64,000 bases of DNA. Origin: Bacillota bacterium. GTDB lineage: Bacteria > Bacillota_I > Bacilli_A > RF39 > UBA660. How positions within the stretch are numbered: the first letter of the stretch is position 1; each line of letters starts with the position of its first letter. Below the pieces are notes generated by a model that saw only the letters and a list, made by a program, of their open reading frames with translations, was not told the DNA's origin and searched no databases. This document shows positions 1 to 64,000 of this stretch, piece after piece. The stretch spans positions 774,927 through 838,926 of the forward strand of contig JAEWOE010000006.1 of the NCBI GenBank assembly GCA_023460995.1. Direction: 5' to 3'. A program made the translations under genes and the position numbers.

Positions 1-2028
1 TCAATGGTTTATACGACAAATGATAGTTATTGTGCTGTAAAGACAGCATCAGATGATGAAGTAGTTGTTGGAAAAATTAAAGATGGAAATTGTAGTGTTG
101 TTATGAAAAATGATAGTTATTGCACAAGTGATTCTAATCCAGGTGTATTAAGTGGGACAGGTATAGAGGCAGATCCATATTTAATTGATAGTATTGAAGA
201 TTTAGTTTCACTTGTTGGATTAGTTGATAGCGATGCTAACAATTATGCAACTAAATTCGTTAAACTAAATAATAATTTAGATTTTAAAAATAGTTGTTCA
301 TATGTTGATGAAAATAATATAACATATGGAGATATAAATGGTGACGGCGAAGTAAATGGTTTAATGACAGAGTTGACGACTAAAGCAGGTTTTTTACCAA
401 TTGGTCATAGAAATGAATATCTTGGTAATAGTTACACTGAATTTTCCGGAAGTTTTGATGGCGGGAATCATTACATATCAAATCTATACATAAATAGACC
501 AACACAAAGCGGTATAGGGCTATTTGGAACTATTTATTCATATGGTATATCCCAACAATTTAAAAATATAAATATAATTAATTCAAAAGTTACAGGTTCA
601 AGTCAAGCATCAATACTAGTTGGTGCATCAAATGGATCAAATAATTCACTAAAATTTGATAATGTTTATATTGCAGGTGATGTTGAAGGAACAGGTTATA
701 ATTCACTTGTTTTAGGTTATGTATACCCAAATGCGGTTATGGAAACTTATGTTTTTTCAAATATAGTCACAGTAGGTTCTGTGACAAGTAATCCTGAATC
801 TCCTGGTGTATATACAGCCGGCGTGTTTGGTAGTACATATCCCCAAAGAAGTATATATAAAAATATTAAAAACTATGCTAATGTAGACGGCTTCAATAAT
901 ACTGGCGGTATATTTGGAAAAGTTGAATATGCCACAATAACTGATGTTTATAATTATGGTAATATTACAGATAAAGGTGAGGATACTAGTACAGGTGGCA
1001 TTATTGGATATACAAATGGTTATGATTTAGTAATGCAAAATGCTTATAATTACGGAACAATAAAAGGGAATAATGCAGTAGGTGGTATAGTTGGATCAGG
1101 TGGAACTCCAATAGAACTTAAAAACTTAGTCAATTATGGGGATATAATATATACTTCTTTTGGAAATAATTCTCACTCCCAATATTTTGGCGGTATAGCT
1201 GGCTTTGTGCGCAAAACAACTCTTACAAATGCAATTAATCATGGTGATATATATGGAGTAAATAGAACAGGCGGAATAATTGGTAGTAGTACTTCAGTAG
1301 TTGCTAAGGATTTGTCTAATTATGGCAATGTTTATGGTCAATATGCAATAGGTGGTATAGCGGGAGAAGCATTTATTTCTGGTACTGATACACAAAGTAT
1401 ATCTAATGCTTTAAATCAAGGGGATATAAAAGTCAAATCATTTGAAGATGGATATACTTTTAAAAGTAATGCACTAGCGGGTGGAATAGTTGGCTATACC
1501 GGTGATATAACTATAACTAGCGCTTATTCAAATGGTAATATAAGTGTTGAAAGTAATAATGGTTATTGGAGTTTTATAGGCGGAATAGTGGGTAGAGTTG
1601 ATTCTTATACCTCTCCAGTATCTATAATAAATGCTTATTCTAATACTAATATTGATGTTAAAAACAATTATGAGTCAGCAAGTAATGGGTTTTTTGGAGG
1701 TATAGTTGGATATGGTTATTCTCCAAGTATTCTTACAAATGTTTATTATGTTGGTAACGTTACAACAAATTTAACTACTAAAACAGTAGGAACAATTATA
1801 GCAAGTGGTGATAAGACAATTACAAATGCTTATTATAATAATGAGAATATTGCTAATTTCAATGTTATTGAAGGAGTAGCAGTTAATAATTCATCAGTAA
1901 ATACTTCTTGGTTTAAAGATACATTATCTTTAGGCAGTGCATTTGATTATAGTAATGGAATTTACCCAAGATTATATTCATTTGGTACTACTACTTTAAT
2001 ACCAAATCAAAAAGAGATTGATTTATAA
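1..2028 (+). CDS. Modular pilin-like GLUG-repeat surface protein, 5'-truncated by the window edge; paralogue of 2127..4784
   Basis: The ORF runs in frame from base 1. It aligns to residues ~210-885 of the downstream paralogue. It has many ~20-aa NYG-x-V-x-G-x5-GGI(I/V)G repeats (GLUG-like). The last 40 aa are identical to those of 2127..4784. Confidence 0.75.
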   Translation, partial: SMVYTTNDSYCAVKTASDDEVVVGKIKDGNCSVVMKNDSYCTSDSNPGVLSGTGIEADPYLIDSIEDLVSLVGLVDSDANNYATKFVKLNNNLDFKNSCSYVDENNITYGDINGDGEVNGLMTELTTKAGFLPIGHRNEYLGNSYTEFSGSFDGGNHYISNLYINRPTQSGIGLFGTIYSYGISQQFKNINIINSKVTGSSQASILVGASNGSNNSLKFDNVYIAGDVEGTGYNSLVLGYVYPNAVMETYVFSNIVTVGSVTSNPESPGVYTAGVFGSTYPQRSIYKNIKNYANVDGFNNTGGIFGKVEYATITDVYNYGNITDKGEDTSTGGIIGYTNGYDLVMQNAYNYGTIKGNNAVGGIVGSGGTPIELKNLVNYGDIIYTSFGNNSHSQYFGGIAGFVRKTTLTNAINHGDIYGVNRTGGIIGSSTSVVAKDLSNYGNVYGQYAIGGIAGEAFISGTDTQSISNALNQGDIKVKSFEDGYTFKSNALAGGIVGYTGDITITSAYSNGNISVESNNGYWSFIGGIVGRVDSYTSPVSIINAYSNTNIDVKNNYESASNGFFGGIVGYGYSPSILTNVYYVGNVTTNLTTKTVGTIIASGDKTITNAYYNNENIANFNVIEGVAVNNSSVNTSWFKDTLSLGSAFDYSNGIYPRLYSFGTTTLIPNQKEIDL

Positions 2029-2030
2029 AA

Positions 2031-2057
2031 GAGAATTTTATTCTCTTTTTTTAAAAT
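2031..2057 (+). terminator. Rho-independent terminator (AGAGAAT-TTTA-TTCTCT plus T-run); identical copy at 4787..4813
   Basis: Inverted repeat followed by a T-tract immediately after the stop codon. Confidence 0.7.
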
Positions 2058-2126
2058 TGTGTTATACTTATTTTAGTAGAAAAATAAGTAGTAAGTGTTA
2101 GAAGTAGGAAAGAGGTTTTTTGTTTT

Positions 2127-4784
2127 ATGAAAGAAAGAGGTTTTACACTTATCGAGTTATTAGCAGTTATATTAATATTAGGAATAATAGCATTAATCGC
2201 CATTCCAGCAGTTACAAAAATGGTTGAAGAGTCGAGAATAAAGGCATTTAAGGAAACAAATCAAAATATTGCGTCAGTGGTTGAAGGAGAATGTTCTACA
2301 GCACAGTTAAAAGGTACGGGAACAACAGCGGGATATACTTTTAATGAAGAAGGTGCATCCGGTGACATAGGTGTTAAAGGTAAACTTCCAACTGGTGGTT
2401 CTGTATCCACGGATAATTCATGCAATTCAACTGTATACACTAATAATGACAAATATTGTGCTATAAAAACAGCTAATGATAACGAAATAACAGTCGGAAA
2501 ATATACTGATGGGAAGTGCAATATTACTATGAAAGATGACAGCTATTGTACGAGTGACTCTAATCCTGGTATTTTAAGTGGAACAGGCACAGAAATAGAT
2601 CCATATTCAATAGAAAGTATTGAAGATTTAGTTTCTCTTGTTGGATTAGTTGATAATGATGCTGCAAAGTTCGCTAACAAGTATGTTAAATTAAATAGTA
2701 ATTTAGATTTTAAAAATACTTGTTCGTATGTTGATACTAATTCGAAAGAATATGGAGATGTTAATAGTGATGGAGAAATATCAGGATTAATGGAAGAACT
2801 AACAACAGATTCAGGATTCATGCCTATAGGTCACAAAATGGAATATATGGGTAAAAGTTATTCTGAATATAGAGGTAATTTTGATGGTGGAAATCACTAT
2901 ATATCAAATTTGTATATAAATAGATCAGAAGAAAGTGTTATAGGATTATTTGGAAGTCTCTATTCATATGATTTTCCACAAGAATTTAAAAATATTAATA
3001 TTATAAACAGTGATGTTGTTGGAAAATCTTATACATCATTATTATTTGGCCAAGTTCAAGTTTATAATTCAATAATAATGAACAATATCCATACTATTGG
3101 TAATGTTACAGGCACATCTGATTCTGGCCTTGTTTCTGGTAGTGTATCATTATCCTATTTAGCTTCAGCAGAAGTCTCAAACATCACTTCTGCGGGATCG
3201 GTTAATGGTACAAATGGTTATATAGGTGGAACTTTTGGTGAAGTCAGTTATGGTAATTATAAAAATATTACTAATTACGCCCTAGTGCATGGAAATAATT
3301 ACTCTGGCGGAGTTTTTGGCAAGTTTGCTTTTGCTTCTTTAACCGGTGCGAAAAATTATGGAAAAGTAAATGATTTGCATGATTACAATCCTTCTCTAAC
3401 AAAATACTCTATTGGCGGTGTAATAGGATATTCATCTAGTGCTATTAGTGTTTCTGATGCATACAATTATGCAGATGTCATTGGGGTTTCAAATTTAGGT
3501 GGTATAATAGGAAATGCTCAAGATTACGAAACAACAAAATATAATAATTTATACAATTACGGAGACATTAGTTATCCAATTTATGGAGATTTTGACAATA
3601 TGAATTATATTAGTCAGCTTGGTGGTATTATTGGTAATGCCAACAATGGAACTATAACTAATACTTACAATTATGGCGATGTAACTGGATGGTCCAGGAC
3701 CGGCGGATTAGTAGGTAGTATAAGTAGTAGTGTATTATTAACTAATTTATCCAATTACGGAAAAGTAATTGGAGAACAATATATTGGAGGAATTGCTGGG
3801 GAGACTTATAATAAAACGGTCTCAAATTTATCTAATTACGGTGATGTTGTAGGAAAGAAGTTTGTAGGTGGAATAATTGGTAGTGGTTCACCATCAACTT
3901 TTGATAATTTAGTTAATCGTGGTGATGTAAAAAGTAGTAATTTTGGGCAGGATGATTCTAGTCAACTTGATATTGGGGGAATAATAGGTCAAACAAGTAG
4001 TAGTGTTCTTGTTAACGGAAATAATGCCTATAATTATGGAGATGTGTATGGTTATTATGATACTGGAGGCATAATTGGTTTTGCAGGTAAAGTAACAGGT
4101 ACGAACTTTGCAAATTACGGCAAAGTATATGGCCAATATCAAACCGGGGGATTAATTGGAGAGACTTCGACACTTAATCTAACTAACATTTTAAATCAAG
4201 GAGACTTAGAAATAACATCTTTTGAAAGTAGTTCATATAATCCATTAGGTGGCGGTATGGTTGGCAGTGGTTACAGTGTAATTTTAACAAACGGTTATTC
4301 AATCGGAAATATTGACGTTGAAAGTAATAATGGTTATTGGGCTAGAGTAGGCGGAGCCTTAGGAGAGGTAACTACGGCTCAACTCAATAACATCCATGTT
4401 GAAAGCGATATATCGGTTAATAATAATTCATCAGAGCAAAGTGGTTATATAGGTGGAGTTATTGCTAATAGTAATTCAACAAGTGCACTTACCAATATCT
4501 ATTATAAAGGAAAAATAACAACGAACCTTTCTGCACCATATGCAGGAACGATAGTGGCTGATTCAAATGCGACACAAACTAATGTATTTTACAATAATGC
4601 AAACCAAGCAAGTTTTAATGTCATAACTGGAACAGCAATAAGTAATAGTACAATTAATTCTAATTGGTTTAAAGATACATTATCTTTAGGCAGTGCATTT
4701 GATTATAGTAATGGAATATATCCAAGATTATATTCATTTGGCACTACTACTTTAATACCAAATCAAAAAGAGATTGATTTATAA
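2127..4784 (+). CDS. Type IV prepilin-like N-terminus fused to a GLUG-repeat (beta-helix-like) adhesin body, 885 aa
   Basis: N-terminus MKERGFTLIELLAVILILGIIALIAIPAV carries the class III signal and methylation motif. A conserved ~120-aa pilin head with Cys pairs follows. Roughly 25 GGIxG/NYGxV repeats follow that. The C-terminal tail NWFKDTLSLGSAFDYSNGIYPRLYSFGTTTLIPNQKEIDL is shared. Confidence 0.8.
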   Translation: MKERGFTLIELLAVILILGIIALIAIPAVTKMVEESRIKAFKETNQNIASVVEGECSTAQLKGTGTTAGYTFNEEGASGDIGVKGKLPTGGSVSTDNSCNSTVYTNNDKYCAIKTANDNEITVGKYTDGKCNITMKDDSYCTSDSNPGILSGTGTEIDPYSIESIEDLVSLVGLVDNDAAKFANKYVKLNSNLDFKNTCSYVDTNSKEYGDVNSDGEISGLMEELTTDSGFMPIGHKMEYMGKSYSEYRGNFDGGNHYISNLYINRSEESVIGLFGSLYSYDFPQEFKNINIINSDVVGKSYTSLLFGQVQVYNSIIMNNIHTIGNVTGTSDSGLVSGSVSLSYLASAEVSNITSAGSVNGTNGYIGGTFGEVSYGNYKNITNYALVHGNNYSGGVFGKFAFASLTGAKNYGKVNDLHDYNPSLTKYSIGGVIGYSSSAISVSDAYNYADVIGVSNLGGIIGNAQDYETTKYNNLYNYGDISYPIYGDFDNMNYISQLGGIIGNANNGTITNTYNYGDVTGWSRTGGLVGSISSSVLLTNLSNYGKVIGEQYIGGIAGETYNKTVSNLSNYGDVVGKKFVGGIIGSGSPSTFDNLVNRGDVKSSNFGQDDSSQLDIGGIIGQTSSSVLVNGNNAYNYGDVYGYYDTGGIIGFAGKVTGTNFANYGKVYGQYQTGGLIGETSTLNLTNILNQGDLEITSFESSSYNPLGGGMVGSGYSVILTNGYSIGNIDVESNNGYWARVGGALGEVTTAQLNNIHVESDISVNNNSSEQSGYIGGVIANSNSTSALTNIYYKGKITTNLSAPYAGTIVADSNATQTNVFYNNANQASFNVITGTAISNSTINSNWFKDTLSLGSAFDYSNGIYPRLYSFGTTTLIPNQKEIDL

Positions 4785-4786
4785 AA

Positions 4787-4813
4787 GAGAATTTTATTCT
4801 CTTTTTTTAGATA
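4787..4813 (+). terminator. Rho-independent terminator (copy of 2031..2057)
   Basis: Same hairpin plus T-run. Confidence 0.7.
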
Positions 4814-4844
4814 TTGTGTTAAAATGATGATAGGTGATTGTATT

Positions 4845-5234
4845 ATGGCATATATAAAATATAAAGAACTTACGAAATATTTTAATTTTAATAAGCGTTT
4901 AGAAATAGAAGGACTACCAAAATACGTTTTAGATTATGTAGATAGCGATGAGAAAGTAATCGCAGCATATAAAACTTCAAGAGATAAATCTATTTTTACA
5001 GATAAGAGAATGATTCTTTTTGATGTGACTCCATTTACAAAGAAAAAAAAGATTCATATTCTTCCATATAAATCAATTGATACAGCTGCTATAGAGTATA
5101 ATATAGGAGCAGCAGCTCTTCTTATATCTTTTACAAGTGGTTACCAACTACGCCTTAATTTTGTAAGAATGAGCGCTAATGATAAGTCAGAATTAAGAAT
5201 ATTGTTTTCAAGAATAATGAAAGAACAAAAATAG
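4845..5234 (+). CDS. Small bacterial PH-domain-like protein (hypothetical)
   Basis: ORF; an AGGTGA RBS sits 9 nt before the internal ATG at 4845; size and pattern resemble bPH/YokE-like proteins. Confidence 0.45.
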   Translation: MAYIKYKELTKYFNFNKRLEIEGLPKYVLDYVDSDEKVIAAYKTSRDKSIFTDKRMILFDVTPFTKKKKIHILPYKSIDTAAIEYNIGAAALLISFTSGYQLRLNFVRMSANDKSELRILFSRIMKEQK

Positions 5235-5310
5235 TAATAAAATTGGTCTTTTTTCTTTAATTTTTATATCCTTTTATGGTAAAATGGAAATAGTTAGGGG
5301 AGATGATATT

Positions 5311-6594
5311 ATGAGTAAATTTAGCTTAATGCCACTAGATACTTTTAATGTCATCAACTACGCATACTTAAATGATAGTGACCGTAAGTTACTTATAATG
5401 TTATATCAACCTATTGTAGGAGCTATTGGTATAAACTTATATTTAAATTTATGGACTTTTTTGGATAAAGAAATAGTATTGTCTGAAACAAATAATCATA
5501 ATATGTTACTTAATATAATGGGGGTTACATTAGGTGAAATAGGTGAAGCTAGAGAGAAATTAGAAGGAATTGGACTTGTTAAAACATATTTAAAAGAAGG
5601 AGAAATAAACAATTATATATATGAATTATACTCTCCGCTTTCAGCATATGATTTTTACAGCAATCCACTTTTAAGTAGTCTCTTATATACTAGTTTAGGT
5701 AGTGTTAATTATAAAAAAACAAAAGAATATTTTAAAGTTCCTCGCATTAATTTAAAAGATTATAATAATATAACAGAAAACTTTAGTGATGTATTTATAT
5801 CAGTTAGAATGATGGATACTGATTCTAGTGAAATAAGAAAAAAGAATTATGGAAAAGTAGGTATTAACTCTGACTTAGACGTTGATGAGATACTTAATAT
5901 GATTCCAGAATTAATAATTAATCATACTAAAGTATCTGAAGTTATAAAAGATTTAATTATAAAATTATCTTTTATATATGGATTTGATGCGGATACAACT
6001 ATTAATATAGTAAGAAATTCTTTAAATGATAAACACAATATAGATAAAGATAAACTTAGAACCAACTATAGAACATATTATCAGTTTGAAAACAATGGTA
6101 GTATGCCAAGTATAGTCTTTAAAACACAACCAGATAATTTAAAAAAAGAAATAACAGATGATTCAAAAAAATCAAAGATAATATATCAGTTTGAAAATAC
6201 CAATCCTTATAATTTTGTATGTGCTAAAAGTAAAACAACAAAACCAACAAAATCAGAAATGTCTGTACTTGAAATGTTACTTGTAGATATGAATATGAAG
6301 CCTGGTGTGGTCAATGTATTAATTGATTACGTTCTTAGAATTAACAGTAATAAATTATCTAAGAATTTTGTTGAGGCTATAGCGAGTCAGTGGAAGCGAA
6401 GTAATATAGAAACAGTTGAAGAAGCTATGGAAATATCTAAGCAAGAACACAAACAAAAAAGTACATTTACTCAAAAAAAGAGTAGTAGTATATTAAAAAC
6501 AGAAGAAAAACCAGAATGGTTTGATAAAGCAATTGAAGAAAAAGAAGATTTAGAAAAACAAAAAAAATTAGAAGAAATGTTAGGCAAAATGTAG
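5311..6594 (+). CDS. dnaB: DnaD-domain replication initiation and membrane attachment protein (B. subtilis DnaB-like)
   Basis: The position directly upstream of dnaI and then thrS matches the B. subtilis dnaB-dnaI-thrS order. A GGGGAG RBS precedes MSKFSL. The N-terminal DnaD-like region and K/E-rich C-terminus are present. Confidence 0.55.
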   Translation: MSKFSLMPLDTFNVINYAYLNDSDRKLLIMLYQPIVGAIGINLYLNLWTFLDKEIVLSETNNHNMLLNIMGVTLGEIGEAREKLEGIGLVKTYLKEGEINNYIYELYSPLSAYDFYSNPLLSSLLYTSLGSVNYKKTKEYFKVPRINLKDYNNITENFSDVFISVRMMDTDSSEIRKKNYGKVGINSDLDVDEILNMIPELIINHTKVSEVIKDLIIKLSFIYGFDADTTINIVRNSLNDKHNIDKDKLRTNYRTYYQFENNGSMPSIVFKTQPDNLKKEITDDSKKSKIIYQFENTNPYNFVCAKSKTTKPTKSEMSVLEMLLVDMNMKPGVVNVLIDYVLRINSNKLSKNFVEAIASQWKRSNIETVEEAMEISKQEHKQKSTFTQKKSSSILKTEEKPEWFDKAIEEKEDLEKQKKLEEMLGKM

Positions 6595-6602
6595 GTGATA
6601 AA

Positions 6603-7523
6603 ATGAATAACATTAAAGATGCAACAGTAGAAATGGGTTTAAATACTAATAATAAAAGAGTCTTAGAAAGAGAATTTGAAGCTTCACTTAAGGATGAAAG
6701 ATTCAAAACTTTAGTTAAGAAGATAAACTTGCCGGTTGAAACACTGATGAAGTATACATCACTTTTAGAAGAAAGTGCTTGTGAATATGATAATTGCCAA
6801 AATTGCAAGAATATTTTTGAATGTAAAAATAAATCAAAAGGTTATGCATATTTACCACGAGTAGAAAACGATAAACTTTTGTTTAAATTTAAAGCATGCA
6901 AGTATCAAGAAAAGATAATGAAAGATAATGCTTTTAAAAAGAATATTACATTATATCAAACACCAGATGGGATACTTGAAGCTGATATGAAAAAAATTAA
7001 TTTAAAAGATGCAGCTCGTTTTGATGCAATTGAATGGTTAACAAAATTTGTAAATAATTATCCTAATGTAACAAAAGGACTTTATTTAAATGGAAGTTTT
7101 GGTGCTGGAAAAAGTTATCTAATAACAGCTACATTCTGTGAACTTGCCAAAAAAGGCTACAAGAGTACTATTGTTTTTTGGCCTGAATTTTTAAGAGACT
7201 TAAAATCATACTTTGGTAATGATTTAGAATATAGAGCAATAATAAGTAAGATTAAAAATACACCACTTTTATTTATTGACGATATTGGTGCAGAAAATGT
7301 TACACCTTGGGGACGTGATGAAATATTAAATACAATACTTCAATACCGTATGGATAATAAAATGTGTACATTTTTTAGTTCGAATTTTGACTTAAATGAC
7401 TTAGAAAAACATTTAAGTTCTACTAGGGAAGGATATGAAATAGTTACAGCTCGACGAATAACCGAGCGCATAAAACAACTGACCGATAACATTCAGTTAA
7501 TAAGCAAAAATTTGAGAAGTTAG
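6603..7523 (+). CDS. dnaI: Primosomal helicase loader DnaI (IstB-like AAA+)
   Basis: Walker A GSFGAGKSYL; Walker B LLFIDDIGAE; N-terminal Cys-rich zinc region CEYDNCQNCKN. Confidence 0.75.
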   Translation: MNNIKDATVEMGLNTNNKRVLEREFEASLKDERFKTLVKKINLPVETLMKYTSLLEESACEYDNCQNCKNIFECKNKSKGYAYLPRVENDKLLFKFKACKYQEKIMKDNAFKKNITLYQTPDGILEADMKKINLKDAARFDAIEWLTKFVNNYPNVTKGLYLNGSFGAGKSYLITATFCELAKKGYKSTIVFWPEFLRDLKSYFGNDLEYRAIISKIKNTPLLFIDDIGAENVTPWGRDEILNTILQYRMDNKMCTFFSSNFDLNDLEKHLSSTREGYEIVTARRITERIKQLTDNIQLISKNLRS

Positions 7524-7544
7524 AAATTGCTAGGAGGATGTTTT

Positions 7545-9500
7545 ATGCAAAAAAATCAAGGTAATAGATTAAGAAATTTATTAAAAGAAAAAGGTACGAT
7601 GCCAATTGAAGATTTAAATAAAAAGTTGAACTGTTCAAGTGAAAGGACCAGGCAATTATTGCTTCAGTATTTATATGAGGAAATAGGGACTATTCATCCT
7701 GACCAAGTGATAGAAAAGTATATGTATTTATTTAAGATATTTAAGTATTTTGAAAATATAGATGATGAGCTTGAAAAGGAAAGAACGTTACAAAATTTAA
7801 ATGAAGCTGCTGCGTTATGTATAAAACGCATCAACAGGATCAAAAAAGAGAAAAATCGTACAAATATCGATCCAGCTATACTTAAAAAGTTTCTAGATAC
7901 AATTGATGTTACTATAATTAATTTAAAATATAAGGCAATAGCGAAAAGCACTAATTTACAAGCTAATGAAGTATCATATGAATTACTGAAATATTTAATA
8001 AATATTGTTCGTAATTATAATTACCTATTTGAACTTTTAAAATTATTTCCTAATAACTTAACATTAAAAAATAGGCAAGGTGTGTATTTAATAGATGAAC
8101 TTATAGAAAAATATATAGCTGCTGTTCAAAATAATGAATCTAAAATTGATATCATATATTATGAGAAAATAATTAAATTATTTGTTGAAGATCCAAAATT
8201 CAATATTGAGACAAATATAAAAAAGAAAATGGTTTCAAAATTAAACTGGACAATCAAAATTATTAATGAAAGTGATAAAAAAACTAGTGATAAAGATAAA
8301 GCAACATTTTTTATAAAAGAAGTAATAACTGATATTAAAAAAAATGAAGATGCGAATAGGAAAATTGAACATTTACAGTTTAAGTATGACATAAATCCAA
8401 ATTTTCCAGCAATAGTTCTAAAAGACTCAAAAAAGATGATAACGCTTGAAGATAAGAGTCAAATCATGGATTGCAGAGATAAATATACTGTTACAGTAGA
8501 TTGTGATGGTACATGGGCTTATGATGATGCTTGTTCTTTAGAAAGATTAGATAATGGGCATTATTTATTAGGGATTTATGTAGCCGATGTTACAATGGCA
8601 GTGCCAAGAAACAGTTTGGTTGATATAGAAGCTAAAAAAAGAGCAGAATCTGTTTATTCTGGCATGTACGTAATAACGATGTTACCATATGACTTAACTC
8701 TATCATTAACATTAAGAAAAGGTAATGATAGAAATGCCATAGGTTACTTCTTTGAACTTGATGATAATGCTAATTGTGTGAATTTTAGCGTTAGAAGATG
8801 TTTAATTAATGTAGATGATAATTATAGTTATGATAAAGTTAATTCAATGCTTACAGATTCTAAGAACATAGAAGAAATAAAAAACATCAAGGACATGTAT
8901 TATATATCTAGTAAATTTCATCAAAATAGTGATTTAAGAATGCAGTATCGAACTTTAAAGAAAATAAAGAAATCGATTGTTGGATCATGTTCTTTAAGTA
9001 AATCACCTGATTATGATATAGCGGCTATGATGATAGCTGATTTCATGACTCAAACTAATGCATTTGTAGCTGATTATTTCTATAAACATCCGGAAATACC
9101 ATTTATATATCGTATTAATTTAGCGAGTTATGGAAAAGATATTATTAAGAATATAACTGATATAAGTAAATCCGAAGTTTCTTTTGAAGAAATGCTTAAT
9201 TATATCAATTATATTTGTCCACCATCAACATATTCAGTTGTTAATTTAGGCCACAACGGTTTAGCTTTACCGGCGTATTGTCATGCTACCAATCCACTTA
9301 GAAATTATAGTTCATTAGAGAATGAAAGAATAATAATAGAGCATATGATTAATGATGGAAAAGATTGTGATTTAGATAAAAGTAAAGCATATTTAGAAAA
9401 AATGTGTCATTATATGAATAATCGAATAAGTTTAAATAATGACTATGTAGAAGAGGCAAAACAACTTTATAAAAAACGCGAAAGTGTTGACAAAAAATAA
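7545..9500 (+). CDS. RNB-domain (RNase II/R family) protein
   Basis: RNB signature TVDCDGTWAYDDACSLE...GIYVADVTMAVPRNSLVDIEAKKRAESVYSGMYVITMLP; AGGAGG RBS before ATG 7545. Confidence 0.55.
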   Translation: MQKNQGNRLRNLLKEKGTMPIEDLNKKLNCSSERTRQLLLQYLYEEIGTIHPDQVIEKYMYLFKIFKYFENIDDELEKERTLQNLNEAAALCIKRINRIKKEKNRTNIDPAILKKFLDTIDVTIINLKYKAIAKSTNLQANEVSYELLKYLINIVRNYNYLFELLKLFPNNLTLKNRQGVYLIDELIEKYIAAVQNNESKIDIIYYEKIIKLFVEDPKFNIETNIKKKMVSKLNWTIKIINESDKKTSDKDKATFFIKEVITDIKKNEDANRKIEHLQFKYDINPNFPAIVLKDSKKMITLEDKSQIMDCRDKYTVTVDCDGTWAYDDACSLERLDNGHYLLGIYVADVTMAVPRNSLVDIEAKKRAESVYSGMYVITMLPYDLTLSLTLRKGNDRNAIGYFFELDDNANCVNFSVRRCLINVDDNYSYDKVNSMLTDSKNIEEIKNIKDMYYISSKFHQNSDLRMQYRTLKKIKKSIVGSCSLSKSPDYDIAAMMIADFMTQTNAFVADYFYKHPEIPFIYRINLASYGKDIIKNITDISKSEVSFEEMLNYINYICPPSTYSVVNLGHNGLALPAYCHATNPLRNYSSLENERIIIEHMINDGKDCDLDKSKAYLEKMCHYMNNRISLNNDYVEEAKQLYKKRESVDKK

Positions 9501-9504
9501 AAAA

Positions 9505-9735
9505 GTGATACAATTAGTCATAAGGCAATGACTGAGACACGATTTATTTAAGAGTATCAAAGCAAACTAGGGATGATGGGAGCCTAGTATACAAATAAGT
9601 AAATTACTACTCATGAGCTGAACTCGAAAGAGATTTCCGGTAATACCGTTATCATAAATTAAGCTACAAGGTAGGATGGTACCGCGTTTATACGCTCCTT
9701 ACATATATAATTTTATATGTATGGAGTTTTTTTGT
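9505..9735 (+). promoter_or_regulatory. T-box riboswitch leader with terminator/antiterminator
   Basis: AGAGA box (gaaagagatttcc); T-box sequence GGATGGTACCGCG at ~9672..9686; terminator hairpin gctccttacatatat/atatgtatggag plus T7 at ~9693..9733; sits upstream of a thrS operon. Confidence 0.65.
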
Positions 9736-9752
9736 TGTAGGAGGTAGTATTT

Positions 9753-10241
9753 ATGCAACTAAAATCGATATCGCTTAATAAGTTTTTAAAATTATATCTA
9801 GGAATTGAAAACGAAGTATTAAAAAAGATGACACACAACGATGTGAAAATTTTATTGCCAGATCTATGTAGATGCTCATTTGAGTATGCTTATGAGAACT
9901 GTGAAATGATCCTAAAAGGTGATATTATTATTGTTTTTGATGCTAAAGGAATGATTGTTCCATATTTAAAACCAGATAAAAAAATGCAATATAATGTTGG
10001 ACTAATTTATGCTAATGAGACAAAAAGAGTTGGTAAAATAACCACCGACAAAGAGAATATAAAACTAAAGGAAATGTCTAATTATGAACTCAAATTATTA
10101 TTAAATGTTTCTAAAAATGGTTACGCTATTTCTAATAGTGCTAGAAAAGAACTTGAAGAAAGAGGTAAAATTAATTCAAAACAAAAAGTTAAAAAAAGAA
10201 TATGTAATAATTATTATTTAAGAAATTGTGAGGAGGAATAA
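9753..10241 (+). CDS. Hypothetical 162-aa protein encoded between the T-box leader and thrS
   Basis: Strong AGGAGG RBS; its stop overlaps the thrS RBS (GAGGAGG); no recognisable TGS fold. Confidence 0.5.
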   Translation: MQLKSISLNKFLKLYLGIENEVLKKMTHNDVKILLPDLCRCSFEYAYENCEMILKGDIIIVFDAKGMIVPYLKPDKKMQYNVGLIYANETKRVGKITTDKENIKLKEMSNYELKLLLNVSKNGYAISNSARKELEERGKINSKQKVKKRICNNYYLRNCEEE

Positions 10242-10243
10242 AA

Positions 10244-18878: not shown

Positions 18879-19991
18879 ATGAAAAAAGAGGGATTTACAT
18901 TAATTGAACTATTAGCTGTTATTTTAATTCTAGGTATAATTGCTTTAATTGCTATACCAACTGTAAATAAAATTATAGAACAAAGTAGAAAAGGAGCCTT
19001 TGAAACAACAGCTAATAATGTAGTAAGTGCAATAGAAGATGCTTGTCAGCTTCAAACACTAAAAGGTGAGACATTAACAACAACTTATACATTTAGTGAT
19101 GGTGATGTGTCACCAAGCTTAAATATCAAAGGATCATTACCAGAAGAAGGAACAGCAACAGTAGACTCTAGTTGTAATGTGACTTTAAATGTAACAAACG
19201 GAACATTTACAGCTACCAAAATATCTACAGAAGATACGGTAACGGTAGTAGAAGGTGGAGAAGTACCAGAAACACCGACAACATATACAGTATATGCTAA
19301 TGGTACAGCAGTATATTTCAATCCTGTAACTGGAGCAAAATGTACAGCAGGTTAAGCAGTAAGCACAACAGGAACTAAAACAGGATGTATGAAATGGTAT
19401 ACATTTAATGATGGTGGAGAATCTACTGATACCATTAACTTGATATTAGACCACAATACAACAGTGTTAGTAGCATGGAATTCTACTGGAAGTAATGTAA
19501 GTGGCCCAACAAACGTAATGACACAGCTTCAAACTGATACTAGTGCTTGGGCAGGAGTACCAACAAGAACAGATAGTTATAGTGTAAGTAATGGAACTGC
19601 TACTTATACAATAAATTATAGTACATATAAGGCTAGACTAATAAAGGCAGCTGAAATAGCTACAATAACAGGAAATAGTAGTTTTGTAGAGGCAACAATG
19701 CCAAATACAAGTTGGTTTTATTTAGACAGTAATAATCAAACACAAACAGCAACTACTACTGGAGCAAGTAATTATGACTGGTTATTTGATTATACAAACG
19801 GATGTACTGGTTACGGATGTAATGTAGCTGATGCAAGTAACTATGGGTACTGGACATCTACAGCTGTCTCTGGCAATACTGGCAGCGCTTGGCGCGTGTA
19901 TAGGCGCGGCTGCTTGGACAACTACAGCGTAGACAATTCGGGCGGCTACGGTGTGCGCCCAGTTATAACTATCTTAAAATCTAATCTCTAA
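18879..19991 (+). pseudogene. Modular pilin-lectin (paralogue of 15818..16927) interrupted by an in-frame TAA at 19353..19355
   Basis: GGT TAA here where the paralogues read GGA GAA or GGT GAA (Glu); the rest of the frame, including the DUF1566-like domain, is intact. Confidence 0.7.
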
Positions 19992-20104
19992 AATAGAAAT
20001 AGTGATTAAATAAAGAAGATATTATTTGTGATATGGAATTATAAAAAGTAAAATAATCACATTGAACTGTGATATAATATTTAACAGAAACTTTAGGGGG
20101 TATT

Positions 20105-21202
20105 ATGTTTAATAACAACACTTTTTTTCATAACAAAATAACAGAAGTAAATAGAAATGAATTACTAAATCAATATACTGAAGACATCATTAATAAATTA
20201 ATTAGATATAATATATTTGATAGTTTTTCATCTAAAAAAGAATTAGATAAATGGATATTAGAATTAAATTGTTTAGAAGTTAAAAATATTATGAGTTTAA
20301 CTATAGAACCCAATAATATAAAATTTGATCCAGTATTATTAATAAATAAGAATTTATTAAATACTATAGATTATAATAAAAGAGTTGAAGCATTAGTAAG
20401 TATAAAAAATGCTGATGGTTGGTATCATTTATTTGATAGAATGTTAAATCTTGAATTTTTATATAGTGATAAGTTTTATCAAGATATTGAAACAATGAAA
20501 AAAGCTAAAAGTGCTCAAATGTCACTATGGATAATTGGCGAACCAACTTTTATTAACAGTCCTTATCATGATGAAGATTTTGAATTATTAGTTACTTCAA
20601 AAGATACAAGTGGTAAGGGTTGTGATTATCTTGTATGGGATGCTATAGCTACAGTAGCAGAAAATTTCGATTCAATTAATAGTGATTATCACAAACAAGA
20701 TTTGAAAACTATAATTAAATATTCTGGTGCATGTCTGCAAGGATCACATACTTATCCGGAAGGTTCAATAAATAATTTAGCAGTTAATTCAATTTCGTTA
20801 AAAGATAAATATCATTTAGAAAATATGGAAATATTAGCTAATAATACAGAGATAGGAAATTTTTTATATGCAGTAATGACAAATCAAGATGCAGTAAAAA
20901 GAAGAGATTATAGAAATATAATAAGAGAAATGGTAGAAAATAAAAACAATATAAGTTATGTATTTTTAGTATGTTATTATGCAGTAGGTGAAAAGGAAGC
21001 TACATCCGCTCAAAATTTTTGCTTACATAATTATTTCTATGAAATAAAAAATGATTATAATATAGATGAATTACTTAAAAAAGTTGATGAAAGAATTAAT
21101 GTTATAAATGGTGAATTTAAAGAAATAGTGACGTATGAATTAGAATGCAATCAACCTGCTAAAATAAAAAGAAAAGGTTTTAAAAGATTATTTAAGAACT
21201 AG
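20105..21202 (+). CDS. Hypothetical cytoplasmic protein (365 aa)
   Basis: ORF only, no recognisable motifs. Confidence 0.45.
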   Translation: MFNNNTFFHNKITEVNRNELLNQYTEDIINKLIRYNIFDSFSSKKELDKWILELNCLEVKNIMSLTIEPNNIKFDPVLLINKNLLNTIDYNKRVEALVSIKNADGWYHLFDRMLNLEFLYSDKFYQDIETMKKAKSAQMSLWIIGEPTFINSPYHDEDFELLVTSKDTSGKGCDYLVWDAIATVAENFDSINSDYHKQDLKTIIKYSGACLQGSHTYPEGSINNLAVNSISLKDKYHLENMEILANNTEIGNFLYAVMTNQDAVKRRDYRNIIREMVENKNNISYVFLVCYYAVGEKEATSAQNFCLHNYFYEIKNDYNIDELLKKVDERINVINGEFKEIVTYELECNQPAKIKRKGFKRLFKN

Positions 21203-21297
21203 TATTACTTTAAAATACTAATTAATACTTAATAGTAACTTATTTAATATTACTTAGTGTTGTTGTACATTGAATTTAATGCAATATTTAAGAAATT

Positions 21298-21322
21298 AAC
21301 TAACATAAATGTTAGTTTTTTT
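21298..21322 (+). terminator. Terminator family copy 5 (AACTAACA-TAAA-TGTTAGTT plus T7)
   Basis: Hairpin plus T-run. Confidence 0.7.
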
Positions 21323-21421
21323 GTAATCACAATGAAAATACAATAAATGTTAAATAATATGAATGGTTATTAATAATTAATTAATATCATTTTTTATGAT
21401 ATAATTATTAAAGGTGGTAGA

Positions 21422-21958
21422 GTGAATAATAAATTTACTAAAATATTAAAATGTAAGAATTGTGCCTTATGCAACAATCAGTTACCTCTACTGGATAATG
21501 CTATTTTAGGAGACATTATGTGGGTTGGATTATCAGCAAAAAAAGTAACTGATATATCAATTTCAGTGCCTCTTGAAAATAATACTAACAGTGGAAAAAT
21601 TATTGAACAGATTGAACAGCAAATACCAAATTATAATTTTTACAAGACTAATTTGTTGAAATGTCTTCCACTTGATGAAAATAATAAATTAAGATATCCA
21701 ACTGTTAATGAGATGGATAAATGTATTAAAAATTTAATATATGAAATAGATATAATTAAACCTAAATTAATATTTTTGTTAGGTAGAAAAACATATAACT
21801 ATGTCTATAAGTATTTTAAAAATAATAATTTAGATGCAAATAATATTTATTATATAGAGCATCCATCATATATTTATGTTTATAGGAAAAAACTTATAAA
21901 TGAGTACATTAGTAAAATTGTAGAAATAATTAAGAATAATAATCATGGAGGAAAATGA
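21422..21958 (+). CDS. Uracil-DNA glycosylase family 4/5-like protein (GTG start)
   Basis: N-terminal CKNCALC (Fe-S Cys cluster typical of family 4 UDG); C-terminal HPSYI motif; AAAGGTGG RBS. Confidence 0.45.
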   Translation: MNNKFTKILKCKNCALCNNQLPLLDNAILGDIMWVGLSAKKVTDISISVPLENNTNSGKIIEQIEQQIPNYNFYKTNLLKCLPLDENNKLRYPTVNEMDKCIKNLIYEIDIIKPKLIFLLGRKTYNYVYKYFKNNNLDANNIYYIEHPSYIYVYRKKLINEYISKIVEIIKNNNHGGK

Positions 21959-21961
21959 TAT

Positions 21962-22525
21962 ATGAAAATAATAATGGCTACTAAAAATCCAGGCAAGATT
22001 GAGGGTGCTAAAAAGGCCTTTTCAAATTATTTCAAAGATATAGAAATAGTAGGAATATCTGTATCTTCTGATGTGAGTGATCAGCCTGTTAATGAAGAAA
22101 TATATTTAGGTGCAAAAAATAGAGTTAAGAATGTTAAACAATATTGTAAAGAAAATAATATAATAGGCGACTTGTATATATCGGTTGAATCGGGTATAAC
22201 TAATCAAATATGTGATTGGATGATTGTTAATGTTGCAGTGATTGAAGATAATGAAGATTTTAAAAGTTATGGAACTAGTCCAGGATTCCCAGTGCCACAC
22301 AAATATGTTGAAGATATAATTAAAACAGAATTAGGTACTGTGATGGATGAAATATTTAAAAAAGCAGATTTAAAATCAAGTATAGGCGGAATTAGCATAT
22401 TAACACATGAAATAGTATCAAGATTAGATTTGACGGAAATGGCCTTTGTAATGGCATTAACAAAATATATAAATAATACTATATGGAATGATAAAAAAAT
22501 AAAACATCTTGATTTAATAAGATAA
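21962..22525 (+). CDS. YjjX-family inosine/xanthosine triphosphatase
   Basis: MKIIMATKNPGKIEGAKKAF...VSDQP...GAKNR matches the YjjX N-terminal signature (VCATTNPAKI...SGVPEQP...GARNR). Confidence 0.6.
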   Translation: MKIIMATKNPGKIEGAKKAFSNYFKDIEIVGISVSSDVSDQPVNEEIYLGAKNRVKNVKQYCKENNIIGDLYISVESGITNQICDWMIVNVAVIEDNEDFKSYGTSPGFPVPHKYVEDIIKTELGTVMDEIFKKADLKSSIGGISILTHEIVSRLDLTEMAFVMALTKYINNTIWNDKKIKHLDLIR

Positions 22526-22632
22526 AATTAATAGAAAAAAGTTTATATACATTAAAGAAATAAGTAAATACTATGTATTAAATAGTGTAAAAAATCTTAT
22601 ACTGACAATATAATGCAAATAATTTAATGATT

Positions 22633-22656
22633 AACTAACAGAAATGTTAGTTTTTT
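22633..22656 (+). terminator. Terminator family copy 6
   Basis: AACTAACA-GAAA-TGTTAGTT plus T6. Confidence 0.75.
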
Positions 22657-22756
22657 AATTTTTATGTTGCAAATAACGACAAAATTTAGTATTATTATCC
22701 TAGAAAGAACTAATACAGAATAATAAATAAACTTGCTAAATAATATGGAGGTTAAA
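22657..22756 (+). promoter_or_regulatory. Conserved promoter plus 5'UTR cassette, copy 3
   Basis: See 15728..15817. Confidence 0.6.
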
Positions 22757-23854
22757 ATGAAGAAAAAGGGGTTTACCCTAATTGAACTATTAGCAGTAAT
22801 TTTAATATTAGGCATAATTGCTCTAATTGCGATACCGGTAGTAAATAAAATAGTTAAGGAAAGTAAAAGGTCGTCATTTGAAACAAGTGCAAGAAATATA
22901 ATATCCGTTGCCGAGGATGAGTGTCAGATACAGTCATTAAAAGGTGAGACAGTTAATAACACTTATTCAATTAATAATGGGGAAATATTCCCATCATTAG
23001 ATATTAAGGGAAAGTTACCAACTAGTGGTTTAATTACATTAGATTCTGAATGTAAAGCTTCATTAGGAATGACAAATAGTACATTTACTGCTACTATGCC
23101 TAGTAACTCTAGGGAATTAACTATCATAGATGGAACTTATGATGTATATTCAAATGGAACAGCTGTATATTTTAATCCTGTATCAGGAAATACTTGTTCA
23201 TCAGGTGAAGCAGTAAGTACTCCAGGTACATACTCTGGATGCATGAAATGGTATGCTTTTGGCGATAGTAAAATTAGTGATACGGTTAATTTAATACTGG
23301 ATCACAATACAACAACTGGAGCTGTGTCTCCATGGAATTCAAGTGGTAGTAATTTGATTGGTCCAAAAGAAATATTAGTAAAACTTAAAGAAACTACAGC
23401 AAGTTGGACGGGAGTTCCATTAAGATATGATAGTTATACAGCAAAGTATATACCAACAAATTATAAAATAGATTATAGTACATATAGAGCAAGACTAATA
23501 ACCGCTACTGAAATAGCTAGAATAATAGGGAATAATACATTTGTAGATTCAGCTTTACCACATGCTTCTTGGTTTTATTTTGATAGTAATAATCAAATAC
23601 AAACAGTTTCATCCCAAGGTGGGAGTGCTTATAAATGGTTATTTGATTATTTAAGTGGTTGCACAAGCTACGGTTGTAATATCGCAAACGCAAGCTGTAA
23701 TGGTTACTGGACAGCTTCAGCAACAGGAAGTGAAGATTATTATAAATGGGGTGCTTGGTATGTTAATGGACAAGGTACTTTAAATTATGGTAATGTTGTT
23801 ATTCCTGTTATGGGAGTTAGACCAGTCATCACAATTTTAAAATCTGAACTATAG
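22757..23854 (+). CDS. Modular pilin-lectin paralogue (prepilin N-terminus plus DUF1566-like C-terminus), more diverged and AT-rich throughout
   Basis: MKKKGFTLIELLAVILILGIIALIAIP; C-terminal ARLITATEIARI...YWTASATG...GVRPVITIL. Confidence 0.75.
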   Translation: MKKKGFTLIELLAVILILGIIALIAIPVVNKIVKESKRSSFETSARNIISVAEDECQIQSLKGETVNNTYSINNGEIFPSLDIKGKLPTSGLITLDSECKASLGMTNSTFTATMPSNSRELTIIDGTYDVYSNGTAVYFNPVSGNTCSSGEAVSTPGTYSGCMKWYAFGDSKISDTVNLILDHNTTTGAVSPWNSSGSNLIGPKEILVKLKETTASWTGVPLRYDSYTAKYIPTNYKIDYSTYRARLITATEIARIIGNNTFVDSALPHASWFYFDSNNQIQTVSSQGGSAYKWLFDYLSGCTSYGCNIANASCNGYWTASATGSEDYYKWGAWYVNGQGTLNYGNVVIPVMGVRPVITILKSEL

Positions 23855-23879
23855 TAAAAATTTATATAATTAATAAAAT

Positions 23880-23926
23880 AAATATCAAAACTGCGCTTTA
23901 GTCGTTTTGATATTTATTTTTTATTT
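23880..23926 (+). terminator. Rho-independent terminator (ATATCAAAAC...GTTTTGATAT plus T-run)
   Basis: 10-bp inverted repeat after the stop. Confidence 0.7.
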
Positions 23927-24045
23927 AATTGAAAGTTGATATAACTAAATATTTTTTTATATAATTAATTTGACAAAATAATAATAACGGTATATAGTAT
24001 AGCCCGATAAATGAATTTATTATCTAGTTACTACATGGGGGTTAT

Positions 24046-25077
24046 ATGAAGACAGATTTTATTATAGGCATTTACGGTGATAATAGTACTGATATAGAAA
24101 AGCTTGTTGAGACAAGTTACAGTGGTTGTAAAGTTAAGAAAATAAAAAAGTTAGAAGATTTTAGTAAGTACGAACTTTTAGAATATCCGGATATAATTTT
24201 TTTACACAATACCGAATTAACTACTGAATTAATAAATACAATAAGATTAACAGATAAAGGAATAGGTTCAGCTATTTTTTGTTTAATTTCAAAAACAAAT
24301 GATAGTTATATTTATTTTGATACAAATCTAGTTTATAGGGATAGTTATTCAGAGTTTATTGAATTAAACAAGGATACTATAGTTGAAATTATAGGCAAAA
24401 TGATAAGAAAAAATAAGATTCAGTTGTCTGTAACAGATGCAAATACTGAAATAAAAGATTTAAAAGTCTATATAGATATGATTAATTTGTGGGACAGCTA
24501 TACAAAAGGTCACTGTCTTAGAACACAAAGATATGCTACATTTATAATGAAAAAATTAAACTTAAGTCTTTCTGAAAAGAAAAATATTAGTTCAGCAGCT
24601 TTACTTCATGATATTGGAAAAATTGCTGTTAAAAAAAGAATTTTACAAAAAACTGATAAGCTATCGAACAAAGAGTTTGAGATTGTTAAAAATCATTCTT
24701 TATTAGCAAGCCGTTATCTTCCAGGAAAACAGTTTAACTCTATAAGAGAAATGATTGTATCCCATCATGAGAGATATGATGGCACAGGTTATCCACATAA
24801 CTTATCTGGTAAAGAAATTCCTTTAGGTTCTTACATCATTGGAATTGCTGATGCTTTTGATGCAATGACAAGTGCTAGAGGTTATAATAAAGTAAAAACT
24901 TTAGAAGAAGCTAAGCAGGAGTTACTGCAGTATTCAGGTAAGCAATTTCATCCAGAGTTAGTTAATATATTTATTGATATTATTGATAATTCATCTAGAT
25001 TTCAAAAATATTTTAATTCACAACAAAAGAATGCTGGACCAGACGAAATACTAACTTATAAAAAAACGATTCGTTAA
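24046..25077 (+). CDS. HD-GYP domain phosphodiesterase with an N-terminal degenerate receiver-like domain
   Basis: HDIGKI...HHERYDGTGYP motifs; N-terminal ~140 aa resembles a REC fold without a clear phospho-acceptor context. Confidence 0.7.
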   Translation: MKTDFIIGIYGDNSTDIEKLVETSYSGCKVKKIKKLEDFSKYELLEYPDIIFLHNTELTTELINTIRLTDKGIGSAIFCLISKTNDSYIYFDTNLVYRDSYSEFIELNKDTIVEIIGKMIRKNKIQLSVTDANTEIKDLKVYIDMINLWDSYTKGHCLRTQRYATFIMKKLNLSLSEKKNISSAALLHDIGKIAVKKRILQKTDKLSNKEFEIVKNHSLLASRYLPGKQFNSIREMIVSHHERYDGTGYPHNLSGKEIPLGSYIIGIADAFDAMTSARGYNKVKTLEEAKQELLQYSGKQFHPELVNIFIDIIDNSSRFQKYFNSQQKNAGPDEILTYKKTIR

Positions 25078-25212
25078 ATTAATGAATCGTTTTTTATATG
25101 ACTATTATATTATCAATTAAAAACTAATTTATACTGTTTACCTATTTTGACAAAATAATGTGCCTATGTTAAAATATTGGCGAATTTAAAAAAACGAAAA
25201 CAGGGATGATAG

Positions 25213-26145
25213 ATGAGTAATGAGATAAGAGAATTCTTGAAAAATACAAGTACAAGCAATAATAAAGTGAATTTTATATTATATAAATTTTATTTAAAAC
25301 CTTCAGAAGTACTTGGTAGTAGTGAAGAAAATACATTAAATAAATATTATTTATATGGGAATATAAATTCTTTAATTGTTAATAATGAGTTTCTTAAATT
25401 CTTACAGTTATGTCTTAGAGATGAAGAGTTTACTAGTAAATTAGATAATGTATTATTAAAAAAGATTAGGTATATTTTGTTTGATAGTAAAGAATATATA
25501 GAGAAATACATAAAAGATTTAACCTCACCACAATTCAAATCTTTTCTTGATGGAGAAATTCCTTTACCTAATAAGTACCGTAAGAAGTATAATTTTTTAG
25601 ATATTTATGCTCTATCTGATCTATATAATAGAATAGGTTGGATATATAGTTTAAATATAACTAGTAAAGATATTAAAAAATATAATAAGTATTTAAATAA
25701 TGAACTTATATTAACTGTTGATTTTAAAGAGCAAATTTACTATGAAAGATATATTAAACCAACTGAAGAAAGACGAAATATTTTAAATAGGATATCTGAA
25801 GATGATTATGAAGATATTGATTCTTGTTTTTTAAATTTATATGATGGCCATTCTAGAAAAATTTTCCCACATATAATTTGCGATAATGAATTTATTAGCG
25901 CAGTTGAGAAAAACTTACTTCATAAAGATTTACCTAATATTATAATAAAAAATATTATTGATATTTTAGAAGTAAGTATTAATTTTAAAACAATGAATGA
26001 TTGTTATGCTGATTTCGAATTATTATATAGTATGTTAGATAAGAAAAAAATAGAAAGTTTTAACCACTCTAGTGCTTTAGCACTAATAGATAAACTATCT
26101 AAAAAGAAGACGAATCCAAAACGTAAGAAATTTAAATTATTATAA
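25213..26145 (+). CDS. Hypothetical protein (310 aa)
   Basis: ORF only. Confidence 0.4.
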   Translation: MSNEIREFLKNTSTSNNKVNFILYKFYLKPSEVLGSSEENTLNKYYLYGNINSLIVNNEFLKFLQLCLRDEEFTSKLDNVLLKKIRYILFDSKEYIEKYIKDLTSPQFKSFLDGEIPLPNKYRKKYNFLDIYALSDLYNRIGWIYSLNITSKDIKKYNKYLNNELILTVDFKEQIYYERYIKPTEERRNILNRISEDDYEDIDSCFLNLYDGHSRKIFPHIICDNEFISAVEKNLLHKDLPNIIIKNIIDILEVSINFKTMNDCYADFELLYSMLDKKKIESFNHSSALALIDKLSKKKTNPKRKKFKLL

Positions 26146-26154
26146 TTTATTTAA

Positions 26155-26190
26155 AACAAAAAACTGCAATATTTGCAGTTTTATTTTTCT
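26155..26190. terminator. Bidirectional terminator (AAAACTGCAAATATTTGCAGTTTT) between convergent genes
   Basis: Perfect palindrome flanked by A/T runs on both sides. Confidence 0.7.
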
Positions 26191-26837
26191 TCTATTAAAG
26201 ATTCATGTATATCTTCTTCTTTGTTATTAAGTTCAACTTCTTCAATTCTATCGACACGACATTTTTCAGCCATAATTATGGCTTCAACTTTGCTAATAGC
26301 TAAATCAATTTTATCATTAACAACAACATAATTATATTTAGTAACTTCATTTATTTCTCTATATGCCGTCTTAAATCTTTCAAGTATTTTTTCTTCACTA
26401 TCAGTATTACGACCCATTAATCTTTCTTTTAATATCTCCATACTAGGAGGCATTATAAATATGAATAAAGCATCACTAATTTTATTTTGTATTTCTATTG
26501 CACCTTGTATATCAATTTCTAAAAGAACATCTTTTCCAGTGTTAAGCATATTAGCAATTTTATCTTTCGGAGTACCATAATACTGTCCACTATGAACAAC
26601 CGCATATTCTAAAAAGCCATCATCTTTTATTTTCTCTTCGAATTCTTCTTTTGAAACAAAAAAATATTCAACACCATTTTTTTCTTCACCTCTAGGACTT
26701 CTTGTAGTCATAGAAGTTGATAACCATATATTTTCATTTCTTTCTTTTATACTAGAACATATGGTTCCTTTACCTGCTCCAGAAGGCCCTGATATAACAA
26801 TCAAAATTCCCCTTGATTTTGTCTTAATAATGCTCAT
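26181..26837 (-). CDS. gmk: Guanylate kinase
   Basis: P-loop GPSGAGKGT; guanylate kinase fold; AGGTGG RBS before the internal ATG (MSIIK). Confidence 0.8.
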   Translation of the reverse strand: MSIIKTKSRGILIVISGPSGAGKGTICSSIKERNENIWLSTSMTTRSPRGEEKNGVEYFFVSKEEFEEKIKDDGFLEYAVVHSGQYYGTPKDKIANMLNTGKDVLLEIDIQGAIEIQNKISDALFIFIMPPSMEILKERLMGRNTDSEEKILERFKTAYREINEVTKYNYVVVNDKIDLAISKVEAIIMAEKCRVDRIEEVELNNKEEDIHESLIEEK

Positions 26838-26957
26838 GCCTCGCACCACCTTTTTAATGTTATAACATATTATCTCATCTAAATCAAGTCTAATCTTAAC
26901 TTTACAGATTCTTTAAAACATGTTATACTAACCTAATATTTTTAGGTGGTGTGTAGT

Positions 26958-27896
26958 ATGGACAAAAAAAAAATAGTAGTTTACACAGGAGTGGTTTTTT
27001 TATCTATTGGCACGCTTTATAGCTTTAAAATGAATAGGGATGTTAAATTTATTGAAGCAAAAAATATAATGGTTAGTGAAAGTAATGTTTCTAAAGTTAG
27101 TTTAGTTGCCCATAGAGGTTTTTCTTCCGAAGAAGTAGGAAATTCTAAAGAAGCTATTACTGAAAGTGTTAACTCTGATTACATTTCGGGAATAGAGTTT
27201 GATGTCAGGCTAACAGAAGATGGTGAGCCTGTTCTATCACATGGTGATAAATTTAAAAATAGTGATAATGATATAAGAAGAATTAGTAAAAGTACATTAG
27301 AAGAACTTAGTAATACAAAAAGTAAAACTATAAACAATCATGAAAGTTTTTGTAATTTGTTAAAAGATCTATTTTCTATAACTGATATGTCATGTATAAG
27401 AATGCAAAGAATGAATAGCGTTGGTAAAAAAACAGGAGCTTTTGTAACGTTAGATGAAACGATGGAAATAATAGATAATCAAAAAAGGATGTATATAGAA
27501 CTCAAATTCAATAATAATTACAGTGAACTATCTAGTAAAGTTGTCACAATATTAGAAAAGTATCCAGAAGCTGATTTTATTATTCAATGTAATAATTATG
27601 AAGCATTAAAAAAAATGCAAAAAGATTATCCAAAATATAAGTATCAAATAATAATTAATGAAAAAAGTGACCTTGTTTATTTAGATGATGACTTTGATGG
27701 TTATGCTATAAAGTATACTTTAATTAATTATGAGAAAATAAAAGACAAGATAAAACAGGGAAAAGATATTTCAATATGGACTATCAATGACTTAAATGAT
27801 TTTGATAATATAATTAACTATATGGGTGATTATAGTCAAAGCGTTAATTATATTACTGATTACCCAGATTGTTTAAATTACCAATATACTAGATAA
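26958..27896 (+). CDS. Glycerophosphodiester phosphodiesterase family protein (membrane-anchored)
   Basis: N-terminal TM; VAHRGFSSE...EFDV GDPD motifs. Confidence 0.6.
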   Translation: MDKKKIVVYTGVVFLSIGTLYSFKMNRDVKFIEAKNIMVSESNVSKVSLVAHRGFSSEEVGNSKEAITESVNSDYISGIEFDVRLTEDGEPVLSHGDKFKNSDNDIRRISKSTLEELSNTKSKTINNHESFCNLLKDLFSITDMSCIRMQRMNSVGKKTGAFVTLDETMEIIDNQKRMYIELKFNNNYSELSSKVVTILEKYPEADFIIQCNNYEALKKMQKDYPKYKYQIIINEKSDLVYLDDDFDGYAIKYTLINYEKIKDKIKQGKDISIWTINDLNDFDNIINYMGDYSQSVNYITDYPDCLNYQYTR

Positions 27897-27956
27897 TCAA
27901 AATTTGACAAGTATGCGAAAAGTGCTATAATATGAAGCACTTAAGGGGGTACAATC

Positions 27957-28646
27957 ATGCGTAATTATGACTTAGATCGTGCGGCAAGTAAAGCACGTAG
28001 TATTGATTATGAAACTGATATATCAAGAGCTAAAAGTTTAGCGTCTGATATTCATTATCATATTAATAGTGCAGATAGTTATATTATAAGATTAGAGGAT
28101 GACTTATCAAATGCTACAAGAGAAGCAGCAGATGAAAAGAAAAAAAATGATTTACTTGAAGACGAAAATGCAAGATTAAAAATAGAGTTAGAAAAAGCTA
28201 ATATGTTAAATGATGCATTAACTGCTAGAATTGCACTTAAAGAAATATATGGAAAAAGTGGAAGTGAGTGGTATTCTTCTGAAGGATCATCATTAGCAAG
28301 TAAAATTAGAAACTCAGTTAATGAATTTGAAAATAACAATGAAATTGACATAAGAATAAACGATGTTACTCATTTTAACTCAGCATATGAAAAAATTGAA
28401 CTGAATAATGAAAGTTTCAGAGAAGAAAAAAGAAAAAATACAGCAATTGCTTTTATAAAAATAGCGGAAAATGAATTAACAATGGAAGCTGTTTCAAAAG
28501 CTAAAGCAAAAATAAGTTTAATTCAAAATAATAATATTAAGAAAGCTTTACTTGGTGAGTTATCTAGTATTGAAAGAAGAATAAATTCTAGATTAAAAAG
28601 ACAAGAAGTAGTGAACGGTATAAAAAGCTTAATTAAGGGAAAATAA
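27957..28646 (+). CDS. Hypothetical coiled-coil protein
   Basis: ORF with strong RBS; heptad-rich sequence. Confidence 0.4.
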   Translation: MRNYDLDRAASKARSIDYETDISRAKSLASDIHYHINSADSYIIRLEDDLSNATREAADEKKKNDLLEDENARLKIELEKANMLNDALTARIALKEIYGKSGSEWYSSEGSSLASKIRNSVNEFENNNEIDIRINDVTHFNSAYEKIELNNESFREEKRKNTAIAFIKIAENELTMEAVSKAKAKISLIQNNNIKKALLGELSSIERRINSRLKRQEVVNGIKSLIKGK

Positions 28647-28730
28647 AGGAACTTTATAAGTTCCTTTTTTATTGGTCTCATTTGTTGTATTTTCTTATTA
28701 ATTAATGCTATAATTAATTAAGGTGATAAT

Positions 28731-29594
28731 ATGTTGAAAATACAAAACTTAACAAAATACTACGGTAATATTTTAGGAGTAGATGATATTAGTCTTAGTA
28801 TCAGGGATGGGGAAATATTTGGCTTTATAGGGCCTAATGGTGCTGGAAAGTCTACTACTATTAAATGTATACTAAACTTTTTAAATAAGGATTCTGGCGT
28901 CATTTTAGTTGATGAAGAAGAAGTTACAGATAAAACAAAAGAGATAATAGGTTATTTACCTAGTGAAATTAGTTTATATGATGATTTAACAGTAAAACAA
29001 ATGATTGAGTACAATAATAGTTTTTATAAGAAAGATTGTCTTAAAAAAGCTAATGAACTTGTAAAAAAATTAGAAATAGATGTATCTAAAAAAACTGATG
29101 AATTATCTTTAGGTAATTTAAAAAAAGTAGGAATTGTTCTTGCTTTAATGCACGATCCAAAACTAGTAATATTAGATGAACCAACAAGTGGATTAGATCC
29201 TCTTATGCAAGAAGTTTTCTTTCAAATAATGCTAGAAGAAAAGAAAAATGGAACTTCAATCTTTTTCTCATCACACAATTTAAATGAAGTTAAAAAAATT
29301 TGTGATAGAGTTGCAATAATAAGAAAAGGAAAAATAATAGAAATTAATGAAGTTAAAAACATTGTTAAAAATAAATTTGTTATTATAACAGCAAAAGCAA
29401 AAAATATTAAAAAGGTTAAACTTCCACTTAAAGATATGAAAATAAAGGAAATGACCGATGATACTGTAACTTTCGTATATCAAGATGACATAAATAATAT
29501 AATTAAAATATTGAAAGATATTAGTGTTGAAGAATTATTAATAGAAGAACCAACTATTGAAGAAATATTTATGCATTATTATAAGGAGGATTAA
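28731..29594 (+). CDS. ABC transporter ATP-binding protein
   Basis: Walker A GPNGAGKST; signature LSLGNLKK; Walker B ILDEP. Confidence 0.85.
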   Translation: MLKIQNLTKYYGNILGVDDISLSIRDGEIFGFIGPNGAGKSTTIKCILNFLNKDSGVILVDEEEVTDKTKEIIGYLPSEISLYDDLTVKQMIEYNNSFYKKDCLKKANELVKKLEIDVSKKTDELSLGNLKKVGIVLALMHDPKLVILDEPTSGLDPLMQEVFFQIMLEEKKNGTSIFFSSHNLNEVKKICDRVAIIRKGKIIEINEVKNIVKNKFVIITAKAKNIKKVKLPLKDMKIKEMTDDTVTFVYQDDINNIIKILKDISVEELLIEEPTIEEIFMHYYKED

Positions 29595-29595
29595 T

Positions 29596-30384
29596 ATGTT
29601 AAAAAGAGAATTAAAAATTAATAGTAAAACACTATTAATCTTTCTATTTATATTGGTTGCTATGCTTGGTACTGTATGTGCTGTTTATCCTAGTATAGCT
29701 ACTTCTGATGTAGATATTGATGCTATGCTTAAAATGTTTCCAAAAAGCATGCTTGAAGCTTTTAATATGGATGTTGTTAGTATTGGTTCTGTATTTGGCT
29801 GGCTGGCTACAGAAGGGTATATGTTTATAACTTTATTAGGTGGATGTTATTTTGCAATACTAGGTGGAACCATTCTATTAAAAGAACAAAGTGAGCATAC
29901 AATTGATTTCCTATATTCAAAGCCAGTATCTAAAAGTAAAATATTAACTAGCAAAATACTATGTGGCTTAATATATCTAATTATATTTAATGTAGTAGTA
30001 GGTGCAACTACTTTTATAGGTTTAAAAGTTAATAATGATTTTGATTTTACTAAATGGACATTAATTACAATAGCGCCACTATTTTTGGAATTATTCTTTT
30101 TTGTAGTATCGCTATTAATGAGTATATTTTTTAAAAAAACAAGTAAAGGCATAAGTATAGCAATAGGTACTGTCTTCATAATGTATCTATTTAATTTACT
30201 AGGTAATTTAACAGATAAGATAGAGTTTTTAAAATATATATCAATTTTTAATTATATGGACTCTAGACAAATAATCACAGATAATCATATAGAAATGTTT
30301 GGACTTATATTAACTTCTGTAGTTAGTATAATTACGGTTATTATGACATATCTTTTATATAATAGAAAAGAATTAGGAAAGTAG
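29596..30384 (+). CDS. ABC-2 type transporter permease
   Basis: 6 TM segments; AAGGAGG RBS before ATG 29596; adjacent to the ATPase. Confidence 0.65.
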   Translation: MLKRELKINSKTLLIFLFILVAMLGTVCAVYPSIATSDVDIDAMLKMFPKSMLEAFNMDVVSIGSVFGWLATEGYMFITLLGGCYFAILGGTILLKEQSEHTIDFLYSKPVSKSKILTSKILCGLIYLIIFNVVVGATTFIGLKVNNDFDFTKWTLITIAPLFLELFFFVVSLLMSIFFKKTSKGISIAIGTVFIMYLFNLLGNLTDKIEFLKYISIFNYMDSRQIITDNHIEMFGLILTSVVSIITVIMTYLLYNRKELGK

Positions 30385-30521
30385 TATTACTTTCCTTTTA
30401 ATTTTGAGCTTAACAGTGTGTTGATCTCTATAAATGACGATGCAGGAGAAAAAAATAAACATATGCATATTTTTGTGAATTTTTGTTAGTCCTCGCATAA
30501 ACTAAAGTAAGAGGTGATAAT

Positions 30522-31064
30522 ATGGCTTCATATAAGGAAATTGTTACTAAAGCAATTATAGGGAAAGGCAAAAAGTTTTTCAAAAATAACTATAGTATAG
30601 AGGCAAATGGTCCTACAAATGTTTTAGGTTGCTGGGTTATAAATCATAAATTTAAAGGATATAAAAGTGGCGACAAAGTAGGTGTAGATGGGTCTTTTGA
30701 TGTAAATATATGGTATAGCTATGATAATGATTCTAAAACAGCTGTAATAAATAAAAACATTAAGTATAATGATTTATTTAATGTTAAAGTTAGAGAAGAT
30801 GCAGATCTATCAGGTGATACCGAAATAATAGTTAGAACATTAAAACAACCATCTTGTTCTAGTGTAAATATTAATAATGGTATAATAAGTTTTGATATTG
30901 AAAAAGAACTTGGAGTAGAAATTGTTGGCGAAACTAAGATGAAAATATCTATTGAAGAAGATGAAGAACCATGGGAAGAAATACTAGATGATGTAGATGA
31001 AAATATTGAAAAAGAAATAGATGAAAGTGTAGATCCAGAATATTTAGAAAAAAAGGATAAATAA
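30522..31064 (+). CDS. cotE: Outer spore coat morphogenetic protein CotE
   Basis: MASYKEIVTKAIIGKGKKF...GCWVINHKF...NIWYSY...acidic C-terminus, colinear with B. subtilis CotE (MSEYREIITKAVVAKGRKF...GGWIINHKY...NVWYSY). Confidence 0.8.
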   Translation: MASYKEIVTKAIIGKGKKFFKNNYSIEANGPTNVLGCWVINHKFKGYKSGDKVGVDGSFDVNIWYSYDNDSKTAVINKNIKYNDLFNVKVREDADLSGDTEIIVRTLKQPSCSSVNINNGIISFDIEKELGVEIVGETKMKISIEEDEEPWEEILDDVDENIEKEIDESVDPEYLEKKDK

Positions 31065-31153
31065 TAAAGCAAAAAAACATTTTGTCAACAATAAAAGGTT
31101 GACACTGTTTTTTTATTATGTTAAAATTAGTAACAGTGAATGGAGGGAACTAG

Positions 31154-31429
31154 ATGGCAGTAAAATTAAGACTTAAAAGAATGGGATCTAAAAAAAGACC
31201 ATTTTACCGTGTTGTAGCAGCTGATTCAAGAAGTCCAAGAGACGGACGTTTTATCGAAGTTGTTGGTACTTATAATCCAATTACAGAACCAGCAGAAATA
31301 AAATTAGATGAAGAAAAAGCTATGAAATGGCTTAGCGATGGAGCTATTCCAACTGATACTGTAAGAGATTTATTTAGAAGTCAAGGAATCATGGAAAAAT
31401 TTCATAATTCTAAAAAAGAAAGCAAATAA
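31154..31429 (+). CDS. rpsP: 30S ribosomal protein S16
   Basis: [35 protein letters not shown]. Confidence 0.95.
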
Positions 31430-31432
31430 TAA

Positions 31433-31678
31433 ATGAACGCAGTAGAATTGACTGAGTTTTTAGTTAAAAATTTAGTAAAAGAACCAGACATGGTATCAGT
31501 TAAACAATTAGCAGATGAGGATGACTCTACAGTTATACAAGTTTTAGTTGACAATAATGATATGGGTGCTGTTATAGGAAGAAGTGGAAATATAGCAAAA
31601 GCTATAAGAATACTTGTTGGCGCATCTACATATGCTACTGGTCAAAAAAGAGTAAGAATCGATATCGATTCATTTTAA
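31433..31678 (+). CDS. khpA: KH-domain RNA-binding protein (KhpA/YlqC family)
   Basis: GxxG KH motif VIGRSGNIAKAIR; conserved position after rpsP. Confidence 0.8.
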   Translation: MNAVELTEFLVKNLVKEPDMVSVKQLADEDDSTVIQVLVDNNDMGAVIGRSGNIAKAIRILVGASTYATGQKRVRIDIDSF

Positions 31679-31793
31679 GAAGTTGTTGCTTCTTTTTTTA
31701 TTAAATTAAGGATTGTTATTAGATAACAATCCTTTTTTCTTGATATAGGTCATATTTTATATTATAATGTATATGTAGAAGTGAGGCTAAGAT

Positions 31794-32513
31794 ATGAGTG
31801 AAGAAATACTTAAGATACCAACTCATGTAGGTATTATAGTAGATGGTAACGGTAGATGGGCTAAGGAAAAAGGTTTATCTAGAAGTATGGGCCATAAAGC
31901 AGGAGCAGATAATTTAGAAAAAATATCTAGATATGCTTTTGAATGTGGTGTCAAAGTTCTTAGTTTATATGTTTTTTCATCAGATAATTTTAAAAGAAGT
32001 GAAGAAGAAGTGAATTATTTAATGAATTTATTTACTAGTAAGTTTAAGAAAGATGCTAAAATATATAATAAAGAAAATATTAAAGTAGTTTTTTCAGGTA
32101 GAAGAGAACCTTTAAGAGATGATGTTTTAAAAACAATTGATGAAATTACTGAAACAACAAAGAAGAATACTAAAGGTATAATAAATTTTTGTCTTAATTA
32201 TGGCGGTCAATTTGAAATAATTGATGCTGTAAAGAAACTAAGTCAAGATAATGTTGATATAGAAAATCTAAATATAGAGACTTTTAGTCATTATATGTAT
32301 CAAGATTTACCATCAATTGACTTATTAATAAGAACTAGTGGCGAGCAAAGACTAAGTAATTTTATGTTATGGCAATGCTCATATGCAGAATTTTACTTCC
32401 CAAATACTTATTTTCCGGATTTTAATAAGGATGAATTTGATTTGGCTATACTTAAATATAATAAAAGAGATAGACGTTTTGGAGGAATAAATTATGAAAC
32501 AAAGAGCAATTAG
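31794..32513 (+). CDS. uppS: Undecaprenyl pyrophosphate synthase (isoprenyl transferase)
   Basis: HVGIIVDGNGRWA; cis-IPPS family; C-terminal RFGG. Confidence 0.9.
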   Translation: MSEEILKIPTHVGIIVDGNGRWAKEKGLSRSMGHKAGADNLEKISRYAFECGVKVLSLYVFSSDNFKRSEEEVNYLMNLFTSKFKKDAKIYNKENIKVVFSGRREPLRDDVLKTIDEITETTKKNTKGIINFCLNYGGQFEIIDAVKKLSQDNVDIENLNIETFSHYMYQDLPSIDLLIRTSGEQRLSNFMLWQCSYAEFYFPNTYFPDFNKDEFDLAILKYNKRDRRFGGINYETKSN

Positions 32514-33294
32514 TGCACTTATTATGATTATTATTTGTGTACCACTTTTAATAACAGGAGGATTATTCTTTAATATAGGTGTATTTATACTAGCAATGCT
32601 AGCCTTAAAAGAATTCTTAGATATAAAAGAAACTAAGAAAAGAGTTCCTAATTTTGTAAAAATAATCTCTTATGCTTTTTTAGTTATGTTAATAGGTATT
32701 AATGTAAGTAATGAAGTACTTGATTTTCAAATGGATTATAGAGTAATAAGTGGTTTATTTTTAACTTTCTTAGTGCCAACTATTCTATATCATGATAGGG
32801 AAAAATATAGTATTAATGATGCTTTTTATTTAATTGGAGGTGTATTCTTTTTAGCACTTTCTATGATTCTTCTTATAAATGTTAGAAGTTTTGGGCTAAT
32901 GACATTAATTTATTTACTTTTAATTACGATTATGACAGATACTTTTGCTTACTTAACAGGTATGCTTATAGGAAGAACTAAATTAATAGAGTCTATATCT
33001 CCTAAAAAAACTTGGGAAGGCACAATAGGTGGGACAGTTATTGCAGTATTTATAAGTACAATGTTTTATATTACAGTTATTAATCCAGATATTAGTATAT
33101 ATAAAATAGTATTTACTGGAATATTTCTATCTATCTTAGGTCAATTTGGAGATTTATTCTTCTCAGCAATTAAAAGATACTATAATAAAAAAGATTTCTC
33201 AAATCTTATACCAGGACATGGTGGAATATTAGACAGAATGGACAGCATAATATTTGTATTATTAGGATTTATGTTTTTCATATCAATTTTGTAA
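32494..33294 (+). CDS. cdsA: Phosphatidate cytidylyltransferase
   Basis: Multi-TM protein; C-terminal GHGGILDRMDS motif; uppS-cdsA synteny. Confidence 0.85.
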   Translation: MKQRAISALIMIIICVPLLITGGLFFNIGVFILAMLALKEFLDIKETKKRVPNFVKIISYAFLVMLIGINVSNEVLDFQMDYRVISGLFLTFLVPTILYHDREKYSINDAFYLIGGVFFLALSMILLINVRSFGLMTLIYLLLITIMTDTFAYLTGMLIGRTKLIESISPKKTWEGTIGGTVIAVFISTMFYITVINPDISIYKIVFTGIFLSILGQFGDLFFSAIKRYYNKKDFSNLIPGHGGILDRMDSIIFVLLGFMFFISIL

Positions 33295-33305
33295 GGGGTG
33301 GTTAG

Positions 33306-34349
33306 ATGACAATTATATATTTCGTTTTAATACTAGGTATTACAGTTTTTGTTCATGAATTAGGGCATTTTTTATTTGCTAAAAGAGCAGGTATTTATGT
33401 TTATGAATTCTCTATTGGAATGGGACCAGTATTAAAAAAATGGAAAAGAAAAAATGATGAAACTGAGTATTCAATTAGATTACTTCCAATTGGTGGATTT
33501 GTCAGTATGGCTGGTGAATCTGTAGAAGTAGATGAAAAGGTACCAGCATCAAAAAGACTTCAAAGTAAAACTTGGGGTCAAAGATTTATGACTATAATAG
33601 CGGGTATTATGAATAACTTTATTCTTGCTATTATTATATTTTTTGTAATAGCTTTAATTATGGGAGCACCTAAATCTAATGCTTTTATTAATTATTTAGA
33701 TGAAGATATGCCTGCTTATGATAGTGGTTTAGCAGCAGGTGATGAAATAATAAAGTTAAACGGTAAGAAGATTTCTGCCGATATGCTTTTACTTGAACTT
33801 ATGGTTAATGGTGATGATACAGTAAGACTTACTGTTAAACATGAAAATGGCGAGTATGATAATGTTGTTATAACACCAGAAAAAGTTGAAGAAGATGGTA
33901 AAGAATCATATAAATTTGGATTTGGATTAGGAACAGAAACAGAAAAAGGTTTCATTTCATCTATCAAATATGCCTTTACTAAATTATTTTCTTTAATTCA
34001 GCAAATGGCATATATTATTATTTATTTGATTACTGGCAAATTATCATTAACAAGTTTATCTGGGCCAGTTGGTATTTATAATGTTGTAGGAGAAACTGCT
34101 AAAACTGGTTTTATAAATATAGTTTATTTACTTGGATATATTTCTGCTAATGTTGGATTTATGAATTTACTTCCTATTCCAGCCTTTGATGGTGGTAGAT
34201 TATTATTCTTAGTTATTGAAAAAATAAAAAGAAGTCCAGTTAGTGTAAAGTTTGAAAACACTGTTCATGGAGTTGGACTAATTTTTCTAATGGCTTTAAT
34301 GGTAGTAATTACTTACAATGATATAGTTAGAATATTCTTCGGAGGATAA
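33306..34349 (+). CDS. rseP: RIP zinc metalloprotease (site-2 protease) with PDZ domain
   Basis: HELGHF motif in TM1; PDZ region; LDGG motif; cdsA-rseP synteny (no dxr between them). Confidence 0.85.
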   Translation: MTIIYFVLILGITVFVHELGHFLFAKRAGIYVYEFSIGMGPVLKKWKRKNDETEYSIRLLPIGGFVSMAGESVEVDEKVPASKRLQSKTWGQRFMTIIAGIMNNFILAIIIFFVIALIMGAPKSNAFINYLDEDMPAYDSGLAAGDEIIKLNGKKISADMLLLELMVNGDDTVRLTVKHENGEYDNVVITPEKVEEDGKESYKFGFGLGTETEKGFISSIKYAFTKLFSLIQQMAYIIIYLITGKLSLTSLSGPVGIYNVVGETAKTGFINIVYLLGYISANVGFMNLLPIPAFDGGRLLFLVIEKIKRSPVSVKFENTVHGVGLIFLMALMVVITYNDIVRIFFGG

Positions 34350-34350
34350 T

Positions 34351-34692
34351 ATGATTAAAACAGTTATGAAGTATGCTGTAAATTATAATAAAGTAGTAAG
34401 TTTTATTTATGATGAAGAAGACTTTATAACAACAAGATTAATTGATTATTATAAAGATTATGTTTTAAACGAAAAAGAGGCAAGTAGAAAAATAAGAAGT
34501 TTAGATAATATTATGGTTAATTATATTAGTGATGATGATTTTAAAATATATGTTAAAGAACATATAAATGAGTTTAGTACTAATGAGTATGGTATTGATT
34601 ATTATTATGATATGGATATGATATTATCAAAGCTTTTTAAAAATTATATATATTATAAAGAAGAGAGTATAGCCAAAACAAAGTGGTTATAA
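34351..34692 (+). CDS. Hypothetical protein (113 aa)
   Basis: ORF only. Confidence 0.35.
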   Translation: MIKTVMKYAVNYNKVVSFIYDEEDFITTRLIDYYKDYVLNEKEASRKIRSLDNIMVNYISDDDFKIYVKEHINEFSTNEYGIDYYYDMDMILSKLFKNYIYYKEESIAKTKWL

Positions 34693-34704
34693 GGAGTGTA
34701 TATT

Positions 34705-35625
34705 ATGTTAAAAGTTGATCATGTAACAAAATATTATGATAAATTTAAAGCAGTAGATGATTTATCTTTTGAAGTAAAACCTGGTGAGATTTTTGGCCTT
34801 TTAGGTATAAATGGGGCAGGAAAAACAACTACTTTTCGTATGATTATGGGATTGTTAGATCCAACAGAAGGAAAAATAACATTAAACGGCAAAGAAATTG
34901 ATTATGATGTCACTAATGATATTGGTTTTCTTACTGAAGAAAGAAGTCTTCTTACAAAGATGACAATTAAAGAACAATGTTTATACTATGGTATCTTAAA
35001 AGGCATGAAAGAAGAAGATATTATAAGTAGACTAGATGAGTTATTGAAAAAGTTCTATAAGAATGAAGAAAAATTTGATTTAGAAAAGTTTAAAAACAAA
35101 AAAATCAAAGAATTATCAAAAGGTAATCAACAAAAAATTCAGTTTATAACTGCAATTATACATAAACCAAAATTAGTTATTCTTGATGAGCCTTTCTCAG
35201 GACTTGATCCATTTAATGTTGAGTTATTTAAAAATCAAATTGAAGAAATGGCTAAAAGTGGTAGTATGATAATCTTCTCATCACACCGTATGGAACACGT
35301 TGAATTATTTTGTAAAAAATTAGTTATTCTAATGCGTGGAAAATCTGTTTTAGAAGGTTATTTAAAAGATATTAAAGAAGCATATCGTAAGAAAAATATT
35401 ATGATTAAAGGTATAGTAGATATAGATGAGATTGAAAAAGTAAAAGGTGTTGTTAGTGTTACTAAGGGTGCTGAAGAAATAGAAGTTAAGATTGAATCTA
35501 ATGATGTTGCTAATGATGTATTTAAAGTAGTATCTAAGTCAAAAGAAATTACTAAATATGCAGTTGAAGAGCCATCTTTAAATGAAATATTCGTAACAAA
35601 GGTAGGTGAAAGTTATGAAAAATAA
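34705..35625 (+). CDS. ABC transporter ATP-binding protein
   Basis: GINGAGKTT Walker A; LSKGNQQK signature; ILDEP. Confidence 0.85.
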   Translation: MLKVDHVTKYYDKFKAVDDLSFEVKPGEIFGLLGINGAGKTTTFRMIMGLLDPTEGKITLNGKEIDYDVTNDIGFLTEERSLLTKMTIKEQCLYYGILKGMKEEDIISRLDELLKKFYKNEEKFDLEKFKNKKIKELSKGNQQKIQFITAIIHKPKLVILDEPFSGLDPFNVELFKNQIEEMAKSGSMIIFSSHRMEHVELFCKKLVILMRGKSVLEGYLKDIKEAYRKKNIMIKGIVDIDEIEKVKGVVSVTKGAEEIEVKIESNDVANDVFKVVSKSKEITKYAVEEPSLNEIFVTKVGESYEK

Positions 35626-36931
35626 ACTAAAATTTTTAATAGGTAATAGTTTAGGACGCAAAGTTAAAACTAAATGGTTTAAAATTGTCAATGTTCTTTT
35701 AGCCATCGCGATAGTTGCTATTTGTAATATTGATAGTATTATTAGTTTCTTTGGTGGAGACTTTGATGAAAAACAAAAGATTTATGTTATAGATAATACT
35801 GGAGTTGCATTTGATTCATTTAAAGAACAAATGATGCTTACTACTTCAAGTGAAACAGAAGAAGATTTAGATTATGAAATAACTCTTTATGAAGAGGATG
35901 AAGATACTGCTAAAGAAATGGTCAGTGAAAACAAAAAAGACTTAGTAATTGTTTTTGATAATGACGAACAAAAGGTTTTAGCAGTAAAATTAATTTCTCA
36001 AGAATATATTGATATTTTAGATAATCAATATTTAAGTAATTCAATATATAATACAAAAGTAATGCTAGCTATAGCAAAATCTAATATTTCAGCTGAAGAG
36101 CTTGCTAATATTTATTCTACTGTTGATGTAGAAAGAGTAATATTAGATGAAACTAAAAATACTGAAGATGAAAGTATGGAAGTTATTATGTCTACAGTAT
36201 TTCCAGTAGTTATATTACCATTTTTTATGCTTGTAATATTCTTAGTACAAATGATCGGTGCTGAGGTTAACGAAGAAAAAACAACACGTGGTATGGAAAT
36301 AATTATATCAAGTGTTTCACCAGCAACTCATTTCTTTTCAAAAATAGTTGCAAGTAATTTATTTGTAATAATCCAAGGAACACTATTATTTTGTTTTGGT
36401 GCAGCAGGATTACTAGTTAGAAAATTAGTTGGTGGAGATATAATATCTGGTGGTGTATATAGTTCAATAACTGATATGCTTAGTAAAGCTTTAGATACGG
36501 CTTTTGTAGACAAATTAGTTTATATTATTCCATTAACATTAGTATTAATGCTATTAACGTTTTTAGCTTATTCTCTATTAGCCGGAGTACTTGCTAGTAT
36601 GACAACAAATATTGAAGACTTCCAACAAGTTCAAACTCCAATTATGTTAGTACTTTTAGCTGGTTATTATTTAGCTATGTTAGCTGGTACATTTAATGGA
36701 GCAGTATTTATTAAAGTATTATCATTTGTGCCATTTATATCTGCCATACTAGCGCCATCATTATTGGTACTAGGACAAATTGGTATAATAGATGTAATCA
36801 TATCAATAGTAATTATGATAGGTACAATATACTTGTTAATTAAATATGGACTTAAAATATACAAGGTTGGTATTTTAAATTATTCTTCTAATAAATTATG
36901 GAAGAAAATGTTTAAAGCTATGAAAAATTAA
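35615..36931 (+). CDS. ABC-2 family permease with large extracellular N-terminal loop
   Basis: TM1 plus ~170-aa loop plus 5 TM; overlaps the ATPase stop. Confidence 0.65.
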   Translation: MKNKLKFLIGNSLGRKVKTKWFKIVNVLLAIAIVAICNIDSIISFFGGDFDEKQKIYVIDNTGVAFDSFKEQMMLTTSSETEEDLDYEITLYEEDEDTAKEMVSENKKDLVIVFDNDEQKVLAVKLISQEYIDILDNQYLSNSIYNTKVMLAIAKSNISAEELANIYSTVDVERVILDETKNTEDESMEVIMSTVFPVVILPFFMLVIFLVQMIGAEVNEEKTTRGMEIIISSVSPATHFFSKIVASNLFVIIQGTLLFCFGAAGLLVRKLVGGDIISGGVYSSITDMLSKALDTAFVDKLVYIIPLTLVLMLLTFLAYSLLAGVLASMTTNIEDFQQVQTPIMLVLLAGYYLAMLAGTFNGAVFIKVLSFVPFISAILAPSLLVLGQIGIIDVIISIVIMIGTIYLLIKYGLKIYKVGILNYSSNKLWKKMFKAMKN

Positions 36932-37189
36932 ATTTAGTTTTTATGAAAGGAAACATTTATGTTTCTTTTTATTATACATTTTTTCCTTAATTGTATAAAA
37001 TATAGTATGATTATTTAAAAAAATTAAATAATCATTCATTAACAATGTCATAAAAAAACATCACTATTATTAAAAAGTGGTGTTAGCGCTTATAAAAAAA
37101 GGATTTTATAAGAAAAAATATTGTTTTTTGTATACAAAATGTAAATTGTTATGCTATAATTAATTTATAGTTATGGTAGAGGTGATAGT

Positions 37190-37789
37190 ATGGATGAAGT
37201 ATATGAAAGAAGTATATTGCTAATCGGACCGGTCAATAGTAACAATAACGCTATTGCTAGTTTACTTAGTGAAAAAACAAATATGCCTACCGTTTCTCTT
37301 GATACTGCTAGAGAAAAGTACTATTGTGACTTAGATTATGATAAAGATTATGCAAGTAAACTTAAAAGAGAAAGCGGCGAATTAGCTAGATATGAATATA
37401 GTAAGCCTTTTGAAGCTCATTATATAGCTAGTTTTATTTCAAACATAGCTGAAGGTTCTATAATAAAATTCGAAGCAACTCAAACTGTTTATGAGCAACC
37501 AGAGTTATTTGCTAAAGTATATAATTGCATTAGTAAATTTGCTAATGTAATATTATTGCTTCCAGATATTGATTTACAAGACTGCTGGAAACAAATTAAT
37601 AGAACATGTAAGATTCCAGTAGGTTCTGATTTATCAAAACTAAACTGGCATTTAGTAAGTAGCCCATGTAATAGTAATTTAGCTACATATACAGTTTATA
37701 TGTGTGGTAGAGATAAAGAAGAAATAACAAATGAAATATTAGAATACGTTAATAGTAAACAAAAAGAAAGTGTTAAGCATGTAGCTTAG
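37190..37789 (+). CDS. Hypothetical protein with degenerate P-loop-like N-terminus
   Basis: ORF with RBS; LLIGPVNSNNN resembles a Walker-A position but lacks GK(S/T). Confidence 0.35.
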   Translation: MDEVYERSILLIGPVNSNNNAIASLLSEKTNMPTVSLDTAREKYYCDLDYDKDYASKLKRESGELARYEYSKPFEAHYIASFISNIAEGSIIKFEATQTVYEQPELFAKVYNCISKFANVILLLPDIDLQDCWKQINRTCKIPVGSDLSKLNWHLVSSPCNSNLATYTVYMCGRDKEEITNEILEYVNSKQKESVKHVA

Positions 37790-38247
37790 CACTTTTTATT
37801 ATATTCATATTTATTTTTATCAAACCAAAGTAATAACTTTTTACTTTTCTCACTAATAATTGCATATCCAACATAACCATTATTTAAATCTTTATAATCT
37901 TCATATGGAATCATAGTAAATCCCTTGAAATTTTTTACTTTAACTTTATATTCATCTAATAATTTCTTATTCTCTTCATCTATAATCACAGCTGCTTCTT
38001 TAACTATCCATTTTTCTGTTAAATCATTTCGCCTAAGTTCCAGATAAATACATATAGTAAATAAAAAAAATATAAATATAGATACTATAATATTTGTGAA
38101 ATCAGGAATATAAGGACTAAGACCAATTGTTATACTTACTGTAATTGTAGAGATAACCACTATAATCATTTGTAATGTTGAAAATCTTATATCTAATTCT
38201 TTCAATAATATTTTTATGTAATTATCATTTATATTAATTTTGATCAT
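37786..38247 (-). CDS. YcxB-like membrane protein (two TM plus bPH-like domain)
   Basis: Two TM helices then a PH-like C-terminus; GGGGGT RBS before ATG (MIKINI). Confidence 0.45.
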   Translation of the reverse strand: MIKININDNYIKILLKELDIRFSTLQMIIVVISTITVSITIGLSPYIPDFTNIIVSIFIFFLFTICIYLELRRNDLTEKWIVKEAAVIIDEENKKLLDEYKVKVKNFKGFTMIPYEDYKDLNNGYVGYAIISEKSKKLLLWFDKNKYEYNKKC

Positions 38248-38516
38248 ATTTATACCCCCAGTCAATTTGGTATTAAATCTTTATTAATTATATCATAATC
38301 ATTATATATTCCAAAGCATAAAAAAATATAGCCTGTAAACTAATGTTTAACTTTATACTATGAATTTACAATTAATTAATAATATATAAGATGCATAATT
38401 CTTTTAATATTAGGTAATTATAGAATATTATCATATATCATAATAGATTAGTTTTTAAATGTTATCTATTTCATTTTATATAAACTGTGTTATAATAACT
38501 TAAAAACGGAGGATTT

Positions 38517-39200
38517 ATGCTAAAAAAAAATATAAAATTTGAATTTAATTATTGGTTCTATGTGCTAGGAGCCGCTTTATTAGTATCTATAGTTTGTAAT
38601 TTGGTTTCTCTTTCTCCCAAGGAAAAGGAAGAAACTAAGTATGTTACTGATCAAAATATAGTCTTTTTCGGGGACTCAATTACTGAGGGATATAAAGTGG
38701 AAGAATTTTTTCCTGATACATTTGTTGTTAATAGTGGTATTGGTGGTAATAGAACTAATCAACTACTTGAGAGAATTGAAAAAGATGTTTATTCTTATAA
38801 TCCATCTAAAGTATTTATACTCATAGGAATAAATGATTTAAATGGCGGAGTATCTGAGGAAGAAATATTAGATAATATTCAAAAAGTAATTAATGGAATT
38901 AAAATAAATAGAAAGTATGCTAATATATATATAGAGTCTATTTATCCTATAAATAGGGAAATGTTTAAAAAAAATAAGTATCCTTTTAATGAAGATATTA
39001 ATAATGATAAAATAAAAGAGATAAATATTAAAATTAAAGATATCTGTAAAGAAAATGATGTTACTTATATAAATGTTTATGATTCTTTACTTGATGATGG
39101 TGGAAGTTTAAAAGAAGCATATACAAAAGAAGGTTTACATCTTACTGATTTAGGATATTTTAAGGTTACAAAAGTATTAGAAGATTACATCTTAGATTAA
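38517..39200 (+). CDS. SGNH/GDSL-family hydrolase
   Basis: FFGDSITEG block I; GGN block; D..H at the C-terminus. Confidence 0.7.
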   Translation: MLKKNIKFEFNYWFYVLGAALLVSIVCNLVSLSPKEKEETKYVTDQNIVFFGDSITEGYKVEEFFPDTFVVNSGIGGNRTNQLLERIEKDVYSYNPSKVFILIGINDLNGGVSEEEILDNIQKVINGIKINRKYANIYIESIYPINREMFKKNKYPFNEDINNDKIKEINIKIKDICKENDVTYINVYDSLLDDGGSLKEAYTKEGLHLTDLGYFKVTKVLEDYILD

Positions 39201-39220
39201 ATTAATAGGGGAATATATAA

Positions 39221-39709
39221 ATGATTGAGTTTAATTGTGATTTAATCTCTAAAATTGTAATAATAGGTTCATACAGAAAAAATTTTGCTGAAATTGCTTC
39301 TGCTAGAAGAAAGTTTATTGAGGCTGGATTAGATGTTTTATCTCCTATAAGCGATGAAATACAAAACCCAGATGACGATTTTATTATATTAAAAGGTGAT
39401 GAAGATATATCACCAGCAGAATTACAAAATATAGTATTTAATAAAATAGAACAAGCAGATTTATTATATGTATGTAATAATAATAAATATATTGGTTTTT
39501 TAACTGGCGTAGAAATAGGTTACGCAATTAGAAATACTCATTTAATATACTTTTCTAATGAGTCGGAAGAACCTGTTATGCAAAAACTAGTTAGAGGCAG
39601 AGTAATATCAGTAGAGGACTTAATAGATCAAATAGAAGAATATAATTATAATGCGTTAAATTTATCTAAAGAAAAATTATTAAAAATAAATAAATTAACT
39701 AAAATGTAA
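39221..39709 (+). CDS. Hypothetical Rossmann-like protein (possibly nucleoside 2-deoxyribosyltransferase-like)
   Basis: ORF with RBS; weak resemblance only. Confidence 0.3.
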   Translation: MIEFNCDLISKIVIIGSYRKNFAEIASARRKFIEAGLDVLSPISDEIQNPDDDFIILKGDEDISPAELQNIVFNKIEQADLLYVCNNNKYIGFLTGVEIGYAIRNTHLIYFSNESEEPVMQKLVRGRVISVEDLIDQIEEYNYNALNLSKEKLLKINKLTKM

Positions 39710-39800
39710 CTGATGAAGCAAAATTCATCAGTTATTTTTATAAAAAAAACAACTTCTAAGAAGAAATTGTTTTACAAAATATACAGTAATTATATATTAC

Positions 39801-40277
39801 TTAATTAGAAAGTTCATCCCTAATTTCCATCCATATTTTCCCAAGATTATTTTGTCCTTCATTATTGTTGTCCAATCCCCAGTCAGTGTCTTCATCTGTA
39901 CAGTATTCTGCAATTATATTATTTCTAGTTTCTAAAAGTTTTTTCTTTACTACTGGATTTTGTTCTGCTTTTGCTTTTAGTATCATTTTCATATTTTGGT
40001 ATTTAACATTTGACCAATTACTTGGTTTAAAATTCTTGTTCTTTTGCGCAATATCTCTTGCTTCATTTGGAGAAAAAGAATTCTTAATTTCTTTTGCTAT
40101 TTCTGGAGCAGTCTCAATAAATTTTAAATATTGAAAGGCATGCTCACTAGTTTGAAAATATTCACTATTTAATTCTAACCCAAAAGATGAAAAGTTATCT
40201 AAAGGTAGAATATTTAGTTGATATTCTGTTATATTATAGTGAATTTCATTCATATTGTTGTCAAATATTCTTATCAT
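39801..40277 (-). CDS. NADAR (YbiA-like) domain protein
   Basis: SEHAFQ...W..G...L motifs typical of DUF1768/NADAR. Confidence 0.55.
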   Translation of the reverse strand: MIRIFDNNMNEIHYNITEYQLNILPLDNFSSFGLELNSEYFQTSEHAFQYLKFIETAPEIAKEIKNSFSPNEARDIAQKNKNFKPSNWSNVKYQNMKMILKAKAEQNPVVKKKLLETRNNIIAEYCTDEDTDWGLDNNNEGQNNLGKIWMEIRDELSN

Positions 40278-40387
40278 TGTATCACCTCTAAAAACATTTT
40301 ATCATATTGTTTCTTAAACAACAAAAAAAGTTAATCAAAATTAACTTTTATAATTGTAAGTCGAATAATTTTTCGACTAATTTTATA

Positions 40388-40463
40388 GTGGTGTCCTTGG
40401 CAGGACTCGAACCTGCATCTATCCCTTAGGAGGGGATTACTCTATCCTGCTGAGCTACAAGGA
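40388..40463 (-). tRNA. tRNA-Arg (anticodon CCT)
   Basis: The reverse complement reads GTCCTTGTAGCTCAGCAGGATAGAGTAATCCCCTCCTAAGGGATAGATGCAGGTTCGAGTCCTGCCAAGGACACCA; anticodon loop CTCCTAA. Confidence 0.85.
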
Positions 40464-40532
40464 CATAACTATATTTTAGCACATTTTTATACTATTTAAA
40501 ATAAAAAAATTACATTAAGTAATTTTACTATT

Positions 40533-41162
40533 TTATTTTTTGATTTTACTATTTATAAATGCCACAATAATAGGCATTAATGATATAAATACTATTGCTA
40601 TTATTATCATACTGAAATTTCCTTTGACAAAACTTATATTTCCAAAGAAGAAACCTAGTCCATACATAAGTGAAACCCATAAAATTCCGCCAATTACATT
40701 ATATAGCAAAAAAGTTCTATAATTCATTTCACTAACACCTGCTACAAATGGCGCGAAGGTTCTAATAATTGGCACAAAACGCGCAATTGTAATTGCACCA
40801 ACACCATGTTTTTCAAAGAATGCATGTGTTTTATCGATATGTTCCATTTTTATAAAGCGAATCTTTTTCTTTTGTCTGATTTTTTCTCCTAAATATTTTC
40901 CAATACTATAATTAGTTGAATCTCCAAGAATAGCGGCTAAGTATAATATTATTAATGTTAATAGTGGATTAATTGCACCAGTTTTAGCTATTATAGCCCC
41001 AGCAGCAAACAAAAATGAATCTCCGGGTAAAAATGGCAGTATAACTACTCCCGTCTCAATAAATATAACTGCATATAAAAATAAATAAGTAAGAATAGGA
41101 TAGTTTTCTATAATTATCTCTATATATTTATCAATATGTAAAAAGTAATCAAGTAATGCCAT
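40533..41162 (-). CDS. DedA-family membrane protein
   Basis: Conserved DedA block F(L/I)ETG..ILPFLPGDS.LF.AG. Confidence 0.8.
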   Translation of the reverse strand: MALLDYFLHIDKYIEIIIENYPILTYLFLYAVIFIETGVVILPFLPGDSFLFAAGAIIAKTGAINPLLTLIILYLAAILGDSTNYSIGKYLGEKIRQKKKIRFIKMEHIDKTHAFFEKHGVGAITIARFVPIIRTFAPFVAGVSEMNYRTFLLYNVIGGILWVSLMYGLGFFFGNISFVKGNFSMIIIAIVFISLMPIIVAFINSKIKK

Positions 41163-41284
41163 AATCCACCTCTATTAATTTATATGCATAAAGTCTTTTA
41201 ATATATTGATAAATTAATAATAGGGACTATTGTTAATGAAAAATAAAACTAGTATAAAACTAGTTTTGAATTTAAAACATCAAA

Positions 41285-41800
41285 TTAATTAGCATATTTT
41301 ACTAAATTTAATATTAAGAATAAGTACAAATAATTAGTAGCATAACTTAATCTAAATCTATATGAAGAACTAAATTCATATAAAGCAACACATTTATCAA
41401 CCACACTTACTAACCAACTTTCCAAATATTTTGGAATAGCTATATTAATAGGAAACATGTGTGACTTTATAATATCACGTTCTAAATTGTTAAGTTCAAA
41501 TATATTGTCAGCATTTCTAACTGCATACTTAGGATGTGTAAAGGTAGATGAAAATCTATCCATACTTGTTCTGTCTTCGCTACTCATAAAAAAATCATGT
41601 AATAATCCTGCACGAGCAACTTCACTAGTATGTAGCCTTAATGCTTTTGAAACTAAATAAGAATAATATGAAACCCTCATAGAATGAAGCATTCTAGAAG
41701 TGCCATGATGTTCTATTTTATCTATTTCATTAAAGTGTTTATTGTCTAATATATCTTTAACTAATATATAATATTCATTGTCTTCAGTAATTTGATTCAA
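41285..41800 (-). CDS. HD-domain phosphohydrolase
   Basis: H...HD motif (HSMRVSYY...LLHD). Confidence 0.6.
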   Translation of the reverse strand: MNQITEDNEYYILVKDILDNKHFNEIDKIEHHGTSRMLHSMRVSYYSYLVSKALRLHTSEVARAGLLHDFFMSSEDRTSMDRFSSTFTHPKYAVRNADNIFELNNLERDIIKSHMFPINIAIPKYLESWLVSVVDKCVALYEFSSSYRFRLSYATNYLYLFLILNLVKYAN

Positions 41801-41957
41801 CTTATTTCACCTCAGTAATTTACTATATTATATCACTGCAGATGATTTTTTATCATAAAAATCGTACAGTTTTCTTTCATTTGACAGATTTAATTTTACA
41901 CTAAGACGAAAATAAATGCAAATTTAGTGCAAAGTATTCACTAATTTATAAAGTAGT

Positions 41958-42006
41958 GTTATAATTAAAAAGAGCCTATCAGTTCTCTAACTGATAGTTT
42001 TTTTGT
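41958..42006 (+). promoter_or_regulatory. pyrG leader: extended -10 promoter (TGTTATAAT) followed by an intrinsic terminator (CTATCAGTT-ctcta-AACTGATAG plus T-run) ~25 nt before the pyrG RBS; candidate attenuator
   Basis: Perfect 9-bp hairpin plus T7 lying between promoter and start codon. Confidence 0.5.
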
Positions 42007-42016
42007 TTTTGTTTAG

Positions 42017-43633
<1,617 letters not shown>

Positions 43634-43695
43634 GAATTACAAAACAGTAATTCTTTTTTTTGAATATTAGTGTTATAATGTAAGAGGTGTATATT

Positions 43696-45531
43696 ATGAA
43701 AAAGAAAAAATTATTAAAATACTTTACAATTCTAATTTTTACAATTTTGACAACGTTTTCTTTAGTTGTTAATTTAGATATAAATAATATTATTATAGAT
43801 AAAAAAAATGATAACGTTATCTTAATGTTAGTCGTTGGATTATTTATTTATAAATTATTTAATAGTTATTACTTAAATAAAAAAAAGAATAGTCCTTGGT
43901 TTATATTACTATCATTTCTATTTTCTATATTTGTGGTAGTAGGATATAGTTATGATCAAACTGATAGCTGGGATTTATGTTTTAGTGAACCAATATTTTG
44001 GTTTCTAACTCTCGTAAGAATTACGGGGTACTATTTATTATTTAATTGTGTTATTCATAAGTTTTATGATTTTATGAATAGTAATATTCAGAAAGATTTA
44101 CCATTTACAAATAAATTAAAGGATTTAGTTGATAAAAAGCCTTTTATAACAAGCGTAGCTATAATGCTTATATGCTGGCTTCCATATATTATTAGTTTTT
44201 ATCCAGCCATACTTTCGCCAGATCCAGCAAATCAAATAAAACAATTTTTTGGTATTCATACAAAATATATGGATAGTGTTGATTTAATTGATGAAAGTGT
44301 TACTATTACTAATCACCACCCAGTACTTCATACAGTTCTATTAGGTGGTTGTACAAAAATAGGAATGGTTTTATTTGACTCTACTAATATAGGTTTATTT
44401 CTATATAGTATAATTCAAATAATAATTCTATTATCAGCATTAGCATTTACAATTAAATATATGAAAAAACTAAATGTTCCATATTATATAAAGTTTGGTG
44501 CTTTAATTATTTATAGTTTAGTACCTATATTTCCGTTATACGCAATGAGTGCTGTAAAGGATACTATATTTACAGCTTTAGTTATTATATATATGATTAA
44601 TATATATGATCTTATTAAGTATCGTAATACTATAAAATATAGTAATAGGAAGTGCTTATTACTTGCATTATTATTACTTACTATTATGCTTATGAGAAAT
44701 AATGGTTTATATTTGGTTGTTCTATCTTTTCCATTTTTATTTATAATTGAAAAAGAAAATAGAATCAAATTAATTATGATATTAGTTCTTCCAGTAGTTT
44801 TATATAATAGGTATGAGGATACACTTCTTCCATATTTAAAGATAACTGAGGGAAGTATAAGAGAAATGTTATCAATACCATTTCAGCAATCAGCTAGATA
44901 TGTAAAAGAGTATAGCTATGACTTAGATGCTGAAGAAATAGATGCTATTGATAATGTTCTTAAAATTCATACTTTAGGTGAAAGATATAATCCTAATTTA
45001 GCAGATCCAGTTAAAAATGAATTTAATAAGTACACAACTGATGAGGAGTTAAGTACATATTTTAAACAGTGGTATAAGGGATTACTAAAACATCCTGATT
45101 CATATATACAAGCAACAATAAATAATATATATGGTTACTTTGATCCTAATACATCAAACTGGTATGTATATTATAGATATGATAAACGCCTTAGCCAAGA
45201 GGGGGATACCTTTAATTACAGTTTTAATAAACTAAAAGGTCCACGTAATATACTTAGTAGCTATGCATTATCATTTCCATATTTTCCAATATTAGGAATG
45301 ATAGTAAATATTGGTTTTAATGTATGGATTTATATGTATATGTTTATAGTTTTAATAAAAGATAAGAAATATAAATATTTAATATATTTAGCCCCAGTAG
45401 TATCGTTAGTACTAGTATGTATGGCATCACCTGCTAATACATACTTTAGATATGCTATGCCGTATATCTTTGCTATGCCAGTTATGATAGCAATATTTAT
45501 AGATATAATTAGTAAAAAAGAGGAGTGTTAA
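43696..45531 (+). CDS. Large polytopic membrane protein, putative GtrC/YfhO-like glycosyltransferase partner
   Basis: ~14 predicted TM segments; paired by stop/start overlap with a GtrB-like GT2. Confidence 0.35.
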   Translation: MKKKKLLKYFTILIFTILTTFSLVVNLDINNIIIDKKNDNVILMLVVGLFIYKLFNSYYLNKKKNSPWFILLSFLFSIFVVVGYSYDQTDSWDLCFSEPIFWFLTLVRITGYYLLFNCVIHKFYDFMNSNIQKDLPFTNKLKDLVDKKPFITSVAIMLICWLPYIISFYPAILSPDPANQIKQFFGIHTKYMDSVDLIDESVTITNHHPVLHTVLLGGCTKIGMVLFDSTNIGLFLYSIIQIIILLSALAFTIKYMKKLNVPYYIKFGALIIYSLVPIFPLYAMSAVKDTIFTALVIIYMINIYDLIKYRNTIKYSNRKCLLLALLLLTIMLMRNNGLYLVVLSFPFLFIIEKENRIKLIMILVLPVVLYNRYEDTLLPYLKITEGSIREMLSIPFQQSARYVKEYSYDLDAEEIDAIDNVLKIHTLGERYNPNLADPVKNEFNKYTTDEELSTYFKQWYKGLLKHPDSYIQATINNIYGYFDPNTSNWYVYYRYDKRLSQEGDTFNYSFNKLKGPRNILSSYALSFPYFPILGMIVNIGFNVWIYMYMFIVLIKDKKYKYLIYLAPVVSLVLVCMASPANTYFRYAMPYIFAMPVMIAIFIDIISKKEEC

Positions 45532-45532
45532 T

Positions 45533-46468
45533 ATGTTTGGAAAAAAAGAAAAAAAGACTGTAGCTGTTTTGATACCTTGCTACAATGAAAGTAAGACAAT
45601 TGAAAAAGTAGTAAAAGATTACAAAGAAGTTCTTCCTGAAGCTGATATTTATGTATATGATAATAATTCAAAAGATCATACTGATGAAATAGCTAAAAAA
45701 GCAGGAGCTATTGTTAGATATGAATATCGTCAAGGAAAAGGCAATGTTATAAGAAGCATGTTTAGAGATATTGATGCTGATTGTTATTTAATGATCGATG
45801 GCGATGATACATATCCTGCTGAAGATGCTCGTAAAATGGTTGATTTAGTTCTAGAGGGAAAGGCAGATATGGTAATAGGTGATAGATTATCTAGTACATA
45901 TTTTACAGAAAATAAAAGAGCATTTCATAATCTAGGAAATAAAATGGTAAGATTTTTAATTAACAAATTATTTAATAATAATGTTAAAGATATTATGACA
46001 GGTTATAGAGCATTTAGTTATGAATTTGTAAAAGGATTTCCAGTAATATCAAAAGGATTTGAAATAGAAACAGAAATGACTATCCATTCAGTTGATAAGA
46101 ACTATATGTTAGTAGAAGTTCCAGTATCATATAGAGACAGACCGGCAGGTAGTGTTTCTAAATTAAATACATATAGTGATGGTTTTAAAGTATTAAAAAC
46201 TATCGCAACATTATTTAAAGAATATAAGCCAGCATTCTTTTTTAATATTTTTGCTAGTATATTCTTAATTATATGTTTAATACTAGGATTACCAGTATTT
46301 ATTGAATATTTTAACACTGGTTTAGTACCAAAATTTCCAAGTCTTATAGTAGCAGGTGTATTTTTAACAATTTCACTTCTACTTTGGATTACTGGTATTA
46401 TTCTTGAAGTTATTGTTAAAAAACATAAACAATTATATGAATTAATGATGAATCAAATAAAAAGATAA
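45533..46468 (+). CDS. GT2-family glycosyltransferase, GtrB/DPM1-like (polyprenyl-phosphate sugar synthase) with two C-terminal TM helices
   Basis: GT-A fold; DNNSKD, DGDD (DxD), two C-terminal TM helices. Confidence 0.7.
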   Translation: MFGKKEKKTVAVLIPCYNESKTIEKVVKDYKEVLPEADIYVYDNNSKDHTDEIAKKAGAIVRYEYRQGKGNVIRSMFRDIDADCYLMIDGDDTYPAEDARKMVDLVLEGKADMVIGDRLSSTYFTENKRAFHNLGNKMVRFLINKLFNNNVKDIMTGYRAFSYEFVKGFPVISKGFEIETEMTIHSVDKNYMLVEVPVSYRDRPAGSVSKLNTYSDGFKVLKTIATLFKEYKPAFFFNIFASIFLIICLILGLPVFIEYFNTGLVPKFPSLIVAGVFLTISLLLWITGIILEVIVKKHKQLYELMMNQIKR

Positions 46469-46614
46469 TTTTAATTATCTTTTTTTAATTTTTAAATATA
46501 TATTTTTAAATAAAATAAATAATTTTACATATAATGAGCACAATAAAATTGAAATTATACGTTTACATCAATAAATTTTTATAATAAAATTTACCAATGG
46601 ATAGGATGGCAAAT

Positions 46615-49488
46615 ATGAGAAAGAAGTATTTTAAGGGGTTTACATTAATAGAACTTTTAGCAGTTATTTTAATACTTGGAATAATTGCTTTAATTGCGGT
46701 ACCAGTAATTTCAAGAATGATTAAGGAAAGTAAAAGAGGTGCTTTTGAAACATCCGTAAATAATATAGTGGATGTATTAGAAAATACTTGTAATATACAA
46801 ACAATGAATAACGAAGCAGTAACTTCAAAGTATATTTTTGCCAATGGTGAAATATCACCAACAATAGATATAAAAGGTAGTTTACCAAAAGATGGTACAG
46901 CTACTGTTGATTTAAACTGTAAAGTTGCTGCAAATTTAACTAATGGAAATTTCACAGCAATAAAAACTATAGCAGATGATAGCATAGCTGTGGTAGATGG
47001 AAATACATTAGAGCAACCTGTTGTATTATTTGATACAAACGGTAATTCAAAGTATTCTAAATCAGCTAATATAAAGATCACTGTAAGTGATGAGAGTGGT
47101 CTTGATGAAAGTAGTTTAAAATATTTGTGGAATATAACAACTAATATACCAGACGAAGCAAGTATTACTAATACATTTACAAATAATGATATTATAAGTT
47201 CACCAAGTGATGCAAATGGTGAATACTATTTATGGATATTAGCTAAAGATACTAGTGGTAATACAGCAATAACAAGAACAAGTGTATTTTATTTAGATAA
47301 TACAAGTCCCGTTATAAATTTAAATGGCAGTAATCCTGCTACTATTAATTTAGATGATACTTATATTGATGAAGGTGCTTCGGCAACTGACAACATTGAT
47401 GAAAGTATATCTATAGTAACAACAGGTACAGTTAATCCTAGTACTGTTGGAACATATAATATGACTTATAGTGCTACTGATACGGCTGGAAATACAGCAA
47501 GTGTTACACGTCAAATAAATGTTATTGATACTATTAAACCAACTATAGTATTTGGAACAAATGGTAATAACACATATGCTAAAATGAGAAATACGACAGT
47601 AACAGTTAGTGATAATGGAGTAATAGATACCAGTAGTTTAAAATACTTATGGAATACAAGTACAAGTAATCCAGATGAAGTTTCATTTAACACAACATTT
47701 ACTAATGGAAATACAATAACTACTCCAAATAGTTTGACAGGTGGTTATTATTTATGGATATTAGCTAAAGATAGTAGTGGTAATGTATCTATATCAAGAA
47801 CTGATGTTTTTAATTTAGATAATCAAATTCCAGTAATAACATTAAATGGCAGTAGTTCTGTATCAGTGAATGTAGGAGCTTCTTATACAGATGCAGGAGC
47901 AACTGCTACTGACAATATAGATGGAAGCATTCCTGTAACAACTACAGGCACTGTAAATCCTAATAGTGTTGGAACATATACAATTACTTATAATGCTACA
48001 GACACTGCTGGTAATAATGCAGTTTCAGTAACAAGAACAATTAATGTTATAGATGTTAGTGCACCAGTTATTACGATGTTAGGAAGTAATCCAGTAAGCA
48101 TTAATATTGGTAGTAGTTATACAGATGCAGGAGCTACAGCACTAGATGATGTTGATGGTAATGTAACTAGTAAAATAACAACAACAAGTACAATAAATGT
48201 TAATGCTTTAGGAAGTTATACTCTAACATATAGAGTGACAGATGTAGCAGGAAATACAGCTACAGCAATTAGAACTGTTAATGTTATAGATACTGTTTTA
48301 CCAAATGTAACATTTGGAACAAATGGTAACAGTACATATGCAAAAACAAGAAGTTCTGTTGTTACTTTAAGTGACAACGTTGCTATAAATGGAAGTAGTT
48401 TAAAATATCTATGGAGTACTAGTACAAGTACACCAAGTGAAGCATCATTTACTACTTCATTTACTAATGGCGGAACTATTAATAGTCCAGCAGGAGCAAC
48501 TGGTATTTATTACTTATGGATATTAGGAAAAGATACTAGTGGAAATACAAGAATTACAGGAAGCAATGCTTTCTATTTAGACAATACTGTTCCAGTATAT
48601 AGTAGTTATGCGATTACAAATGTAACTAGTAGTGGATATGATGTATATATATATGGAGTAAGCGATGCTCATATAGGAATAAATAAAGTACAATTTCCAA
48701 CATGGACTGACTATAATGGTGGAGATGATATGCAACCAAGCTGGGAAACTAATGCAGCGGCTAGTGGAACAAATCTTGGAAGTGGAACTTGGTATTATAG
48801 AGTAAATGTTAGTGCTCACAATAATGAATCAGGAGTATATAATACCCATGTATACATTTACGATAGTGCCGGTAATTCAACAGCTTTTGCAGCTTCACAA
48901 ACAACAGTACCACCAAGTGTATACTATTTAGTTGATGTGGTTAATGTTGGAGATTTTATAAGTTATACAGGAAATAATGGCTGTACAAATTGTGGTGGTC
49001 AAAGTGTAAGTTGTTATGGCGGTTATGCTAATACTTATAGTGGCTGGAGAGTTATTTCAAAAAGCGGAAGTGGTTCAACAGGTACAGTTTCAATAGTAGC
49101 CGCAGGAACTACAGAATGTATTGGTTCAGATGGTGGAACTAATGGAGCAGTATTTAATGCTTTAGCAGGTAAGTATTTAAATACAACTTATGCGGCAAGT
49201 GCTAGAAGTATTAATTGTAATGATGCTTTACCATACTCAGCAGCAGCATGTACAAACTATACAACTTATGTAGCTGATTCAATGATACAGCCAGGTGGAT
49301 TTTACTATTTTGCAACACCATACTCAGGAAGCACATGGGTATACTGGGCAATAGTAGAATCAGGTAGATTTAATACTAATGGTGGTTATACATTTGGTTT
49401 AAGACCTATAATTAACTTTAAATCAGGTGTAACAAAAACAGGAGGTAGTGGGACTAACGCAACACCATATACAATATCTATACAGTAG
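46615..49488 (+). CDS. Giant modular pilin: prepilin N-terminus plus alternating conserved-module/DUF5011 Ig-like repeats plus Cys-rich C-terminal domain (963 aa)
   Basis: KGFTLIELLAVILILGIIALIAVP; DUF5011 units (LNGS.P..I..G..Y.D.GATA.DN.DG.I...TTGTVN...VGTY..TY.ATD.AGN); three copies of a second ~95-aa module (FGTNGN.TYAK...SLKYLWN.ST..P.E..F...FTN...YYLWILAKD.SGN). Confidence 0.8.
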   Translation: MRKKYFKGFTLIELLAVILILGIIALIAVPVISRMIKESKRGAFETSVNNIVDVLENTCNIQTMNNEAVTSKYIFANGEISPTIDIKGSLPKDGTATVDLNCKVAANLTNGNFTAIKTIADDSIAVVDGNTLEQPVVLFDTNGNSKYSKSANIKITVSDESGLDESSLKYLWNITTNIPDEASITNTFTNNDIISSPSDANGEYYLWILAKDTSGNTAITRTSVFYLDNTSPVINLNGSNPATINLDDTYIDEGASATDNIDESISIVTTGTVNPSTVGTYNMTYSATDTAGNTASVTRQINVIDTIKPTIVFGTNGNNTYAKMRNTTVTVSDNGVIDTSSLKYLWNTSTSNPDEVSFNTTFTNGNTITTPNSLTGGYYLWILAKDSSGNVSISRTDVFNLDNQIPVITLNGSSSVSVNVGASYTDAGATATDNIDGSIPVTTTGTVNPNSVGTYTITYNATDTAGNNAVSVTRTINVIDVSAPVITMLGSNPVSINIGSSYTDAGATALDDVDGNVTSKITTTSTINVNALGSYTLTYRVTDVAGNTATAIRTVNVIDTVLPNVTFGTNGNSTYAKTRSSVVTLSDNVAINGSSLKYLWSTSTSTPSEASFTTSFTNGGTINSPAGATGIYYLWILGKDTSGNTRITGSNAFYLDNTVPVYSSYAITNVTSSGYDVYIYGVSDAHIGINKVQFPTWTDYNGGDDMQPSWETNAAASGTNLGSGTWYYRVNVSAHNNESGVYNTHVYIYDSAGNSTAFAASQTTVPPSVYYLVDVVNVGDFISYTGNNGCTNCGGQSVSCYGGYANTYSGWRVISKSGSGSTGTVSIVAAGTTECIGSDGGTNGAVFNALAGKYLNTTYAASARSINCNDALPYSAAACTNYTTYVADSMIQPGGFYYFATPYSGSTWVYWAIVESGRFNTNGGYTFGLRPIINFKSGVTKTGGSGTNATPYTISIQ

Positions 49489-49530
49489 AAATTAAATTAA
49501 ATATTATTTAATTTATATATATTTTAAACC

Positions 49531-49561
49531 AGTGCAAAAGGCACTGGTTTTTTATTAATTC
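49531..49561 (+). terminator. Rho-independent terminator (CCAGTGC-aaaag-GCACTGG plus T-run)
   Basis: Perfect 7-bp stem plus T6. Confidence 0.75.
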
Positions 49562-49659
49562 ATTAAGAATAATAACTAAAAAATTATTTTGTAATATGTA
49601 ATTCAAATTAACCATTTTTTGTGTTATAATAGAACAATATTTTTAAAGGTGTGATATAA

Positions 49660-50049
49660 ATGGAATTTACTGAAGACGATAAGAAAAAAATAAAAATTGC
49701 TTCTATTATTATAGGTATATCTATTATTATAAGTATTGTTTCACTATTTGTTGATAATAATGGTAGTAGTAAGATGAACAATATAGCTAAAGAACTTGGT
49801 GAAAATTATTATAAAAGTAGCTTATATGATACATTTAAAACAAATGGAACAAGCTTACTTAGTATTTTTAAAGATGACGGATATAAGGTTAATTTACAAA
49901 CTTTGCTTGAAGATAATAAAGATTATGTTTCTTATTTTGTTAGTGATGATAAGATATGTGACTTAGAAAATAGTTATATAATTATCTATCCAAAGAAACC
50001 TTATAAAGAGGGTAATTATAAAGTTAAAACTTATTTAGATTGCGAGTAG
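49660..50049 (+). CDS. Small N-terminally membrane-anchored protein, paralogue of 50879..51373
   Basis: TM IASIIIGISIIISIVSLF; shared C-terminal Y(I/V)IIYPK.PY motif and Cys pair. Confidence 0.5.
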   Translation: MEFTEDDKKKIKIASIIIGISIIISIVSLFVDNNGSSKMNNIAKELGENYYKSSLYDTFKTNGTSLLSIFKDDGYKVNLQTLLEDNKDYVSYFVSDDKICDLENSYIIIYPKKPYKEGNYKVKTYLDCE

Positions 50050-50054
50050 ATAAT

Positions 50055-50795
50055 ATGAAAAATAAAGTATATATATATGGTTTTATATTGTTTATGTTAT
50101 TTATTGGAATAAATAGTGTAAGGGCTGCATCTTGTGATAAATATGGCTGTGCTTCATGTATTTATAAAATTAGTAATTATGATGTTAAGTATGATATTAC
50201 TAGTAATGGTACTGACATAACTGTTGATTTTGATACACAAAAAACAGGTGATATAAAAGGAGATTATAAGTTTGCTAATAATTTAGAAAGTGCTTCTTTT
50301 AAAAGTGGTGATGAAATAGTTTGTCCTACTAATATATATGTCGTATATGGAATGAGTGGTACTAAAATAACAACTAAATTATATAGTGAAAATAAAGAAA
50401 ATAGCATTAAAGCAGTTTTATCTGAAACTTCAACAGATAATAATAAAACAATAACTGGTGGAGTTAGTAAAAACACTAACACTAATGGTACAAGTAATAA
50501 TGATAATCAAGAAAGATGTTCTATCTTTTCTAGCGATTTTATAGAATTTATGCAACTAATGTTAGACTATATTAGAATAGCAGGTCTGGTCCTAACAGTT
50601 GTACTTAGTATAATGGATTATACTAAGACAATCTTCGGTAATGATGACAAAAGTAATGAAAAAGCTAACAAACGTTTTACAACTAGGCTAATAGTATTAG
50701 CGCTATTATTTTTGATACCATCAGTAATTAACTTTGTTTTAAATTTGTTTAATATTCAAGGTTCTGGTGATAATGGAACATGTGGCATACACTAA
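50055..50795 (+). CDS. Secreted protein with Cys-rich N-terminus and conserved C-terminal double-TM domain (VirB2/TrbC-like topology), paralogue of 51373..53079
   Basis: Signal peptide; C-terminal ~90 aa L.DYIRIAG..L.VVL.I.DY.K.IFG.DDKS..KANK.F.TRLI..ALLFLIP.V.NFVL.LFNI.G.G..GTCGI(H/K) is shared with the 568-aa paralogue. Confidence 0.55.
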   Translation: MKNKVYIYGFILFMLFIGINSVRAASCDKYGCASCIYKISNYDVKYDITSNGTDITVDFDTQKTGDIKGDYKFANNLESASFKSGDEIVCPTNIYVVYGMSGTKITTKLYSENKENSIKAVLSETSTDNNKTITGGVSKNTNTNGTSNNDNQERCSIFSSDFIEFMQLMLDYIRIAGLVLTVVLSIMDYTKTIFGNDDKSNEKANKRFTTRLIVLALLFLIPSVINFVLNLFNIQGSGDNGTCGIH

Positions 50796-50878
50796 AAAAG
50801 AAAAGATAATGTAAACTATCTTTTTTTTGTTATTTTATTATGCTATAATTTAGTTAGTAAAATAGTGAGGTAGATTAT

Positions 50879-51373
50879 ATGAGAGATTTTTATGAGGCAA
50901 ATAAAGGTGCCTTAAAAACAGCAATTATAATGATTATACTAACACTTGTTATTTTAGTAATAACAAGCGTAATAGATAACTTTAGAAATGCAACAACGCC
51001 TAAGAAAGTTTTAGATGCTCTTGCAAAAAGTTATTATGAAGAAACTTTTCATCCGACTGTGGTAGAAAATAATTCAACTAGTTTTGCAACAGTATTAGCT
51101 AAATATGAAAAAGATGGTATAAAGATGAGTATTAAGAACTTTATGACTCTTTATAAAGATATAGACTTTGATATATTCAACAAAGGAAAGTACGCTTCTT
51201 GTGATTTAGATCTGACATATGTAATAATTTATCCTAAATCACCATACGGAGTAGAAGACTATACTTTAAAAGAAGAAGTTTACTGTAATGTAGGCAGTGT
51301 GGTTGAAGAAGATGGTAAGAAAGATACAAATCCAACAGAAACAACACCAAGTGAAGGTAAAGGTGAAAAATAA
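50879..51373 (+). CDS. Small membrane-anchored protein, paralogue of 49660..50049
   Basis: See paralogue. Confidence 0.5.
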   Translation: MRDFYEANKGALKTAIIMIILTLVILVITSVIDNFRNATTPKKVLDALAKSYYEETFHPTVVENNSTSFATVLAKYEKDGIKMSIKNFMTLYKDIDFDIFNKGKYASCDLDLTYVIIYPKSPYGVEDYTLKEEVYCNVGSVVEEDGKKDTNPTETTPSEGKGEK

Positions 51374-53079
51374 TGAATAAAAATAATATAAAAATATCAT
51401 TTTTGTTTTTTGGATTACTATTTATATTAATACCTGGCAAAGCTTTAGCAGCTGATGATAAGATTTTAATGTATCTTGACTGCTCTTATAATATAAGTTA
51501 TGGTGCTGATAATATTAAAAGTAGTAATGTAAGTATTTACTCAAGTGATTTGCATATTGCTTATACTGAAATTTTAGATTATGACGGTAATACTTATAAA
51601 GTGAAAGTTACTGACGCGAGTGGTAGTTTTTATAATAATGTAAATGAGAATTTCAACGATAAATTTACTCCAAGTATTAGGGAAACTGATCAAACAAGAT
51701 CAACTTTCACTTCAGCCTATGCTAAAAATGATAATAGTTGTCCTAAATTTATGACGTTAGAACAATATAGTGGAAGCAAATACACAGTTTTATTTTCTAA
51801 CGAATTAAATGATACTTGCTCAGGAACTCCGGGTACTCAATGTAAAATGATATATAATTATTCTAAAACCAATTATCAAGTTTATATAAGTCCAAAAGAA
51901 GATGTATGGTCTTATTATACTGGCGAAAATAAAGATAGTATATGTGATAAACTAAATATAGATTTATCAGTTTCTGCAGGAAAGAAAATTCAAATTTTAG
52001 CAACATACGCAAAAGATAGTAAATATGAGGAATACACAAATTGGACAGCTCCTAAAAATGTTGATACTGTTTGGTTTGAAGATATTGCAAATTTAGCTAG
52101 AAATAAAACAGTTAAAACGTTAGCATTTGATCCTGATACAGATAGTTTTGCTGGTACAACAGATGTTAGATTTGCAGCTGATTCTGATTCACTTTCCTTT
52201 GATAGTTATTGCAAAATGCCAAAACCTGCATTTACTGCAAAAAAAACATGTTCAACATATGATGACATAAAAGCAACAATTAGTAGTAAAATGAATAATG
52301 CCTTTGCAGCCTCAAAAAGTATTGATGATGTGGCAGCAAAATATTTAAGTGCTAACCCTCAAAATGGTAGTTATAGTGCTAAATCGTATTCAACTGAAAA
52401 GGATGCTACTAAACTTGAGAAAATAGGAACAGAAATAGATACAGCTTTAAAATCTTCAACATTTATAAATGTATCAACAGAGTTTTTAAATTACTTAACA
52501 AGTTTGTCAACTGATGGTACATTATGTCAAGAAGCAAAAGAAAAGGTTTTAGCTATGATTGATACGTATACTGATTATAATACTAATAGGGGAGAAGTTA
52601 TACAAAAGTTAAAAGAAACTCTTGGTAATATTCAATCTAGATTAGAAGCTATGAAAGAAACAGAAAAAGCAGCAGCTTTTGATGAGTATATTGATAATGC
52701 TGCAGCAATGGAAGCAGAGATAAAGACAGTTTCAGTTCAAGCGAGAAATAGTTACTTAACTGGTAATGACTTTAAAATTGGCGCTATTACAGGTGCTACA
52801 TGTAACATAATTTCCGCTGACTTACAAAAGTTTTTACAAACTATTATTGATTATATTAGAATTGCTGGTATAACACTTGCTGTTGTATTAGGAATACTTG
52901 ATTATATAAAAGTAATATTTGGTAGTGATGATAAGTCAATGGCAAAAGCCAATAAAAATTTTGCAACAAGATTAATCGCAGTTGCATTGTTATTCTTAAT
53001 ACCAGCAGTTTTAAATTTTGTTTTGGGGCTATTTAATATTCTTGGAACAGGATCAGCAGGAACTTGTGGTATAAAATAA
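51373..53079 (+). CDS. Secreted 568-aa protein with the same C-terminal double-TM domain as 50055..50795
   Basis: Signal peptide FLFFGLLFILIPGKALAADD; conserved C-terminus. Confidence 0.55.
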   Translation: MNKNNIKISFLFFGLLFILIPGKALAADDKILMYLDCSYNISYGADNIKSSNVSIYSSDLHIAYTEILDYDGNTYKVKVTDASGSFYNNVNENFNDKFTPSIRETDQTRSTFTSAYAKNDNSCPKFMTLEQYSGSKYTVLFSNELNDTCSGTPGTQCKMIYNYSKTNYQVYISPKEDVWSYYTGENKDSICDKLNIDLSVSAGKKIQILATYAKDSKYEEYTNWTAPKNVDTVWFEDIANLARNKTVKTLAFDPDTDSFAGTTDVRFAADSDSLSFDSYCKMPKPAFTAKKTCSTYDDIKATISSKMNNAFAASKSIDDVAAKYLSANPQNGSYSAKSYSTEKDATKLEKIGTEIDTALKSSTFINVSTEFLNYLTSLSTDGTLCQEAKEKVLAMIDTYTDYNTNRGEVIQKLKETLGNIQSRLEAMKETEKAAAFDEYIDNAAAMEAEIKTVSVQARNSYLTGNDFKIGAITGATCNIISADLQKFLQTIIDYIRIAGITLAVVLGILDYIKVIFGSDDKSMAKANKNFATRLIAVALLFLIPAVLNFVLGLFNILGTGSAGTCGIK

Positions 53080-53154
53080 ACTAAAAGTTTAACTTTTAGT
53101 TTTTTTTACTTAATTATAATACTAACTATTAAGTATAATATAATAGGTGATAAA

Positions 53155-53751
53155 ATGAAGGTTTTAAAAAATTATAATGAAGTATTAACACAAGGATATA
53201 ATGCTGTTAGTCATTATGGTATAGATGTTGTAGGTAATAACAATAATGTACATGTTTTAGATTATATTACATCTTATGAGGCAGGAGTAATAGAAGATAT
53301 AAGAACAAATGCTACTGGGTTTGAAGATAATGGTAGTTATGGTAATTATTTAGTAATAAATCATGAGAACGGTTATAAAACAAGGTATGCTCATCTTGCT
53401 TATAATACAATAGGGGTTTCTAAAGGAGATAGAGTAACAAAAGGTCAAGTTTTAGGTTATATGGGTGCAACAGGTTATGCTTTTGGAGGACATCTACATT
53501 TTGAATTAATAAAAGACGGTACTGCAATAGATCCAACTGATTATATATTTGGTAATTCTACTATTATTCCAATACCAGAAGATAATGATGATGGCGAAAA
53601 TAATGGTGAAGATAATGGTAATGATAACGAAGAAAATAATAATGAAGAGAATAATAAAGATGAGCCCAAACTAATATTTACTTGCTTAGTCGAGGATGAT
53701 TATTATTTACATTTAAATGTAGGTAATAAACTTTATTTTTCAAAGGACTAA
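53155..53751 (+). CDS. M23-family (LytM-like) metallopeptidase without a signal peptide
   Basis: HYGID (HxxxD) and GGHLHFE (HxH) motifs; acidic D/E/N-rich linker. Confidence 0.7.
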   Translation: MKVLKNYNEVLTQGYNAVSHYGIDVVGNNNNVHVLDYITSYEAGVIEDIRTNATGFEDNGSYGNYLVINHENGYKTRYAHLAYNTIGVSKGDRVTKGQVLGYMGATGYAFGGHLHFELIKDGTAIDPTDYIFGNSTIIPIPEDNDDGENNGEDNGNDNEENNNEENNKDEPKLIFTCLVEDDYYLHLNVGNKLYFSKD

Positions 53752-53847
53752 GTCCTTTTTTAGTGAACAATAGGTGAAAGGCGATTTATTACTTTTTTTT
53801 TATAGGCATATCATGGTATAATTACATATGAGGATTAAGGTGATAAA

Positions 53848-54972
53848 ATGATTTATTTAGATTATTCAGCAAGTACTCCGGTTAATAAAGAAGTTCTTGA
53901 TAGTTTTAGTAAAGCTTGTTTAGATTTTCCAGGAAACTCTAATTCTCTTCATACGCTTGGAGTAAAAGCAAATGATTTAGTAGAAATGGCTACTAAACAA
54001 ATCGCTGATATTTTAAAAGTAAGTACAAAAGAAATTATATATACTAGTGGATCTAGTGAATCAAACAATTTAGCTATAAAGGGCATTTGTAATAAATATA
54101 AAAATAGAGGAAAACATATTATAACAACACAATATGAACATTCTTCTGTATATGGTCCGATTGGCTATCTTCAAACGCAAGGTTATGAAGTAGATTTTGT
54201 AAATTCTAATGAAGATGGAACAGTTGATCTAAAGCATTTAAAATCGCTTATGAGAGACGATACCATACTTGTTAGTGTCAATGCAATAAATAGTGAAATT
54301 GGTATTATTCAGCCTATAAATGAGATAGGTGAAGTTGTTCACGAGTACTCTAAATGCTTTTATCATGTTGATATTACCCAAGCAGTTGGTAAAATAAACA
54401 TAGATTTATCTAATATTGATTTAGCATCTTTTTCAGCCCATAAGTTTTTTGGACTAAAAGGAATTGGTGTTTTAATTAAAAAAGATAAGATAGTTTTAGA
54501 TCCTCTTATCCATGGTGGTAAAAGCACGACTATATTTAGAAGTGGTACGCCAGCTCATCCATTAATAGTATCTATTTCTAAGGCTTTAAGAATAGCAGTA
54601 GAAGATATTGATGTTAAGTATAATTACGTTACTGAGTTAAATAATACCATAAAAAATGGTCTTATGAAATACTCTGATGTATATGTAAATAGTAACGATA
54701 AATGTTTACCTCATGTATTAAATATTAGTGTAGTAGGAATAAAACCAGAAACTTTCTTACATGCTCTAGAAAAATATGAAGTATACATATCTACTCAAAC
54801 AGCGTGTTCTTCTGAAAAGAATCTATCTCAAAGTGTCTTAGTACTTACTAATGATGAAAATAGAGCAAAGTCAAGCTTAAGAATAAGCTTATCTTACATA
54901 ACTACTAAAGCAGAAGTTTCTAATTTCTTAGAAATATTTGATAAATGTTATAAGGAACTAAAATTAAAATGA
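53848..54972 (+). CDS. Cysteine desulfurase (class V aminotransferase, NifS/IscS-like)
   Basis: PLP-lysine region SFSAHKFFGLKGIG; catalytic Cys-loop TQTACSSE. Confidence 0.8.
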   Translation: MIYLDYSASTPVNKEVLDSFSKACLDFPGNSNSLHTLGVKANDLVEMATKQIADILKVSTKEIIYTSGSSESNNLAIKGICNKYKNRGKHIITTQYEHSSVYGPIGYLQTQGYEVDFVNSNEDGTVDLKHLKSLMRDDTILVSVNAINSEIGIIQPINEIGEVVHEYSKCFYHVDITQAVGKINIDLSNIDLASFSAHKFFGLKGIGVLIKKDKIVLDPLIHGGKSTTIFRSGTPAHPLIVSISKALRIAVEDIDVKYNYVTELNNTIKNGLMKYSDVYVNSNDKCLPHVLNISVVGIKPETFLHALEKYEVYISTQTACSSEKNLSQSVLVLTNDENRAKSSLRISLSYITTKAEVSNFLEIFDKCYKELKLK

Positions 54973-55586
54973 TGAAAATAATGAGTCCTATAATAGGAGA
55001 ACTTGAAGAAAAAGAATTAGAGATTACAGAACAAAAAATAAGTGGTATTTTTAACAATGAGGTTGTTAAAACGTTAAAATATCGTTTTTTAGAATTTAAT
55101 GAGTGTATTTTTAATAAATTAACGATTAATAATTTAAATATGGCTAAAACTACATTTGTAGATGTTAAATTTATTAATTGTGATTTATCAAATACAATAT
55201 TTGAATCTTCGACATTTGTACGTGTTATTTTTGAAGAATGTAAGTTAATTGGTACAGATTTAAGTAGTTCATCTTTTAAAGATGTACAGTTTAATAACTG
55301 TAAAATGAATTATTCTAATTTTTCTGATAGTAAACTTCAAAATATTATATTTAAGGATATAGATGCTGGTAATAGTAGTTTTATAAATGTTAAATTTAAA
55401 GATGTTATTTTTGATACATGCAAACTTGAAGAAATAGAATTTCTAAATACAAATTTAAGTAATATAGATTTTTCAAATTCTATTATAGATGGCATTGCGG
55501 TTAATGTAGCATTATTAAAAGGTTGCGTGGTAAATACATACCAAGCAGTTGAATTGTCAAGGTTACTTGGCTTAAAAATAAAATAG
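54969..55586 (+). CDS. Pentapeptide-repeat protein
   Basis: Tandem A(D/N)LxX pentapeptides across most of the protein. Confidence 0.8.
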   Translation: MMKIMSPIIGELEEKELEITEQKISGIFNNEVVKTLKYRFLEFNECIFNKLTINNLNMAKTTFVDVKFINCDLSNTIFESSTFVRVIFEECKLIGTDLSSSSFKDVQFNNCKMNYSNFSDSKLQNIIFKDIDAGNSSFINVKFKDVIFDTCKLEEIEFLNTNLSNIDFSNSIIDGIAVNVALLKGCVVNTYQAVELSRLLGLKIK

Positions 55587-55595
55587 GTGGTATAT

Positions 55596-55862
55596 ATGAA
55601 TATAGTGAAAATAGGGGCGATGTGGTGCCCAGGGTGTCTAGTTATGCATAAAGTATGGACACAAATAGAAAAAGAATATCCAGAATTAGAAATAACAACA
55701 TATGATTTGGATATGGATAGTGAAGAAGTAGAAAAATATGATGTTGGAACTACACTTCCTGTAATAATTTTTTATAAAGAAAATGTTGAATATAAAAGAT
55801 TAATTGGAGAAAAAAAATATGAAGATATAAATAAAATTATTTTAGAAATGAGGAATAATTAA
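55596..55862 (+). CDS. Small thioredoxin-like protein (CPGC active site)
   Basis: GAMWCPGCLVM. Confidence 0.7.
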   Translation: MNIVKIGAMWCPGCLVMHKVWTQIEKEYPELEITTYDLDMDSEEVEKYDVGTTLPVIIFYKENVEYKRLIGEKKYEDINKIILEMRNN

Positions 55863-57082
55863 TGAAAAAGTTTCTTAAAGCATTATTTCTATCTTTTATA
55901 TTATTTATATTTCCAACATTAGTTAACGCTTCTACTTTTGATTATAAGGATCAGGTTTATGATATAGTTGAAGAAAAAGAAAGTACTAAAGTAACTGTTT
56001 ATCTTTTTCATAGTAGTTCTTGTGTACATTGCAAAGCTGAAAATGCTTTCCTAAATGAACTTGCGAGTGAGTATGGAGATAAAATTGATATAAAAAGATA
56101 TGAAGTTACTTCTAGTGCAATAAATAGTAACTATATGCAGTTAGTAAAAGATAGATTTGGTTCAACGTCAACAGGCGTACCTTTTACTGTAATTGGTCAA
56201 AAATATTATGTTGGATATAGTGAAAGCATTGGTAAAACAATGAAAAATACTATTGATTCATATATTAAAAGTATGAATAATGGTGCTTCTGATGATGATT
56301 CGGATGATAATGAAGAAGAAGTAATAGAAGAAGATAATAAAATTAATTTACCACTACTAGGTGATGTAGATGCTAAACAAGTATCACTTCCACTTGTTGC
56401 AGTGATATTAGGAACCATTGATGGTTTTAATCCATGTGCCATGTGGATTTTGCTATTCTTGATAAACATGTTATTTAATATGAAAGATCGTAAAAAAATG
56501 TGGATACTTGGTTTTACTTTCTTATTTACTTCAGCATTTGTTTATTTTTTAGCAATGCTAGGACTTTCAGTAGTAATAGGTATGACAGCCGTAGTTTGGG
56601 TGAGAACATTAATTGCTTTTGTAGCAATTTTAGGTGGTATTGTTAACTTAAATAGTTATTTGAAAACACCTAAAGATGGATGTCATGTTGTAGATGAAAA
56701 AAAACGCAAAAAGTATTTTACAAAAATAAAGAAGTTTACTTTAGAACAAAACATGTTATTATCATTAATTGGTGTTATAACATTAGCGGCTAGTGTTAAC
56801 TTAGTAGAACTTGCTTGTTCAGCAGGCTTTCCTACTATATTTATTTCTATGTTAGATTTAAATGGTATAAATGGTTTTGCTAGTATTCTTTACATATTAC
56901 TTTATATAGTATTCTTCCTGATAGACGACATAGTGATATTTATAATAGCTATGACAACATTTAAAATTAGTGGTATTACTACTAAGTATAATAGATTATC
57001 ACATTTAATAGGTGGTATTATTATGATTATAATAGGATTACTACTTGTACTTAAACCAGAATGGATTATGCTTAACTTTTAA
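55862..57082 (+). CDS. Fusion of extracytoplasmic thioredoxin-like domain (CVHC) and CcdA/DsbD-like transmembrane electron transfer domain
   Basis: Signal/TM plus SSSCVHCKAE; membrane domain with NPCAMW and ELACSAGFP conserved Cys motifs. Confidence 0.65.
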   Translation: MKKFLKALFLSFILFIFPTLVNASTFDYKDQVYDIVEEKESTKVTVYLFHSSSCVHCKAENAFLNELASEYGDKIDIKRYEVTSSAINSNYMQLVKDRFGSTSTGVPFTVIGQKYYVGYSESIGKTMKNTIDSYIKSMNNGASDDDSDDNEEEVIEEDNKINLPLLGDVDAKQVSLPLVAVILGTIDGFNPCAMWILLFLINMLFNMKDRKKMWILGFTFLFTSAFVYFLAMLGLSVVIGMTAVVWVRTLIAFVAILGGIVNLNSYLKTPKDGCHVVDEKKRKKYFTKIKKFTLEQNMLLSLIGVITLAASVNLVELACSAGFPTIFISMLDLNGINGFASILYILLYIVFFLIDDIVIFIIAMTTFKISGITTKYNRLSHLIGGIIMIIIGLLLVLKPEWIMLNF

Positions 57083-57131
57083 AGTTAGGCATTTTTTTCA
57101 TTTAATTAAATATAATTCTATAGGAGGTTAA

Positions 57132-58337
57132 ATGAAAAAAATATTTAAAAGTTATAGGTTTCCAATTATACTATTAATATCTATGATATTAGGTAGTATT
57201 GTAGGAATATTTTTTCCAAATTCTGCCACTTATTTAAAACCATTTGGTGATATATTCTTAAATATGATGTTTACCATTGTGGTTCCACTTGTATTTTTTA
57301 CTATAGTTAGTAGTATAAGTAATATGAGTAGTATTAAAAAACTTAGTAAGATATTAAAAATTACTTTTCTTGTATTTATAATAACTGGTATAATTTCAAC
57401 ATTAGTAATGTTGGCAACTATGTTGTTTATAGATCCAGTAGGTAATACATATATAGATTTAGTAGCAAGTGAAGTAGAAAGTATTAGTGTTTTAGATCAA
57501 ATAGTTGCGGCTATTACTGTTACTGATTTTACTAGTTTACTTTCAAGAAGTCATATGCTTGCGTTAATTATATTCTCGGTAATATTTGGTATATCTCTTT
57601 GCTTAATAGAGAGAAAAGAAAAAAAAGTTGGGCATATTTTTGAAGTAATATCAAATGCATTAATGAAATTTGTTAAAATAATTATGTATTATGCACCAGT
57701 AGGTATATTTGCTTATTTTGCAGCTTTAGTAGCTGAATTTGGTCCGGAACTTATTGGTAGTTATGCAAGAAGCATGGTTTTATATTATATTCTAACAGTT
57801 TTTTATTTCTTAATATTCTATACTGTATATGCTTATTTTAGTAAAGGAAAAGCAGGTGTAAGAAACTTTTACAAACATATCTTTCCTTCAGTAATAACTA
57901 GTTTAGCAACGCAATCATCACTTGCTACTTTACCAACTAATTTAGATACAGCTAATAATATGAAGATAGATGAAGATGTAAGTAAAGTTGCTCTTCCAAT
58001 AGGTGCGACAGTGCACATGGAAGGGTCTTGTATGGGATCTATTCTTAAAATTGTTTTCTTATTTAGTATATTTAACTATGATTTTGTAGGAGTAGATACT
58101 TATTTAATTGCTATTTTAATCTCAGTATTAAGTGGTATAGTTATGTCAGGAATTCCTGGTGGTGGTTTAATAGGTGAAATGCTTATAGTATCACTTTATG
58201 GATTCCCACCAGAAGCCTTTGCTATAATTGCTACAATAGGATGGTTAATTGATCCACCAGCAACATTACTTAATGTTACAGGGGATATATCATCTTCTAT
58301 GATAATAGATAAATACGTAAATCCAAAAGAAGCTTAG
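57132..58337 (+). CDS. Dicarboxylate/amino acid:cation symporter (DAACS) family transporter
   Basis: Multi-TM; conserved PIGATVHMEGS and NVTGD-like motifs. Confidence 0.6.
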   Translation: MKKIFKSYRFPIILLISMILGSIVGIFFPNSATYLKPFGDIFLNMMFTIVVPLVFFTIVSSISNMSSIKKLSKILKITFLVFIITGIISTLVMLATMLFIDPVGNTYIDLVASEVESISVLDQIVAAITVTDFTSLLSRSHMLALIIFSVIFGISLCLIERKEKKVGHIFEVISNALMKFVKIIMYYAPVGIFAYFAALVAEFGPELIGSYARSMVLYYILTVFYFLIFYTVYAYFSKGKAGVRNFYKHIFPSVITSLATQSSLATLPTNLDTANNMKIDEDVSKVALPIGATVHMEGSCMGSILKIVFLFSIFNYDFVGVDTYLIAILISVLSGIVMSGIPGGGLIGEMLIVSLYGFPPEAFAIIATIGWLIDPPATLLNVTGDISSSMIIDKYVNPKEA

Positions 58338-58398
58338 GCTTCTTTTATTTTTAGTTTGAAAATAATATTTTTATGTTATAATTATTCTAGGTGATAGT

Positions 58399-58794
58399 AT
58401 GAAAAGTAAAGGGTTCACGTTAGTCGAAATTTTAGCAGTAATTACAATTATTGGTATACTTGCTTTAATAGCGGTTCCAACAGTAGATTCAATTATAAAA
58501 AGAGGTAAAGAAGACGCATATAATGTTCAGAAACAAGCAGTATTAGCAGGCTTAAAGAACTGGGCAGCTTCTAAAACTTTAACCCTTCCAACAGTAAACG
58601 GTGAAACCTTAACAGCAACTATAGGTGATTTAAAAGTAGCAGGTTTTTTAGAAGTGGAAACAAGAAATCCTATGAACGATTTATGTTTTAGTAATGACAC
58701 TGTCCTTGTAGTAACAAGAAAGAATAACAATTACACATACACATTCCAAGATGAAGACAATATTGATTTTACCGAAACTTGTGAGGTAGAATAA
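58399..58794 (+). CDS. Short (131 aa) type IV minor pilin/pseudopilin-like protein
   Basis: MKSKGFTLVEILAVITIIGILALIAVP; small globular head; ATGA overlap with the next pilin gene. Confidence 0.8.
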   Translation: MKSKGFTLVEILAVITIIGILALIAVPTVDSIIKRGKEDAYNVQKQAVLAGLKNWAASKTLTLPTVNGETLTATIGDLKVAGFLEVETRNPMNDLCFSNDTVLVVTRKNNNYTYTFQDEDNIDFTETCEVE

Positions 58795-61517
58795 TGAGAA
58801 AAGGTTTTACATTAGTCGAATTACTTGGTGTTGTAGTAATTATGGGTGTTATTGCGTTAATAGCTGTTCCCGCTGTTGATAGTGTAGTTAAAAAGAACAA
58901 AGAAAAAGCATATGATTTTACTAAAAGTACTATTATAGCAGCTTCTAAAAACTGGCTGTTAGATAATAAATCTTTACTTGATGATGGTGAAACAGTCAAT
59001 GTTACTCTTGCTGATTTAAAAGAACAAGGTTACTTGGATTTTGATATTAAAAATCCTTCAAGTGGCAAATGTTTAGATAATACAATGGAGGTCTCAATAA
59101 GTAGAAATGAGAAGAAATATTCATACGCTATTATTGGAAATGAACTTGTAGATGGTAGTGATTCTGATTGCGAGACTACAGGTAGGGCGCCTTCAATCTA
59201 TCTATTAGGTTCAAATCCTCTTAATGTTGAAATAAATACACCTTTTGTTGATCCAGGCGCAAAGGCTACAGATACAGATGGTATAGATATCACAAATAAA
59301 ATTGTTAAACCAGATGTAATTGATACAAGTACACTTGCTAGTAATATAAAATATAAGTATACAATTTTATCTGATGGTATTATAAAAACTGTAACTAGAA
59401 AAGTAAATGTAATTGATACTACAAAACCAGTAATTATTGGAGTCGCTGATACATCATTAAATACAAGTGATACTACTTTTAATATTATGGATGGTGTAAG
59501 TGCTTCAGATAATAGCGGTGAGACAATTACTATAAAGACAAAATCGAATTTAATGTTAGGGGTTAAGGGAGAATATACGGTTACTTACATAGCAACTGAT
59601 TCTTCAGGTAATACCACAAGTAAAACTAGAAAAATAAAGGTTGAAAAACCAGCTTATACTCTCATGGTTAGGTCACCAGGTAACTATCTATGGAATAGTA
59701 CATACCAAAACAAAATTGAATCAATTGATTTTGTTGATTATGTGGATACAACAGGATCTACTATTTCATGGGATTTATCTGCAGCGAAAAACGGAACAAT
59801 AACAGGATGGCTTATTCCAGATACGAATAATCCATCATATTATAAAATGTACATAGGTAGTACTGGATATATATATGCTAATCCCGATTCATCTCATTGG
59901 TTTCAAGGGTTTGAAACTCTTTATTCAATAAATTTAGATAATTTTAATACATCAAATGTGACAAACATGAGTTATATGTTTTACGCTATGGAAGTTGTAA
60001 CTAGTCTAGATTTAAGCGACTTTGTCACATCAAATGTAACAAATATGGAATGTATGTTTGCTGATACTTTTGGTTTAGAAAATTTGGATTTGAGTAGTTT
60101 TGATACATCAAAGGTAACAAGTATGAGCTTTATGTTTTGGAATGATAATTTCTACGGGTCAGTGAGTAATCTAATTAGTTTAGATTTGAGAAGCTTTGAC
60201 ACATCAAATGTGACATCAGCGTTTAGAATGTTTTCTGGTTTAACTAAATTGACTAGTTTAGATTTGAGTAGTTTTGATACATCAAAAATAACTAACATGG
60301 GTTCTATGTTTTCCTCTATGACAAGTCTAAAGTATTTAAATGTGAGTAATTTTGACACATCAAATGTCAATCATATGAGTGGTATGTTTTCTGGTGCAAG
60401 TGGTCTAACTAGTTTGAATTTAAGCAATTTTAACACATCAAATGTAACAGACATGAGTGGTATGTTTTCTGGTGCAAGTGGTCTAACTAGTTTGAATTTA
60501 AGCAATTTTGATACATCAAAAGTAACTAGTATGTATGGTATGTTTTCTGGTGCAAGTAGTCTAACTAGTTTAAATATAAGCAGTTTTGATACATCAAAAG
60601 TAACTAGTATGGGGGAGATGTTTAGTTCTGCAAGCAGTCTAACTAATTTGAACTTAAGCAATTTTGATACATCAAGCGTAACTAGTATGAGTGGTATGTT
60701 TCGTTCTGCAAGTAAGCTAACAAGTTTAGATTTAAGTAGTTTTGATACATCAAACGTATCTAGTATGAGTGGTATGTTTAGTGATGCAAGTAGTTTAATA
60801 AGCTTAGATTTAAGTAGTTTTGACACATCAAAAGTTACCAGTATGTCTTTTATGTTTAGTTATGCAAACAAATTAGTAAACCTAAATGTAAGTAATTTTA
60901 ATACTTCAAATGTAGTAGATATGCGAGGCATGTTTCGTCATACATCAAGTTTAGTTGATTTAAATGTAAGTAACTTTAATACATCAAAAGTAAACGATAT
61001 GAGTGAAATGTTTTATTATTCTAGCAGTATAACTAGTCTAAACTTAAGCAACTTTAATACATCAAGCGTAACTAGTATGAGTAGTATGTTTAGCTCTGCA
61101 AGCAATTTAACAAGTTTAGATTTAAGTAGTTTTAATACATCTAATGTTACTTATATGTATGAAATGTTCAGTTTTACAACTAAATTAACAAGTTTAAACT
61201 TAAGTAGTTTTAACACTTCAAATGTTACCAGCATGAGATCAATGTTTTCTAGAACAAATAGTTTAGTAAGTTTAAATATAGTTAATTTTGATACATCAAA
61301 AGTAACTGATATGAGTAACATGTTTAGTTATTCAACTAGTTTAACTAATCTTGATTTAAGTAATTTTAATACAACAAAAGTAACAAATATGAATTATATG
61401 TTCAATTATTCTAATAATTTAACTACTATTTATGTAGGAAGCAATTGGACAACTACTGGTGCGACAACTGTTAACATGTTCTATGGTTGTGGCACATCAA
61501 CTGTAACACCAAAATAA
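58794..61517 (+). CDS. Giant modular pilin: prepilin N-terminus plus pilin head plus two DUF5011 Ig-like domains plus ~20 DUF285/BspA-type leucine-rich repeats (907 aa)
   Basis: MRKGFTLVELLGVVVIMGVIALIAVP; ~26-aa repeats (L.LS.FDTSNVT.M..MF...S.L.SLDLS) from ~59930 to ~61430. Confidence 0.8.
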   Translation: MRKGFTLVELLGVVVIMGVIALIAVPAVDSVVKKNKEKAYDFTKSTIIAASKNWLLDNKSLLDDGETVNVTLADLKEQGYLDFDIKNPSSGKCLDNTMEVSISRNEKKYSYAIIGNELVDGSDSDCETTGRAPSIYLLGSNPLNVEINTPFVDPGAKATDTDGIDITNKIVKPDVIDTSTLASNIKYKYTILSDGIIKTVTRKVNVIDTTKPVIIGVADTSLNTSDTTFNIMDGVSASDNSGETITIKTKSNLMLGVKGEYTVTYIATDSSGNTTSKTRKIKVEKPAYTLMVRSPGNYLWNSTYQNKIESIDFVDYVDTTGSTISWDLSAAKNGTITGWLIPDTNNPSYYKMYIGSTGYIYANPDSSHWFQGFETLYSINLDNFNTSNVTNMSYMFYAMEVVTSLDLSDFVTSNVTNMECMFADTFGLENLDLSSFDTSKVTSMSFMFWNDNFYGSVSNLISLDLRSFDTSNVTSAFRMFSGLTKLTSLDLSSFDTSKITNMGSMFSSMTSLKYLNVSNFDTSNVNHMSGMFSGASGLTSLNLSNFNTSNVTDMSGMFSGASGLTSLNLSNFDTSKVTSMYGMFSGASSLTSLNISSFDTSKVTSMGEMFSSASSLTNLNLSNFDTSSVTSMSGMFRSASKLTSLDLSSFDTSNVSSMSGMFSDASSLISLDLSSFDTSKVTSMSFMFSYANKLVNLNVSNFNTSNVVDMRGMFRHTSSLVDLNVSNFNTSKVNDMSEMFYYSSSITSLNLSNFNTSSVTSMSSMFSSASNLTSLDLSSFNTSNVTYMYEMFSFTTKLTSLNLSSFNTSNVTSMRSMFSRTNSLVSLNIVNFDTSKVTDMSNMFSYSTSLTNLDLSNFNTTKVTNMNYMFNYSNNLTTIYVGSNWTTTGATTVNMFYGCGTSTVTPK
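59930..61430 (+). repeat. Intragenic 78-bp tandem repeat array (DUF285 LRR units), including a perfect 57-bp duplication at 60375..60431 and 60453..60509
   Basis: Direct reading of repeated atgagtggtatgttttctggtgcaagtggtctaactagtttgaatttaagcaatttt. Confidence 0.85.
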
Positions 61518-61588
61518 TATTCAAATAATAATTTTTTAATCTTTTATTCGTGTTTATGATATAATAAAAATATGATAGGGTGTGTATT

Positions 61589-62158
61589 ATGAAGAAAGTT
61601 TTAAATGTTAAGAATATAAAAAACATTAAAAACATTAGAAGTATTTTATTAACGTCTTTAGCTGTAGTATTAGTATTAATTTCTGTATTTACTTTAATTG
61701 TAATTAAAAGTGATTATTCTTTCGAACTAAAATTTAATAATGAAGAATTCAGTTTCTTTAATGATGAAACACTATACTTTAATAGCGCTGTTGATATAGA
61801 TTTTGCTGGTAAAGGTTATACCACAAAATTAAACGGTGATAAGATTAAAAATAATATGACAATTACGGAAGATGGCATATATATTTTAGAAATCTCTAAG
61901 CTAATTAAGCACTACTCAGTAACGATTAAAATTGACAGTAATCCTGATATATATTTGATAGATAATGGTGGTAATATAATACATAATTATTTATCAAATT
62001 GTAATCCATTTAAAGTTGTAAAAACTAGTGATGATGTCAGTGTATATGTAAATAACATTGCTTATACAAACGATACTGTTATAGATGAAGCTAATAATTA
62101 TTTAGTTACTACTGATGATAATATATATACTGTAAATATAATAAGTTTAGATAATTAG
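61589..62158 (+). CDS. Hypothetical N-terminally membrane-anchored protein
   Basis: ORF with AGGGTG RBS; TM LLTSLAVVLVLISVFTLIVI. Confidence 0.4.
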   Translation: MKKVLNVKNIKNIKNIRSILLTSLAVVLVLISVFTLIVIKSDYSFELKFNNEEFSFFNDETLYFNSAVDIDFAGKGYTTKLNGDKIKNNMTITEDGIYILEISKLIKHYSVTIKIDSNPDIYLIDNGGNIIHNYLSNCNPFKVVKTSDDVSVYVNNIAYTNDTVIDEANNYLVTTDDNIYTVNIISLDN

Positions 62159-62214
62159 AGGAATAAGTAAAAAACTTTCTGTTTAATGATATAATTAAAT
62201 AGGAGGTTTTTTCT

Positions 62215-63543
62215 ATGTATAACGATAAAAAAATATTGATTCTTGGTATGGCAAGAAGTGGCTATGAAGTTGCAAAACTTTTAAGTAAGTATGGTAATGA
62301 TATAACTATAACGGATATGAAAGAACAAGATCCAAAACAAGTTAGTGAACTAATAGATTTAGGTGTAAAGTATATAATTACTGATAAACCAGAAAGTTTA
62401 TTAGATGATACATATAATTTACTTGTCAAAAATCCAGGTATTATTAAAACTCATCCTTGCGTAGTTAAAGCAAGAGAACTTAATATAAAAGTAATTAATG
62501 AACTTGAGGTAGCTTATTCATTTTTACCTAAAGTAAAAATAGTTGGTATTACAGGTTCAAATGGTAAAACAACTACTACTACTATAATTTATAATATACT
62601 TAAAAAAGCCGGCATTTCTGCTTATTTAGGTGGTAATATAGGTTATCCTTTATCTTCACTAGTGGGAACTGTCAAAGACGGTGATACTTTGATACTAGAA
62701 ATCTCAGATCATCAACTTACTGACATGTATAATTTTAAAACAGATATAAGTGTTCTAACTAATTTATATCAAAATCATTTGGATTTTCATGGCAGTTATG
62801 ATGTTTATAAAGAAATGAAGAAAAGAATATTTAATCATCATACTAAGAATGAAATAGCTATTATAAATATGGGTTCTAGTGATTCACTTGAACTAACTAA
62901 AGATATAGATAGTACTAAAATTTATTTTTCAGCTAACATAAAGTGTGATTGTTATCTTGAAGATAATTACATTGTTTATAAAGATGAAAAAATTATATGT
63001 CTAGATGATATAAAAATGCAAGGATTACATAACTATGAGAATGCTATGTGCGCTATTATGGTAGTAAAAGAGTTTGGAGTATCTAATGATATTATAAAAT
63101 CTATTCTTCTTACATTTGGTGGAGTTGAACATCGTATGGAGTATGTTAGAACTTATAAGGAAAGAGATTTCTATAATGACAGTAAATCTACTAATGTTGA
63201 TTCTACCATTATAGCTTTAAATTCTTTTAATAGACCTACTGTGTTAATTATGGGAGGACTCGATAGAGGACACTCTTTCGACGATTTAAAAGGGCATATT
63301 CAAAATGTTAGATATGTAATTTGTTATGGTGAAACTAAAGAGAGAATATACTCTTGGTGTAAAGAAAATGGTATAGAGTGTATTATTACAAATAGTTTAA
63401 TTGAAGCAACTACTGAAGCATGGAATAAATCAAAAGAGAAGGACATCATTCTTTTGTCGCCAGCTTGTGCTTCATGGGATCAATATGAGCGTTTTGAAGA
63501 CCGTGGTGATGAGTTTAAAAATGAAGTTTATAGAATAAAATAG
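62215..63543 (+). CDS. murD: UDP-N-acetylmuramoyl-L-alanine--D-glutamate ligase
   Basis: Mur ligase motifs GITGSNGKTTTT and DGDTLILE; 442 aa. Confidence 0.9.
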   Translation: MYNDKKILILGMARSGYEVAKLLSKYGNDITITDMKEQDPKQVSELIDLGVKYIITDKPESLLDDTYNLLVKNPGIIKTHPCVVKARELNIKVINELEVAYSFLPKVKIVGITGSNGKTTTTTIIYNILKKAGISAYLGGNIGYPLSSLVGTVKDGDTLILEISDHQLTDMYNFKTDISVLTNLYQNHLDFHGSYDVYKEMKKRIFNHHTKNEIAIINMGSSDSLELTKDIDSTKIYFSANIKCDCYLEDNYIVYKDEKIICLDDIKMQGLHNYENAMCAIMVVKEFGVSNDIIKSILLTFGGVEHRMEYVRTYKERDFYNDSKSTNVDSTIIALNSFNRPTVLIMGGLDRGHSFDDLKGHIQNVRYVICYGETKERIYSWCKENGIECIITNSLIEATTEAWNKSKEKDIILLSPACASWDQYERFEDRGDEFKNEVYRIK

Positions 63544-63624
63544 ATAGCCGTATGACTATCTTTTTATTTGATTTGATTGACTACCCTAGATATATATTAT
63601 ATAATTTAAATAGTAGGTGGTAAC

Positions 63625-64000
63625 ATGAAGAATAATAAGGGTTTTACATTAATTGAACTTATGGGTATTTTAGTAGTAATGGCAGTGATTTTTGGTATTG
63701 CCTATCCTGTTTATACTGAAATAACTAAACAAAATAAAGATGATTTATTTAGAGATAATTTAAGAAATGCAATATCTATTATTAGAACTATAAATGTAGT
63801 TGAATTTCAGGAGACAAATGGTTGTTTAAAAAACATTGAAACTAAAGGTACTAAACTTACTGGAAGCTGGGAACTTTCTGAAGATACTATCATTATTCAT
63901 AATGTTAGCGATGGTATTAGATCAATAATAAATTTATCAGAAGATAAATTAAATAAAAATTTTAATGTAGAAAGACAGGCACTGGCAGAGACTTGTAGTT
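63625..64000 (+). CDS. Another prepilin-type protein, 3'-truncated by the window end
   Basis: MKNNKGFTLIELMGILVVMAVIFGIAYP; AGGTGG RBS; frame open to the window end. Confidence 0.7.
   Translation, partial: MKNNKGFTLIELMGILVVMAVIFGIAYPVYTEITKQNKDDLFRDNLRNAISIIRTINVVEFQETNGCLKNIETKGTKLTGSWELSEDTIIIHNVSDGIRSIINLSEDKLNKNFNVERQALAETCS

Follow-up and report, generated by a model that had tools for sequence, protein, structure and literature searches.

The locus described here lies within a 64-kb stretch of DNA (hereafter the window) and carries a duplicated two-gene module, in which a small bitopic membrane protein is paired with a secreted protein that ends in a VirB2-like transmembrane (TM) hairpin. 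We give even chances to the proposal that this duplicated operon is a fragment detached from a Gram-positive-type (monoderm) type IV secretion system (T4SS) cluster and kept as a cell-surface system; its products are best read as surface adhesins of a domesticated system, anchored by hairpins and stapled by disulfides. All five open reading frames of the locus, the last of which encodes an M23 peptidase, were found at the coordinates given in the first-pass annotation.

The 5′ boundary of the operon is marked by a terminator-like hairpin (49526..49550, plus strand; a 10-bp stem with 5 GC pairs, followed by a T-run) that ends the upstream gene, which encodes a 963-aa prepilin-type surface protein. 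A promoter-like site (49602..49630, plus strand; TTCAAA, 17-nt spacer, TG-n-TATAAT), identified by consensus match only, is located about 30 nt 5′ of the first gene, and the sequence AAAGGTG forms a candidate ribosome-binding site before the ATG at 49660. The source genome belongs to a tiny gut bacterium (~0.96 Mb), and the operon is located in a housekeeping region. Small partner 1 (49660..50049, plus strand, 129 aa) is bitopic, with a TM helix at residues 5-27, an alpha/beta ectodomain at 35-125, conserved Cys100 and Cys128 and an SYIIIYPKKPY motif; its AF2 model, built from a 42-sequence alignment, has an overall pLDDT of 79.6, with 82-94 per 10-residue block in the ectodomain. Small partner 2 (50879..51373, plus strand, 164 aa), which has an acidic or Pro/Thr-rich C-terminal tail, is a paralogue of partner 1, as originally proposed: BLASTP aligns the two with an E-value of 9e-15 at 27% identity, and both contain an SY(I/V)IIYPKxPYxxxxY motif and two conserved Cys residues. 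The stop codon of partner 2 at 51373 overlaps by 1 nt with the ATG of the following hairpin protein gene, which suggests that the two are translationally coupled. The small partners were also considered as type IV (prepilin-type) pilins, and this assignment was rejected: neither matches N_methyl (PF07963), so the prepilin methylation/cleavage motif of type IV pilins is not detected, and the top match in a PDB fold search, the monoderm T4 pilin 8pfb_C, was not significant (E 0.29, TM 0.15).

Hairpin protein 1 (50055..50795, plus strand, 246 aa) consists of a signal peptide (residues 1-24, ending in VRA before AS), a Cys-rich ectodomain (CDKYGCASCIY ... VCP) and a PF18895-like hairpin domain (50517..50792, plus strand, residues 155-246), in which Cys155, helix 1, the charged loop GNDDKSNEKANKRFTTR, helix 2, a Gly-rich tail and Cys243 follow one another. 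Hairpin protein 2 (51373..53079, plus strand, 568 aa) has a signal peptide ending in ALA before AD, a variable Cys-rich head (~27-320), a conserved region (~320-476) with coiled-coil or helical-bundle-like matches and a PF18895-like hairpin domain (52801..53076, plus strand, residues 477-568) between Cys477 and Cys565; comparison of this protein with the PDB gave generic coiled-coil matches only. As the first-pass annotation had proposed, the paralogy of these two proteins is confined to their C-termini, since they align over the last 92 aa only (65% identity, E 7e-39), and their ectodomains are unrelated: when the profiles of the two classes were compared, just the signal peptide and a C-x-Y motif aligned. 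The two helices expected of this C-terminal part reappeared in a single-sequence, otherwise poor AF2 model as long helices at 160-194 and 199-236 (pLDDT 66-79 per 10-residue block). Judging from its K/R-rich loop and from the signal peptide at the N-terminus, the hairpin probably has both termini outside, which, together with its order of helix, GNDDKSNEKANKRFTTR, helix, corresponds to the VirB2-like arrangement of two TM helices joined by a short charged loop. At 246 and 568 aa, the window proteins exceed the small mature size (about 50-150 aa) of VirB2-like pilins; stand-alone 121-136-aa versions of the hairpin domain occur in relatives. Conservation is highest in the hairpin with its charged loop (83-99% identity among orthologues), and the hairpin domain of protein 2 is 99% identical to that of its orthologue on contig L013. 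In the hairpin alignment, the flanking columns hold Cys in 111/115 and 114/115 sequences, and every protein has an even number of Cys residues, all in predicted extracytoplasmic parts.

Profile searches place the hairpin as a divergent member of the VirB2-like family PF18895 (T4SS_pilin), which overturns the earlier view that no known family fits this module. The Pfam model scores hairpin 1 at 17.5 bits (E 0.0043) and hairpin 2 at 18.8 bits (E 0.0018), both below the gathering threshold of 26.6 bits; it matches 70/115 family members, with a best E-value of 3.6e-8, and precomputed PF18895 annotation is present in 17/22 close homologues of 121-136 aa. In the reverse direction, the family profile, which scores the hairpin domain of protein 1 at 124 bits, matches PF18895-annotated pilins beside virB4 on contig L020 at 1.3e-6, and a profile built from T4SS-linked short pilins matches both window hairpin proteins at about 1e-6 (E 9e-7 for hairpin 1). 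Comparison by hhalign with one PF18895 pilin gave E 4e-4 at 35% probability. The Mycoplasma ICE pilin-like models NF045849 (Mbov_0395) and NF045848 (MMCAP2_0566) gave 13.9-15.1 bits (E 0.013-0.024, with E 0.013 for NF045849 against the hairpin domain of protein 2); these are leads only, since the NCBIfam cut-offs of 40 and 90 bits, respectively, are not reached by the window proteins. The top specific matches of the hairpin are three separate pilin models, and solved pilins were not detected for it by sequence or fold search.

Relatives on other contigs provide the gene context that the window lacks. On L021 and L022, a short pilin (4e-19) is followed by a member of the small-partner family (about 1e-32), a ~580-aa hairpin protein (about 1e-35) and a VirB6-like protein (1e-58 to 1e-65), and the L021 cluster continues with a TraC-like gene (6e-67) and virB4 (7e-211); L018 has the same start of the cluster. 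On L007, a 159-aa relative is encoded beside TrbL_4, VirB4, VirD4 and a SpoIID-domain protein that is likely to be a wall hydrolase, and on L011 a 433-aa family member is linked with VirD4 and an M23-containing hydrolase. Because the GC content of the contigs with T4SS-linked copies (0.28-0.29) is the same as that of the window, these contigs may come from close relatives. The placement of a small partner and a ~580-aa hairpin protein between a short pilin and virB6, TraC-like and virB4 genes indicates that the module derives from a Gram-positive-type (monoderm) T4SS. The VirB2/TrbC-like reading first made from topology consequently holds as homology, based on the PF18895 link and on homologues adjoining virB6 and virB4, while the pore or membrane-insertion module offered as an alternative to it found no support.

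The earlier observation that VirB4 and VirD4 are absent from the window was confirmed and extends to VirB6, TraC-like and VirB3-like homologues and to short pilins, none of which were found within the 64 kb; proximity to virB6/virB4, as in T4SS clusters, was seen for homologues on L007, L021 and L022. Likewise, no T4SS gene lies within 10 kb of the operon in the window clade, the L001 clade or L016, and a search with VirB4 and VirD4 detected VirB4 relatives down to 22% identity, none of them from the window's own contig (959,426 bp). The operon is located upstream of a cysteine desulfurase-thioredoxin block in L001-L006, L014, L015 and L017. Duplication of the two-gene module is shared by at least two lineages, namely the window clade (window, L013 and L014) and the L001 clade, and related partner/hairpin pairs are present on L016-L018 and L021-L022, which argues that the module is not a chance arrangement. 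Module 1 has a dN/dS of 0.09-0.22 (small partner 1, 0.11-0.20; hairpin protein 1, 0.09-0.22) compared with 0.09 for the neighbouring cysteine desulfurase, values that point to strong purifying selection and to functional genes. Small partner 2 evolves fast, with an orthologue identity of 42-47% and a dN/dS of 0.36-0.46. Comparison of protein 2 with its L013 orthologue marks its head as hypervariable (17-37% identical, against 70-100% for the stalk and hairpin), and the ectodomain of partner 2 diverges along with this head (33-44% identity), whereas module 1 is conserved at about 90%.

In the domesticated surface system that we favour, the hairpin would insert after export with its K/R-rich loop facing the cytoplasm and its two ends facing outwards, anchoring and probably oligomerising the protein, with the variable head displayed on a helical stalk. 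The Cys just before helix 1 would pair with the Cys near the C-terminus in a disulfide that staples the two ends, a possible functional analogue of VirB2/TrbC head-to-tail cyclisation; the near-invariant flanking Cys columns and the even, extracytoplasmic Cys complement argue for this staple. Each small partner would bind its own hairpin protein outside the membrane, either as an assembly chaperone or as a co-subunit, and the divergence in step of the protein 2 head and the partner 2 ectodomain argues for both surface exposure and partner pairing. The likely role would be cell-surface adhesion or recognition; a pilus is presumably not extruded, given that the locus lacks the VirB6 platform, the VirB4 motor and the short major pilin. 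Detachment is suggested by the lack of any T4SS gene in 64 kb and by the stable place upstream of the cysteine desulfurase-thioredoxin block. The M23 peptidase would be a later arrival restricted to one clade, possibly opening peptidoglycan locally.

The window hairpin resembles the PF18895 pilins of monoderm and Patescibacteria T4SSs in being a two-helix hairpin of ~70-90 aa with a short charged loop and a profile link. It differs from them in forming the C-terminal domain of secreted proteins of 246 and 568 aa, in the conserved pair of Cys residues on its flanks, absent from the L020 pilins, in having a dedicated bitopic partner, in not being encoded near virB4 or virB6 and in scoring below the Pfam threshold. 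The VirB2 pilin of Agrobacterium and the TrbC pilin of RP4 are cyclic, their ends being joined by a peptide bond. The window proteins are similar in having a hairpin whose termini probably both lie outside and whose ends would be joined (in this case through the putative disulfide), but show no PF04956 (TrbC/VirB2) match at E <= 0.1, and head-to-tail cyclisation is ruled out for them by the large N-terminal ectodomain. The F plasmid protein TraQ, a bitopic chaperone needed for the F-pilin TraA, is comparable by description to the small partners as a single-pass membrane protein dedicated to a hairpin pilin, although the window partner, for which the PDB gave no fold match, is predicted to have a folded, disulfide-bonded ectodomain of ~90 aa, which diverges together with the head of the hairpin protein it accompanies. 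Likeness to VirB5/TrwJ tip adhesins lies in a variable surface head on a probably helical region, pilin-associated and beside virB6 in relatives; no sequence or structural match to these adhesins was found, and in the window proteins a single polypeptide combines the adhesin-like part with the pilin hairpin. The sequence-variable paralogues of the module also recall Bartonella Trw, which has sequence-variable VirB2/VirB5 copies (PMC12857230).

Amongst Gram-positive systems, PrgF(B2) of Enterococcus faecalis pCF10 (ter Beek et al., 10.64898/2025.12.18.695078) likewise has two TM helices and a short charged cytoplasm-facing loop, and prgF lies next to prgH as the window homologues lie next to virB6. 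PrgF is only 75 aa, without the signal peptide or ectodomain of the window hairpin proteins, and hhalign detected no sequence similarity between it and the window hairpin (E 0.29); PrgF-type pilins have almost no sequence similarity among themselves (10.64898/2025.12.18.695078). A tblastn search of PLSDB plasmids with the window hairpin domain and the 159-aa relative P0171 found nothing. Conjugation requires the VirB2-like PrgF, and Gram-positive systems have so far yielded no VirB5 equivalent (10.64898/2025.12.18.695078); the ectodomain-fused class would have been missed, as it falls outside the 50-150-aa size filter used for finding Gram-positive VirB2-like pilins. A bolder proposal, which we regard as unlikely, is that ectodomain-fused VirB2-like proteins and their bitopic partners are the missing VirB5-equivalent tip/adhesin of Gram-positive conjugative pili, two copies of which were domesticated in a lineage of ~1-Mb gut Bacilli for chromosomal, T4SS-independent surface recognition. 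If true, this domesticated hypervariable-head system would bear comparison with the pilin arrays on which host-dependent Patescibacteria rely for life on their hosts.

The products could instead be working parts of a T4SS encoded elsewhere in the genome, a possibility to which we attach limited but real weight. They would then be ectodomain-bearing minor pilins that dock on a VirB6 pentamer and take up a place on a short pilus of conjugative or contact type, at its tip or along its surface, performing a VirB5-type adhesin job, with the M23 peptidase as a VirB1-like wall hydrolase. This would accord with the position of the pair directly upstream of virB6 in L021, L022 and L018, with the linkage on L011 and with the findings on PrgF and VirB5 cited above, and the extreme conservation of hairpin and loop, which counts against a simple anchor, would suit proteins that still dock on a conserved partner such as VirB6. 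Distance from virB4 would also have precedent in Patescibacteria, where a non-pilin gene sometimes splits the arrays of VirB2-like pilin genes, and where about 40% of assemblies with such pilins encode them away from virB4 (10.1101/2025.01.22.634366). However, T4SS genes are missing from the window and from the 10-kb surroundings of the window-clade, L001-clade and L016 loci, no VirB4/VirD4 match comes from the 959-kb contig, the locus has no short major-pilin gene, and its chromosomal position is stable across lineages, unlike that of a mobile element. That the products are generic membrane-anchored secreted proteins, whose pilin resemblance is convergent and reflects just two hydrophobic helices, we consider very unlikely. 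The sub-threshold Pfam and NCBIfam scores, the 35% hhalign probability for a single PF18895 pilin, the lack of similarity to PrgF and a fold search that returned generic helical hairpins only would agree with convergence, but gene context is independent of such scores and places homologues at 96-111 bits beside virB6 and virB4 on L007, L008, L021 and L022, and both the PF18895 matches among relatives and the agreement of three pilin models point the same way.

The M23 gene bears on one further explanation, a lysis/autolysis cassette in which the two-helix membrane proteins would be holin-like pores releasing a leaderless endopeptidase to the wall. This gene (53155..53751, plus strand) encodes a LytM-type metallopeptidase of 198 aa (Pfam score 79.3 bits against a cut-off of 28.7) with an acidic Asn/Asp/Glu linker and a 25-aa C-terminal tail. 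It has no signal peptide, as initially described, and no TM segment, and with only 25 codons between the upstream in-frame stop and the ATG there is no room for a signal peptide. The lack of any export signal, matches to phage endolysin families and membrane hairpin proteins encoded just upstream would suit lysis, yet the hairpin proteins are members of a T4SS pilin family, made with cleavable signal peptides and carrying ectodomains of 130-450 aa. Moreover, the neighbours are housekeeping rather than phage genes, tblastn of the window hairpin domain against a phage collection gave no match, and the one PHROG match of the hairpin proteins (E 0.014) was to a family without assigned function. 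A holin-endolysin cassette, expected in phage context with a holin free of signal peptide and ectodomain, was accordingly rejected, and we rate lysis as extremely unlikely. A stable association of the peptidase with the module did not stand: the gene is found at this place only in the closest clade (window, L013 and L014), the module occurs without it at the syntenic L001-L003, L015 and L017 loci, and it follows an AT-rich hairpin with a T-run and has its own TATAAT/RBS, so that it may have its own promoter and, from its distribution, appears to be a neighbour rather than a core part. That hairpin (53081..53107, plus strand; CTAAAAG-TTTAA-CTTTTAG and T8), read by eye between hairpin gene 2 and the M23 gene, is a possible weak terminator, and was not reported by the terminator scan because it has too few GC pairs. 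A role as the VirB1-like wall hydrolase of a T4SS was also rejected, given the lack of conserved linkage and of any anchor or export signal. The zinc site of the peptidase is intact (H20-x3-D24, H20YGID24, and H113-x-H115, H113LH115), and the dN/dS of the gene is 0.14.

Five genes lie on one strand (+) at 49660-53751, preceded by a terminator-like hairpin (49526-49550, + strand) and, ahead of the first gene, by a TG-extended promoter-like site (49602-49630, + strand); the GC content here is that of the surroundings. The first-pass annotation had described a duplicated two-gene module followed by a leaderless M23 peptidase, and our analysis confirms this arrangement. In module 1, the gene for a 129-aa partner (49660-50049) ends 5 nt before that for a 246-aa hairpin protein (50055-50795), and in module 2 the stop codon of the gene for a 164-aa partner (50879-51373) overlaps the ATG of the gene encoding a 568-aa hairpin protein (51373-53079). 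The two partners are paralogues (E 9e-15), each with a single TM helix, and have in common the motif SY(I/V)IIYPKxPY and two conserved cysteines. Both hairpin proteins carry signal peptides, and their similarity is confined to the final 92 residues (65% identity, E 7e-39). Their N-terminal ectodomains are indeed unrelated, as had been proposed, since a C-x-Y motif and the signal peptide were all that aligned between profiles of the two classes. The cysteine count is even in each protein of the operon, and all cysteines fall in predicted external parts.

The C-terminal hairpin belongs with the VirB2-like pilins of type IV secretion systems (T4SS). The 246-aa and 568-aa proteins score 17.5 and 18.8 bits against PF18895 (T4SS_pilin), both below the cut-off of 26.6 bits, and both weakly match two NCBIfam models of Mycoplasma ICE pilin-like proteins. 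In the databases, the nearest relatives come from uncultured Bacilli and consist of a signal peptide and the hairpin alone (121-136 aa); a PF18895 match is precomputed on 17 of the 22 nearest. An exhaustive profile search with the hairpin recovered at least 5,119 representatives of 50%-identity clusters at E <= 1e-3 (819 at E <= 1e-10). Among the 150 matches listed, the hairpin lies at the C-terminus or at most about 20 residues from it, with N-terminal regions ranging from 0 to about 650 aa ahead of it, and members of the family reach 740 aa. Cysteines flank the hairpin on one side in 111 and on the other in 114 of 115 relatives, 70 of which match PF18895. The earlier statement that no known family fits the module is therefore not right: the domain family is already in Pfam, albeit with below-threshold scores here. 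The ectodomains of the 115 relatives match no Pfam family.

A single-sequence AF2 model of the hairpin shows two long helices (pLDDT 66-79 per 10-residue block). No solved structure resembling it was detected by sequence or by fold: PDB sequence searches with the hairpin and 568-class profiles gave generic helical or coiled-coil matches only, and Foldseek against the PDB with a low-confidence model of the 246-aa protein returned nothing significant. PrgF, the VirB2-like protein of Enterococcus faecalis pCF10, lacks similarity to the window hairpin, which is expected because Gram-positive VirB2-like proteins are almost devoid of mutual sequence similarity (10.64898/2025.12.18.695078). Neither the window hairpin domain, searched by tblastn against plasmid and phage collections, nor a 159-aa T4SS-linked relative, searched against plasmids, gave a match. 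A scan of genome contigs yielded only four loci, all from uncultured Bacillota or Bacilli MAGs, and a metagenome scan found one short contig that added no information.

Several related loci on other contigs place the family within T4SS clusters. At locus L007, the 159-aa relative and a 109-aa paralogue adjoin genes for TrbL_4/VirB6, TraC-like, VirB4, a SpoIID-domain protein (likely a wall hydrolase) and VirD4, and PF18895 pilins of 102-103 aa also occur at L019 and L020, within VirB4 clusters. Loci L021 and L022 have the order short pilin (4e-19), small-partner family (about 1e-32), a hairpin protein of ~580 aa (about 1e-35) and a VirB6-like gene (1e-58 to 1e-65), after which L021 has a TraC-like gene (6e-67) and VirB4 (7e-211); the cluster at L018 starts in the same way, with Tad-like genes before it. 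This gene order implies that the pair of partner and long hairpin protein is a standard component of a monoderm T4SS cluster, adjoining virB6. Hairpin proteins at T4SS-linked loci fall into a short class lacking a signal peptide and a class with a signal peptide and N-terminal extension; those of the window belong to the latter. Taken at the level of sequence, the VirB2-like reading of the hairpin put forward earlier thus holds as homology, with PF18895 on the majority of relatives and homologues in virB6/VirB4 clusters; convergence on a pilin-like form is an improbable account of the likeness. The window module is accordingly of T4SS origin. Tad-type pilus genes (a Flp-like pilin, two TadE-like genes, a CpaF-type ATPase and RcpC) precede the T4SS clusters at L007 (1-9525, with a sortase gene as well), L018 (207-3271) and L022 (2-2046), so that two distinct pilus systems are encoded next to each other at these loci.

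The window copy itself is detached from T4SS genes. Profile searches for VirB4, VirB6, VirD4, TraC-like and VirB3-like proteins found none in the 64 kb, in agreement with the absence of VirB4 and VirD4 noted at first reading, and the surroundings are housekeeping genes (CTP synthase, ThrRS, RNase R, DnaB/DnaI-like, UppS, CdsA, RseP and ribosomal protein S16). The operon lies upstream of the same cysteine desulfurase-pentapeptide-thioredoxin-membrane-redox block in nine related loci (L001-L006, L014, L015 and L017), across which partner identity falls as low as about 30%. We favour the reading that the operon is a domesticated system independent of T4SS, to which we give an even chance, over the doubtful alternative that it is a functioning component of a T4SS whose genes lie elsewhere in the genome. 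The window lies on a metagenome contig of 959,426 bp, and a concatenated VirB4+VirD4 query, which reached VirB4 relatives down to 22% identity, recovered none from this contig; sensitivity to distant homologues being low, this null is suggestive, not conclusive, of a contig free of T4SS. It is also unlikely that the five genes form a lysis cassette.

The block that follows the module (53848-57082) is present in every relative examined and encodes a cysteine desulfurase, a pentapeptide-repeat protein and a thioredoxin. A further product, of 406 aa and without a Pfam match, joins a polytopic membrane domain to a secreted thioredoxin-like CxxC domain. The block could supply an oxidoreductase that forms the module's many predicted external disulfides, or merely reflect conserved gene order. 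The pentapeptide-repeat gene (54969-55586) starts inside the 3' end of the cysteine desulfurase gene; its product scores 54.7 bits, below the cut-off of 250, against HalA, the anti-phage Hailong effector, a match probably owed to the pentapeptide repeat alone.

Comparison with L013 and L014, loci of the same clade, showed that the operon is under purifying selection. Module 1 has 70-90% aa identity and dN/dS of 0.09-0.22, module 2 42-57% and 0.36-0.48, and the neighbouring cysteine desulfurase, compared with L014, 84% and 0.09. Against L013, the long hairpin protein is a mosaic, 17-37% identical over the first ~320 aa and 70-100% over the remaining ~280 aa. The ectodomain of partner 2 (50990-51373) diverges in step with this variable head (51373-52330), while module 1 stays near 90% identity, a pattern that resembles diversifying selection or an exchange of cassettes and fits an exposed variable head contacting its partner. 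In L001, from another clade, a 368-aa protein combines a module-1-like N-terminus with a hairpin 80% identical to that of its operon neighbour, so members of one operon can swap hairpins. Module 2 of this locus has a minimal 132-aa hairpin protein instead of one of ~570 aa, and the two hairpins of the L001 operon (8425-9531 and 10001-10399) are more alike than either is to the window hairpin in the corresponding position, suggesting gene conversion or domain swapping between modules.

A confident AF2 model of the partner built from 42 sequences (pLDDT 79.6 overall, 82-94 per 10-residue block in the ectodomain) comprises a TM helix joined by a linker to an alpha/beta ectodomain, and Foldseek found no significant match to it in the PDB. 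The partner family is narrow (43 clusters) and was not found beside the hairpin genes of L007, L009 and L011; pairing is therefore not universal in the hairpin family. In the mechanism we propose, the hairpin would be inserted N-out/C-out with its ends stapled by a disulfide, and hairpin proteins would oligomerise and bind their partner, possibly serving in surface adhesion or recognition.

The fifth gene (53155-53751) encodes an M23 peptidase; both its HxxxD and HxH motifs are intact, and there is no room for a leader. It occurs only in the window, L013 and L014 (dN/dS 0.14), and is preceded by an AT-rich hairpin with T8 and then by its own TATAAT and AGGTGA; we treat it as a conserved neighbour rather than part of the module. 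The short contig L011 (3-4084) carries a hydrolase with M23 and a second domain, two small TM proteins and a VirD4 homologue (without a precomputed Pfam match; E 1e-186 against the L007 VirD4), followed by rhodanese and RmuC genes and, ~1.4 kb downstream of the VirD4 gene, the start of a 433-aa hairpin protein, which makes an M23-module link possible. A sporulation role, with the peptidase as a SpoIIQ-like M23 and CotE also in the window, was considered and rejected: the peptidase lacks a TM helix, its catalytic residues are retained, and SpoIIIA-like genes are absent from its vicinity. The clear homologue of the outer spore coat morphogenetic protein CotE (30522-31064, E 3.8e-48), on a main contig of only about 0.96 Mb, points to a spore-forming bacterium with a very small genome.

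Until late 2025, Gram-positive T4SS were held to lack VirB2 and VirB5 (PMC12857230). That year brought accounts of VirB2-like proteins in Gram-positive bacteria, and a December 2025 preprint found these small proteins essential for conjugation but no VirB5 equivalent (10.64898/2025.12.18.695078). Gram-positive pilins had been sought with a size filter of 50-150 aa, which would be blind to ectodomain-hairpin fusions. The literature searched contained no description of ectodomain fusions, a dedicated partner or an orphan chromosomal operon in ~1-Mb Bacilli, and the large ectodomain-hairpin family seems undescribed there. The family occurs in T4SS clusters right beside virB6 and as an orphan operon in small genomes, with a dedicated partner. 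Were the hairpin proteins to act as adhesins at the pilus tip, they would close a gap in the Gram-positive conjugation model and offer testable targets for recipient recognition; were they to work alone, a secretion-system part would have been reused as a surface anchor.

Other surface proteins are encoded in the window. A prepilin-type N-terminal methylation motif (PF07963) opens five proteins (2127-4784, 22733-23854, 46597-49488, 58399-58794 and 58794-61517), and no pilus assembly ATPase was found in the window. Three of the five, at 885-963 aa, are large surface proteins, for which such a motif is an unusual anchor; two of these contain Ig-like, GBS_Bsp, DUF285 or LRR domains. A 674-aa ORF (4-2028), without a match in Pfam or NCBIfam, contains many GGI(V/A/I)G repeats and lies directly upstream of the 885-aa prepilin-type protein.

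Follow-up and report, generated by a model that had tools for sequence, protein, structure and literature searches.

Two overlapping genes of the forward strand, 58399..58794 (131 aa) and 58794..61517 (907 aa), probably make up a two-gene operon of the type IV pilin family, with which an uncultured, spore-forming, low-GC gut member of the Bacilli would present a modular adhesin on a filament. They lie in the window, the whole stretch of 64,000 nucleotides that was analysed, and their features are collected in Table 1. The larger protein has the organization of a modular pilin, in which a pilin module (residues 1-132) is followed by two PF16403 domains and then by DUF285 repeats.

Table 1. Features of the pilin gene pair and its surroundings (positions of the window).
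Feature	Position	Strand	Remarks
Terminator-like hairpin and T-run	58325..58346	+	9-pair stem, T tail; ends upstream SDF-symporter gene
Putative extended -10 promoter TGtTATAAT	58374-58382	+	small pilin gene; candidate read from sequence
Putative Shine-Dalgarno AGGTGA	58389-58394	+	small pilin gene; candidate read from sequence
Small pilin, 131 aa	58399..58794	+	leader MKSKG, F+1, E+5, predicted long alpha-1 helix and four-stranded head, Cys96/Cys128
Coupling junction	58783..58796	+	GAGG 58783-58786 inside small pilin gene, TAA 58792-58794, ATG 58794-58796
Pilin module of large pilin, aa 1-132	58794..59189	+	leader MRKG, F+1, E+5, predicted alpha-1 helix and beta head, Cys93/Cys126
Two Ig-like domains (PF16403/DUF5011), probable stalk	59196..59648	+	aa 135-206 and about 210-285; 64.5 bits, 2 stretches
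Linker / N-terminal cap region, aa 286-371	59649..59906	+	no family match
PARCEL/DUF285 array	59907..61466	+	78-bp units (26 aa): 20 by register, 19 by HMM
57-nt identical core, copy 1 (unit 7)	60375..60431	+	
57-nt identical core, copy 2 (unit 8)	60453..60509	+	
Minus-strand ORFs 60152-60370, 60371-60826 (also 61151-61321)	60152..60826	-	non-coding frame artefacts
C-terminal tail (…NMFYGCGTSTVTPK) and stop codon	61467..61517	+	tail kept in closest orthologues
Membrane-anchored protein, 189 aa, conserved	61589..62158	+	directly downstream of large pilin in window, L002, L003, L087

That both genes code for pilins, as a sequence-only reading of this DNA had proposed, is borne out by family models: PF07963 (N_methyl) and TIGR02532 match the small protein at 30.9 and 31.3 bits and the large one at 22.9 and 22.5 bits, against cut-offs of 21.2 and 16.3. 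Each protein opens with the type IV pilin signal KG/FTLVE (the slash marks the predicted cut), as MKSKG/FTLVEILAVITIIGILALIAVP in the small and MRKG/FTLVELLGVVVIMGVIALIAVP in the large one. This is a class III signal, with a basic leader ending in glycine, phenylalanine at +1, glutamate at +5 and a hydrophobic stretch, and its residues G-1, F+1 and E+5 are invariant among the homologues (11 and 14). The cysteine pair of the small protein is likewise invariant in its aligned homologues, as are G4, F5, T6, L7, E9, C93 and C126 in the module of the large one. The AF2 model of the small pilin (pLDDT 79) has one long helix (8-58) and then the strands of a beta head, the large module is predicted to fold as a helix (7-57) followed by strands, and the two are paralogues (39% identity, E 2e-33). 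Compared with the PDB, the pilin profile matched 21 chains, all of them pilins or pseudopilins, with Thermus PilA5 aligned over positions 6-114.

None of the NCBIfam equivalogs of named pilins (ComGC to ComGG, GspG/H, PilA) reached its cut-off for either protein. The pilins of the competence (Com) pilus were considered and set aside: ComGC scored 29.4 and 23.1 bits against a cut-off of 75, ComGD, ComGE and ComGF all stayed under theirs, and the match was limited to the shared N-terminal helix. Since neither a major pilin nor an assembly machinery was identified, the label of minor pilin given to the small protein is best kept as provisional.

Beyond its pilin module, the large protein carries the domains that had been read from its translation, namely DUF5011 and about 20 DUF285 units: we found two PF16403 domains, presumably the 'DUF5011' of that reading and which we take to be IPR032179, and 19-20 units of 78 bp. 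Foldseek relates the Ig-like domains, of which the second is modelled at a pLDDT above 80, to the Ig-like stalk domains of SraP, Rib and a chitinase (E 1e-8 to 1e-5), with InlK also among the matches. The tandem units of 25-26 residues belong to the PARCEL/DUF285 family, with 468 bits for PF03382 (cut-off 25) and 518 bits over 19 stretches for TIGR02167 (cut-off 30). The description of the array as BspA-type leucine-rich repeats did not hold, as the LRR_5 model PF13306 has no match in the 907-aa protein; the wording can be traced to NCBI, where DUF285 proteins are named 'BspA family LRR surface protein'. In the C-terminal tail there is no LPXTG motif or other C-terminal anchor.

The overlap of the two genes, TAATG, where stop and start codons share a single base, had been taken as a sign of co-translation. 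It is kept in four other genomes or strains, as 1 nt in L002 and L087, 4 nt in L083 and 11 nt in L003, and this conservation over five loci, the window included, supports coupled expression of both pilin genes. Upstream, behind a gene of the SDF family (Pfam), the predicted hairpin marks the 5' boundary of the transcription unit, and a promoter scan ahead of the small pilin gene returned a weaker overlapping site, not above the shuffle background. Downstream, the conserved 189-aa protein, for which Pfam and NCBIfam scans gave no family match, possibly belongs to the same unit.

Tandem Repeats Finder, proposed as a check of the 78-bp period, recovers precisely this period (14.6 copies, 60255-61392), and a repeat search finds the 78-bp spacing over 14 steps; one unit of the array is phase-shifted at 60141 and the last is a degenerate cap. 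Within the array, the two 57-nt cores of units 7 and 8 are exactly identical, with an identity that extends on neither side; they start 78 nt apart, and the 21-nt gap between them holds all seven differences of the two units (P ~7e-4). As the in-phase central units have a mean identity of 70%, such a run is far beyond chance (0.7^57, or ~1e-9 per position), and after it the longest exact runs in register measure 28 nt (again at an offset of one unit) and 26 nt (at any other offset). Unit 8 shares its 57 nt with unit 7 and then agrees with unit 9 (60584-60611) at every one of 28 nt (60506-60533). This combination points to unit 8 being a chimera of its two neighbours, produced by recombination within the array. 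Units 7-9, identical to each other at 71-72 of 78 nt against the 70% mean, are best read as a recent recombination mosaic, of which the 57-nt identity is part. We can therefore understand the 'perfect 57-bp tandem duplication' noticed earlier as exact in its identity, but as the cores of adjacent 78-bp units in a mosaic and not as a head-to-tail duplication. A dyad of 7+7 nt within TTTRAYACWTCAAR recurs in 16 units; of longer inverted pairs in the array only one attains at least 14 nt, the dyad symmetry is weak, and a search for long-range palindromes over the array found none.

The minus-strand ORFs over the array are indeed artefacts, as had been supposed. Their frame is not conserved, given the 14 stops that it meets across the array here, 17 in L087 and 32 in L003, and we rejected them as genes. 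Where the large gene has no repeats, the same antisense frame is just as open (128 codons), which makes this a general frame effect.

With a repeat of this kind, it is natural to ask whether the assembly created the 57-nt identity or the number of units next to it, all the more so as short-read assemblies do break inside the large gene: the contigs of the closely related strains L082, L083, L085 and L086 all end there, before or at the array. This we hold to be very improbable. The contig name suggests a 141-mer, longer than the 57 nt, differences between the units come within 21 nt to each side, and three contigs of 0.2-1 Mb (each at least 200 kb) agree on the same 907-aa protein, even if this exact sequence was not matched in the protein cluster collection. 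A Logan contig, an independent k=31 assembly from another sample, is 100% identical and breaks off at 60404, after 30 nt of the repeat, exactly where 31-mers cease to be unique, as expected with a real repeat. The concern that the identical units were an assembly collapse is thus answered by the three long contigs together with this independent break point. A separate question is whether the array works as a contingency locus, where the identical core would drive frequent changes of unit number by slipped-strand or unequal-crossover events, with antigenic or length variation in the population as a result. A tandem in-frame array that includes 57 identical nt and a chimeric unit would lend itself to this, and unit number differs widely among orthologues, but a single pair of units has a long identical tract while the others are 64-83% identical, the three long contigs carry one allele, and a fourth sample is 100% identical to it up to the repeat. 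Moreover, a unit of 78 bp preserves the frame, so that on/off switching is impossible. We regard a contingency locus as improbable. Array length may nevertheless still be varying, the variation seen being that between lineages (4-20 units).

Comparison with relatives indicates where this gene evolves. Related uncultured gut Bacilli have the locus in synteny, with orthologues of 4-20 units; the closest clade has 4, 9, 9, 11, 12 and 12, as compared with the 19 of this array. A more drastic change is witnessed in L087 and L002, a pair of genomes ~94.5% identical (flanks at 94.6% and 94.3%), which are colinear up to residue 283 and again from 38 nt past the stop codon. Everything in between has been swapped, one genome having PARCEL repeats and the other a non-homologous LRR_5 module (PF13306, 213 bits, in the L002 orthologue), with the breakpoint at the start of the linker/cap region. 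Other cluster representatives put the pilin and Ig scaffold together with DUF285, LRR_5, further Ig arrays or unrecognised modules. The effector end of the protein evidently evolves fast, then, with its pilin end and flanks fixed. No mobile element adjoins the array, and plasmid sequences searched by megablast with the gene pair gave no match.

How would such proteins operate? Both prepilins would enter the membrane via their hydrophobic N-terminal helix, and a prepilin peptidase encoded elsewhere would cut them after the glycine (MKSKG/F, MRKG/F), whereupon the machinery of a type IV filament would take up the pilin modules. By analogy with PilA-PilC of Streptococcus sanguinis, the bulky subunit would most likely sit at the tip, with its small paralogue as partner or stabiliser, while the Ig-like stalk would keep the PARCEL array clear of the filament and let it act as a ligand-binding adhesin. 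Tip location and partner role are drawn purely from such analogies, which also suggest the adhesin role of the large protein.

Display on a filament is, in the same way, our proposal from the sequence. The 46 window ORFs scanned with Pfam and the 8 kb upstream yielded neither a secretion ATPase nor a platform protein nor a prepilin peptidase, and motif scans (Walker A for the secretion ATPase, A24 for the peptidase) over the window and over 1.3 Mb of related loci centred on pilin genes were likewise negative; with no assembly genes in these regions, the link to a filament is one of homology. This same absence, including that of a secretion ATPase from 1.3 Mb of related loci, would suit a general surface-display device in which the pilin-type N-terminus serves for nothing more than membrane anchoring or export, the proteins being held in the membrane or in a short, non-pilus assembly, rather like archaeal class III signal peptides on sugar-binding proteins. 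The distribution of the genes would suit it too. The window has eight pilin-type genes, and the start of a ninth lies shortly before it; several of them measure 775-963 aa, they are dispersed between housekeeping genes, none of them close to an assembly gene, and in related loci 40 of the 142 complete pilin-type ORFs exceed 300 aa. Pilin genes are, however, commonly located away from the genes of their machinery. The whole pilin head has been kept here, with its invariant cysteine pair and a full-length similarity to a filament-forming pilin, and in S. sanguinis modular pilins of comparable build do become part of pili (PMC8179133). We consider anchoring without a pilus to be unlikely, if worth keeping in mind, and retain the filament-borne adhesin as the preferred reading. 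A still bolder, rather doubtful extension would make the pilin module the general chassis of this lineage's adhesin repertoire: many giant pilin-fusion genes, at least nine of them in ~66 kb here, would then be spread over the core chromosome and exchange effector cassettes (PARCEL, LRR_5, Ig arrays, unknown modules) at a fixed breakpoint between near-identical genomes, for a display perhaps obtained with no long pilus of the usual kind.

It is through modular pilins that the functional variety of simple type IV filaments is currently explained, and few of them have been studied. The best parallel comes from S. sanguinis, where PilB, with its vWA module, and PilC, with its lectin module, are adhesins (PMC8179133, PMC9934059). 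As in these proteins, a class III signal and a small pilin module are fused here to a bulky non-pilus module, and as with PilA-PilC a small pilin is encoded alongside what would be a filament-presented adhesin. In contrast, the effector consists of two Ig-like domains and a PARCEL array of 19-20 units in place of vWA or lectin, the protein is about twice as large, its genes are outside a pil operon, and the small partner is paralogous to the pilin module within the large protein itself. Proteins that combine a pilin motif with DUF285 (IPR005046; PMC2996958) were already catalogued in 2021: Dataset S1 of PMC8179133 lists ~22 proteins of IPR012902-IPR005046 organization with 1-9 DUF285 matches each, and no organization listed there pairs IPR032179 with IPR005046. 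The large pilin is thus an uncharacterised example of a known modular-pilin design. None of the catalogued pilin-DUF285 proteins has been the subject of a study, and the catalogue describes neither the context of their loci nor an exchange of modules (PMC8179133).

In Lactococcus lactis a DUF285 protein contributes to mucin adhesion (PMC5501904). The PARCEL proteins of Mollicutes and other microbes share with the present array a tandem repeat of 25-26 residues, variable in number, in a membrane-targeted protein (PMC2996958), and at the DNA level the array may resemble them in its short dyad (TTTTGAT-AC-ATCAAAA in most units here) and in its opposite-strand ORFs. Those proteins, unlike ours, are lipoproteins or have other membrane signals, the paper mentions no pilin (PMC2996958), and in the present case the dyad symmetry is weak and no mobile element is adjacent.

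No ligand is known and no structure has been solved for PARCEL arrays, and the locus is a good system for asking what they bind. It constitutes a natural experiment: between close relatives the binding module grows, is reshuffled or is exchanged altogether, and the pilin module, its partner and the flanks do not change. Work on it might also teach how subunits of such size are fitted into a filament and in what way uncultured gut Bacilli adjust their adhesion. Annotation at present gives genes of this kind no other name than 'BspA family LRR surface protein' and takes no account of their pilin part. Internalin-type and BspA-type LRR adhesins of the Bacillota join a repeat array, Ig-like spacers and a cell-surface anchor. 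All three are found again in the large pilin, and an orthologue at the same locus even has an LRR_5 module, but the anchor is an N-terminal pilin module where those adhesins have a C-terminal LPXTG or GW anchor, and the order of domains is reversed, with anchor and stalk first and the array last.

The two genes lie exactly where a sequence-only reading had placed them, and the pilin-type identity it gave their products can be upheld. Each N-terminus carries a class III (pilin) signal (MKSKG/FTLVE in the small protein, MRKG/FTLVE in the large one) and passes both Pfam N_methyl and NCBIfam TIGR02532. Residues 1-127 of the large protein and the small pilin are paralogous (39% identity, E 2e-33); throughout the family, G-1, F+1, E+5 and a Cys pair never vary. 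AlphaFold2 models display a helix of ~50 residues, then a small beta head (pLDDT 79 for the small pilin, 63 for aa 1-300 of the large one), and a sequence profile of the pilin module matches 21 PDB chains, all of them type IV pilins or pseudopilins, Thermus PilA5 being aligned over positions 6-114.

Pilin-type genes in the window
Feature	Position	Length	Signal	Basis
Small pilin gene	58399..58794	131 aa		ORF calling
Large pilin gene	58794..61517	907 aa		ORF calling
Pilin-type ORF, 3' part of 775-aa pilin starting upstream of the window	4-2028			
Further pilin-type gene	2127-4784		GFTLIE	
Further pilin-type gene	15794-16927		GFTLIE	
Further pilin-type gene	18855-19355		GFTLIE	
Further pilin-type gene	22733-23854		GFTLIE	
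Further pilin-type gene	46597-49488	963 aa	GFTLIE	
Further pilin-type gene	63626-64000		GFTLIE	

After its pilin module the large protein has two PF16403 Ig-like domains (the DUF5011 of the sequence-only reading) that resemble stalk domains of SraP, Rib and a chitinase. There follows an array recognised by the proposed check with the Pfam DUF285 HMM (468 bits) and equally by TIGR02167, the 'PARCEL repeat' (518 bits, 19 stretches). The ~20 units expected amount to 20 by register, from 59907 to 61466, and their 78-bp period is recovered by Tandem Repeats Finder (14.6 copies at 60255-61392, 74% matches; 8.6 copies at 60165-60835, 79% matches) as well as by a repeat search that found this spacing across 14 successive steps. 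A C-terminal anchor is absent, and no solved PARCEL protein structure could be detected by sequence. The minus-strand ORFs at 60152..60826, already called artefacts, are ruled out as genes: their frame has 14 stops over the array, 17 and 32 over those of L087 and L003 (related pilin-bearing loci from uncultured gut Bacilli, as are all L-numbered loci here), and stays open to the same degree (128 codons) outside the repeats of the large gene. Opposite-strand ORFs are common in PARCEL tracts (PMC2996958).

The gene pair belongs to a locus whose order is conserved while its effector end, distal to the pilin + Ig scaffold, is not. The overlap is as first described, the last base of TAA (58792-58794) being common to the ATG of the large gene, with GAGG 7 nt 5' of that ATG; overlap recurs in every case compared (1, 1, 1, 4 or 11 nt). 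The order thioredoxin, thioredoxin-fold membrane protein, SDF symporter, small pilin, large pilin, ~190-aa membrane protein, MurD, 125-aa pilin, FtsK is shared in full with L002, L003, L087 and L088, the segment 5' of the pair also being kept in L082, L083 and L085. At this locus L087 encodes a 727-aa PARCEL pilin (10001-12184) and L002 a 689-aa pilin (10390-12459), between flanks of 94.6% and 94.3% identity. Colinearity of the two runs as far as large-gene codon 283 and resumes 38 nt past the stop of that gene; between these breakpoints the segment is non-homologous, PARCEL in L087 and BspA-type LRR_5 (213 bits) in L002. Module replacement on a shared scaffold, at the same locus of two ~94.5%-identical genomes, is thus documented. 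When 1.84 billion representative proteins were searched with a profile and Pfam scans were then run, the scaffold proved to be joined to DUF285, LRR_5, long DUF5011 arrays or unrecognised modules. Array length varies between lineages as well: pilin N-termini occur in 22 of the 120 best DUF285 matches, with 4-20 recognisable units, and the closest clade counts 4, 9, 9, 11, 12 and 12 against 19 in the large pilin.

Two neighbours deserve mention. Two genes 5' of the pair in every syntenic locus, 55862-57082 encodes a protein in which a thioredoxin fold bearing a CVHC motif is joined to a multi-pass membrane domain. An 88-aa thioredoxin gene lies just 5' of it, and the fusion protein might be what forms the invariant disulfide of the pilins. 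In the window as in L002, L003 and L087, the gene directly 3' of the large pilin (61589-62158) encodes a 189-aa membrane-anchored protein for which family searches gave no match; it may form one unit with the pair.

Within the array, a perfect 57-bp tandem duplication had been proposed, of which the identity stands and the clean duplication does not. Positions 60375-60431 equal 60453-60509 over 57 nt, extending on neither side, a run far beyond chance since in-phase central units average 70% identity and the next longest exact runs measure 28 nt (in register, at one-unit offset) and 26 nt (any other offset). Units 7, 8 and 9 (starting at 60375, 60453 and 60531) are the most alike in the array (71-72/78 nt). 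Unit 8 reads as a chimera, because its first 57 nt are those of unit 7, it equals unit 9 across 60506-60533 (28 nt), and all seven differences from unit 7 fall inside the last 21 nt (P ~7e-4, simulation); such a pattern speaks for gene conversion or unequal exchange inside the array. An assembly artefact is rejected: the identical 907-aa protein is found on three contigs of 0.2-1 Mb, and a Logan contig from another sample (SRR13243523), 100% identical over 5,404 nt, ends at 60404, with the last 31-mer that unique sequence still anchors. When the same or near-identical strains (L082, L083, L085, L086, L090) are assembled from short reads, contigs repeatedly break inside the giant pilin genes, which will therefore be under-represented or truncated in MAG catalogues.

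The window belongs to a 959-kb metagenome contig (ENA ERZ27268749 k141_100495) of ~27% GC, with nearly all genes on the same strand and sporulation genes present; relatives are uncultured gut MAGs tagged Bacilli, Bacillota, Tenericutes or Mycoplasmatota, from roe deer, sheep, rabbit, chicken and human. Nine pilin-type genes, giants of 775, 885 and 963 aa among them, are interspersed with housekeeping genes over ~66 kb, without pilus assembly genes nearby. The 963-aa pilin combines three DUF5011 Ig-like domains with a GBS_Bsp-like repeat and is preceded by genes for a DUF6020 membrane protein and a family 2 glycosyltransferase. A two-gene cassette (a membrane protein of 405/410 aa and a pilin whose C-terminal domain weakly resembles DUF6273) is duplicated in tandem (14435-16927 and 17477-19991); the second pilin, split into 166-aa and 200-aa ORFs, is probably a pseudogene.

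Homology suggests that a prepilin peptidase would process both proteins and that they would join a type IV filament through their pilin modules. For the large subunit the most plausible place would be the filament tip, with the Ig-like domains acting as stalk and the array as binding surface; we note that a Lactococcus lactis DUF285 protein is linked to mucin and abiotic-surface adhesion (PMC5501904). The small pilin, a translationally coupled paralogue, may be its partner, in the manner of PilA of S. sanguinis, which binds and stabilises the modular pilin PilC (PMC9934059). Neither assembly ATPase, platform protein nor prepilin peptidase was found in the window, 8 kb upstream or 1.3 Mb of related loci, so that the label 'minor' pilin is putative; the main rival, in which the pilin module is a membrane anchor only, seems to us unlikely.

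For comparison with known architectures we take IPR026906 to be LRR_5 and IPR032179 to be DUF5011. Modular pilins are an established concept, with 264 architectures in a 2021 InterPro survey that gives ~22 proteins for IPR012902-IPR005046, 27 for IPR012902-IPR026906 and 4 for IPR012902-IPR032179, and from which IPR032179 together with IPR005046 (DUF285; PMC2996958) is absent (PMC8179133). Beyond that table, none of the papers searched links pilins with DUF285, and the PARCEL paper makes no mention of pilins (PMC2996958). The present additions are the conservation of a paired locus, a documented case of module replacement and the density with which pilin-fusion genes occur in this genome, together a useful natural experiment that would not greatly surprise a specialist. 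As the pilin-DUF285 design is already in the survey, the large pilin is a further, uncharacterised example of it, sharing pilin motif and DUF285 with the catalogued IPR012902-IPR005046 proteins and adding PF16403 Ig-like domains.
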